Source: Lytechinus pictus
Lineage: Eukaryota
Direction: 5' to 3'
Length of the DNA: 64,000 nt
NCBI RefSeq assembly: GCF_037042905.1
Contig: NC_087252.1
Span: forward strand, 558,001 to 622,000
Both the position numbers and the translations under genes were made by a program. Below, one piece after another: positions 1-64,000 of the stretch. Under the pieces are notes generated by a model that had not been told where the DNA came from, searched no databases, and worked only from the letters and a program-made list of their open reading frames with translations. The first letter of the stretch is position 1. Every line of letters starts with the position of its first letter.

Positions 1-64
1 TGACATTTTATGTGATTTTCTTTTTACCATCAACGTGATTAATACTGCCGCTGACGTACAGGTA

Positions 65-343
65 ATAGGGAGTTTTCGCGTTTACTACGGAGACACTCTC
101 TACAACTCACCAATTCTTTTTAAAATGCAATTAAAATATCAAAAGAGAGCTATCATCCGAAGATTTGCACCGGACGAACAATTGCAAATATGTCGTTGTC
201 CAGAGTAAAAAGATCCCGATGCTGTCCCGGTACACCAACCTTCGAAAAAAAGCCTCTCAGGTCTTTATGATTTTTAATTGCATTTTCAAAGAAGTCGATG
301 CTTTGTAGAGAGTTTCTCCGTAGTAAAAACGAAATCTCTCTAT
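65..343. mobile_element. Non-autonomous DNA transposon (MITE) with ~80-bp imperfect inverted arms
   Basis: Left TAGGGAGTTTTCGCGTTTACTACGGAGACACTCTCTACAA... matches the reverse complement of right ...TTGTAGAGAGTTTCTCCGTAGTAAAAACGAAATCTCTCTA; no coding capacity. Confidence 0.7.
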
Positions 344-924
344 GGTAAAAGCTGACCCTAGGTTATTTAGATCATGAAATCATAATTATATTCATAAATT
401 CAATTGGTTTCTTATTTCCCCCCTTGATCTTTCATTATGCTACCTTGTCGGTTTGTTGCCCATTTTTCTTTCTGAAGGCGATTAAGGATGCTGTCATATA
501 TCTGTCATTTCCGTATCTGCCCCTGCCCATTAATTCAATTTTTCTGCCTCTTCATTCACTAGTGTCCCCATGCTTACCTTCTTTTTTCCCCTTTAAATAT
601 GTTAATCTCTTGCTCTCATTCTACTTCCTAGATTTTTCATCAAAATCGTCCTTTCCCTTTCCCGCAGCATGCTTTACCAATATTCGTTGTCTCTCTTTAT
701 TCTTTAACTTTTATCTCGCTATGATTTCAATCCGTTAAATCTAAATGCTAATATACAAATATCGGAATAATCACCGTCATCGTCTTCATCGCCGTACTGT
801 TAGTTGTAGAAGTACATGAAGTAGCCATTTGATCATGCTAGTGGCGATAGAATAGTCGTTGTCATGGTTGTTGAAATAATTATATCATCATGATTATTAG
901 CAATACAAGCTTTATTTATTCTTA

Positions 925-971
925 GTTCTGTAGTAGATGTAGTAGTAAAAGTAGTAGTAGTAGTATTAGTA

Positions 972-1028
<57 letters not shown>

Positions 1029-1213
1029 TAGTGATAGCAGTTGTAGTAGTAGTAGTAGCAGCAGTAGTAGTAGTAGTAGTAGTCGTAGCAGCAGTAGTAG
1101 TAGTAGTAGCAGCAGCAGCAGCTGTAGTAGTAGTAGTTGTTGTTGTTGTAGCAGCAGTAGTAGTAGTAGTAGTTGTAGTAGTAGTTGTAGTAGTACAAGT
1201 AGTAGTAGTAGTA

Positions 1214-1257
<44 letters not shown>

Positions 1258-1360
1258 TAGTAGTGGTGGTGGTAGTGGTAGTGGTAGTGGAAGTAGTAGT
1301 AGTAGTAGTAGTAGTAGTGTAAGAAATAGAATAGAAAGTAATATTGCTAGCAGCAGTAGC
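925..1360. repeat. (TAG)n trinucleotide microsatellite, degenerate
   Basis: Long gtagtagta run with CAG/TTG/TGG variants; explains the poly-T/L/Y/V ORFs in the track. Confidence 0.95.
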
Positions 1361-1763
1361 AATAACTTTTGTAGACTGATAGATGTAGTATTTATAGTTG
1401 TATCCGTTGTAGCATGATAGAGGCCTTAGTTGATATTTTATTGTCATTGGGATGCATTTCTATAATTACTCTCTATTTTAAATCTTATAGCATGGTAACA
1501 GCCTTCTTGTGATTGGTTACAGTTTCTCACGTGATAAGAGGTTGTTTGTTTCATTGATTAGTCGAGAGAAAAGAAAGTTTGATGAACTACATTTCGTTTT
1601 CTTGCCCCTAAGACCTCAGGCATAATATGCCAATACACTAATACAGGGGCAAAGGGTCCTTCTACATTAATAAAACAAAATAGTCCAAAAGGAGCTAACA
1701 AAATTATATCTTGTATGGGGAGCCAGCGCCGGAGCCAGATTATTTTTTAAATGGACCATGCTG

Positions 1764-1799
1764 ATTGGTCGATTGGTGATGCATAAATAGCTTACGTCA
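1764..1799 (+). promoter_or_regulatory. Candidate promoter of the Ig V-C1 gene (2x reverse CCAAT, CATAAATA, CRE-like TTACGTCA)
   Basis: ATTGG at 1764 and 1772, CATAAATA 1782-1789, TTACGTCA 1792-1799; a donor-like AAA|gtatgt at ~1988 could end a non-coding first exon. Motif inference only. Confidence 0.25.
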
Positions 1800-2193
1800 T
1801 CGCACAATAAAAATGAGCTCGGAAACATGTGTTCTGTAGCAAACAAATTATGGTACTGCTGGCTGACCATGCAGAAAAAATGAATCAAAATCATGAAATA
1901 TACATTTATTAATGAAACATTTAATAGCTTCTTCATCCAGTCTGCTAGAAGTTAAGACCCAAATTCAAAACGATTCAATTTTGGAAAGTATGTAAAACAA
2001 AGAGGGCGCCCTCATAAGGAGTCGACAGGGGTGACTGCCCTAAATATAGGTGAAAAAAGAAAAGGGAGAAAAGGGTGGACGAATAATGAAGAAAAAAGAG
2101 TATCTAGAGGAGATTACTGCATCGTGCAACTGTATATCACCTCTGCTGAAAATTTAGAAACAAAAAATACTTCATCATTTCCTTTGGTCGTCT

Positions 2194-2220
2194 CATGGAC
2201 CTATTCGTAATAGGTCCATG
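2194..2220. mobile_element. 27-bp palindromic transposon remnant with 7-bp target duplication (P-element-type footprint)
   Basis: CATGGACCTATT-cgt-AATAGGTCCATG flanked by direct GTCGTCT (2187-2193 and 2221-2227). Confidence 0.6.
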
Positions 2221-3667
2221 GTCGTCTCGACCCCTTATTAGAATATCCTTACGTCGAAACTGTGCACATTGTTATATATTTCATGACACTTCTACAACTC
2301 ACTTTTGAGATTTATGTCATGTATGTAATATCAAAACCATTTGAGGTATATTTGAGTACATTTTTTAAAATAAAAAAATATACTCAAACGATTATACATT
2401 ACTCAGAACATTATACATTTTATACACTCTTATACATCTTCTCCAAGTGAAAGCTAGCACACCAACTGAAATCCAGTGGAATATTAATGAAATATCATAA
2501 CCGAATAACATGAATGGTGAAACTCATAAATAAGATCTAAATGACAAGATAACCGATTAAGACTATAATGTATATACTGTGTTACGCCCTTGGAAGTTAA
2601 TTGTTTGATATTAAAGAGCATCAGTTGTCGGTAGTCTGTACTATCATTCATAATTCTTAGAAATGTTAAACATTTATTATTCAGATTGTTACGATAGTTG
2701 TGATATATTGATGTACTTTGAGCTCCAGTGGAGCTGGTATCAAGAAAAAAAGTGGTTCAGTGTTTCTCTTCTCCCCCCCACCTCTGTCTCACTTCCTTTA
2801 TCTCTTCCCTTCTCTCTCTCTCTCTCTCTTTCCCCCTCTCTCTCTGGCCCACGTACACACACACCACACCCACACACACACGCGCATATCAACACACGCG
2901 CACGCCTTTTCCTTTCGGTTCTAAACATGCTAAATAATAATTCGTCCATGTCCAAGTCTATAAAAAAAAATCTGATATGACCGAGCAAATTACTTATCCT
3001 GTGTAGTACCCAAATTGATATATTGTTTTACTGCGCAATTTATCGTACTAGCGGTAATTATTACAGATTGATAGCAGTGAAGCGAAAGCAAAACTGATAA
3101 TTCTGAATCAACCAACTGATATCATAAGCGAAAGTGAAAACATGGGATCTGATTTTCATATTCTGTCCTAGAGTGAGCGATGGAACAGAAAAAACTAAAT
3201 TCATCACGTGATTTCCTTTTGACCGATACCATGCAGAATTGAAGCATGTGTGAATTCTAAATAGCCTTTCCCTTCGTATGTGAAGCCCCTCAACTGTCTA
3301 CAGTCTACTGTGAACTATACAATTAATTTAGTTTTTTGCTGAAATTCCTTCTCTCTTTCTATCTTTTCCTGAGCGCTTAGAGACATGTTTTGTGATAAGC
3401 GCTATACAAATATCGTTAATTATCATCATTATTATTAGCTTTATTAATTTGCATATAAGCTCATTCCACAGTTGTTCAGTTATATTCATTAAATACAAAG
3501 TATCTTTTTACGACACAATTTGAACACAGTATGGCTCTATCTTTGGAATAGAGTGAATGGATATACTGTATGCTATATGCTATATCAATATGACAAAAAG
3601 ATTTAATTCGTTTAGAGGTTTATGCTAACTATCGACATACACTGAAACATTTGTTTTGGTGCATTCG

Positions 3668-4049
3668 ATGTATGTTCAGAGTAGATTTATCGTTATCATT
3701 TGTTTCCTTTTGCTTCACATCTCAACAGACTGTGATGGACAGGAAGTTACAGCTCCCGACAGCACGACATTTTGGATGGATGACGGGTCTGACTCCCTCT
3801 CTTGTCGCGTGATGGGAAGCCCACCACAAGTCACGTGGAGTATTGGGGCGGATAATCTTCTTGCGAGCTGGACCGAAAATGATGGAGTCACATTGCCTAA
3901 AACTGGCGGGAAATACAACATGACTGTGGACGGGCAGGAATTTGATTTGTTAATTGATAACATATCTCTCTCAGATGCTCAAAGTTACACGTGTGCCGCT
4001 GTGGGAGATGGTTCGGTGAACTTTGATGTAGTGGAAGTAAAAGTTTACC
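3668..4049 (+). CDS. Ig receptor exon: signal peptide + V-type Ig domain
   Basis: MYVQSRFIVIICFLLLHISTDCDG|QEV...LSCRV...VTW...FDLLIDNISLSDAQSYTC; donor C|gtaagt at 4049/4050. Confidence 0.85.
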
Positions 4050-7000
4050 GTAAGTTCAAGTTTATTTTTCAATTCCATCTTATGCATAAACAAATACAAA
4101 CATAAATCAAATATGCATCATATTCATTAACATAATATACAACTACAAATCAGATATAATTACAAATCAACTACGGACAATTTATACATATTGTACAATA
4201 GAAAAATCAAAAATTTGTTCGAAAATGACGGGATCCACCAAGGACTGCTTGTACAGCGTGGTTCCCCTATTCTGTTCTATCGCTATCTATTCTAAAATAA
4301 AATTCTAAAGTTACTTTTTAGTCTCAGACTTAGGCCTGAAACGTTAAACATTGTAATTTATAAACCCCGAACTCGCCCTTTCTAACACAGAATGCAACAA
4401 CACTTTCCTATGAATTGTATCATTTACGTTTAGGTGAGGCTAGCGAGCCAGAAATTGAAGAATGTCCGACGAACAACGAAGTCGATGATGACTGCCGTAT
4501 TGACGTCGCCAACGAAACAATCATGACGAACCTGACATGCAGCGTCAAGCATTTCTTCCCTAATGTGACGATCACGTGGTCTTCGACTGGCGGCCCCATC
4601 GATCCAATCAACATCGACTGGCAGCTTGGTGATGAAGGGTGCTACTGTGCGTCCGTTACGATCGAGACCAGTCCGCAAGACGACGCGTACGTCTGCACTG
4701 TGACCGGGAAAGCCCTCCGCGATGAGAGCACGAAATCATTACGAGCTTTGGTGCGGGTCTACGAGGATGGGGTGAAACCCACCACGAGAGACCCGGATGG
4801 TGATGATGGTGGCGACGGTGGTTCAGATAATATCGGTGAGGATATATTTCAAAACGCAAAAGAAACTCGTATGATTTGGATTTCTGTACCTTTTGAAAAT
4901 TGCAAATGAAGTCAGTTTGTATAGTATAATTGATTAACCTAAAACGATAACATAATTACTATTTTGTGAATGGTAGTGTATATCCCTACTATAGAGAACA
5001 TAGTGTTCAACATGAACTTTCACACTGTTAAATTTGAGCATAATGTGTGAATCATGTTTCACGCAGTCAATTATATGAACACATCGTAAGACACTTAAAT
5101 TTGAGCAAATCAACAGAGTGAAATACATCTTCACATAGTCGACAATGAGAACACGCTGTGAACAGTCACACTATAGATATGTCCACAGTGTGAAATTATC
5201 CTGACACTGTTCGGTTTGAGCATTTAACAGTGTCAACCACATCTTTACATGCCCACTATGAAAACACACTGTGGACACAATGTGAACACACTCTGAAAAC
5301 ACTATGAACACACTGTGAACGCAATATGTCACACTATGAACACACTGTGAACACACTATGAACACACTGTGAAAACACTATGAACACACTGTGAACGCAA
5401 TGCGTGACATTCTGTTCCTGCTAGTATATCCTTGACTACAGGAACAGACCCTTGGTTTTGCAATTCGTATATAGTGCATAATTCAGGGTCCGAAGTTAGT
5501 GGGACTAGATTCACTATGTACTGAGGCTCAGGCAGAGAGTTTGGCGTCTAGTCTTAACTCTAGACATGATTTTAATCTAATCTTCCATCTCTATTTCTCG
5601 TGTAGGTATGATCGTGGGCATCGTCATCGGGTGCGTATTCCTTGTCATCATCGTAATCTTCATCATCTACGCTGTGAGAGTTAAGAAGCGTGAACAAGGT
5701 ATATAATCTTTTTCATGGGTTACCCTGTCATGGTATTATGATACTTTATGTTATACTAACATGTTAATTGTTTAATTTTTCATATTATTCCAGACTGTCA
5801 ATCCATGCATATTATCGTCTTATTAATGCCTACCCTATAGATAGTAATTCATTCAATGGCAGCTGCTTTTCCAAAGCACCCAATATCCATATTCTCTATT
5901 TCATTTTAATATGTTAACCATGTGAACGGCAATTCAAACATTAAAATTCAGTCTGTAGTTTTTTTTATGAAACACCTAATTTATATCAAGAATATTATTT
6001 ATTTTCATCAATGATATATGCATTACGAGCTCCCGATGCAATGTCTTTCATTTACGTCTTGTTATAATAGATTGAAAGTTTGAAATTTAAAGGACAAATT
6101 GATTGTTATATTATGAGTATCTAACCAGTTTGAAATATACCTTCCCCTTTTCTCTACGATTATTTAGCTGTGAAGGGAGGTAAAAATTACAAATACACGA
6201 AACATGCTAAACAAGCTGCGACCACGGAGGAAGATGACGAACGAAGAGCGGGCGAATCAAGGACAACAACTGGAAAAGGTATATAGTAAAAAATAATGTA
6301 TGATATGATAGGATATGATATAAGTATACATATAAAAATAGTACGTTGTGGAAGACCGTCACACTCACAACAACTATTAAACATCGTTAAAACTTTTTAA
6401 AATTCCTTCAAAAAGGTAAACAATAGTGTAGTAGGTTTTATGGTGCACCATGTATCTTTCTTGGGCAACTAAACAACTTCTTTAAAAGTTTAGACAATAG
6501 GGGTTAAACATCCTGCTAAAGTTTTGAGCAGCATTTTTACAGTGTAATATACTATAATATAATATGATACCATGAATACACTGATGAAATAATGTTTTCT
6601 ATAGATGATAATTTTGGTGTAGTGGACGAAGTTGACAAGAGAGGCGAGGATAGGACAGAAGATGAAAAGAACGGTATGTAAAGTAGGTATAGCAAATAAA
6701 CTTCTTACACCGTTCCCCGCTACCCTTCCCCCTTAAAAGACCCCAAACCTTTGCCCCAAACCCACATTCACGTTCTCTACCTCCTTTCCACTTTCATGAC
6801 TTTGATGATAGACTGCAAAACGTCGGTGTTGATTTACACACCAACACAGATTCTATAACCCCCAGTGTGTTCACAGTACGTTCACAGTGTGCTTACAGTG
6901 TGCTCACAATGTGCTCACAGTGTGTTCATAGTGTGTTCAAAGTGCGAGCAGTGCGTTCACAGTGTGTTCCCTGTGTGTTTACAGTGTGCTCACAATGTTC

Positions 7001-9186
7001 ACATCACTGTGAGCACACTTTAAACACCGTGTGAACATGTTCACAGTATGTTCACAATGTGCCCACAGTGTGTTCATAGTGTGTTCACAGTGTGTTTACA
7101 ATTTGTTCATAGTGTGTTCACAGTGCGAGCAGTGCGTTCTCAGTGTGTTCTCTGTGTGTTTACAGTGTGCTCACAATGTTCACATCACTGTGAGCACACT
7201 TTAAACACCGTGTGAACATGTTCACAGTGTGTTCATAGTGTGTTCACAGTGTGTTCATAGTGTGTCCACGGTGTGTTTACAGTGTGATGGCAGTGTGTTC
7301 ACAGTGTGTTCACATTGTGTTCAGAGTGTGTTCAGAGTATGCGTTCATAGTGTGTTCTCAGTGTGATCACAGTGTGTTCATAGTGTGTTCACTGCGTTTA
7401 CATAGTGCACATGTGAAAATGTGATTCACACTATCAAAATGTTCAAATTTAACAGTGTGAGAATAATTTCACATTGTAGACACCTCCACATTGTGAATAT
7501 CCACAGTGTGTTCAGATAATGCCAATATGTTATTGTCTCTGTAACGATGAAATCTAACAGTAAGAAGATCATTTCACTTTAAGGACAGACACCTCGGCAG
7601 TTTGGGTGTTCACATTCACATAACAAACTATGTAAAAATGCGATCCACACCGTCAACATGCTCAAATTAATATATTTAACAGTGTGTTCTATACTGTGAA
7701 CATGCACGGAACACAATGTGGTACAAACTGTGAACAAGCTGTGAGATAAACTGTGAACACACTGCGGGGATACACTGTGAATACAATGTGAACACACGGC
7801 AGGACACACTGAAACTAATCATGAACACACTGGGGACACATTGGTACACACTGTGGACACCGTTTGGTACACACAGCGAACACATTGTGAACACACTGTG
7901 GTTCAATGTGTTCTCTCAAGCAGGGACATTAGTATCTAATCATCCTTTTAGCCTCCCTCGTTTTTTTTCTTCTCTCCGCCTCTGGTTGTACTGAAGACAA
8001 TACTAAGCTGTAAATGAAACATGTAAAATGAGAAGCGTATTCTTTTAAACTTAAAGAGGAAGTTCATCCCGAAGAAAAGCTTGTTGTAAAAACGAGCAGA
8101 AAATATAATAATAAGTACTGGAAAATCTGTTAAAGATTAAGAGAGTTATTAGAATTTTTAGTTTTAGATTTGTGACCTCATAGACAAGCAGCTGCTTCAT
8201 ATGTTATGGAATATGAAATTCATGAATTTCACTTTTCAATGGTTCCTGATGACTTATTTTTGTTTTCTTTCCATGGTTGGGTGTAAAATTATTTTTGTAT
8301 TAATATGAATTTTACAATTTTTTGAGAAAATTACATTTCTTTTTTTGGTACCATTCGCTATATAGAAAAGCTGCTCGCATATGACGTCACAAATCAAACG
8401 ATTAAAATTCTAATAACTTGTTAATTCGTTGGTGGATTTTTCTAAAAACCTTCGGGAATATCTATATATTATTATTTTTTTTAATACACTTTGTCAGGAT
8501 GGACTTTCCATTTAAAAGATTGAAAGTGTGCGCTACTGAAAATGTTTGACAAAAACAAGAAAGAAGTTTGATAGTTTGACAAAACCAGAAAAAATGTTAA
8601 GAAGAATAGCAAATATATTTCATCAGTCTTCACTTTTATTTTTCCCCCTTTTTATTGTTTGGACCAAAAAAATCGTCAGTTTTAGCTTCTGAATACGAGA
8701 CATTTATCATACCACTTTGCTTGCAATACTGTAGGTCGTGTGGATTTATTACATAACATATGATGTGAGATCGTGGAGAAATTATTTGAAACTATGCTCC
8801 TGTTAGGTAAAAAAATATCAAAAAATAGAAAATACAGAATTCTTTAATCTGTTTAGGCTGAATAATATGACAGTACCAATTTAGCTCTCCATTTTAGATA
8901 CACTGCAGTTTTTGAATATTCATAACATTTTTTATTTATATATCTTGACCACTTTTCGTTAAAGAAAAATCACTGATATGTCACTAAAGCACCCCTCTTC
9001 GGAAATGGAATCTTCTTTGTTTAAAATCATTTCATTTAATTGATTTTGATTTTATTTCGTTCAGACTGGAGCCCGGAAACGAAAGACAGCGATGGTGGTG
9101 GTGGTGGCGGTGAAAGTGGCAGTGGTGGTGGTGGAGGTGGTGGTGGTGGATCGAGTCATGATGATGGAGGTGGCAATGATGATTGA
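3668..9186 (+). CDS. Type I membrane Ig-superfamily receptor: signal peptide, V-type Ig, C1-like Ig, TM, acidic/Gly-rich tail (392 aa)
   Basis: Exons 3668-4049, 4434-4835, 5606-5698, 6168-6278, 6605-6673, 9065-9186; all introns GT-AG and phase 1; 1179 nt, open frame to TGA 9184-9186. Start could alternatively come from an upstream exon via the acceptor at 3728. Confidence 0.85.
4434..4835 (+). CDS. Ig receptor exon: C1-like Ig domain + stalk
   Basis: LTCSVKHFFPNVTITW...DEGCYCASVTI...YVCTV; acceptor tttag 4433, donor G|gtgag 4835. Confidence 0.85.
4995..5410. repeat. 11-bp minisatellite arm (aacacactgtg)n of a foldback-type repeat
   Basis: Repeated aacacactgtg/aacactatg units; 5180-5260 is the reverse complement of ~7400-7480. 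Confidence 0.8.
5606..5698 (+). CDS. Ig receptor exon: transmembrane helix
   Basis: GMIVGIVIGCVFLVIIVIFIIYAV-RVKKREQ: hydrophobic helix plus basic stop-transfer; phase 1-1 splice sites. Confidence 0.85.
6168..6278 (+). CDS. Ig receptor cytoplasmic exon
   Basis: AVKGGKNYKYTKHAKQAATTEEDDERRAGESRTTTGK; tttag / G|gtatat. Confidence 0.7.
6605..6673 (+). CDS. Ig receptor cytoplasmic exon
   Basis: DDNFGVVDEVDKRGEDRTEDEKN; ctatag / G|gtatgt. Confidence 0.65.
6860..7925. repeat. Foldback-type repeat: (cagtgtgttca)n arm 6860-7520 facing an inverted (aacacactgtg)n arm ~7640-7910
   Basis: Same 11-bp unit in both orientations; includes a ~180-bp internal tandem duplication (gtgcgagcagtgcgttc at 6942 and 7123). 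Confidence 0.8.
8055..8511. mobile_element. Kolobok-like MITE (TTAA target)
   Basis: TTAA at 8051-8054 and 8512-8515; AGAGGAAGTTCATCC...GGATGGACTTTCCAT termini; internal inverted segments; related right-end fragments at ~16745-16915 and ~54410-54555. Confidence 0.6.
9065..9186 (+). CDS. Ig receptor last exon (poly-Gly acidic tail)
   Basis: DWSPETKDSDGGGGGGESGSGGGGGGGGGSSHDDGGGNDD*; strong pyrimidine tract and ttcag acceptor at 9064. Confidence 0.7.
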
Positions 9187-12100
9187 TGGTCGAAATGAAC
9201 AAAAAACATAATTTTCTCATTTATAATCGCAGGCATTCTTTTATCAAACGTCGATGCATGTCTCTTAAAATGTGAAAGAAGGAAAATGGTATAGTAATGT
9301 ATCTTTATAAATGAAACAAAAGTTGTCCCCCGAAAAGCAACATCAGACTGACGGTTCAAATGGTATGTGACGTTTCTCGTTCCGTCTTCATTTCATTTAT
9401 TTCCATTAAAAACATAAGTAAAACAAATACATGCAAGAGAAAGGGTTATAAATATTAAGTATGTTTGTTTTTTCCATTACGGCTTGAAGTCGAACCCGTA
9501 GCCAGGACGGGGGGGGGGGGGGGTCGAACGAAACCCCTAAAATCGTCAAAATTAAGAAAATATGGGATGGAAAGGAGAACAGAAAAGAAAGGAGAAGAGA
9601 TCGAACCCTGTAATCGAAAACAATGGCTACGGGTCTTTGATTCTTTTCTTATAGTTTAAAGATACATGCCTCTTTGATTGATAAAATAATGCCTTAAAAA
9701 ATTCCCAGCTCTCTAAGAAGCATATATAAGTAGCTATACTACCCGAAATTTGCCAAGTTTGTTTATTCAAAGCCCTTTATTGCCCTTTCCTTTCACTTCG
9801 GTGCCTGCCAGTGAATTAGTAGTATATATTTCGAATTCCACTCAGTATTGTTAGCGATAAAAATGTTTTGTTTGACTAATGCTCACATGCACAAGGCAAG
9901 CCACAAGAGGACCAATCATTGATGTTAATATGTCACCCAAATGACGCCCGTGTGCTTTGGTCACTAGGGCAAGTTTGTAAGTAGGTTTAAATAGTTCTTA
10001 GGTCAGAAATGTTTTGATGAAACTGATGCAATTCAATTGATTATAAGATACTGTACGAAATTTAACTCAGAGCAGCTGATTTGGTGTTTTTGTAATTTTT
10101 TTAAAGATAAGATTTTGCTCATAAAATATGCTTGTGCGACACTGAGATTTTAGAGGGTGTGACATCTTGGTGATATTTTGGTATGGAAAATTTGATAATC
10201 CGGGGCGTACACATCTTTAAAAGTAACATTATCCAACAAAGTGAGTTGGCTGCAGCTTCCACGATCCTTGCAATGAGATATCATAATTTTTCTATCAATT
10301 GTAATTATGATTATAGTTAGTGTATTTATCATAACAGTGCGCCTCGGAATAAATTGTTTCTATGTAGATGGCGCTATATATTTATGTCTATTATTTTGTT
10401 TATTCAGTTTTGAAGAAATATTTTGGAGTAGCTAGATTCAGAAGAGCTGGAATGTAAATACCATTTTTTAAGGGGTGTACTCATTTCTGTTGGACATCGT
10501 CTATCTACAATTTACCAAATTTTCAGATTTTTTGTTATTGTAAGCAATAAAAAAAAAAGAATTGTTAAATGTTATAGCCCTGACTCTTCTTCAGCAGTTC
10601 AGCCGAGCTCGCTTTCTATATAGCGCCCTCTAAATGTCGTGACGCACATACTTTAACAAATAAATTGTTGGTTATTAGCAAACACAAACGTGATAAATAT
10701 AAAGGCAAAATGAAAGATGTTTTGCATTAGCGGATGATAAAGATAGAGAGAGTGTGTTAAGTTGCGCGTGCGCGTGTGGGTGCGTGAGAGAGAAGACGGT
10801 GTGCGTACCCTATTTTGTGAGTTTATTTAAATCTGCTTTGCTGTCCAGTAGATTTTGTCATATATGATTTACTATTTGTTTTCCTTTCAAAATAACGATA
10901 AGAGTTTGAATTGACCCATGTCGGTCGCAAATCTTATAGAGCAAACGGATATGTTCTCAAGATCAGGATAATAAGATAATGATTTCTTTTTGTAGAAAAA
11001 ACACTATTTTTTTCTTAAAAATATTCATGTTTATGACTGTGATTACTTTCTTGCTGTCGCTTTTTATGTTTGGTTGTTGTCATCTACTTTTCATCAGTTT
11101 TGGGTGTCATCAAATTTTTGTACTTCGTGTATTTTGTCGCCTTTACGATAAACCTTTCCTACTATTATTACATTTTAGTTCAATTGAGTTTCATTCTATA
11201 AACTGTTTGAACATTCATTACTCAATATTGATTCTACCAAACTATTTTTGAAAAGGATCTTTCATTAAGTAATATTTGTAGTTAGACCCATATTCGGTTC
11301 ATTGTTTAATTACTTTCAATTCGTTCCACGGATGAATTTCAAAATGAATAAGATATTAAATAGTAAAAGGAAAGTGTCGCTGTTTATTGCTTTATGTTTT
11401 GTGCCGGCCGGGTTTTGTGTTGTTCGAATTGTTTATATAAGGGAAGGCAGAAACACACGCACACACACCCACACACACTAAGAAGTAGGGGTGCAAGAAA
11501 GGTGCAACTTTGCAGGAAAAGGAGCACCTTTCACTTGCCACCGCGCATGCGCAGGCCTGCGGCGGGTGATTGGGGTGCAAATTTGAACCTCGCGTATAGT
11601 CTAGGTTCCTTTCACACTCGATCCTTATTAAAATGCTCGCAAAGCTAAACCTGCTCGGCAATGAAAAATACACTTTGTCTTGTTTGTGCGTCTAGCATGT
11701 CTAGTAAACGTGTAATGGCAATAAAACTGTATTTTTACTTGCGGAATTGCTCCTAAATAATGTCGTATAGAGTTGATCTGTTTATAGGGTCTGGGAACAA
11801 TCTATGCTGACATCGTACGTGTTGAGGGGTCTGTGAAATAACAAAATAATTGCATAATTCGAATACTATGAACATGTTATGCTTGTCATGACTGTTTTGG
11901 GAAAAGTGATTGTTAGAAAAGTGGGATAAGCATTATTATATTATATTATTAAGTTTTATATGGAGAATCAGGTCATTTGGTAAAGATAGTAATTTTAGTG
12001 ACTGTTTCAATAAGCTTTTTGTAAATCCTTATATATGGAGAACCAAACGTTGCAATTATAGGTGTGTTACCCCCACACACGATCCACCATTTCTTTCCTG

Positions 12101-12466
12101 TTTGTGCCAATTATTGCGGTATTAAAAATTAATCACTCTGATTATGTGCAGTTGCAGAAGAATTCCGTAACCGCCTGCAAATTTGGCCAACCAGATGTAG
12201 TGGACGGCCAGATACGGTGGTATCCTGATAGGAAAACTGAGGCAAGTTGATTCCGCGGCCGATTAGATGTCACACTGGGTGCACCCTTACGGTGCAACTT
12301 TGTTTCCTTTTGAAAAGGTACAACTTTGTACTTTTCTTGAAGGTGCAAATAATAACCTTTGCACCTTTCAGAGAGATGCAAAGTTGTGTCTTTGCATCTT
12401 GGAGGTGCTTCCAATGTGACAGCTGGTCAAAGTTGAACCTATTTTTCTTATTGTGTAAGTTGTAGT

Positions 12467-12692
12467 TCTCTCTAAATACAATCTAATCCCTAATAACACT
12501 CCACTTGGAGTGATACTGGGGACCAATTCCTTTGGAGTGAAATGTATATTCTTATGGAGTGAATTATGACCCCCTTTTGCAGTGAACTACAAGGAGTGGC
12601 ACATGCAATTCACTCCAAAGGAATTGGTCCCTAGTATCACTCCATCAGGAGTGTTATCGGGGACAAGATTAGTTATTTTGCATTTAAAGAGT
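12467..12692. mobile_element. MITE, same family as 13749-14026
   Basis: CTCTCTAAATACAA...TAATAACACTCC / GGAGTGTTATC...TTGCATTTAAAGAG inverted ends; internal GGGACCAATTCC / GGAATTGGTCCC. Confidence 0.65.
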
Positions 12693-12788
12693 AGTACTAG
12701 TAAGTCGTTTACCCCTCTTCTCTCTTTTTTCTCTCTCTTCCTCTTAGTTTCATGAATAAATCTTCTTGAACTTAAAACACTGATCATG

Positions 12789-12821
<33 letters not shown>

Positions 12822-12986
12822 TATTTGAGTTTCGTCAGACGTGTATCAATCAGATATGATAATTTACATCTGGGACCGACATTTAACGTCACCATCCGAA
12901 AGACGTGACCAGGACTCGAACCTCTGCGTCAACTTGTAACTTCCCCACATAGCTTGGATTACAGGCGCACGCCACAACGCCCAGTC
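12789..12986 (-). mobile_element. SINE with 7SL (SRP RNA)-like head, Pol III B-box and (CA)n tail
   Basis: Minus strand begins GACTGGGCGTTGTGGCGTGCGCCTGTAATCCAAGCTA (cf. 7SL/Alu GCCGGGCGCGGTGGCGCGTGCCTGTAGTCCCAGCTA); GGTTCGAGTCC B-box at 12922-12912; ends in (CA)n. Confidence 0.65.
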
Positions 12987-13351
12987 AAGATACTTACAAG
13001 AGATTTGGTAAGAGATTTGCAATAGTCTTGTTATAAATTGAATATTATCATTATGTTATTCAATCAGTATCCGAAATGAGTAAGATAGGTTGAACAAATT
13101 AATTTTCTATAACTGATAACAGAGATTACAGAAAAAAATGAAAAAATATTCAATATTTTCATACATTCAATTCAAATCGAATAACATTTTTTGTCAATTT
13201 CACACATTTCTACATTGCTATGAACATACATTCATACAAGTATCAGTTTGTCGTGAAGAATAAAAGTATGTACATGCTATGTTTATAGAAGAAGGCGTAT
13301 AAACTGAAAGCAAATGTCTGTGGCAGGATACGCCAGTCTACAAAAACACAA

Positions 13352-13677
13352 TACACTGTTAGAAAAAACAGAAGATTTTACAGAAGAAAAAAAAAAAACA
13401 GATTTTACAGAAAGATGCAATTAAATCATTTTGAAAATTGTTAAAACATGAAAGATTTTACACAATTTTTAAAGAATTTTACAGAAGAGGTCTGTTTTAA
13501 AAATGGGGAAAACGGTTTTATTACAATAAATGTGTAAGGTTACATACACCAAATATCGATTTCTGTAATTTTACACAAATGCATGTAAGATTACTCAGAA
13601 CAGTAAGATTACAGGTGTTCTCGAGACTCTGCTGCAGGAATTTCGGTTTTTTTAAGTAGAATTTTTTTAACAATGTG
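13352..13677. mobile_element. CACTG-ended MITE (EnSpm/CACTA-like)
   Basis: CACTGTTAGAAAAA ... TTTTTTAACAATGTG inverted ends; internal ttttacag repeats. Confidence 0.5.
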
Positions 13678-13748
13678 CAGTAAACAATAAACAATACATA
13701 TGAATACAGTGAGCAAAAAAAAAACCCACATGAATTAAAGGCAAATAT

Positions 13749-14026
13749 ACTCTCTAAATGCAAAGGAGCTAATCTCGTCTCTAATCACGCTCCTTTTAGA
13801 GTGAGACAAGGGACTAGTCCTGGTGGAATGAAATTTCAATCTTTCAAGAGTGAATTTTTACCTCTTTTGTGTGAAAGTGTAGAGAAGATGCACTTTCACT
13901 CAAAAAATGTAAAAAATCCACTCTTGAAAGATTAAAATCTCATTCCATCAGGACTGGTCCCTCAATCATCTCACTCTGAGAGGAGTGTTATTAGGGACGA
14001 GATAAGATCCTTTGCATTTAGAGAGT
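13749..14026. mobile_element. Palindromic MITE
   Basis: ACTCTCTAAATGCAAAGGA ... TCCTTTGCATTTAGAGAGT; arms complementary along most of the length. Confidence 0.75.
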
Positions 14027-14597
14027 ATTAAAAAATAGTTGCATGAAAATTCCGAATGTTGATCTCTGCTCTACTATTATTGTTAGCAACACACATGCTA
14101 AAGATACAATTTTCTCCTATAATATGCACATCCCTCACTTTTTAGTTTGAAATGTAAAGGTTAAAGAGACATGATAAGGGGTACTCTAGACTGAAATTGT
14201 ATGATTCTTACTGATGAAGAGAAATCAGACAAAAGGAAAAAAACACGATAAATATCAACATCAAGGGAGGGCAGAGCCACTTTTAAAAACTTTGCATTAT
14301 TTCGGTGAAACAATGCTATACATGTCCATAGAATATTCAATGAGCAAATTGACGATGTCATATCCCCACTTGTTCTTTTATATTTTATTATATGAAATTA
14401 TGTTTTTTCAAATTTATTTCTCTAAGAAAAAGACTAAATAGACAACTGATTTGATATATTAGCTTATCAGTGTTGCCACTTATAGTTAATCATAATGGAG
14501 ACATAACACATATGTTTGCAAATAATATAAAAAATAATGATTTTGTGGTACCATAAGAAAAAAAAATGGCGGACCTTACATCATCAGACCCCCTTAT

Positions 14598-14846
14598 CAC
14601 TGGCGGATCCAGGGGGGCACATTCGACCCGTGCCCCCCTTTGAGAGGCAAAATTGAAATTTTTAATATAAAAATGCCGTTAAAACAGAAGTGTGCCCTCG
14701 TTTTGAAAGTGAAGACCCTTTTTTATGCTTGTTAATTTTTTACGGGGAGGAAATATCCTTTATTTTTGGTTGAAAATTTTTTTTTTCTTGTCGAAATTTT
14801 CCTCGAAAAAATGTGCCCCCCTGGAAAATCCTGGATCAGCCCCTGC
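14598..14846. mobile_element. hAT-like MITE
   Basis: CACTGGCGGATCCAGG ... CCTGGATCAGCCCCTG ends; absent from the paralogous units; related left end at ~48524. Confidence 0.6.
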
Positions 14847-15891
14847 AATTAATGGATTTTAATGATGACGCGGATATAACGTCATCATGAACCAGCATTT
14901 GGCTCAATTGATCTTTCCTCATTTAGTACAGACATCTTTATATTTTTAGTCCTGAGCATCCATTTTAGAATATAAATGAAAGTTAATAATTCTAAAGCAT
15001 TTTGTAAATCTAAAGTTCTTAAGCAATGTAAATTATTATTAGATATTCTTTTAAATTTCATCAACTATGGGTTATAAGTAATGATTCAATTCCAATGAAA
15101 TTCTTTATTTCATTTCCATTCAAAGATAGTTCACAGTATTATTCGTAAATCAGATACAAGTACCCGCGAAAGATGGTGCTATGTACTTGTGTAATCAAAC
15201 CAACATTGTACTATCAGATAAAATTAAATTCCATGTAGCTATTTTTGAAAGATGACGCGAAAGATCCCACATATATATCTTAATTGTATTTCAGTTATTA
15301 ATCACGTGCCACTAAACCCACCGCAATTTCCTTTATTGACCTGTGATATTTTTCATTGTAAGAAATTATTCCCACAATTCGTCTTTAAGGTCACCGCACA
15401 CCTTACGACTGGTCCAACAATCGCATTTTGTGCATTTTCTAAAAATGTGACTGAAAAGTACATTTTTTAAAAGGTTAATTAGCTGTTATAAACCCAATAT
15501 AACAATTATAAAAATAATTACACGCCAACTAACGAACGTAGAGGGCAGCCACGCCCCGCAGTGCTTCAATACAACTACTGTATGAATAAATGAAAATGCT
15601 TTATATCTGTTAAACATTTTGAACACACATGCACTTTTATAATATGTTGACGTTGAAGCGGATTTTCTTTCTTAATCGGATAAATAAAAAATCTTTGCCA
15701 GACGGGTGCGATATTTTCCCCGTCAGTAATTAATGTGTACCCGACGCGAAAGAGCAGTGTGCCATTGCCGTAACTTCATGAAAAAGTCTACGGAAATGAC
15801 GATTTAATAGGGTTTATTTAGTCAGATTACGTACGCCTCTTAAATATATTGATGGCGACACGAATAGTTAAAGTACAGTGACCTTTCCGAG

Positions 15892-16195
15892 CCATCGATC
15901 AGCTCGATTGATGTGGCTTAATCAGTAAGCCACACACATCGATCAACTCGATGGGTGTAGCTTAACCAGGAAGCCACACCCGTCGCACAGCTCGAGTGAT
16001 GTGGCTTAATCAGTAAGCCACACCCATCGATCAGCTTGATTGGTGTCGCTTAATCAGTAAGCCACACCCATCGATCAGCTCGATGGGTGTGCCTTAATCA
16101 GTAAGCCACATCCATCGATCAGCTCGATGGGTGTGCCTTAATCAGTAAGCCACACCCATCGATCAGCTTGATTGATGTGCCTTAATCAATAAGCC
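15892..16195. repeat. 7 x 44-bp tandem minisatellite made of two palindromes
   Basis: Unit CCATCGATCAGCTCGATGGGTGTGGCTTAATCAGTAAGCCACAC; ATCGATC registers at 15894, 15938, 15982, 16026, 16070, 16114, 16158. Confidence 0.95.
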
Positions 16196-16430
16196 GATCC
16201 TGCAGTCGAGTCCATGGACGCGGGATCAAGTCTCGCCTTTTCAAGGATTTTTTTTAAATTAAAAATTGAGTCAAGTCTCAAGTTCATTATCTATAGTCTG
16301 ATTCAGAGCTTCCAAAACAGCCCCCTCTCGTGTCGATTGCACAAGTACTGACAGAAGAATATCCCAGAGGGGACCCAGGATTAGTATGACTAGTCTTCCA
16401 TATATATATGGATGAAATCATGTAGTGCTA

Positions 16431-16561
16431 CTATGTCTCCTTAATGATGACTTGGCATACCAAGGTATATGTATTACGATATGGAACATCATGCATCTTA
16501 CCCTCTGTCATCCTCGAAGCCACACAATCATTGACATTGTCAGGTTGGTTCAAGCCCCATT
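16431..16561 (-). CDS. Lectin copy A last exon (CTLD C-terminal half, QPD)
   Basis: [43 protein letters not shown]; acceptor cttcttag. Confidence 0.85.
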
Positions 16562-19500
16562 CTAAGAAGGTATAAGAAAAGATAAAGAGATTTATTAGAA
16601 AATTATCTCATGCTCATGATCAACTTCGCTCGAATGGCTTTCACATTTTTCATTAGGATGAGCACTAAGTTAACACTTTAAAATGAAGATGTTTTCTGGA
16701 TATGACACCTTGTAAATTGGTTATAGATTTGGTTCACCATACGATTGTGGAGAAGCTGCTCACATATGACGTCATAAATCAAACATTTGAAATTCCTATA
16801 ACTTTTTAAATCTGTAATTGAGTTTCCTCAAACCTTTACCAATATTTTGGATTATTCATTAATTTATTCATTTTTATTACAATATTTTTTTTGTCAGGGC
16901 GAACTTTCCTATTTAAAGCTTAGTTTATTTTAACATATCATTATCATTTAATTAGCTACAAAATTCACTTTTCGGAAAATGACAAAGGGAATGTTTTCAT
17001 GGAGCCAGAAAAATAATTTGCATGTATATTGGCATGGTCAATTAATGCGTATGAAGCCTGAAGTTGGGGGTTGAATCCTCATTATTATCACCTTCATCAT
17101 TAAAAATATGTACAAATATTTCCATTCTACTTCATAAATGTATTAATTAATTTAATCAATTTTATTTCTGGGTTGTCATTTCTTTCAAGCGAACTGCTTC
17201 TAATGACAATCCTTCTCCTGCAAACTGTAAATGTTAAAATTGTTTGGTTGTAGATCATTTTTGTTTAGAATAACTTGTTATTTAGTCAATTTTTTTCCTT
17301 CATGATTGCCAAAAACAATAATCAATATATCATGTTATGTAATGAAAAAATGTATCATATACGAATGTTATTAAATGCAAAGAAAACGATGAACCAAATC
17401 AAATCCGCAACTCGGAATTCATTGGACGCGCCACTTAATCTGACCCCTTACTTTTAAATCTTTTGATACCAAAATGCGACTCCTGGGTACGCGGTTGCAA
17501 AATTACGCATTGTGTAAGTGAATTTCAGACCCGAAATTGCCCCAAAACATGTTTTGGAGTACAAAGTCAATTCAAAGTGGGTTTTCTAATCTTCATAAAG
17601 ATGTGAATATTTTCAGTTTCACCAGCTGACATAAATTGGTTCAAGAATAATAATGTTTCAAAATGTTTATGCAGTAAAATTTTCGCAAAAACAACGAAAA
17701 CAATAGAGCGACAAACAATTGTAATTTCGTTCGTAATGATATTCCTTATTAGTTAAATTTATGTGTATTTTACTTTGTCCTGCGAAATATTTCTCGATTC
17801 AGTTGGGATTAAGTCTTGAATAAATCTTCAAATAAAAAATTAATTGCTTGCCTCAATGGTTTAGGGCAAGAGGAAGCGGCGTCCTTTTTCGAAAAAAAAG
17901 TAATATCATGACTTGACACATAGAAAATTGTCTTGTTGACCCTCAGCCTCGTGCAGTGGCGTACCGTGGGTCACGGCATTGGGGACACCTGCAAAAAATG
18001 TCATTCTCTTTAATAACAGTGAGCGCGCTCAGTTGCTTGGTATACTGACCTAATAAAGACATTTTTAAGCACAGTACCATTAAACGGACATGTATCTCAC
18101 TGATCAATAATGCGAGCGCCAAGCGCAAGCTGAAATATTTGTATATTGACCCCAAATAGGGATATTGTAAGGACTATTTTTTTAAGGAATCCATTAAGAG
18201 TATACATGAACATATCTCACCATATTCATCTAGTGCGAGTGTTAAGCGCTTGCTGATTTTGGTATAATTACATTTGAACATATGAAACACTTTTTGTAGT
18301 CATAGTAATCATGATTATAATATGCATCTGAGTACTCAAATATTGCGAGCGCGAAGTGCGAGCTGAAAATTTAGGAAATTCAGACCTAAAGAGGGGCATT
18401 TTAAGGCTTGTTTGTAGGAATTCACGAAGAACATACATACTTCACTTACCAAATGATGCGAGCGCGAATCGGGAGCAGAAAATTTTTGTATTCAGATCAG
18501 AAAAAGGACATTTTAAGGACGGATTTTTGGAATTCATGGAGAGCAGACATATCTCTTAATGTGAACGTAAGCATGGGCAGGAAATGTTTTATATTTAGAC
18601 CTTAAAATGGGGCAATCACTTTAAGTAGTCATGAAAAAGAATAATAATCACTCGAAGTGCGAGGAAATATATTTGGTGTATATTGACTTGAAAACGGGAG
18701 GTTTTAGTACATCAGGATTATATATTTCGTTAAACAGAGAATGCGAGCACCAGGGACAATGAAGTCATAGGCCCTGGGCAAATTATGTTTCATAAAGTTT
18801 TTGAAAAAAAATGTTTCTTATATAATATAACATAACAAACTGTATAATATAACATTGGAATGAACATTTATTTCTTCTTTCCCACTGCGCTTCTCTTCCT
18901 TTCTCCCTCTTTTTCTTCTTTTCCCCTTTTTTGGTCAGCCGATGGGGGGGGGGGGGGGGGGCACGTGCCTCCATGCCCCTCGTAGTTACGTCACTGGCCT
19001 CGTGGACCCTTGGTCTCGTGCACCATCAGCCACATGGGATAACCCCAGGGTTCTTAGAAACGAACATAGAGGCAGCATTCCCTCTACGCTCGTTGGATTT
19101 TTACTTACTTCGGTAGTCAGTTTGTGTGTCGCGTCTGTCAGTGTAGCAGTGGTATGATCCGCTTATTCTTATACAGTTCAACCAGATCCATCCATCGGTA
19201 ATGAGAGTCTTTAAGATGACGTACTCTTCATCACTCTCTACGGAGACTAGGGTAGGGTCCTCCATGATCCCGTTACCCATGGCAACAGCATCCAAACTAT
19301 TACAGTGGTCTTTAGCTGCTTGGTAAGACGCGGATGAGGATGTTACCAGGAAACATTTGGTGCCCGCATACTCCCAATCGGCTGGACAAACTTGATAAAA
19401 GGATAAAACGTGGATCACACGATTCATGTAACAGACTTCAACAGACCGATTCAGTTTGTTTGATGTTTTATCAAACAAATTCTAGATGAAGGTTCAAGTT

Positions 19501-22500
19501 CAGGTACAGTTTGTATAATGAAAGATAACTTATGCACTGGCATAGCAAATTATATGGATTATCATAACATACTGAAAGTGCTTTTGTTCTTCTTTGGGAG
19601 CCTCCACCCCACCCCAATCGCCATTAGCATAATAAGGAACCAGGCCAATAACACTCTGACTCTAATGAGGCTAATTATGTATTCATGTGGTCTTATCTGA
19701 AGCCCGATTCCCACCAAAGCTGGGGAATGGGGGTTTTTCATCATATTCTTGTGACGTCATCACTTATTACATAATATTCTGCCTAGAATATTCATGAGGC
19801 GTAGTCTGCATAAATAAACCCAATTGGGTCATGACCATGGGAAGCAAGGTGCTGGGGTATAATTGTCAATAAGCAGCACCCTCAGATATTCTGGAAGATG
19901 TATACAAATTGAAAAATGTAACTTTTGTAGTGAAACTCCTTTTTTTTCTTTAATTTTCAAATTTCTCGTTAATAATGTGACCTCGAATTTGTAACTCTTC
20001 TTTTTGCCTTTCAAATTTACATTAGCGACCCCACTTAAAATTGTTCCCAGGGCCCAGAATTGGGTAATATTTATGTTAATTTACCCATATCATTATTGGG
20101 CGAAAAATACGCTTGCCCTCATGAATTAAAGAGCTCTGAAGTCATATTCAGCTGATGTATGCATAGTATTCGAATCGCGAGTGCACTGTAAAGCACATCG
20201 AATACAATTTTCAAAACAGAAGCTTAAGTAAAGGCCAAGTCTACCCCAGAAAAATGTAATTAATAAAGAAAAAAAATCAGACAACCGTAATGCTGAAAAT
20301 TTCATCAAAATCGGATTTAAAATAAGAAAGTTATGACATTTAAAAGTTTCGCTTATTTTTCACAAAATAGTTACGTGCACAATTTAGTCGCATGTAAATG
20401 ACAGTCGATGATATCCCTTACTCACTATTCATTTTTTTATTTTTTGCGTTATATAATATTTCAATCTGTCGGATTTGACAATAAGAAACAACTTAACTAA
20501 AAAAGTTTAACGATTGTATGTAGTTCCACGTGTTCTGAGAGAAATAAAACTTTGTTTCACAGTACAATGGGGAGAAAATTAGAATATTTCTTATTTCATA
20601 TAATAAGATATAAAAGAAACAGTTAGTGATGTCATTAGTCCTTTCATTTGCACACGACCGGGATATGCATATTATTGTTTTGTGAAATTAAGCGAAACTT
20701 TAAAATGTCATTACTTTTCTATTTCACATCCGTTTTAGATAAAACATTTTTAGTGATATGCTGGTTGGATTTTCTCTATTTATTCAAATCAACGTCTTGT
20801 TGGGGTGGACTTGTGGTTAATGCAATAGATCTAAAACAAGAACAAATATATTCATTATAACTACATGCTATATTTGGAGATTAAAACTAAGGTATAAAAT
20901 TCCAATGAGATTTATGATCATGAATATGAATTTCCTGATTTCACCTCTAATTTAGAAAATATTCAAGCAGTTCTTTAAACAGGACGACTATTCAACTTTG
21001 AAGGTCAAGTCCGCACAAGGAAAATGTTGATCTGAATAAATAGAGAAAAATCAAAACCAGCATATTGCTGAAAATTTAATCAAAATCGATTGTAAAATAA
21101 GAAAGTTATGACATTTTAAAGTTTCGCTTACTTTTCACAAAATAGTTACGTGCACAATTTAGTCGCATGTAAATGACAGTCGATGATATCCCTTACTCAC
21201 TATTCATTTTTTTATTTTTTGCGTTATATAATATTTCAATCTGTCGGATTTGACAATAAGAAACAACTTAACTAAAAAAGTTTAACAATTGTATGTAGTT
21301 CCACGTGTTCTGAGAGAAATAAAACTTTGTTTCACAGTACAATGGGGAGAAAATTAGAATATTTCTTATGTCATATAATAAGATATAAAAGAAACAGTTA
21401 GTGATGTCATTAGTCCCTTCATTTGCACACGACCGGGATATGCATATTATTGTTTTGTGAAATTAAGCGAAACTTTAAAATGTCATTACTTTTCTATTTC
21501 ACATCCGTTTTAGATAAAATTTTTTTAGTGATATGCTGGTTGGATTTTCTCTATTTATTCAAATCAACGTCTTGTTGGGGTGGACTTGTAGTTAATGCAA
21601 TAGATCTAAAACAAGAACAAATATATTCATTATAACTACATGCTATATTTGGAGATTAAAACTAGGGTATAAAATTCCAATGAGATTTATGATCATGAAT
21701 ATGAATTTCCTGATTTCACCTCTAATTTTAGAAAATATTCAAGCAGTTCTTTAAACAGGACGACTATTCAACTTTGAAGGTCAAGTCCGCACAAGGAAAA
21801 TGTTGATCTGAATAAATAGAGAAAAATCAAAACCAGCATATTGCTGAAAATTTAATCAAAATCGATTGTAAAATAAGAAAGTTATGACATTTTAAAGTTT
21901 CGCTTACTTTTCACAAAACAGTGATATGCACAAGTCAGTGACATTAATAAGTCGGTCGATGATGTCCATCACTCACTATTTCTTTTATTTTTTATTGCTT
22001 GAATCGTAAATTATTTCATTTTTTACAGATTTAACAATAAGGACCAACTTGACTGCATCATATAGTATTATTATGTTCAGAGAGGAATCGTTGTTGTTTC
22101 ACATGACAATGAGGAGAAAATTAGAATATTTCATATAATAAAATACAAAGGAAATAGTGAGTGGATGACGTCATCAGTCTCCTCATTTGCATACCAGCTA
22201 GTATATGCATATAATTGTTTTGTGAAATTAAGCGAAATTTTAAAATGTCATAGCTTTCTTACTTTACATCTGATTTTGATGATATTTTCAGTGTTATGTG
22301 TGTTGGATTTTCCTCTTTTTATTCAATCACTTTTTTGTTGGGGTGGACTTGTCCTTTAAGGAACAATATATGAACAGTAAAATAACTGAAGAAGAAAAGA
22401 TTGTGAAACTTAACAATCAATCAAAAGGCATACGATTACATGAACACTAACAATACTGAAAATGGTTATCAAACTGAATGACGGAAAAATGTAACTGAGA

Positions 22501-23135
22501 ATACCAACATACCACTCCTTGATGTATTTTAAACTAGATTAAAGTCAGGACCAGTAGTTAATTTTCTTAAAGTGGTAAAAAAAAACCTGGTACTAGAGAG
22601 GACAATATCTACTACTTTAAGAAGATCAGTTTTTCAGTTTAATGCAATACAAATCTTATATATGCTTACTTGGAATCTCACAATTCTTTCCAAGATATGC
22701 CTCAAGACAGGAGCAGCTATAGCCATCCAATTCTTCCTTGCAGAATCCTCCATTCTGACACGGATTAGAGTAACATGCTGTAAAAGGGATATTAAAAAAA
22801 TGGTGACTCCACTGTACTATATAGCTGCCGGGTGGGTGTTTCATAAAGTTGTTTGTAAGTTAAGAGCGGCTTTACGAACGACTGGTGAAACTCTCTTACC
22901 CGCTAAATAACCCCGAATTTACATTTAATGTTGAATATCATTTACCACAAGGAAGGATCACTAGTCGTTCTTAAACTCACTCTTAACTTACGGATAGCTT
23001 TATAAAACGGCCCCAGATCTATTTCGAATACATTCTAGGTTTATTTTGTCATCATAACTGCATACCAGTGGTAATTTTGAAATATTATTTCTGAATCCAT
23101 TTGGAAAAATAAAGATATTCTACTACTACTACCAA

Positions 23136-23190
<55 letters not shown>

Positions 23191-23399
23191 GCTGCTACTA
23201 CTACTACTACTACCACTACTACTACTACTACTACTACTGCTGCTACTACTACTACTACTACTGCTACTACTACTACTACTTCTACTACTACTACTAGTAT
23301 AATTATTATAATTGTTGTTGTTATTAAAGGGTTAAAGTAAATAGCTTACTAATACTTACTAATACTACTTCTACTCCTCCTCCTACTATTCTATTCCTT

Positions 23400-23452
<53 letters not shown>

Positions 23453-24823
23453 GCTATTACTACTACTACTACTACTACTGCTACTACTACTACTTTTACT
23501 TCTACTACTTTCACTGGAAACTGGAATCTTTGCTAAACATTATGTTTGATGAAAATAATACCTGGAAATGCACAATACATGTTAGTTTTGTTCCGTGCTC
23601 TATGTAGCACTCTGACGTGCTGAGGTGTTGACCGGCACTTTCCATCACCACGCACTGAAAATACATCATGATAAGTTAAGAAAAAAACAAAACATAGAAT
23701 TAAACATAGTTGTAATAGAAGAAGATGATGAAAGTAGAAGAAGAAGAAGAAGAAGAAAAGAAGACGAAGAAGAAGAAGAAGAAAAAGAGAAAGAAGAAGA
23801 AGAAGAAGAAGAGAGGAGACTAAAAAAGAGCAAGAGCAAAACCAAACAAAGAAGAGAGGAGGGAGGAGGAAAAGGAGAAAAATACAATTAATTGAATCAT
23901 AAGACATTATGGAATCAGGGCAATGGCACTATTTTGAAAATAAGTTTATAATTTCTCGTCATATTCATCTTCAGTTAACTCAGTATTTAAAATTCATTGT
24001 TTGATGACTCGCACATAAAACAAAAACATCTGATCTATTCACGAAGGTAAACACATGAACACAATCATTTAGACCCCATGTATACACCCCCTAAAAAACA
24101 ACAACAACATAATTTAACAACCAGTAGCCACTAAGACATCAGAGAGATCCGAAAGAGTTGATGATAAATACCAGTTGTCACGATTTCAAAATGTGTTCGT
24201 ACAGAATCCAATGAAATGACCATTAAGTGTGTGTATGTATAAATAAGAATTATGTGCCTAAGGACTCTGGAAAAAATAGTATTTGCTTAGAAATTGACAA
24301 AATAGGCATGGCATTCCATTAAAATATCAGGGGGGGGGGGTCACCAAGATTTAAATATGACGTATAGAGCGTTGCAAGAAATCTTAAATCTTTGTAAAAC
24401 ACCCCTGGTTTTTTTCCTAGTCAATAATAATACACTGTCCCACGTGTATAGTGATCCGAAAGAGTTAAAGTAAATAGCTTACCGTCGAATGGTTGATTGA
24501 GAATAGAGAATACCACGATAAGGAGCTTTGAAGAGTTCTTAAATAAATCGAAAGAATACAATGATGAATCATTATGAAAAAATAATATACAGCACATGCA
24601 TGATAACACTGAATGATAATAAATAGTGATAAATACTAAAATACTACTACTACTTCTAGTAATACCACTACCACTTCTACTACTACTACTACTACCACTA
24701 CTACTTCTATTACTACTACTGCTACTACTGCTACTACTACTACTACTACTACTGCTACTACTACTACTACCACTACTACTATTACTACTTTTACAACTTT
24801 TACTACTATTACTACTACTACTT

Positions 24824-24861
<38 letters not shown>

Positions 24862-25285
24862 GCTACTACTACTACTACTTCTACTACTACTACTGCTATC
24901 ATTACTAATACAACACTATAATCCTATGACTATTATCGGAATTATGAAGGCGCTAAGATTATGCTTCTTTGAGCATTTTTATTTCAGGCCACTATCTTAC
25001 ACATTCACTGGCGTATTGAATGGGAGGGGGCCTTTGGGGCCATAGACCCCCCAAATTTACAAGACTAAGAAAAATGAGAAAAGGATGTGAAGGAAAAAAA
25101 GGCGATTTGTGACAGCATCATGTCAACATCTGCAATCTAAGGTTCAAGTTTTTTTTCTAAAGATAAAAGAAAAAATATCTCACTCGCTTCGCTCGCTCCC
25201 AGACTTTTAGAAATCTTGCCTAATGGCGTCATATCTGCCCCCTCAATTTTTTTTTACTTCAATACGCTTCTGCATTACTTACCAT
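16431..25285 (-). CDS. Secreted EGF-like + C-type lectin protein, copy A (223 aa)
   Basis: Exons (minus) 25285-25283 (ATG), 24537-24483 (signal-like [18 protein letters not shown]), 23654-23562, 22777-22670 (EGF), 19390-19109 and 16561-16431 (CTLD with QPD); all GT-AG, phases compatible, 672 nt open frame ending TAG. The 5' exons are less certain than the EGF/CTLD exons. Confidence 0.8.
17954..18996. mobile_element. hAT-like non-autonomous element with 8-bp TSD
   Basis: CAGTGGCGTA ... TACGTCACTG termini, TSD GCCTCGTG (17946-17953, 18997-19004); orthologous copy at 55566-57134. Confidence 0.85.
19109..19390 (-). CDS. Lectin copy A exon (CTLD N-terminal half)
   Basis: [15 protein letters not shown]...SYQAAKDHC...LVSVESDEE...WIWLNC; donor A|gtaagt. 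Confidence 0.9.
20231..22355. mobile_element. Three Kolobok-like MITE copies including a 775-bp tandem duplication
   Basis: AGGCCAAGTC.../AGGTCAAGTC... left ends and GGGGTGGACTTG right ends; near-identical ORFs at 20648 and 21423; paralogue has empty sites (e.g. actTTAAggaac ~59255). Confidence 0.8.
22670..22777 (-). CDS. Lectin copy A EGF-like exon
   Basis: [33 protein letters not shown] six-Cys EGF; ttacag / A|gtaagc. Confidence 0.9.
23119..23510. repeat. (CTA)n microsatellite
   Basis: Two long ctactacta tracts. Confidence 0.95.
23717..23812. repeat. (GAA)n microsatellite
   Basis: gaagaagaa tract. Confidence 0.9.
24642..24900. repeat. (CTA)n microsatellite
   Basis: ctactacta tract producing the poly-Leu/poly-Val ORFs. 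Confidence 0.95.
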
Positions 25286-27814
25286 GTTGATGAAGGCCCA
25301 TGTACTTGCCGTGTTCTGTTTGAAGAATCTGAAGTTTCATTAAAATATGGTAAGCTTGGAATGTCAGGTAAAGCGTTGCAAACTATCACATTTTTAATAT
25401 AAAAAAAATCAATCTAATTAAAGCGCTCGTAAACGTCATTTTAATCGTACATTTCGGGGTCACATAGACCGTCCTTGCCATACCTCATACATTTATGAAG
25501 AATCGCCAAGATTGTCTAATTGAGAAAGTGCGCTCTAGAGTAAATTCAATGTTTGATTAGTTTATTATTTTTTCAATTCACTGTTTCTTTTATGCAATTC
25601 TACATGGATGGATGGATGGTGCAGAAAGGAAATGAAAATTCCTTCGTTATGATATAATTTGAGATCAAAATGTTAATCAATCTTTTATGATGCCCAACAC
25701 AATTTAAAGAAAAACCATGTATCATAAACACAATGACACTACATGCATTAAAGTAATTTAATAGTGAAGAGCAGTCGAGGTCTCCTCAGAGGTGAGACGA
25801 GTTTGCTGCTGCAACAGTCGCATCGGGCTTTCTTTTATCTAGTAGGGTTAGGGTTGCAATAGGTTCCATGAGCCTAATTACAACAGGAATACTAAAGATA
25901 TTCTTTCGACCCAACCCATTCCATTTTTAAAAATTTGATATTGCTGATTGACAAAAGTGTATGAATATAAATGAAAATCTCACGTTGATTCTGGAAATGG
26001 TAACTACTGAACTGTGTTTGCCCAAAATGGGAAGATATATCAATGACTTTGGAACTATTTTTTACTGGCGGAAGAATTAGGGCTATTTTACTGCTTCAGT
26101 TGATAAATTTGATCCCATCATAGTTATCTTCATAAATGGCGATTTATTCTTAAAATGAGCTGGCTACAATACCCTTCTCTGGTCAGAAATGGAATATCAG
26201 ATATATATCCTATCCAATGGTAGTAAACATTCGACCCTCTAATTTCACGTATATTTTCAATTTTTTTTTAAGTGCCATTTTAACACACAAGTCTAAGGGG
26301 AATGTTTTACACGTGTGACACCAACTGCCAACTCGTCCACTCACCACATGGCCTACCTTCATATAGTCTAATGTCACTCCCTCCATTAACATTTCATCTT
26401 TCATTCATTTGGTCCAATCATCATTTCCTCTAATCACCAGTTCATTTATGACAATTTCGTCACATAATCAGTTGGTCTATAGTATCTATTTTATTTTCAC
26501 TAATTTCGCTCAATTAACACTTAGTCCAATTATACCAAATGGTATGGACTAAATGGATATTGGACCAACTTGTTGTTGAACGATATTGTAACTAGACTAT
26601 GTGGATAATGGATGAACTGATGATAGACCAAATTATAGTACACAATTTACGGTAATTGGACGAATTGGTATTATAAACCGTTTTAAGGTAGGGTATAGTG
26701 TTAAATGCAGGGTTGAAGTTACAATGTATTTTTATGCCAAGTAAACATATATATCACGGGGAAGTTCTTCTAGTAATACTTGTCATGCCCGCTGAATGAT
26801 TTTTTTCCCAAGGTCCGCCAAACCATCCAGAAATACTCGATTCCACTGGTTTACCAGACGGCATCGCCGCATCAGTCACGTGCGTCGCAATCAACAGGTA
26901 TCCAGCTCCTGAATTCCACTGGAATCTAGGAACGACTGATCTGACCAACGAATCAAAGACAGAAAAACACATGAATGATAGCCATAGAGTTATGGCATGA
27001 AGCGTGCTAACGTTCATTCCTAATAAGAGAGATCATGGCCGATATCTTACCTGTAATGTTGCAAACCCGGGTAGTTGGTCTAGGAGCGTACGGATAATGA
27101 TCATTGTTACATGTAAGTTGGTCTTGACGTACAATACTGTAATCGCTTTGGTAAGGTAGGTCGGTAAGAGATTCTCAGTCTCGGTTATCATATTCATATC
27201 ACAAGCAAATCGAATTCTTTGGATGCTCTCTTTGGAAACCTCATTAGGTCTTAACAGCTTATAAAACGTATAGAAAGGGAGATTATATTAATGTTTATGT
27301 TTTTGTTACAACCTTCTATCCCTTTTCTAAGCTTTTTAAAATCTTCTAACGGATACCAAATGAACATGAAATTATCCTTAAACACCATTTACTATAAGTT
27401 TTAAAAAGTGTGAAGCTCAGATCCTTTGTCTTCGATCCTTCGATCCAATTTCATGTACCACATGAATTTTAATTATTCATACATGCAGATCCTCCAAGCA
27501 TCGTGGACCGTCGAACTTCAGATGATACTGGCAACATTTCTGTATTATTCTCCTGTCAGTCAGGTAGATGCTATACCAAAAGCTAATTCCATCCACTGGT
27601 TTTTCAATGGATCAATATTGGAGAATGCTTCTGATGTCACGATCAATCAGTTTGACCGACCAGGAAGTAAAACAGTTAGAACGAGCACGCTGATGATAAT
27701 GAATTTACAAGAGTTCATTGAGGGACAATACGTCTGTGAGGCCATGACACCACTTGGCAACGACAGTGATGACATCGTGTTTAACTTGTGTGAGTTGACC
27801 AAATTTAGCATATA

Positions 27815-29252
27815 CAGTGCGTCCCAAAAAAAATATACACTTTTGAACTGGCTGCCAAATAAAAAATGTAGCATTTTTGGGGAAAAGACTTATAGATATG
27901 GAAAGCCAATAAAGCCAACTTTCAAATGACACCAAAAGGTTGGAAAACTATTCATGCTTGAGCGAGCACTGCCCACTGAAACAAAGGGTATGAAAATTAG
28001 GGTGGGCCGGAATTAGCCTTCCAATTTCTTTCAGATTTTTTTGTTTGGTACTTGCAAAGTTGAGGGTTTTTTGGTAAATTAAAGATCAGATATGATCAGT
28101 TTGTTGTTTGTGAAAATTTGATGCGTTATTAAATTGAAATTTAATGCATGACTGATTATGAATTGCAATTTTTAGTGCAACATTTTGTCTTTATCATGTG
28201 GATCTCAACAATGTGTTCATGACAGTCAGGACAAGAGGGGGTAATATGACTTAGGTAGGTGAAGTACGTTGATGAGATAAAGGTCAACAGAACATTTAGC
28301 AACCCCTCCCCCCATCTCTACCCCCTCCCCCTACTTCTCTCCTCCTGAGAGACTAAGTTTGGCTAGGCTAGGCAGGAATTAACCTTACAATTTGTTTTAG
28401 AGGTTAGTCCTTTGGAACTTACAAAGCTAAGGGTGTTATGCTATTTATGAGTGAGATAAGTTACGGTTTCTTAGGCAAATTTTATGAGGTACTAAATTGA
28501 AATGTAATGCATGAGTGAACAGGAATTGTAATTTTAGTGTAGCATATTCATCTTGTTGACCTCGGAAGTGTGTTCGTGAGAGTCAGAGTAATGTGATGGT
28601 ACCTGTTACAAGCAAGAGGGCGAAATATGCTAAGACTTGGTTAGAAGGGCATTCCTCTTCTTTTTGTCCTCTTACAAATTAAAAGTCATATGTACCCTCC
28701 CCTCTCAACCTCCATTTCCCAACCGCCCCCCCCCTCTCTCTCTGTCTCACTTCCTGGATTGTAGCCTATTCAAAACTTAACTGCCAAGTGATCGGTGGCT
28801 GATGGTCAATTTTTTATTGAATGCTTACCAAGAAATTTAATGATTATGATGATTAATGAAGTAATTTATTGAAAAAATGAATGTTTGATTGATCACATTG
28901 CACATTGCATGAGTTGATTTACTGATAAATTGTTGATTAAAATGATAGGAAAAACTTGATGCCCCAATTCAGAATTAATCATTAAATAGCCATCAGTCTC
29001 TCAACAGGAGGGGAGGGCGGGAAAGAGGGAGGGGGTGGGGGCTGAATGTTATGTTGACCCTTATTCCATCAACCTACTTCTCCCACTTAAGTCCTATCTC
29101 ACCCCCTATTCTCCCGACTCCCATGAACACATTGCTTAGATCCACATGATGAAGTTGAAATGCTGCCCAAAAAGGGTAATTTATGTTCACTCATGCATTA
29201 AAGTTCAATTTAATAATTAAAAAAAGTGTATAGTTTTTTTGGGGACGCACTG
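27815..29252. mobile_element. Non-autonomous Tc1/mariner-like element
   Basis: TA|CAGTGCGTCCCAAAAAAAATATACACTTTT ... AAAAGTGTATAGTTTTTTTGGGGACGCACTG|TA; no transposase ORF. Confidence 0.85.
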
Positions 29253-29437
29253 TATACATCTTTTCATTCTAGACAGTTTGGTAAACAGCAAAGTGTAGGA
29301 TGGCTTCTGTAAGCCTAACCCTGTGTAAATTTAGAAGTGTTCCTTGTAAAAAAAACTAAATTATAAGAACGACCCAAGGAACAGGAGTTAGTGAATTGTG
29401 AAAGGTATCATTAATAAGTCAAACATGCTGATATTAA

Positions 29438-30014
29438 AGGAAACCAAAACCCAAGAAGAGAAGTAATCATATTGGAAAGAGTAAAATGAGACGAATAATT
29501 CAAAAAAAGTTTCATCAAAATAGGTTATGAAATAAGCAAGTTATGGGAGTTTGAAAACTCTTGTTGTACTTCTATGGGCATCCTCAAATTGGCAAACGTG
29601 CTTCAAAATGGCTGATTTGTGGACAACTCTCCATTTGTTTTGTACACAAATTTTCAGATTTTCCTCATTATCTTTCAAATTGCATCTTGCCTCCTTCTGA
29701 GCACAACATATGTCATGGGAAAATATAATCCACACAATATATGTCAAGGTCAGGAGGAGATAATGTGAAATATTTAAAATAAAGGGGAAAATCTGAAAAT
29801 ATGTGTACAAAACAAATGGAGAGTTGTCCACAAAATCAGCCATTTTGAAGCACGTTTGCCAATTTGAGGATGCCCATAGTAGGTACAACAAGCCTTTTCA
29901 ATCGTCCATTACCTGCTTATTTCATAACCGATTTTGATGAAACAGTTTTTAGATTGTTCCTCTCATTTTACTCTTTCCAATAAGATTGCTTCTCTTCTTG
30001 GGTTTGGGTTTCCT
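29438..30014. mobile_element. Kolobok-like MITE with ~250-bp inverted arms
   Basis: TTAA|AGGAAACCAAAACCCAAGAAGAGAAG ... CTTCTCTTCTTGGGTTTGGGTTTCCT|TTAA. Confidence 0.85.
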
Positions 30015-30772
30015 TTAAGATCATATGCTCTATTCCATTCCACATAGGGCATGTGTAATTGTAGCTGTCTAACCACTCCTATTACAAGTACGCGTTTTGT
30101 GTAGCCGCCCTGGGTCCTTATTTTGAAAGTACATGTATGATCATAATCGTGCTTTTCTTTTTTTTTTCATAATGTCTAATAAAACCCTGTTATTAGCAAT
30201 ACAAAGATCATAAATTAACATTTCAAAAGCAGGAGTGCTGCGTGATGGACTTAGGTCTAATAATGAGTGGTAAATTAATGTCCCGAGTAACAACGTGTGT
30301 ATTTCTCTGCTCCTCGATTCTTCAATGACCGTCAGAGCGGTAATGCCATCCTCACATGTAGATCAGACAGTAGACCAACAGCCTCTTTGTTCTGACTCTG
30401 GAATGGCACAGAACTCAACAACAGGAGCCGTCATCAGATCCACGAATGTCCATCACAAGAGGATACCCTGACCTCGGGTGTTTTGATCATTTCAAACATT
30501 TCATCAAAATACGATGGCGTTTATATCTGTTTGACTGAGACGGTGATTGGGAACGATAGCGAGACTATGGTTCTTTTATATTCTGGTAAACATGGTAAAG
30601 CTATTGATATCAGGCCGAGCCACATTTTCATTAATGAACCATGATTCTCTCCTTAGAGGAATAACTACGTTGTAATCGAAATGTGATGTTGAACTTTCTT
30701 TGTGATGTTAATGATCGCTTTACACTTAATGTCCCATAACCGTTAACATCAAGTCTTTTTAATTCCATTCAG

Positions 30773-31066
30773 CCATCCCAGATCCACCTTATCGGCTCAT
30801 CGTCAACCAAAACCAGACGACATCTTCAACTCTCTTAGTTGCCTGGCAACCGGGATTTGATGGCGGGTTTCAACAGACGTTCAATCTGGAATACTGTTCA
30901 AACGACACAGTGGCGAAGAAGGAAGAATGTGATGTTATCACCAACCTGACACAACCATCCTTCAGACTAGATGGACTAAATCCATTCACCTGGTACCGGT
31001 TGACACTATGGGCAGAGAACAACGCAGGGAACAGTAGCATGGTTATGGCAGTGGCTTCAACAGCTC
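30773..31066 (+). pseudogene. FN3 exon of the nephrin-like gene (itself open)
   Basis: IPDPPYRLIV...LLVAWQPGFDGGFQQTFNLEY...LDGLNPFTWYRLTLWAENNAG; ttcag / C|gtaagt. Confidence 0.85.
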
Positions 31067-33158
31067 GTAAGTTTGTATAAGCAATGAGAGTGGACTGAAA
31101 TCATAACAAACAAAATGTTGAATTAACATCTTCTCTACCAAGGATTATAAACATTTTATCAATGAACACACACAAAAAGGAGATCTTCCTCTTCAATTCG
31201 ATGTAACATATTTTCTGTTACAGTGGAAAACATCGCAATAATGTTTTGATGATTTTCATGACTTTCATTCTCTAAGTATGTTTCTTATCTTAAATACCAT
31301 AATCAGAAGGATAACTTCTTCATTACACAAGGCTTCCAAAATAAGTTCGAGTATCTAGTGTAGAATATAAGGTTTGATTAAACAATGCATGAACATAGTC
31401 CTGACATTTTTTTCACCATGTGCAATTTATCATGTTAACTTGTATTCAAAGTTTAATTAATGATCGTGATCAAGACATAGTTTCAGTTTATGAAAATGCT
31501 TAGCCATTTGATATTTTCGTATTTGCTTGCATTGAAATCGAAACATTAACCACACTTTCTTGCTCGAGATAAAGGACCACTTATGAAATGCAGTTGAATC
31601 ATATTTCTGTTTCTTTTTCTCAAATGTGCTTCCTTGTTGGGCATACAGCACTTCAACCAGAGAACTATGGTAAGAAAGAGGCCTTATATTAATTACATAT
31701 TTTCGCTCTTCTGTTTCCTTCTCCCATTAAAACATTCACTTTCTATGCATACCTGTATTGGCAAAGATGGCCATTATTACCACATGGTACGTGGATCTAG
31801 CAAATCCATCCAGAATAAATAACTTGGAAAATATTGCTCTGTATTAAAGAAAATAATTACCAATTTATTGTTTTTGGGGGATATTTGAAATGATATTTGA
31901 ATAATAACATAAAAATACTTTAAAGTAGAGAATAAACTAACTTTCGTTAAAAACAAGGCCTTTTGCAGTAGTAATAATTTGGGCATTTTAATAATCCTTG
32001 ATGTCTGTCTTCCGTTTGTTAAAATGTCCATTATTTTACAAGGACAAGGACATACAACTTTACGGTAAACAAAATATTAAACATCTTCATTTATCGTATT
32101 GCTTATTCATTAGAGTAGAAAGTGTGATTTTTTTTATTTATTTTTCGGTGGTTCTTTCTTTATCATAGTTTCGGGGAAATAGATAAAAACATTTGTTCCT
32201 TCTGTCAGCAAAAACTCTCTAACATACAACTCAATGATATTTGTATTAAGGTTGGATCATACTCATTTTATTCTTTGTAAACGTCGCTCAACTGTCTTCT
32301 ATTTTTTCCGATTGAAATCCATTTTAAACCAATATTTTGTCTCTCAATAGCACAAGTTATGTTTATAAATATACAGTAAATTTGATATGGTGAGGTACAA
32401 ATGTTGCATTTCTTTAAAATTAATGTTCATATTACAGGCGTGTGGGTTACTCGAGTCAAGGAGGGACAAGCGCTTCAGATATCAGCAGCAAGTCAGTCGT
32501 TGGATGAACTCTGCTTTATTTTGAAGACCTCCCAAGAGAGTTGTCCTCTTGTGAATGAATCAAAGTGCATTGGCAACGAGATAGAGATCATCATTGACCC
32601 GGAAGATGACGTAGTTGTGGTGACCTATGGGAGAGGGTTATGTAGTGAACCAGACGATATAAAAGGTAACCGTTTGTACTTATTCTCCATCGATTGTGTC
32701 TCTTTCATCATCTATTTTTTTTATTACAGATAAATTAAAATAACAACAAACACTACACGAATAGATTATAAGACGACTTTTATTCTGCAGAAAATCTATA
32801 TTGGAAAGTAAAAGAGAACTGAATAAATGGTTGTATAACATATATATAAAAATAAAATAAAAAAATTGAATGAATAATTGCATTTGGCGATGTGCAAAAT
32901 GTGAGGGAATGGATAAGTCAACGACTCACTGTGTACACGGATTGAGGTATGTATAAAATGTGTGGGCGGATGTGTGTGAGGGTCGATCAAATGCGAGCGT
33001 GAGTGCTGAGTGAGTTACAAACAGTTTTCATCATGTGTGAAAAATTTTATGGCGACATTGTGCGTGGGATAAAATGTGTTCGGCTCACAACTAGGACTTG
33101 ATACATAAACGCTACAATTAATTTGCTCTCTTAAACAATTAAGTAATAACTGCACCTA

Positions 33159-33326
33159 CACTCTAAAAAACGAAGTGCTAATTCAGCTCTTAAAGAGCGT
33201 GTATAGTGACTGCACTTCGGAGTACTGATTTTTTAGTTCAAATTTGAACGAGAAAATCAGCACTCCGAAGTGCAGTCACTATACACGCTCCTCAAGAGCT
33301 AAATTAGCACTCCAGTTTTTAGAGTG
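33159..33326. mobile_element. 168-bp near-perfect palindromic MITE, TA-flanked
   Basis: TA|CACTCTAAAAAAC...GTGACTGCACTTCGGAGT / ACTCCGAAGTGCAGTCAC...GTTTTTAGAGTG|TA. Confidence 0.85.
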
Positions 33327-35293
33327 TATCATTTTAATAAACTAGAGTATTTCAAGCTCATGAAATATGGGGCCATCATGCACACTGATATTACATTGAT
33401 TCTTGAAATGGTTATAACATGATGATGTATTCACAATATCTCATTGGTCGGGGTTTTACCCTCTCATCCTAGATCAACCTGGTCAGGAAGGCCCATCAAA
33501 TAATCGAGGAACTCCTTACATGATAATTGCTATTGGTGTGATTGCTTCAATCGGTGTCATCATAGTAATCTCACTTGGTCTGATGTACTTTAATGGATTT
33601 ATGTGCTGTACCAACCGGAAAAAAGGTACGTTTCAGAGTAAATGATTTACCCCTACCAATATTCATCACTAAAGTATTAAAAATAAATATGTCCATTTCA
33701 AATATTCCAGTACTTATCATCCCCAATCTCGATTTATAGTAACAATATTTTTTTCCAAACTTGTCATTCATTTCACTATTTGATTTAACACTCAATATCA
33801 GTTTGTTTGTATGTTGTTGTATTTTTTTTCTTTTTTGTGATTCCAACATCTGTCGAAATGTTAATGTCCACAAATCCATGACGTAACGAAACTTTCATGT
33901 AATTAAATAAGTAAGAAGAACCTTTCAATACATAGAAAATATAGCCAACAGCCATTCTTAATTAACAACCGACATGAACGACGTGTTTGATAATAAATTG
34001 AAAGGGGGTGTTTTTCTCTTTTTTCTCAAAACGATATGAATGGGTGCATGGATATGTTTTAATGTATTGGCTGTATGTGCTCTCTGAATACATAGTTCCT
34101 CCCCCCCCCCCCTTGTTCCGGGAGTTGTACATTATCTTTAGACAATTTAGGACACTTTTTTTCTTCTAAATTTCTACATTTTAAGTTTTTACCCTCGAAC
34201 ACAAATTTCTACATATACATGTATATCATTCTTATTTTCTTTTTTTAGAAAGGAACAAGTAACAGTCTTAACATCAATGAAATATGTTAGTTGTGTGGTA
34301 ATTTTGGATTACAAACTGTTCGTCAGAGTTATAAATGCAGTCGAGATTCAAGATCCAGGTGAATTAAAGATGTATCTGACATGTAATAAATATTTGTTTT
34401 AATTGTTTGATTATTGCACTGACGATTTCATGTCTTGGATTTTTATGCATTCCCTTACAGCCAACCGAAATGCAACTCAGCATCAAGACAGTATGGTATG
34501 TTAATTTTTATCTCCTTGTTTTTTTTTTAACCATAATAATGAATAATGTCTTTATGTATTTCTTCTACACTGTAGGTAAAAAGAAAATTATAGAGAATGG
34601 AAATTATTCAAAAATTAATATGATAATGGTTCAACTTTTAGTTAAGTATAATATTATTAATGTACTTGCATACCTATGTGTCAACTGTGTATTGATATCA
34701 GTATGATTTTTTTCCTTGTTTCATATAATGTTTTTTAAAACTTATTTAGTATCGTTAAAAATCCTTTCTGTTAGTTTAGAAAGTCTAAATATGGATATTA
34801 TAATTATCGGCAAAATGGATATCTAAGCAATTTATCACTTTTTCGATTAGGTCCTTTACATCTTTATACAAACATTCCAAATAAGATGTCTTTTAAGTAT
34901 TAAGAATCCTTTTTACGTTCCCGATATAACATGGTTTGTACATTTCAAATTCCTACACATTGAATAGAAAAACACATAAACAAGAATACAAAGGGAGCTT
35001 AGTATGTAATAGAATATTACTCGGGAGTGATGAAACTGTTACTATCCTCAGTGTATTCCCAATGTTTTTTTTTTATAAAGTACCCTTTTTCGAGCATACG
35101 GATACGTACCTCAAGTGCTCATTCTTTATCCTTTTTTATATTGGGTGGTAATTTTTAATTGTGCTCAAAATCTATTACTAGCCTTTTTCAAGATGCTGCA
35201 ATGGTCCTGACAAACTTGATTTCCCAAACTAGTTTATTTTTATCAATAGTGCATAATCATATAATCTCATTATCCTCATTTCACAACATTATA

Positions 35294-35294
<1 letters not shown>

Positions 35295-35341
<47 letters not shown>

Positions 35342-35600
35342 GCGTAAAATAATCCAGACATGGATGCTAGACGTAGCTTTCAAAGGTATCTCATTTAATG
35401 CTGGCTTTCGTCCAGTAGGGCCTTCATCAGGCATATATATATTGAAACAAACAGAACAAAATAGAACAAAACTATACAAATAAAATGGTAATAACCAGAA
35501 AGTAAATAAAGAGTATACAAAACGTACACAAGGAAACAATAAATTAACAAAAAAATAAAAAAGAGTAGGTAATGAATAAAACAAGATGGTTAAGTACAAT
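35295..35600 (-). mobile_element. Penelope-like terminal fragment with degenerate hammerhead ribozyme core next to (TA)n
   Basis: Minus strand 35434-35401 reads GCCTGATGAAGGCCCTACTGGACGAAAGCCAG; (TA)n at 35295-35338. Confidence 0.45.
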
Positions 35601-36909
35601 GGAAAACGATTTGGTAACTTAAAATGTGAACTAAAGGCAAAGACAAGACATAGTCTAACGTCTGTTACGATCTTATAAGCGAATCGTGCTTATAGTGTAA
35701 CTCGCCGGGTAAGTTCGCGTAGAAGTGTTCTATTGCAAATATAATGTACGAGCGCACAGTGAATGGGGAGTTTATGCGAGAATATCGCTTCAAATAAAAT
35801 ATTCACACACAAACACTCTGTATGTTTCTTTTTTCCAACTACTTACGTTTTTCCCCGGGGGGCCACTTCCATTGACGAGTGGATACCATGCGCGACCATG
35901 GGGTCTCGAAAAGCACCCTAAACACGTAATTTCCATATTCTTAAAATGCACCCCTTAACAAGTATTGGCGTGTGAAACCCTACCCTTAACAAGTATTGGG
36001 AACAAAACGATACTCTTGGCAAATATTCCCTGAAATGAGCCCCTAAACAAGTACAGGAATATTTTATTGTTATATGTCACGGGTCCTTCGGTTGTCGGTT
36101 TTCATTTGGTTTATAGTACGACCCCACCTTCCACACCTCGCGCAAATCGGACTCTAAACACGTAGTGTTGGGGCAAAAAGGACATCCTTTATAAAACATT
36201 TTAATTTTGTTTCATCATCCCCGCAAATTTGACCCTGAACACGTTACTTTCCTAGCGAAATAGATACCCTTTTTTCATTTTTTTTTTGACACCCTTATCA
36301 CGTTACGTACGTAACGTGCCCTATCTTGAAAAAGACATCCTTTTTACGTGTTTTGGGGGTGGGGAGTTGTAGTCCGTTCTAGAAAAAAACACATCTTTCT
36401 CATCACAAAATAAAAGAGATTTAAGACATATAATAACCTGGTAAAAAACTGCAGCATATTTTTCATTTAGAGCAAATCATAGGCGATCGTGTACGTGTGC
36501 ATGTAGTGGATCCTATGCGTGCATCCGGTGCGTTGGTGTACAAACAAATGGTACCAAACAACACAGAGGCAGTGCGCGCACACACTGGACACATTTTCAA
36601 TAAGCTAGGAAGCGAGTTACACTATAGCAAGAGTTTACAGTTTAAGACCGTAACAAACGTCCATGTCATGATTCTTTTATGCCTACATACAACATGACGC
36701 GTTGTAACACACGTTGTGCAAAGGGCCCTCTTCCTTTATATATGTATATATGTTTATTGTTTTTTGGGGGAGGAGGTGAAAATTTTGCCCCTAGATTAGA
36801 GTCGTAGTAAATAAGATGACAAGTGAAAAATAGGGTAACTATACAATTGCTTTGAGATAATCAATCTCGATCTGTCCATAAAAAAACCCCATTCATTTTG
36901 TTATCATAG

Positions 36910-37305
36910 GAGGGACAAGGAATCTATACTGAACTCGCAAAGGACAGGCCATCGCACTCCTCAGGGCAAGGTACAAGCTACTACATGGACCTAAAGCCTA
37001 CCAATCCTACATCAACCGCCGAAGCGACCTCCGAAGGCAGGGGAGACCATGACTATGATACTCCCAATGTTTCTAATACCGCATATATGGATGCAGACAG
37101 TAAAGATGGACACGGACCAAACCATGACTACGTAAGCCCTAGTTCTTCTCCAAAGGGTTCTGAAAGTCATTATATGAATACCGACGGGATGGTATTTGAG
37201 AGTGAGTCTGATGGCCGACAGTCCATCAACCATCTTTACTCGGGAGAAGGAGATGGAGATGAGACTCACATCTATATGAATATGAAACCTATGCAGATGC
37301 CGTAA
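36910..37305 (+). pseudogene. Last exon of the nephrin-like gene: Tyr-motif cytoplasmic tail (itself open)
   Basis: EGQGIYTEL...SYYMDL...DYDTP...AYMDA...DYVSP...HYMNT...IYMNMKPMQMP*; acceptor catag at 36909. Confidence 0.8.
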
Positions 37306-40300
37306 CTTCTCTTGGTGTGTCGTCCATGGAAGATGACCTACCGGATAAAGAAGAAGTTGATGATAAATGATAGGAATCTGCGACTCATAAGACCGGGGAT
37401 ATTTTGTTCTTTCGTACGAAATAAAAAGTAAATCACCTAAAATTTCCTCTAAATGAAAGTAAGAACTAAAGTTAAAATATTGAAAATAAACCATGCCTAA
37501 AACGATAGAAATGAGATGATTTTGTTTTGTAGTAGGGCTAGATACACAGTTAATGCTCCAAAAGAGACATAATAAAAACCTTAACTTCACTTTGTATTGA
37601 TTTCAAAGTTTTATAATATTCAATTCAGAAATTCAGTATATTCCAACCTTTTGTTTGATTCGATTCCTTCATATAGTACATGATATGCAAATTTGATTCA
37701 AGCACCATCCTCAAATTTAATGCTACATATTTTAACTTTAGGAACTACATGTAGTATATGTCTGGTTAAAAACGTGATAATGCTTTAACACACCTTTTAC
37801 ACGTAAGAATCACATGCATGTCATGTAACTATAATAAAATAATGATGAAGAACAGTCCGTATTAATCGTATATTTTCTAGTGACAAATATGTTTTCTACG
37901 CCTTTCCTGATAAAAAGGACATAAAGATTATGGCATTGCTGTCATTTATTTAACACATGCTTTCTGTACGTAAACCCATCGATTGAATGTCTTCAATTAA
38001 GCGTAACGTGAATCATGCAGAGTACAAATATGAGTTGTGTTGTTGCACATATTTAAACATGTACATAATAAAGCACAAACAATATATTGTCTAATTAACT
38101 GACGAATTTCAAACTTGTTCCTACTCTGCTACTGAATTTTTCGGATATATCATCGATGTTTTTATTTGAATCAATTTGATATCAAATTTTGAATCAAAAC
38201 ATAATATGCAATGTAAATTAGTTACGGATTATATTACCCTTACTACGGCGTTTCTAAATTAAAACTTATAGTGATGTTGCATGATGACTTTGGTGTTTCT
38301 TCTACCAAAACACAAACAATTTTTTTACCATATGTGTCTTAATGAAAAAAAAAACATTTCAACACGAAATCAAGTTGTAAAATATCATATTGATATAATC
38401 ATAGCTAATACGTTTATTAGTGTAAGTGTTGCTATCATATGGAACTGATATTAATCTAGAAGAGATACCGTTGAGAACTGCATCGATGAAATAATGATAT
38501 TAAGGTGATTTTTTAATATATCAACCCAATTACAAATACCATTAATGCTGCATTTCTATAATACTGCACGGAGGAGCATTACTTGTCATTTATTTTTATT
38601 GCAATTTAGAAATAAGTAATCTATGATGAATTGTATTAGTTCAATACTGTACTAACTTGTTAGGTATATATTCTACAAACAAGTGAAATAATAATATTTT
38701 ATATTAAACTTCACAATATCCAATTGTTGAAATTAATTATGAATATGATATCGTAGTATAGTACCAGATATTTTATCATTTCACATGAAACCCTTGTAGA
38801 TAAATTTCTGTTTCAGAAAAAAAAATTATTTTAATTAACGTAGTCATTATTCATTCACTGTATTATACTAATCAATGTAGGCTTACTAATATACGGGATA
38901 AGTATACTTTTAAATGAATATAATCAAATCTTAATAAACAAGTTGGATTATTAAAACATCATCATTCAAATATACTCTACTTTTGTGTAGACATGATAGA
39001 AGCTTAATAACGCACTGTAGATTTAACATTTATATCATTCATTACTATTCTATATTACGTGCGACATTCCAATGGTAGACAAAGATGTATCTGATGAAAA
39101 AGTTGGATTATAGATAAACTCCATCATGAAAAAAAAAATTATACTCTATAATGCGTACACATGATGTAAGCTAAAAAAACGCACTGTAGTTTTAACATTT
39201 ATATTCTTTATATTTATTTATTGTTCATGCGACTTTCCATTGGTAGACAAAGATGTCTCTAGAACACTAGAGTTGTTCAATTTTGATAATTAATTCATAT
39301 AATGAAAATGGTATGTGGTAGATATCGTGGTTTTGTCCAAGCATGCCCAGTGCTTGATCCATTCTTTCCTTTCCATAGGATGCAAAACACATGACTCTTT
39401 TATTATTATTCTGTCATGTCTATAAAGATGTGATTATTTTCCTTTGCATCAACTTTTTTGTTTTAAACCGGTAATAATTCTGAACATCGTGACGCAAATC
39501 AAATTGCAAAAAACAAGGAAGAAAAAATAGAAATCTTGATTAACCATTGTCAGTATTGGGGTTCACAGCTGCCTGCGTGATACTCTGCCCTGTGCAGCAT
39601 TTCATAAAACAAAAACAAAAATGATATGAGCCAATTAGTTGAAAAGATTTCAGTGGCTAAAATCAATGGATACGTGTAGCAGTTTTCATGAAATGTTTCC
39701 CTTTCCACATCAGGCGTGTCTGAGATACACGTGTTCTACCAGTTACATGCATTTTGAATATGGGTAATGCCAAGGAGGTATCGATATAGTGATTCCTCCT
39801 TGGTAAAATCAATTGTTTTTTAAAGTATCGCCTGTACGATAGCATTACCATGCGTCAACATGTAAAATCTTTGAAATGCACTAATAACATTTTCTGTTTC
39901 ATTATAAGACTGTGTAAAGAATATTTATTTGTGTGGAATCATTAAGTTGATCAGTTTCCTTTGTACCCATGTAAAGAAAACTTGTTTAATAATGATAAAC
40001 ATACTTTCTTTACTTGTGAAGAGATTCTTAATTTGGATGGAGACAGAAATAAAGAAGGTGGGTGGAAATTTGAATATTAAAATACATAATACCCCTAATC
40101 AAAAAGTTAGGGATGAGCGATCACTGGGAAATCAAAGTAAATAAGGAAAATACTCGGGAAATGAATAAAAGAGCAGGGTGGATGAGCAAGTTGGTGAGTC
40201 ACTAAAAGAGAGGGGAACATGTAGACCAAGAGAGGGGGGGGGGGGGGGAGGGATGCCGTAATGCAAGCTATTAAATCAGGACATGAGATTTAATTATTAA

Positions 40301-40539
40301 AGATGAGGAATTCTTGATCAATTAAACCAAGATAGATCTGTTCAGGCAAGCGATTTCGAAAGGTGATAATCCTTTCTAGGTGTGGTCTTTATAATTATTT
40401 ATTGTATTTGTTTTGCTTTGCTCCTGTTTTGGGGGTTTGTTTGTTTGTTTTATGTGTATGTTTGTGTTTTATAATTATATATATATATATATAAGGAATA
40501 TGTAGAAGATTTTATTCTGTATTACTATTCCCTTTGGTA

Positions 40540-40790
40540 TTATAAATTGTTAAAGAAATATTTTTTACGGAAGAGATGTGCCTTAAGTGTTAGTTTAAAG
40601 TAACTGAGACAAGAATGAGATCTTAAATTAAGAGGAAGTGAGTTCCAGAGTGTGGGAGCCACAAGCGAAAGGGCCTTGTCGCCATGGGTATAGGAGGAGG
40701 TTGCCTTGGGAACAACCGAAAGGTTCTTGTCGGATGACCGAAGTGAACGGGAGGGTTGGTAGGTGTTGATCATGCGATGTATGAGAGGGA
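40540..40790 (-). mobile_element. L2-like LINE 3' fragment
   Basis: YQPSRSLRSSDKNL...GDKALSLVAPTLWNSLPLNLR...FKLTLKAHLF: typical L2 ORF2 C-terminus. Confidence 0.75.
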
Positions 40791-41019
40791 CCATTAAATT
40801 AGGCAATGGTACATAAGGTGTGCCCCCCTTAAAATGCAGAGAACGTATCACTAAGGGCCAAACCATGAAATAAAGATGTATTTACATTAAAACACACAGC
40901 ATAGAATGAAAAATACTAACATTGGACCACGTCCCTGATTGGACAGAAAAGCAATCAATGGTTTGTAAAACTCAAACAGTATGTTTTACATTATAAGAGA
41001 TTAAAGTAATTAAACATAA

Positions 41020-42191
41020 TAATAAAATGATAATAATTGGATTTATATAGCGCTTTTTCCAGAGGATACAAAGCGCTGTTGATTGCATAAGACAAGTTAA
41101 GGTTTATGGTTATATAAGTGTGTTTTGAGATGTTTTTTGAAGAGGTCAAGAGAAGAGAGGTTTCGAAGAGATGGAGGGAGTTTGTTCCAAATACGGGGGG
41201 CAAGAGATTGGAAGGAGTTGAAACTGGCCTGTTTTCTAGATTTTGGAATGACATAGGAAGGAGCAGCTACAGAACGAAGATAGTATGTAGATCTTTGTTG
41301 CTGAAATAATGAAGAAATGTAAGAAGGTAGTGTGGTTGACAGAGATTTATAGGTTTGAACAAGTATTCGATAATTTATTCTATCAGAAACAGGTAGCCAA
41401 TGTAGTTCATTTAGAAGAGGGGTAGCATGACACCATTTTGGCTTTTGACAGATTAATCGTGCACATTTGTTCTGAAGGCGTTGAAGTCTTCCAAGATCCT
41501 GTTAACTAATGCCCCCAAGCAAGCAATCACCATAGTCAAGCCTGGAGAGCACAAGAGCCCTAACAACATTATGACACGTGTCCTTATCCAGGAAACTTCT
41601 AATGCGATTGAGATTATATATTTGCCAGTTGAGAGTGCGACACAAGTATGTTACATGTTCGGTCATTTTCATTTCACTATCAAATACAACTCCTAAATCC
41701 TTAATGGTTGAAGTTAATGGAATATCTATGTCATTAAAAGAAAACGAAAGGTCAAGGAACCGATGAAGATGTGCAGGAGATGCAGCAACAAAGAACTCTG
41801 TTTTACAAGAATTTAATTTCAATTTATTATCAAGCCACGATTGAATGTCAGACAAACATTTTGAAATCCGAAAATACGCGCAGGCTGCATCTCCAGGCTT
41901 GGTAGGATCAAAAGTAGTGAACATCTGAATGTCATCGGCATAAACATGATACTGAATTGAGTGCCGACTGATGATGTTCCCAATATTACCGATGTAGTAT
42001 GTAAACAACTGAGGCCCGATAATTGACCGTTGCGGTAACCCATATTCCAATGGTTTCTCACTTGAAAGTGACCCTTCTATATGTACTCGACTAGACCTGT
42101 TACTAAGATACGATTTGAACCAGGAAAGAGCATCATTACCTAGGCCAAAGTCATCAGCCAACCTTTGCAAAAGGATTTTGTGATCTACCGT
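41020..42191 (-). mobile_element. L2-like LINE, RT C-terminal part and 3' tail (decayed)
   Basis: TVDHKILLQRL...GLPQRSIIGPQLF...YADDIQ...KLNSCKTE...LSRLDY...LHWLPV; 3' stem-loop AGCGCTTT...AAAGCGCT then TATATAAATCCAATTATTAT. Confidence 0.9.
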
Positions 42192-43012
42192 ATTCTACAT
42201 TATGCATGCCTGCTCAGTTAATGATCTCACTACTGATTAATCCCAATTTTCACTATTAATCCCACTGGATTTCTTTTAATGCTTGATCTGTTACAATAAT
42301 TTGCTTGTTTTTCCCCAACCTAAGTTCCTTACTTTTATTTTATCCTTTTATTTTTATTCTATTTTTTGCTTATTTATTTTTATATTTTTTGCTCGTTTCA
42401 TTCGGTATACGCTTTAATATTCGCTTGCTATTTTGTCTGATATTTTACCCCTATTCATGTACTGCATATGCTTATATTTCCTTGCATACCTTCCCCATTG
42501 CATGCTTATTTCATAATTAATATTCTATCGCATATCTTTATATATATAGTAGATATTCGCTTCTGTTCTGTATTCGCTTGTATTATTCGTAATTATATAT
42601 ACATGCTTGCTTTTCCATTTTGTCGTTTACATTTTCATCTTTTCTCCTTTTTCTTTTTGAAAAATGCAGATCCCTTTTTACTTTCTACTTTTTAGTAGAT
42701 GCTAATTGCTTATTATTTTATTTTATTACCATATAAGAGTAATTCAATTCATTTATTTTTAAGCTGGAGCTCCGCATGATACACCTCCTAAGATGAGAGA
42801 TATTATTTCTGTTTTCGTTTGTTACTTTTTTCCAAATGAGAGTATTTCATGTTTGTTCTGTGTTGTGTTTGTATCTGTGTTCTTGCCTGACTATCTTCAT
42901 TCTTCCTTTCTTCAGATGCTTGCTGAGATGCTGCTTAAGAAGTGCTGGATTATTCCATCTTCCTCACAAATTGTTCATGTTTTATGCTTCTCCTGTTCTG
43001 ATAAATTTTTAA

Positions 43013-46000
43013 ATGACTGATACAAATAACTTATCTTTCAATTTTTATGATGATTCTTCTGATAGAGAATCCAGTGACCTTGATACCTCTTCTGCCTCAT
43101 ATGATAATAATTTTGCAGATAACTTTAATCTATCATCTGAGGAGTTAAATTATGCTAATGATTCTAATCAATGTTCCCTTCCAATTCCCTCCTCGAAATA
43201 TATAACCCAATTACAATTAAAAGAAGTAACAAAAAAAAATTCTAAAAACTCATTTTCCTTACTCCATATGAATATCAGAAGCATAAGTAAACATTTTGAA
43301 GACCTTCAAATTCTTTTAGACAACCATAATAAACACTCTTTTTCAGTTATTGGCTTGACCGAAACTTGGCTTTCCACAGACACAAATTTACCTTATGCAT
43401 TAGATGGATATGATTTTATTGTTAATAACAGATCAGAAAAGTTGGGTGGGGGCGTAGCACTTTATCTTTCCAATAATTTTGAATTCACTGTCCTAAACGA
43501 ACTTAATTTTATGAATGAGTTTATTGAGTCATTATTTATTGAAATTTCTATTCCTCATAGCAAAAATATAATAGTTGGAATTATTTATAGACCCCCAAAC
43601 TCAAATAATAATGATTTCTTACAATTTATAACATCTATTCTGAGTAATGCTAATTTTGTTAAAGATGTATTTGTAATGGGCGATTTTAATATCGATCTAT
43701 TAAAACATGCTAGTAATAATTTCTCACATGAGTTTCTTGAAACACTTTACTCAGCCTCGTTCTTGCCATTAATTTCTAAACCTACACGTGTTAGTAATCA
43801 CTCAGCCACTCTCCTTGACAATATTCTGTGTAACTCATTACCACCCCCAGAATCCTTAATAGTCCTTTCTGATATTACTGATCATTATCCAATTATGTCA
43901 TTTTTTAATCTTAAATGTTCCTTTAAAAAAGTATATCCCCTACCAGCTAGACGTAGGGCCACCCCAGAAAAATTAGCTAGTCTTGGTGTCAGTTTAGATA
44001 GAGTTGATTGGTCTAGTGTTTACAACACTGATGATGTCGATCTATCCTTAAGTAATTTTTTAAGAATATTTAAAAAACATCTAGATGATCATATTCCAAA
44101 AAAGAATGATAATCGAGTTAATTATAAAACATCACCCAGACTTCCATGGATTTCTAACTCCCTCTTGCGCTCAATTAATAAAAAAAATCAACTGTACTAT
44201 AAATTCAAAATAAAAAAGAATGAGCATTCAAAAATGAAGTATACTTCTTATAAAAATACATTAATAAAAATCTTGCGTGCAGAAAAAAAGAAATATTACT
44301 CGATTCAATTAGAACAATATAAACATGATATGAAAAACACATGGAAAGTTATTAAGCAAGCCTTGAATATTTCAAAAAAGAAATCAAATATTACTAAAAT
44401 AAGATTTAATAATCGGAATATTGAAGATCCCATAGAAATCGCCAATGTTTTAAATTCATACTTTTCTACCATAGGGGAAAATTTGGCACAAAAAATTCCA
44501 CAATCTAATAAGCATTTTTCTAAATTCTTGGGACAACCTAATGCCAATTCCATTTTCTTCTATCCGACTACTATTTATGAAGTGACCGATATTGTTTCCT
44601 CCTTGAATAATAAACACAGTGCTGGTCATGATGACATAAGTAATTTTATATTAAAAGGTACCATATCGTCTATTGTTGAGCCCTTGACACATATATTAAA
44701 TAAATCTATTTTGAGTGGTATTTTTCCTAAATAAATGAAAATTGCGAAAGTTATTCCCTTATTTAAAAAGGGAGACGAGCTTGATGCTGGTAATTACCGT
44801 CCCATATCTTTACTCCCTTCTCTTTCTAAGATTTTAGAGAGATTAATTTTTGTTAGAACAACTAAATTTCTTAAAGTCAATGATATATTTACTAACTTTC
44901 AATTTGGTTTTAGACAAAAACATAGCACTATCCACGCTCTTTTAAATTTTGTGCATAAAGTGGCCCATTCTTTGGATGATCATTCGCATCTAATTGGTAT
45001 ATTCCTGGACTTCTCCAAGGCATTTGACACTATTAACCACGACATTTTACTTTACAAGCTTTCTCATTATGGAATACGTGGAATTGCCTTGGAGTGGTTC
45101 AGGAATTACCTTAAAAAAAGAAAACAATATGTTTATTTAAATAATCACATCTCTGATCAACATGAAATTAATTGTGGTGTCCCACAAGGTAGTATATTAG
45201 GGCCTCTTTTATTCATTATTTACATTAACGATTTTCACAGATCATCTGACATTCTTTCGTTTATTCTTTTTGCAGATGATTCCAATGTATTTTTTGCTCA
45301 CAAGAACCCTCACATCTTAGTTCAGATTATGAATTTGGAATTGCTAAATCTGACTCAATGGATACGAGCCAATAAACTATCTCTCAATTTAAATAAAACC
45401 AAATATATGTTATTTAGTCATTCTATTGATTCTTTACCTTCTGACATTATATTTGATGATACACCTTTACAATGTGTTTCCCAAATTAAATTTTTAGGAA
45501 TTATAGTTGATAATAAACTTTCTTGGAAACCCCACGTTCTTAATGCGAGCAAAACATTATCTCGTAATATTGGTGTAATTAATAAGTTAAAACACTATTT
45601 TCCTTCCGTCACATTACTCATGTTATACTCCTCTTTGATTTTACCTTACCTTAATTATGGAATATTAGCATGGGGTAATACCCATAATTCTTTATTAGAG
45701 GAAATATTAATTTTACAAAAGAAAACACTCCGAATTATATGTAATGCACCAGTTCGTTCTCATACAGATCAACTGTTTCTGGAACATAAAATCATGAAAA
45801 TAAAAAAATTATATTAATTTCAATTAGGTCAATTCATGTATAAATATAAAAATAATTTGTTGCCACGCATATTTGATTGTATGTTTCCCCAAAACCAATC
45901 CCTCCATAACTATCCCACTAGGCAGTCAAATGAATTTCACTTGCCCCTCCTTAGAACGCATCTCGCACAAAATACTTACTTATATACAGGTCCAAGTTTT

Positions 46001-46087
46001 TGGAATTCCCTTAACGATGAGATTAAAGATGCTCGTTCTTTACTGTCCTTTAAAAACAAACTAAAATTTATGCTCTTAAAATCTTAA
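43013..46087 (+). pseudogene. LINE ORF2 (APE endonuclease + reverse transcriptase), one frame with two nonsense codons
   Basis: EN motifs MNIRS, LTETWL, GGGVA, IYRPP, GDFN, TDHYPI; RT motifs YRPISLL, QFGFR, LDFSKAFDT, GVPQGSILGP, FADD; TAA at 44732-44734 and 45815-45817; the three track ORFs share one frame. Confidence 0.92.
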
Positions 46088-46249
46088 TTATATTCACTAT
46101 TCTAAACTAAAATTTTGTATCCTTTTTTTTTTTTTTCTAATCTATTATCAATGTTTGTATTGAACCCATAATGCCTTATTTTTTCCAGTTAGACATAAGA
46201 TTTAAAATTAGTTATAGCTTGTCTATACATTATATTGTACCTTTTATAT

Positions 46250-46420
46250 TGTATATGTGTATGCGTGTATGTGTGTATGTATGTGTGTGTAAGGGGGCGT
46301 GTGTACGTGTGTATTTGCATGTGTATATATGTATGTATGCGTGTGTGTATGTGTATGTATATATGTTTATGCATATACATGTATAAATATATGTGTATGT
46401 ATGTGTAGACATATATATGC
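46250..46420. repeat. (GT/AT)n compound microsatellite in the LINE 3' UTR
   Basis: gtgtatgtgtgtatgtat tract. Confidence 0.85.
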
Positions 46421-46943
46421 AGCAGATTAGCTTTGCATCCCTCTCCCTATCTCTATCTTTCTTTCTATATTCTAGGCAGTTGTCATCGTATTGTCCACCT
46501 CATGTACTTGTGTTGTGTTGTGTCGTGTTATTGTCCTTGTCTCTGAATTTCAAAATTCTGTACATAAGATTTTTGTTTTTGTTTTTTCCCCCCCTTTTCG
46601 TTACTTATTTTCATGTACTCCTTTACGTATATTTCAATATTCCTTGTATCTAAGTTTTTGAGGGGTCCACATTCTACAAGCTTTGCTTTTTAGTGGACCC
46701 CTCCATTCTTCTCATTGATATATACTTATATTGATTTTAATTATATTTAATTATATTGATTATGTTGATTTAAAATTGATATACACGTTAATCTATATTT
46801 GAATTACTTATTGAATGTTGAATCTTGTTCATGCTTTTGTTTAAATTGAATCAATTATCTTGTACATATTTATATTATGTTGAAGAATGAAAAATAAATT
46901 TGAATTGAATTGAATTGAATTGAATTGAATTGAATTGAATTGA

Positions 46944-47870
46944 ATCAAAGGCAGATGAGAGGTCAAGCATAAAAAAACCCAGCTTGTTTATTGTCAATTG
47001 CACAATTCATATCATTATTTTGACTAATCAATGCAGTTTCAGTGCTATGTGCCTCACGATATGCACACAGCATTGGATCCAGTAAATTATTCTGTGTAAC
47101 AAAAGTAGATACCTGTTTGGAAACAGCCTTTTCAATCACTTTGCCTACAAATTGCATGTTAGAAACAGGTCTATAACTACCTAAACTATCTTTGTCCAGA
47201 GTAGACTTCTTGAAAACCGGTGTTATAATGGACGATCTAAGACTCTCTGGGAAAACACCAGTAGACATTGACAGATTCAGGATACGTGTAAGTACTGGGA
47301 GTAAAACAGACAAATGCTTCTTAACCAGCCATGTAGGCATGGGATCCATAATGCAAGATTTTGAGGAACACTTAGAAATCATACGTTGTAAGACATTCTC
47401 ACTCACAGTATCAAATGTATCAAGAGTTCAGTCAAGTTTGCATGTATTTGAAGATACGTTAGATACACTACAATCAGTTGGAACAGTGCCCTCTACAGTA
47501 TATCATCCCTAATTTTAGAAACTTTACTGGCAAAATGATCTGAGAAACTTTCAGCAAGATCTGAAGAGCTGGAAGACACAGGAAGGACATTACTACTGGC
47601 ATTGAGCAATTCGTTGACAGTCTTATACATGTCCTTAGTATTACACGAAGAAAGTTTGTTACGATAATAGTCTTTCTTAGCGGAAACAACAACATCGACT
47701 ACATTCCTCTGGGCCTCAATATAAAGTTTGTAATTAGCATCTGACTTTGCTTTGCGCCAGCGTCTCTCAGCACGTCGTCTGGTACGTCGGGCTTCATTCA
47801 CTTCATCGGTGTACCAGCTATGCTTCACCCGAACAGACATTGACCTTGTTGATGCAGGGGCATGGGCGTC
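46944..47870 (-). mobile_element. L2-like LINE, middle part (RT N-terminal)
   Basis: WYTDEVNEARRTRRRAERRWRK...KSCIMDPMPTWLVK...YRPVSNMQFVGKVIEK...HSTETAL...LDLSSAFD. Confidence 0.9.
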
Positions 47871-47873
47871 CTG

Positions 47874-48067
47874 GTGCCCATTTCATAAAGAGTTGCTATC
47901 ATAGCAAGTTGCTATGATAGCAACTCTGGTAGAATAGCAGCTTTTGCTTGCTATGCTAGCAACTTTGCATTTCATAAAAGCACATTCGCTGGAAAGTCAG
48001 CTTGACTTTCCAGCGAATTATTTGAATAGTCATGTACGAGGCTGATTAGGGGGAAATTCCCTTTTTT

Positions 48068-48098
<31 letters not shown>

Positions 48099-49701
48099 TT
48101 CACGAATATTTATACAGAGTGGCCTGATCAGCATTAAAAAACATACAATATACGAAAAACATAGTAACAGGTCATTATGAGATACAGAAAAAAGGAACAA
48201 ATACAAAGTAAAATACGAAAATATGTTACGAGTTACAGATGGCAAGACTATAAATACGCAAGATATTAACGTTAAAAGCTGGTCTACCTCAGGGCCCTGT
48301 GATTATATATATACATGTATATTAAAAAAAAAGAAAAAAAAAAAAAAAGATGAAAGATCGTTAAAACATAAGGCAATGTATCACACAGTACTAATAAATT
48401 TAATTTTGGAATAAAAAAAAACAAAACAAGCAGAAGACATATCGCATCATTGGAAATTTCATCACTAATATACATCTCTCCAGTTTATTGTTTTCAATTC
48501 AAGTCACAAGTTTAGATAGAAAGCACTGGCGGATCCGGGGAGGGGGGGGGGCACAGCCGGCCCGTGCCCCCCCCCCCCACCTTTGAGAAGCAAAATTAGA
48601 AGAAGAAAAAATTGAAAGAGAATATAATTTTCTTTTGCTTATTAATTTTTTTGGGAGCGAAATTATTATTTAGCAGCTGCAAACAGGGTCTGCAGCATAA
48701 GACTAGCCGTTGAAGCAGAGTGATGGCTCTATGCAATGGTGATTGCTTGCAATTTTAGAAGAGAGTAAGAAGAAAGTATCGATTTTTCACAAGATGGCAT
48801 AGCATTGTTTCTCCATTGTGGAAGTTTTCAGAGAATTTATGCAATTAAGCCCTATGCAAGGCAAAGAATTATTAAAAAAAAAAGTGAAAATTACTGCCGG
48901 TCGAAATTTCACCTTCAACAAAGTTTCTACTGTACAATTTTCATCTTAGTCCCACACTTGACTATTTGTGTCGGTAATGCTAGGTTATCAACAACAAGGC
49001 AGGCGCAGGCCACTGCTAGTGCAGTGCTGTTAAAAATCACCCTGAAGCAAGTAAATTTGTAGGCTCTAATTATGCATGAAACATCGAAAATGACCTTAAA
49101 AGATTATTTTTGTTCATAATGGAAATATTTTTAAGTTATCGGTTTCAACGGCGAATAACCATTCAGTAAACTAAATAAATGGATTCAACAATGCAATTTT
49201 TTTTTTGAGAAAGTCAGAAACAGAAAGAAAATTATAATTTTTTTATGGCCTAGGACTTTTTTAATTCAGGCCTTAAATTAAACACTTCCTTGGCCTGCCC
49301 TGGGATAAACTGAAAAATTCGCTGTTTCGGAGGAATTTTTAAACATTTTTTTGGTAGGGCAAAAAAAAAGAAACTGCATTTCTACTAGAAAGCATTACCT
49401 TAATATATTCTTTATTAGCATTATTATCACAGAAATTGCTCTTAATATCCGTTCTCTCGTAAGAGCCCTTTGGCCTTGGGCATGCCTGAGCTCAAAGTAT
49501 GCCATTCTTAACAATGAAAAACCCTTTCAGTGTTAACTTGACGCTCCCCTATGACCAGCGTCAAATATTTAACCCTATTTGACGCTCCAGCAACCATACT
49601 TGACGCTCCAGTATTTTATGAAATGCGCTGCAGCGTCAAATATTAAATTTGACGCTGTTTTGGGACTTGACGCTGACGCTGTACCTTTATGAAATGGGCC
49701 C
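47874..49701. mobile_element. Harbinger-like composite insertion interrupting the L2
   Basis: CTG|GTGCCCATTTCATAAAG ... CTTTATGAAATGGGCCC|CAG; removing it rejoins L2 frame ...ACREVL|DAHAP... Confidence 0.7.
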
Positions 49702-49704
49702 CAG

Positions 49705-49885
49705 GACTTCACGACAAGCTTTGTTGTATTGTAGCACAAGATCATCTATGTCACTACTATCACATTCTATGATTGAGTTCATCCTTTTAGAAAGATCCTT
49801 AGAGAACAGATCATGATCTATTGACTTGTTCTGAGAACACGAACGTCACTAGAAGTAACTGGCTTCTTTGGATCGAGATCTCTCT
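49705..49885 (-). mobile_element. L2-like LINE, 5'-most surviving part
   Basis: NKSIDHDLFSKDLSKRMNSIIECDSSDIDDLVLQYNKACREVL, continuous with DAHAPASTRSMSV at 47870. Confidence 0.75.
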
Positions 49886-52189
49886 TTCTCTCTCTCTCTC
49901 TCTTTCTCTCTCTTTCGCTTCTTAAAATCAAACTCTGAACAAGGTTCGAGATATGGAACAGCCTGGTTACTAAATGAATCGTGATTAGTGTGTTTATTGA
50001 ATCAATATCCAAAATGCGTAAAGTAAGTCGAAATAGAATAACAAATATCTTATTTAGCTGACATAGATTACAGAAACATGACATAATATTCATATTTTTG
50101 TACATAATAAATGCAAGATAAATATATTAGTAGAATTAGTAGCCAGAAAAGACCGAATAGTAATCTCTGCTCTATTATTTTAGCGAAACGAATGCTAGGA
50201 TACAAGGTTTTTTTGTCTACATGCACATCCGTCATGTTTCAGTTTGAAATATAAAGATTGGATAGATAAATTATGATAAAGTTAAAATAAAACTTTTATT
50301 CATTAAAGGGGTACGTAGCTGACAATTATATAATTTGGACTTATGAAGAAAGATAAGACAAACAAAACACTGAAATTTTATCAACATCGGACAAGGAATG
50401 TCATATAATAACACAATAATATTACAAGTTTAGACAATATGAATATTTGCATTATTACTGTGAAACAGTTTTATGCAATATATCTTTTTTCATATTCAAT
50501 GAGCAAATTGACGGTGTCATATCCCCGCCTGTTCTTATATATTTTATTACATACAATGATGTTTATTCATTTTGTTTCCCTCTAAGATAAAAAAACTGAA
50601 TAGACAACTGATATATACATTAGCTATTTAGTCATGTCACTTATACTTTATCATAAGCATGATAAGGGAGACGTATAATGCACATGTATGCAAATGATAT
50701 CAAACAATTATGATTTTATGTAAAACCATAAAAAAGGAAAATGGAAGATGAAATAGCTAAACATTAAAATCCAATAATCTTGTTTTTGGTATCAGATTTC
50801 AATGAAACTTTCACCATTTTGCTCAATGTATCTCACTGTATTCAAAACAGATATCTTTATTATTAGTCCCGAGCATCCAGGGTAATATTATCCAAGTCCT
50901 CTGGAAGCGCATGAAATGTGTTATGCGCTATACAAGAACTGACTATTATTAGTAGTATTATCTTAAAATCTAAATGAATGTTAATAATTCATAAGTATTT
51001 GTAAATTTATTGTTTTTAAACAATATCAATTACTGAAGGATATTCTTTTAAATTTCATCAACTATGGGTAATAAATAACGATTCATGTAGGTAAGTAATC
51101 AAACCAACATCGTACTATTAGATAAAATTCAACTCCATCTAGCCATTTCTGAAAGATGACGCGAAAGATTCCATATATTCATTGTATTCCAGTTATTGAC
51201 CGCGTGCCTCTAAACCCATCCTAATGTCCTTTATTGACCTGTGATATTTTTCATCGTAGGAAAGTGTTTTCCCAATTCGTTTTTTTAAGGACACCGTACA
51301 CCTTACGACTAGTCCAAGATACGATTTTGGAACATTTGGAACAAATCGAATATTGCGCATTTTCTGAAAATGTGAATGAAAAGTACATTGTATTTAAGTT
51401 TCAAACTGTGTTATATATACGAATTGTAAGAGTAATTAAATTCATTTATTTGATTATTTTCTCTTTAAGGATATTAATAGCATAGAATGATTAAACATAT
51501 TCCAGAATGTCTCAGTAAAGATTTGGTAGTCATGCCTACACCTATTTAAAGGCTGATGGATTTTGTTATTTCTGAATAGAGATTGGTTCACAATAGACTC
51601 GTAGTGGTAGTGAAAAAGAACAATAGGATTAGCTATGCTGTTTACATTGTTAATTTCACTGAGGTCATTCAAGAGTCTTCTAAAATTAGACTGCTCTAGA
51701 AACTGGCAGAATGTTCTTTTCGTAGACAATACTAGAAGCTTCCAGAATAGTGAATAATTTGGATATAAGCTACCAGTTTCTTCAAGGACATTATCATATC
51801 AGATCAGAACTCAGAGTTTCACACTAGACTTTATGTCGGAGCATAGTCTATTTCCAACTGAAATACATTTATCTTCTGTGGAATTTTTTCACGCCATCAA
51901 TGACCTGTTTGCAGCAGTATACTATCCCAGGTTTTTATTTTAATATCAATTTCTTCTATGTTATATTTCACATTCGGGGCGCAGACCAATCTTAAGGTGT
52001 GCGGTGTCCTTCATTTCGTGATACAAGCCCAATAACGTGAGTATAATTAATTATATTAATTAAGCCGAGTGACGTCATAAAATATAACGTTTAAGTAACC
52101 AAAGTGATGACCAAAGTCATGACATAAATGAGTTGTTCACCTAAAAATAGTTGCACGGCAAGTTACGAACGTAATAAGTATCACAGGTT

Positions 52190-52870
52190 ATCCAATGTTA
52201 GTATCGTGAGAGCGGAACTCATGGCTATTTTAATGGCACTTGAGTGGTTAGACTCTTTTGATAAATCTATTCAGTTGTAATTTTTTGTGACTCTTAGTCA
52301 GCATTGAATATGATTGATTCATATTTAATAAAATGCACTATTGTTAATGAAATTTTATTAAGAATTCATGAAACTCAGTTTGAAAGATATTTGTATTAAT
52401 TTTGAATGGATTCCCTCACATTGTGATATTAGCGGCAATGAGACCGTTGATAAAGCTGCCAAGAAAGGAGCGGCGAAATTTTTTGTTGACATCGTTTTAC
52501 CAAGCACTATAAATGAACTTACATGCTCACGCATGAAATTTTATAAAGGTATATGGCAAGCAGAATGGAATGCTCCTAGAAATGGTAGATTTTTATATGC
52601 CATTCCTGATAATGTATTTAAGCAGGCATATAGAAAAGGTTTTTCTCGGAAAGTAGGTAAGTGCAAATTATTTTGTTTCAAATTTAACAGCACTCTTCAG
52701 GCCTCTGTGAGGTGCGCAAAGTATTTGAGACTATTCAACATTATATTCTATTTTGTTCAAAATATGAAAAAGAGAGACGCATTTATGTTTAATAAACTTA
52801 AGATGAATGAACCGAATCATCCTAACCCTAACAATTGCTAATTAATCCCGATTATACACGGGAACTTTTA
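52190..52870 (+). mobile_element. Decayed RNase H-containing LINE (I-group) 3' fragment
   Basis: RAELMAILMALEW...IFCDS...EWIPSHCDISGNETVDKAAK RNase H motifs, followed by a frameshifted C..ETIQHYILFC zinc-knuckle remnant. Confidence 0.75.
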
Positions 52871-53673
52871 AGTTTTATACATGCCACTGACCGTTTTGAC
52901 AGTTAGGGGGTGCTTTTTTCAAACACATTACATGAAAGAAGGATTTGAAATTCTTATTAATAAGAAACAAAGAAAAATGCAAAACAAAAGAATAAGAAAG
53001 ACGAGTAATATAAGAAGACAGGGGAATAGATTTAGAAAGATATTAATAAAAATATATACATATTTTTTTCCCCATCAGTACTTGTGCAGCAGACGCGAGA
53101 GGGCACAATATACTACAGCCGTGACTTCATCGCCTCATTAATATTCATGGCGACACGAATAGTTATAATATAGTGACATTTCAACCCATCGATCAGCTTG
53201 ATTGTTGTGTCTTAATCAGATCAGTAAGCCACACCCATCGATCAGCTTGATTGGTGTGTCTTAATCAATAGGCCAATCTTGCAGTTGAGTTAATGGCCCC
53301 GGATCGAGTCTCGCCTTTTCAAGGAATTTTCTTTAAACTGAAAATTGAGGCAAGACTCAAGTCCATTATTCATAGTCTGATTTAGAACTTCCAATATAGC
53401 CCCCTCTCGTGTCGGTTGCACAAGTACTGACAGAAGAATATCCCAGACGGGACCCAAGATTAGCATGACTCGTCTTCCATGAGTGAAATCACTTTCTCAT
53501 GTATTGCTACTATGTCTCCCTTATGATGACTTGGCATACCAAGGTATATTTATAACTGCATCGATTATCATGCATCATACCGTCTGTCATTTTCAAAGTC
53601 ACGCAATCTCTGGTATTGTCAGGTTGGTTATAGGCCCAGTCTATGAAGATATAAGAAAAGACAAAGATATTAA

Positions 53674-54257
53674 AGGAGAATGAAACCCTTGAAACCAGCT
53701 GAATCCATATCAAAGAGAAAAATCAAAGAAACATATTGTTGAAAGTTTGAGGAAGATTGAATGAATAATAAGAAAGTTATGAGCATTTGAATGTCGAGAT
53801 CACTAATGCCATGTAGATCCTCCTATTGGCAATGCGACCAAGATCTGTGATGTCACACACGTACAACTCCCTCATTACTTTAGTACTAATTTCACTTATA
53901 TTCTCACTTTTATAGAGTCTATCACAAGGTGAGGTGTTCTCTTTATGAGAGGACAAGTACAGAGGTTTCACAACATTATATCTTTGATGAATCGTTTGTC
54001 ATATGATTAGAATGAGCAAAAAGAGATGTTTTGGGGTATATTTTCAGTGTCCAAAAGGGGAGAGTTGTTCATCTGTGACATCATAGATCTTGGTCGCATT
54101 GCCAATGGGAGGATCTCCATAGCATTAGTGATCTCGACATTCAAATGCTCATAACTCTTCTATTGCTAGTCCTATTTTAATCAAACTTTTGTTGATCTTA
54201 TTCTTTGATTTTTCTGCTTTCACAAAAGCTAACTTGCTCCAAGAGTTTCATTCTCCT
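53674..54257. mobile_element. Kolobok-like MITE with long inverted arms
   Basis: TTAA|AGGAGAATGAAAC ... GTTTCATTCTCCT|TTAA; absent from copy A intron. Confidence 0.85.
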
Positions 54258-55623
54258 TTAATGAGCAAACTTCGCTCGAATCGCTTTCACATTTTTCATT
54301 AAGATGAGCACATTGTTAACGCTATAAAGTGAAGATGTTTTCCAAATATAGCACGATGTAAAATTGTTATAGATTTGGTTCACTTTTGATTTTTTTTTAC
54401 CATACGATTGTGTGGAGAAGCTGCTCACATATGACGTCACAAATTAAAAAATGTAAATTCTTAAAACTTTTTAAAACTGTAATTGACTTTTCTCAAACCT
54501 TCACAAGTATCTTTGATTATTAATTTTTTTTGTCAGGGTGAACTTTCCTATTTAGAGCTAAGTTTATGTTAACATATCATGAGCATTTAATTAGCTCTTT
54601 TCGGAACTTCAGAAAGAAGATGTTTCCTTGGAGCCGGAAAATAATAAACTTAATTTAAAAAATATGGTCAATGAATGCGTAAGAAGCCTGAAGTTGGATT
54701 TAGGGTATAGCCTTAAAACGGCCAAGAGGAGTTGAATCCTCATTATTATTATCATCATCATGAAAAGTATTAACATATATTTCCATTCTGCTTTATAAAA
54801 GGGTAAATCAATTTGATGAATTTTATTCCTGAGTTGTCATTTTTTCAAGCAGTCTGCTTCTAATGGCTATTATCCTTGTTAAAATTAGTTAGTTGTAGAT
54901 CGTATTTGTTAAGAATGACTTTATTCAGTCCATTCTTTTTCTTCATGATTCATGGCAAAAAAAACCCCCCAATGTATCATGTTATGTCATAAAAAAATAT
55001 ATTATACGAATATTATGAATGCAGAAGAAAACAATAAATCAAATCAAATCCCCCAACTCGAAATTCATTGAACGCGCCACTCAGTCTGACCTTTTATACC
55101 AAAATGCGACTCCCGGGTACGCGGTTGCAAAATTACACAACAATTATGTAAGTAAATGTCAGATCCAACATTGCTCCAAAACGTATTTTTTGAGTAAAAC
55201 TTTAATTCAAAGTGAGTTTTTCATCTTTTTCCACCAGTTGTAATAAATTAGTTCAAGAATAATCATGCTTAAAAAGGTTATGGAATAAATTTGTTGCAAT
55301 AACAACGAAAAACCAAAGAATCTACAATTGTAATTTCGTTCGTAATGATATTCCTTATCAGTTAAATTTATGTGTATTTTAATTTGTCTTGCAAAATATT
55401 TGTCGATTCAGTTGTCAAGCTGGGATTAAGTCTTGAATAAATCTTCAAATAAAGAATTAATTGCTTGCCTCAATGCTTTAGGGCAAGAGGGATCGGCGTC
55501 CTTTAAAAAAAAGTAATATCATGAATTGAAACAGAAAATTTGTCTTGTTGACCCTCAGCCTCGTGCAGTGGAGGACCGTTGGTCACGGCATTGTTTGCAC
55601 CAGCAAAAAATCTGAGTCACTTA

Positions 55624-55700
55624 TACCGTGTTTACACTTAATCGGCGTTTGGTTCAGAACCGCGAGCCGATTCAAAAGCCGATTAAGTGTAAACACGGTA
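55624..55700. mobile_element. 77-bp Harbinger-like mini MITE
   Basis: TTA|TACCGTGTTTACACTTAATCGGC ... GCCGATTAAGTGTAAACACGGTA|TTA. Confidence 0.75.
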
Positions 55701-55961
55701 TTAGATAATAGTTGCTTGGTATACTGACCTAATAAAGATATTTTTACGGACAGTACCATTAAACGGATATGTATCTCACTGATCAATAATGCGAGCGCGA
55801 AGTGCAAGCTGAAATTTTTGTATATTGACACCAAACAGGGATATTGTAAGGACTATTTTTTTAAGGAATCCATTAAGAGTATACATATCTCACCATAGTC
55901 ATCTAGTGCGAGTGTTAAGCGCTTGCTGATTTTGTTAGAATTACATCTGAACACATGAAAC

Positions 55962-56634
55962 TATGGAAGCTTAAAAGTGCCACCGAGATGTTGGGAAGTC
56001 GACATCGTGATAGCAAAAGATCAGATGACGAGATCCTGGATCTCATCATGTCCAGATCTTTCAGAAGACATGATCAGATGACAAGATCCCGGATCTCGTC
56101 ATGTCGACATCTTTTAGAAGAGATGATCAGATGACAAGATCCTGGATCTCGTCATGTCGACATCTTGTACAAGAGATGATCAGATGACAAGATCTTCTAT
56201 CTCGTCATGTCTACATCCAGTGGAAGAGATGGTCAGATGACATGATCTCGTAACTCGTCATGTCTACATCTTTTAGAAGAGATGATCAGATGACATGATC
56301 ATGGATCGATGATCTTGTCATCTGATCATCTCTTCTACAAGATGTCGACATGACGATCTGGGATCTTGTCTTCTGATCATCTCTTCTAAAAGATGTCGAC
56401 ATTACGATCTGGGATCTTGTCTTCTGATCATCTCTTCTAAAAGATGTCGACATGACGAGATCCGGGATCTTGTCATCTGATCATCTCTTCTAAAAGATGT
56501 CGACATGACGGGATCCGGGATCTTGTCATCTGATCATCTCTTCTGAAAGATGTGGACATGATCTTTTGCTATCATTATGTCGACTTCCCAAGATAATTAT
56601 CGCAACATCTCGGTGGCACTTTTAAGCTTCCGTA
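55962..56634. mobile_element. Foldback non-autonomous DNA transposon, TAY..RTA termini and 6-bp TSD (IS3EU-like)
   Basis: TSD TGAAAC (55956-55961, 56635-56640); TIR TA(T/C)GGAAGCTTAAAAGTGCCACCGAGATGTTG; internal 53-bp units in two opposed arrays; empty site at ~18284 in unit 1. Confidence 0.8.
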
Positions 56635-57166
56635 TGAAACACTTTTTGTAGTCATAGTAATCATGATTATCATACGCATCTGAGTACTCAAATATCTCTT
56701 CAATCCACTAATGCAAACGTAAGCATGGGCAGGAAATGTTTTATATTAAGACCTTAAAATGGGGCAATCACTTTAAGTAGTCATGAAAAAAGAATAACTC
56801 GAAGTGCGAGGAAATATATTTGGTGTATATTGACTTGAAAACGGTTTTTTTTTAGTACAACAGGATTATATATCTCGTTAAACAGAGAATGCGAGCACCA
56901 GGGACAATGAAGTCATAGGCCCTTGGCAAATTATGTTTCATAACGTTTTGTAAAAAAATGTTTCTTATATAATATAACATAACAAACTGTATAATATAAT
57001 ACAACATTGTAATAGACATTAATTTCTTCTTTCCCACTGCGCTTCTCTTCCTCTTTTTTTCTTTCCCCCGTTTTTTGGGGGGTCAGCCGATGGAGGGGGC
57101 ACGTGCCCCCATGCTCCCCGTAGTTACGCCACTGGCCTCGTGGACCCTCGCTTTCGTGTACCATCA

Positions 57167-57864
57167 GGACGCACACTAATATGATCCGGCAATTTCAGGG
57201 GAGCATTTCATGAAAGGACATGTCAGACGTTAATTCGACAAGTCCCATTTTATCCGACAGTTACCATAGTGATAGTGCTTCTCAGCCAATCAAAATCAAG
57301 GAAAGATGTCAGATCTGACATTTTGTCGGACAAAAATGTTGATGAAACGCCCCCGGGAATCCCCTTTAAACCCGTACCTCAAATGACGTAATGGTTGGGA
57401 AAATATTCATATAAAATCAACGGTGCATATATGCACCGTTGATTTTATATGAATATTTTTTGTATATGAATTTTTTTGTATATGAAAAATTGTTCAGATA
57501 TATCTGAACAATTTTTGTCATATGGGCTTAGAAAGGGATTACTACTGGATCTGTTCAGTCCCATGGGAGAGCAGTTATTTGTCATTAGTGTGTTTTATGG
57601 GAACTTAATTAGTTGCCCAAGAAACCCTTTGAGCACTGTGACTGCAACCACGTTTGCACGTACAGTAGTTTTGGTTTGAGCCCCTGTAGCGCCAAAAATG
57701 CTGAAAAACACCTTTTCATATACTTAGCGTTTAAAGGATATTGGATGAACTACCAAATGATAAAGGTGTGGATGATGTCATTACTAAGACTTATTTTTTG
57801 CGATTTTTTCAAATCTCATTTTTAACCCATGAGTCTATGGGGAAATAGTTAGTGGTGTGCGCCC
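57167..57864. mobile_element. Harbinger-like insertion with nested MITE and a 60-bp perfect palindrome
   Basis: TCA|GGACGCACACTA ... TGGTGTGCGCCC|TGA; absent at the paralogous site ~19028; nested GGGGAGCATTTCAT...ATGAAACGCCCCC ~57199-57355. Confidence 0.6.
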
Positions 57865-59352
57865 TGAAGCCACATGGGATAATCCCAGGGTTCTTAGAAA
57901 CGAACATAAAGGGCAGCATCAATCTGCTTCCCTCTACGCTCGTTGGATTTTTACTTACTTCGGTAGTCAGTTTGTGTGTCTTGTCTGTCGGTGTAGCAGA
58001 GGTATGATCCGCTTATTCTTTTACAGTTCAACCAGATCCATCCATCGGTAATGAGAGTCTTTAAGATGACGTACTCTTCATCACTCTCTACGGAGACTAG
58101 GGTAGGGTCCTCCATGATCCCGTTACCCATGGCAACAGCATCCAAACTATTACAGTGGTCTTTAGCTGCTTGGTAAGACGCGGATGAGGATGTTACCAAG
58201 AAACATTTGGTGCCCGCATACTCCCAATCGGCTAGACACACTTGATGAAAGGATAAAACGTGGATCACACGATTCATGTAACAGACCGATTCAGTTTGTT
58301 TGCTGTTTTATCAAACAAGTTTTAGATGAATAAGGTTCAAGTTCAAATGCAAGATGTATAATGAAAAATAACTTATGCACTGACAAAGCAAATTTTATGG
58401 CTTATCATTACATACTGAAAGTGCTTTTGTTCTACTTTTGGAGCCACCATCCCTATTGCCATTAGCATAATTAGGAACCAGGCCAATAATACATTGACTT
58501 CAATGAGGCTAATCATTTATTCATGATATCTCAGGCCCGCATCGAACGATTCCCACCAAATTTTGGAAATGTGAGTTTTTCATCATGCTCTACCAAAATA
58601 TGATATAAAAAACGCTGAAATGCAAAAAAGTTTCTTGTGAAGTCATCAATTATTACATAATATTCTGCCTAGAATATTCATGAGGCGTAGTCTGACTAAA
58701 TAAACCCAATTGGGTCATGACCATGGGAAGCAAGGTGCTGGGGTATAATTGTCAATAAGCAGCACTCTCAGATATTCCGGAAGATGTATAAAAATTGAAA
58801 AATGTATCTTTTGTAGTGATACCCTTTTATTTTACTTTTAGAATTTCTCGGTACCAATGTGACCTCGAATTTAAAAAAAAAATCCCCTTCTATTTTGCTT
58901 TTCAAATTTCCATAAGCGCCACTACTTAAAAAAAAAAAACGTTCCCAGGGCCCTGAATCGGGTACCATTCATGTTAACTAACCCATATCATTAGTGGGGA
59001 AAATACGCTTGCCGCCATGAATTATAGAGTTCTGGGGTCATATTCATCTGATTTATGCACAGTATTCAAATCGCGCATGCACTGTAAAGCATATCGAATA
59101 CAATTTTCAAAACAGAAGCATCATTAATGCAATATATGTTAAATAAGAACAATTGTATTCATTATAACTAGATGCTATATTTTTGAGATTCAAACTACAA
59201 ACTACTGATTTTTATAATATTCAGGCAGTGATTTTGACGGGACGACTATTAAACTTTAAGGAACAATGGAGGAACAGTAGAATTGAAGAAGTGAACATTG
59301 TGAAACTGTATAATCAATTGAAATGCATACGATTACATGAACACTAATAATA

Positions 59353-59611
59353 GCGTTGTGGCCCAGTGGATTAGTATTCGGACTTTGAAACAGAGGGTCG
59401 TGGATTCGAATCCCAGCCATGTCGTAATTTCCTTCGGCAAGAAACTGATCCACAATGTGCTGCACTCAACCCAGGTGAGGTAAATGGGTACCGGTAGGAA
59501 GTAATTCCTTAAAAAGCTGTGTGCGCTATGAACGCCTAGCTTAGCCGGGTAATATAGGAGCGCCTTGAGCACCAGCAAGGTGGATATGTGCGCAATATAA
59601 ATACCCTATAT
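59353..59611 (+). mobile_element. tRNA-derived SINE with L2-like tail
   Basis: A-box TGGCCCAGTGG, B-box GATTCGAATCC, central CACTCAACCCAGGTGAGGTAAATGGGTACC, tail GCGCAATATAAATAC; flanked by TAATAATA repeats; absent in unit 1 (~22450). Confidence 0.8.
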
Positions 59612-59790
59612 TAATAATACTAAAAATAATTATCAAACTGAATGACGGTAAAATGTAACTGAAAATAACAACATACTTCTTCTTGATGTATTTTAAACAA
59701 GATTAAAGTCATGACCAGTAGTTAATTTTCTTAAAGTTAAAGTGACACCCCCGAGAGGACAGTATCTCCGACTATGTCTACTACTTTAAT

Positions 59791-59960
59791 GGAGGCGCCG
59801 TGGCTGAGTGGTCTAAGGCGCCTGGTTATACATGGAAAGTCCGGGTTTCGATCCCCTTGAGCAAGGCATTTGATCTACAATGCTCTTTTATCCTGTCTTC
59901 AAATAAATGGAAATGCTATATCCATATGCATACTAGGTGTATTTAAAAAAAAAGAAGATC
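59791..59960 (+). mobile_element. tRNA-derived SINE fragment
   Basis: GGCGCCGTGGCTGAGTGGTCTAAGGCG ... GGTTTCGATCCCC then CTTGAGCAAGGCATT; absent in unit 1 (~22618). Confidence 0.65.
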
Positions 59961-61409
59961 GACGACACAGTTTTTTTATTTTATTTTAATGTATTACAAG
60001 ACTTATGTATGCTTACTTGGAATCTCACAATTCTTTCCAAGATATGCCTCAAGACAGGAGCAGCTTTAGCCATCCAATTCTTCCTTGCACAATCCACCAT
60101 TCTTACACGGATTAGAGTAACATGCTGTAAAAGGGACGTTAAAAAATGGTGACTCCACTGTACTATATAGCTGCCGGGTGGGTGTTTCATAAAGTTGTTT
60201 GTAAGTTAAGAGCGGCTTTACGAAAGACTGGTGAAACTTTCTTACCCGCTAAATAATATCGAATTAACATTAACATTTAATGTTGAATATCATTTACCAC
60301 AAAGATGGATCATTATAGTCGTTCTTAAACTTACTGACAGCTTCATAAAACGGAATGCCTGGTAAAGCGTCGCAAACTATCACCTTTTTAATAAAAAAAA
60401 AACAATCTAATTAAAGCGCACCTAATATTTTAATCGTACATCTCAGGTCCATATAGACCGCCCGAATTGCCATACCTCATACATTTATGTAGAATTGACA
60501 AGAGTATCTGCTTGAGAAAGTGCGCTCTACCGTAAATTCGATATCTAATTAGTTAATTATTTTCCATTCACTGTTTCTTTTATGCAATTCTACATGGATG
60601 GATGGATGGATGCAGAAAGGGAATGAAAATTCCTTTGTTATAATATAATTGGACATCAAAATGTTAATCAATCCTTTTTGATGCCCCAACATAAAAAACT
60701 CAACGAAAAACCACTTATGTATCATAAACACAATGATACTGCATGCATTAAAGTAATTTAATAGTGAAGAGCAGTCGAGGTTTCCCCAGAGGTGAGATGA
60801 GTTTGCTACAGTTGCATCGGGCTTTCTTTTATCTAGTAGGGTTAGGGTTGCAAGAGAGCATTATTATCATAAAATGTTTAAGGGGAACTTGCTAATTCGT
60901 CTACTGCCAACTCGTCCACTCACCACATGGCCTACCTTCATTTAGTCTAATGTCATTCCTTCAATTTTGTCTTTCAACTATTTGGTCGAACCATCATTTC
61001 GTATAATCAACAGTTCATCTATGACCATTTCGTCACAAAATCAGTTGGTCTAGTATTTATTTTTTTTTCCTTCATTTCCTTCAATTAACACTTAGTCCAA
61101 TTAGACCAAATGGTATATGGATTAAATGGCTATTGGAGCAACTGGTAATTAGATGAAATGATGACATTGTAACTAGACTACGTGGATAGTGGACGAACTA
61201 ATATTAGGCCAAATGATAGTAGAAAAGTTGGTAATTGGACGAATTGGCATTAGACCAAATGAAAATAAACCGAAGGGTATAGTGTTAAATGCAGGGTTGA
61301 AGTTAGCTGAGCAACTGTTGCCGGGGCAAGTATCATGTAATCAGTTCGTCTGGAACCCAGTACTATCCAATGTATTTGTAGCAACAAAGGATCGTTACTT
61401 GTATCGACT

Positions 61410-63320
61410 CTTTCTCTGTCTCTTTCTATAAGATTCATGATGAAGTCTTCTTAAAATCAAACACTGAACAAGGTTCGAGATTTGGAATAGCCTGGTTACT
61501 AAATGAATCGTGATTAGTGTTTTTATTGAATCAATATCCAAAATGCGTAAAGTAAGTCGAAATAGAATAACAAATATATTTTCTTTAGTTAACATAGATT
61601 ACAGAAACATGACGGAGTATTTATATTTTTTAACATAATAAATGCAAGATAAATATATTAATAAGAATTAGTATCCAGAAAAGACCAAATAGTAATCTCT
61701 GCTCTATCATTTTAGCGAAACAATGGTAAGATACAGGTTTTTTCATACATGCACATCCTTCATTTTTCAGTTTGAAATATAAAGATTGAATAGATAAATT
61801 ATGATAAGGTTAAAATAAAACTTGTATTCATTAAGAGGGTGCGTAACTGACAATTATATAATTTGAACTTATGAAGAAAGATCAGACAAACAAAACATTG
61901 AAAATGTTATCAACATCGGACAATGAATAACATATAATAACACAATAACATTACAAGACATTTTAAATATTTGCATTATTACAGTGAAACAGTTCTATGC
62001 AATATATTTTTTGCATATTCAATGAGCAAGTTGACGGTGTGATATCCCCGCCTGTTCTTTTATATTTTATTACATAAGATAATGTGTATTTAATTGTATT
62101 CCTCTAAGAATAAAAAACAGAATAGACAACTAATTTAATACATTAGTTATTTAGTGCTGCCACTTATATTTCATCATAAGGGAGACATATGACACACATA
62201 TGTATGCAAATGATATCAAACGATTATGATTTTATGTAATACCATAAGAAAAAGGAAAATGGGACATAAAATTGCTAAACATTAAATTTCAATAATTTTG
62301 TTTTTGGTATCAGAATTTAATGAAACTTTCACCATTTTGCTCAATTAATCTTACTGTATTTAGTACAGATATCTTTATTATTAGTCCCGAGCACCCATCT
62401 GAGAATATAAATGAATTTTAATAATTCATAAGTATTTGTAAATTTAAAGTTCTTAAACAATATAAATAACTGAAGGATATTCTTTTAAATTTCATCAACT
62501 ATGGGTAATAAATAACAATTCAATTCCAATTCAATTCTTTATTTCATTTCCATTCAAAGCTAGTTTACAGTAATATTCATAAATCAAGCAAGCATTGTAC
62601 TATGAGATAAAATTCAGATGACGCGAAAGATTCCATATACATATATTCATTGTATTTCAGTTATTGACCGCGTGCCTCTAAACCCATCCCAATTGACCTG
62701 TGATATTTTTCATCGTAGAAAAGTGTTCCCCCATTCGTCTTTTAAGATCACCGCACACCCTGGTCCAAGATCCGAGTTTGGAACATTTGGAACAAATCGC
62801 ATTTTGTGCATTTTCTGAAAATGTGAATGAAAAGTACATTTTATTTAAGTTTAATTAGCTGTAATAACCCCAATATAACAATTTTGAAAGATTGAAAGCC
62901 TTTACATTTAGAAAAGGCAAAATCGTTTCAAATTGTAGCCAATCGTACGATTGCTATGAGGTCATTACGCTTTTATTTCAACAAGGATTATATAATAGTT
63001 ACATAATATTTGAACATAAGTATTTGTATGATGACTTAGAACATTACACAGTAAAATATCCCATCTTTCAATATCAGTATCAATTTTTACTACGTTATAT
63101 TTTACATTCGTGTCGCAAACCAATCTTAAGGTGTCCCTTATTTCGTGATACAAGCCCATTAACGTGAGGATAATTACTTGTTATCTTGATTAATTAGTTA
63201 AACTACGTTTAACTAAGCCGAGTGACGTAATGAAATGCAATGTTTAAGTAACCAAAGTGATGAGCAAAGTCATGACATGAATGAGCTGTTCACATAGAAA
63301 TAATTACACGCCAACTAACT
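61410..63320. repeat. Segmental duplication unit 3 (downstream flank of a predicted third lectin copy)
   Basis: Collinear with 49900-52170 and 14060-15530 up to CACGCCAACTAAC. Confidence 0.85.
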
Positions 63321-64000
63321 TCTTCTTCTTATTCTTCCTCCACTTTTTTCGGAGATCAGCACCAAGATGCAGTAAGGCGTAATCCATTCGTCCATCCAGT
63401 ACATTGCATTTGAAGGTTAATTTACATAATCAATTCATTGAGGACAGGAAAGAGATACGTTTCATATGAATTTTATATAAAAATAGCAGAGTATCTGTTA
63501 CAAGCTGACAGCAAACTGAAGGAGGAAGATTAAGAGAGCTTGGTAAAAGTACCACTCTACTATAATGGTTGTTCTTGAAGGGGTCATATAGACATAATAT
63601 TTCATCTTGCATATGCCTTCTTTTTAGTTTTGCAAGAAAGTCTTCCCTGTGAGATAGTAAATAGTCACAGGATCCAACAAAATGATCTGCATCTTCATCT
63701 TCCTTGTTACAAAGCTGGCACGTGGCTGTATTAGACTTTTTAATAGTTAGAAGTCTTGCCTGCACAGGGTAAGTTTGGCACAGCAGTTGGGATCTGATCA
63801 TTACAGCTTGACGCAGGAAGTTGGAACTGCTATTGCGTGGATATAGATGATTTGGAGGGGGGATGCTGATGCTCCTCCAGAAAGAGAGTGTGGATTTTAA
63901 TTGAACTGCCTCTGATGTTTTGCAGACTACCATACTATTAACAGCAGACTTCACAAGCTTTTTCCATTGACTGTATGGTACAGGATGCAGGATGAGAGAG
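63321..64000 (-). mobile_element. LINE 3' end (C-terminal CCHC zinc finger, (GAA)n-like tail), continues beyond window
   Basis: ORF 63430-63954: RSQLLCQTYPVQ...TCQLCNKEDEDADHFVGSC; short 3' UTR and cttcttctt tail at ~63320-63335. Confidence 0.75.

Follow-up and report, generated by a model that had tools for sequence, protein, structure and literature searches.

We have identified, in a 64-kb stretch of Lytechinus pictus DNA (64,000 nucleotides in full, hereafter the window), an element that is probably a copy of a chimeric 7SL-headed SINE family of the SINE1 type, in which a 7SL A box is combined with a borrowed tRNA B box. The element lies on the minus strand at 12791-12985, with element position 1 at window position 12985. 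By the accounts given in papers of 2024, among them a preprint (bioRxiv 10.1101/2024.08.25.609555), 7SL-derived SINEs are exceptional and are described from supraprimates, the shrew mole and the hagfish only. No published invertebrate 7SL SINE was found in a literature search that lay outside Repbase, Dfam, the SINEBase supplements and most subscription papers, and an echinoderm 7SL SINE would be the first outside vertebrates as far as that search reached. The build of the element also departs from that of the 7SL SINEs as they have been described, in which both ends of the Alu domain remain.

Location, anatomy and insertion of the element

A first-pass annotation made from the letters of the window had placed a 7SL-headed SINE at 12789..12986 on the minus strand, and both the location and the strand are borne out by the sequence. 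The features of the element and of its empty sites are as follows.

12939..12985, minus strand: 7SL RNA 5' Alu domain (closing helix, two hairpins, loop-loop pseudoknot and U-turn), from the Rfam RF00017 alignment and a pairing test
12972..12981, minus strand: 7SL-type pol III A box, element positions 5-14, placed by comparison with the 7SL box A of PMC7245038
12923..12935, minus strand: what is probably left of the parental tRNA head at its 5' end/A box, from a 9/12 match to L002 and a 34-column gap
12912..12922, minus strand: tRNA-type B box, element positions 64-74, collinear with the B boxes of L001 and L002
12873..12909, minus strand: 5' ~37 nt of the Deu/Nin central domain, by eye against the Deu start of AmnSINE1 as published
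12823..12872, minus strand: 3' tail that the element shares with L001 and L002 in the alignment, with a weak hairpin possible
12789..12822, minus strand: (CA)n terminal repeat of 17 units with one interruption, from the sequence
12986..12991, minus strand: candidate left repeat of an imperfect 6-bp target-site duplication, 5/6 against the empty site (by eye, weak)
12785..12790, minus strand: possible right copy of the same imperfect 6-bp duplication, 5/6 against the empty site (by eye, weak)
61411..61607, plus strand: paralogous empty site with both flanks joined and no element, from collinear flank matches
49882..50080, plus strand: second paralogous empty site, approximate bounds, 92% identical to 61447-61700

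With a 7SL-type head, a tRNA-derived B box and a Deu-related body, the reading of the element as a 7SL/tRNA chimera is supported. The proposed (CA)n tail is also present, as an (AC)n run at 12789-12822 with one interruption. No further copies of the head or the body occur in the 64-kb window, which holds one copy only. SINEBase asks of a SINE at least 100 interspersed copies and a stretch of 60 nt or more that is 60% or more identical to tRNA, 5S or 7SL, and admits exceptions given proven pol III transcription (PMC3531059). In the present element the 7SL match covers 47 nt and the tRNA part has been cut to ~25 nt, both short of that length.

The DNA around the element is rich in repeats, with Ig-domain exons to either side of it, at 3.6-4.9 kb and at 26.8 kb. 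The invertebrate host that had been supposed is confirmed by an exon at 36910-37302, whose best matches are 90-95% to syg-2-like proteins of Lytechinus (two Lytechinus variegatus proteins at 90-92% identity, and an L. pictus protein at 95% across one third of the exon). Other syg-2-like exons, at 26.8-37.4 kb, are 58-83% identical to Lytechinus proteins. The exons at 26812-37358 (plus strand) and 3629-4909 (plus strand) appear to belong to a syg-2/nephrin-like Ig-FN3 receptor gene with several diverged Lytechinus relatives, and the upstream Ig exons (3629-4909) have no match to syg-2-like proteins. On one side of the SINE there is a palindromic, MITE-like element (12480-12670) with 68-nt arms that are 85% complementary; on the other side, at 13747-14028, lies a 282-nt self-inverted element (81.5%) that has its ends in common with the element at 12480-12670. 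An old, rearranged segmental duplication links about 13.0-26.7 kb with 49.9-63.3 kb in blocks that are 70-92% identical, and holds an exon-like frame at 19101-19481 and 57951-58307 (minus strand) that has no Pfam match. We presume from its appearance that this frame is C-type-lectin-like.

The element was inserted as one unit. The flank at 12726-12790 matches 61411-61474 (77%, E 3.4e-7), and the flank at 13012-13134 matches 61477-61607 (71%, E 1.5e-11) collinearly with it. A second paralog, near 49.9-50.1 kb, has no insertion at the junction and is empty too. Head, body and tail all fall within one gap relative to both empty paralogs, and the absence of the complete unit from both paralogous sites shows that it was inserted at 12791-12985. 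Candidate marks of retrotransposition are the two empty paralogous sites, the (CA)n end and, weakly, a possible imperfect 6-bp target-site duplication, each side of which agrees by eye at five of six positions with empty-site 61469-61474. A clean target-site duplication around the whole unit was not found, and ~15-20 extra bases that repeat a flank word lie upstream of the head without explanation. These two features, in a region rich in insertions, are compatible with two independent neighboring insertions, one of a short 7SL pseudogene fragment and one of a 5'-damaged tRNA SINE. We nevertheless regard such a coincidence as very improbable, since both parts lie within one gap relative to two empty paralogs, share the same orientation and stand ~3 nt apart with neither a tail nor a target-site duplication between them.

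The 7SL-type head

The Rfam model Metazoa_SRP (RF00017) gives a match of 31.1 bits at 12899-12985, for which E is 4.4e-6 when 1 kb is searched. Over the whole window and 4227 families the same match has an E of 2.8e-4, with a score below the gathering score of 70. Counted by eye against the RF00017 consensus, 25 of the first 30 letters are identical and, after one inserted base, a further 5 of 5, or 30/36. Together with the window-wide E value, this count upholds the 7SL head that had been proposed on a likeness of about 28 in 36. Both the pairing and the letter match stop at position 47 (window 12939), and the model columns beyond are mostly non-canonical pairs. The 3' segment of 7SL is absent from the element; from about position 51 the alignment is with tRNA-headed SINEs, not with 7SL.

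Of the 18 pairs that make up the SRP 5' Alu domain, 16 form in the head: 3/3 in the closing helix, 6/8 in the first hairpin, 3/3 in the second hairpin and 4/4 in the loop-loop pseudoknot, whose fourth pair we take to be part of the domain. The closing helix joins positions 1-3 with 45-47, and the head ends there. The U-turn triad G4/U23/G24 is also kept; this triad and three of the loop pairs are defined in PMC12265939, by whose account they are needed for SRP9/14 binding. Two pairs fail: 11-16, which does not pair in the Rfam consensus either, and 10-17, where position 10 departs from the A-box pattern at a conserved A. The change at position 10 is probably a mutation specific to the copy at 12791-12985, and with its A-box base changed this copy is probably no longer a source element. 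At pairs 1-47 and 3-45, both sides differ from the Rfam consensus with pairing kept.

Only 11 of 200000 shuffles of the head reach 16/18 pairs. Within the window, 13 other 47-mers, of 127908, reach at least 16/18, so that the pair count is not specific alone and serves to support the sequence match. Unconstrained free-energy (MFE) folding sets none of the three apart from shuffles: the head (z -0.01), the whole element (z 0.30) and the body at 12822-12930 (z 0.07).

A different account would make the head foreign to the host 7SL, either because a tRNA A box came to imitate 7SL by chance or because a stray vertebrate Alu fragment was assembled into the contig. The score below the gathering score would fit such an origin, as would the A-box words common to tRNA and 7SL and the match of the Rfam mir-1268 model to the head (E 0.0066), a model that we assume to be of Alu origin. 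We give this account scarcely any credence. Among the 30/36 letters shared with the SRP consensus are the U-turn and the two loops of the pseudoknot, features for which tRNA has no equivalent, and the tRNA-headed relatives show no SRP match. Moreover, the match ends at nt 47 and joins an invertebrate SINE body within flanks that have urchin paralogs.

Body, tail and promoter in relation to tRNA-headed SINEs

A motif composed of the B box and the start of the Deu domain was used to trace the body; it has one match in the window and none in 100 shuffles. In a metagenome collection the motif occurs at two loci, L001 and L002, both of which are tRNA-headed. By eye, both carry tRNA-type heads with A and B boxes, the same central block and the same tail, and both end in CA runs that are shorter than that of the element. 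Neither L001 nor L002 gave an SRP match. ARAGORN found no tRNA in the window, nor in L001 or L002, and the tRNA label of the latter two heads therefore rests on A and B boxes recognized by eye. Window 12824-12922 is identical to L001 at 87/99 positions and to L002 at 84/99, and the two loci are closer to each other (92/96) than to the element, which differs from them at 11 columns where both agree. Given these 11 shared differences and their metagenomic provenance, L001 and L002 are to be regarded as relatives and not as a shown parent.

Two scans of prokaryote genomes returned 0 and 0 loci with the body motif. Of two scans of viral contigs, one returned no locus and the other a single locus, which was an isolated 18-mer with neither a B box nor a CA end and was taken as chance. 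In a sequencing-run index, 23 runs (8 studies, 2 organisms) are listed with part of the stretch; none of them has half of the 20 words, no RNA run is among them, and they were left out of the evidence. Locus L001 also holds a 360-bp MITE (L001:3-362), with 17-nt terminal inverted repeats that are 94% complementary, which sits in the A box of the tRNA-headed SINE and cuts off its 5' end. On the minus strand of L002, at about 490-325, the tRNA-headed relative is apparently full-length, with a possible 5-bp target duplication.

The internal B box that had been read from the sequence is confirmed at 12912-12922, where it is collinear with the B boxes of the two tRNA-headed SINEs. Descent of this B-box-like word from 7SL helix 5, which it resembles, was considered and rejected because of this collinearity with the relatives' tRNA B box. 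The distance from the 7SL A box to the tRNA B box is 49 nt, and would be 83 nt if a 34-nt deletion were undone; from the positions given in PMC7245038, the spacing of box A and box B in human 7SL is 60 nt. The pol III boxes A and B thus stand at a workable spacing, with one departure in the A box of the copy at 12791-12985. There is no T4 run inside the element, and the first one occurs at position 209, beyond the tail.

Compared with L001 and L002, the element is without 34 columns of the tRNA head. Upstream of the B box, window 12923-12934 agrees with the A-box region of L002 at 9/12 positions, a post hoc and weak match that is the best of 388 offsets. The same score was reached by 306/20000 shuffles and by 312/20000 random 12-mers of the window (p about 0.015). 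This probable A-box remnant before the B box suggests that the 7SL domain was placed before a whole tRNA head. The alignment points to a complete head that received this domain on its 5' side and lost its middle, later or earlier, between two short matching words.

These two rearrangements bear on whether the element belongs to a family at all. At insertion, a single template switch may have linked a 5' piece of 7SL to the cDNA of a tRNA SINE, as in U6/L1 chimeras, to give a one-off or few-copy chimeric retrocopy that never amplified. The single copy in the 64-kb window and the tRNA heads of both metagenome relatives (2/2) would be expected of such an event, and dead-on-arrival chimeras are discussed in PMC12199147. 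We consider it unlikely, as the head stops exactly where the folded 5' domain ends, with its closing helix paired, and the parental tRNA head also has an internal deletion that gives a workable A-B spacing. That one copy carries two distinct rearrangements is more in keeping with an evolved family than with a single accident, and we proceed with the reading of the element as a member of a chimeric SINE family.

The central domain had been likened to that of DeuSINE-type elements, a likeness that is seen for the first ~37 nt of the Deu domain only. By eye and with one inserted base, the Deu-like segment at 12873-12909 is identical to the Deu start of AmnSINE1, as shown in Fig. S4 of PMC7245038, at 28/36 letters, and BivaMD-SINE1 has a block similar to this segment. 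The described DeuSINE members have Deu parts of 70-330 bp, the 70-bp case being BivaDeu as presented in PMC4824008, against ~37 nt here. Membership among the MetaSINEs, in which a 66-bp Meta domain follows the tRNA head, was also considered and rejected, as the published Meta consensus is by eye unlike the element.

The tail of the element matches none of the LINE 3' ends in the window, that of the LINE at 43013-45817 included. This LINE ORF2 (plus strand) has endonuclease and RT domains and one in-frame stop at 44732-44734. Its closest protein is 84% identical; a protein search with its RT pointed to no taxon, and an RT search in Atlas led to mixed taxa. RT-like LINE fragments lie at 40540-42194 (minus strand, RT confirmed) and at 46963-47882 (minus strand, by eye). 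The extreme 3' end of L001 (L001:490-510; window 12815-12835) resembles by eye the tail end shared by bivalve MetaSINEs, a tail group that PMC11481361 links to Nimb LINEs. A Nimb LINE as the partner, suggested by this likeness of tails, may be taken as a lead only.

Proposed origin and comparison with known systems

We propose the following origin from the arrangement of the parts. A LINE enzyme, while reverse-transcribing a tRNA-headed SINE, would have switched template to 7SL RNA and so put the 5' 47 nt of 7SL upstream of a complete tRNA head. Template switching has been proposed for the 5S-headed DeuSINEs (PMC4824008) and for SINE1-1_EBu (PMC7245038) in the accounts given there. A ~34-nt deletion between the old A-box end and the B box, with the word GGTT at both, would have destroyed the old internal start and left the B box at its present distance of 49 nt from the 7SL A box; the switch and the deletion may have occurred in either order. 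Pol III could then read the hybrid promoter (7SL A box and tRNA B box) from the 7SL end, and the head would fold as in SRP and could bind SRP9/14. The 3' tail and (CA)n would be recognized by a LINE reverse transcriptase, with copies inserted by target-primed reverse transcription. It is on established SINE biology that we infer birth by template switching, pol III transcription from the hybrid promoter and mobilization by a tail-reading LINE.

That the head works through SRP9/14 is speculative. Such a role is favored by the captured piece, which corresponds to the 46-nt SRP9/14-binding unit with its binding features intact. It is weakened by the use of poly(A) and L1 in the assays of that unit (SA46, below), and by the chance that the head is kept just for the A box that lies within the same nucleotides. 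Since the tRNA-headed relatives share body and tail with the element, they could serve as a built-in control in the long-standing question of whether a SINE profits from a 7SL head by way of its promoter or by way of SRP9/14 and the ribosome.

In its fullest form our proposal, which we put forward tentatively and rate at somewhat less than an even chance, is an independent invertebrate origin of a minimal Alu-type strategy. A tRNA/Deu SINE would have captured the SRP9/14-binding domain of 47 nt and nothing beyond it, supplied a tRNA B box and, by losing the spacing of its own A box, confined transcript starts to the 7SL end, and would have amplified through ribosome-carried access to the reverse transcriptase of a non-L1, tail-recognizing LINE. 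If this proves true, ribosome-tethered hijacking extends beyond poly(A) and L1.

Among the known systems, Alu, FLAM and B1 of Euarchontoglires and Urop of the shrew mole (bioRxiv 10.1101/2024.08.25.609555) resemble the element in that they begin with the 7SL 5' Alu domain, in which pseudoknot and U-turn are preserved. As described in that preprint, they have lost a central part of 7SL but retain its 5' and 3' segments, carry a poly(A) end and depend on L1, whereas the urchin element has neither a 3' 7SL segment nor poly(A) and carries a tRNA-SINE body with a (CA)n end. The original description of the element as Alu-like therefore stands for the head, which is a 7SL 5' Alu domain, and not for the architecture, from which the 3' 7SL segment and poly(A) are missing.

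The hagfish element SINE1-1_EBu of Eptatretus burgeri (Kojima 2020, PMC7245038) is similar in sequence at the start, where by eye 28/30 of the first 30 nt of the head are identical to it. According to that description, it likewise places a 7SL-derived head on a pre-existing tRNA-SINE body and tail and ends in a microsatellite, not in poly(A). It retains the Alu domain in full, with 96 nt of the 7SL 5' end, the 3' segment and the B box that belongs to 7SL, and its bipartite tail is of the RTE kind; the urchin element has 47 nt of 7SL, a tRNA-derived B box and a body with a Deu fragment. With a head consisting of the 47-nt 5' Alu domain and no 3' 7SL, the element is not built like Alu, B1, Urop or SINE1-1_EBu.

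Hybrid heads are found in other SINEs. The tree shrew Tu types II and III, as cited in bioRxiv 10.1101/2024.08.25.609555, have a hybrid 7SL/tRNA head with a leftmost unit of dual origin; they are mammalian multimers derived from a supraprimate SINE1 ancestor, and are likened here by description and not by their junctions. Head swaps with 5S rRNA have been described for Deu SINEs (PMC4824008), and the 5S-headed DeuSINEs (AmnSINE1, SINE3 and OS-SINE1) share with the element the joining of a new pol III RNA to the front of an incomplete tRNA head, by the accounts in PMC4824008 and PMC4758252. The element differs from these in its 7SL donor, in retaining the tRNA B box as a promoter half and in having only ~37 nt of Deu. 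SINE2-3_SP, listed in PMC3747384 as a tRNA-headed DeuSINE of Strongylocentrotus purpuratus, is another sea urchin SINE with a Deu domain, likened here by that listing and not by sequence; in contrast to the present element, its head is tRNA.

The closest counterpart of the head itself is engineered. SA46/AY46 is a 46-nt minimal Alu domain (Moldovan, Yin, Moran 2025, PMC12199147) that represents the same 46-47-nt unit, and SA46 is reported there to bind SRP9/14 and to support ~86% of Alu retrotransposition in HeLa cells. It needs an external promoter and poly(A)/L1, whereas the urchin element supplies a tRNA B box. The authors suggest, in the text of PMC12199147, that truncated 7SL like SA46 failed in evolution for want of an internal promoter; the retained unit is thus one that was sufficient for Alu mobility in a 2025 cell assay and was thought unable to spread without a B box. 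An SA46-like element that borrows a tRNA B box would directly answer the objection of the missing promoter, and the independent origin tentatively proposed above would, if true, make the urchin element a naturally occurring exception to the opinion that SA46-like elements are bound to fail.
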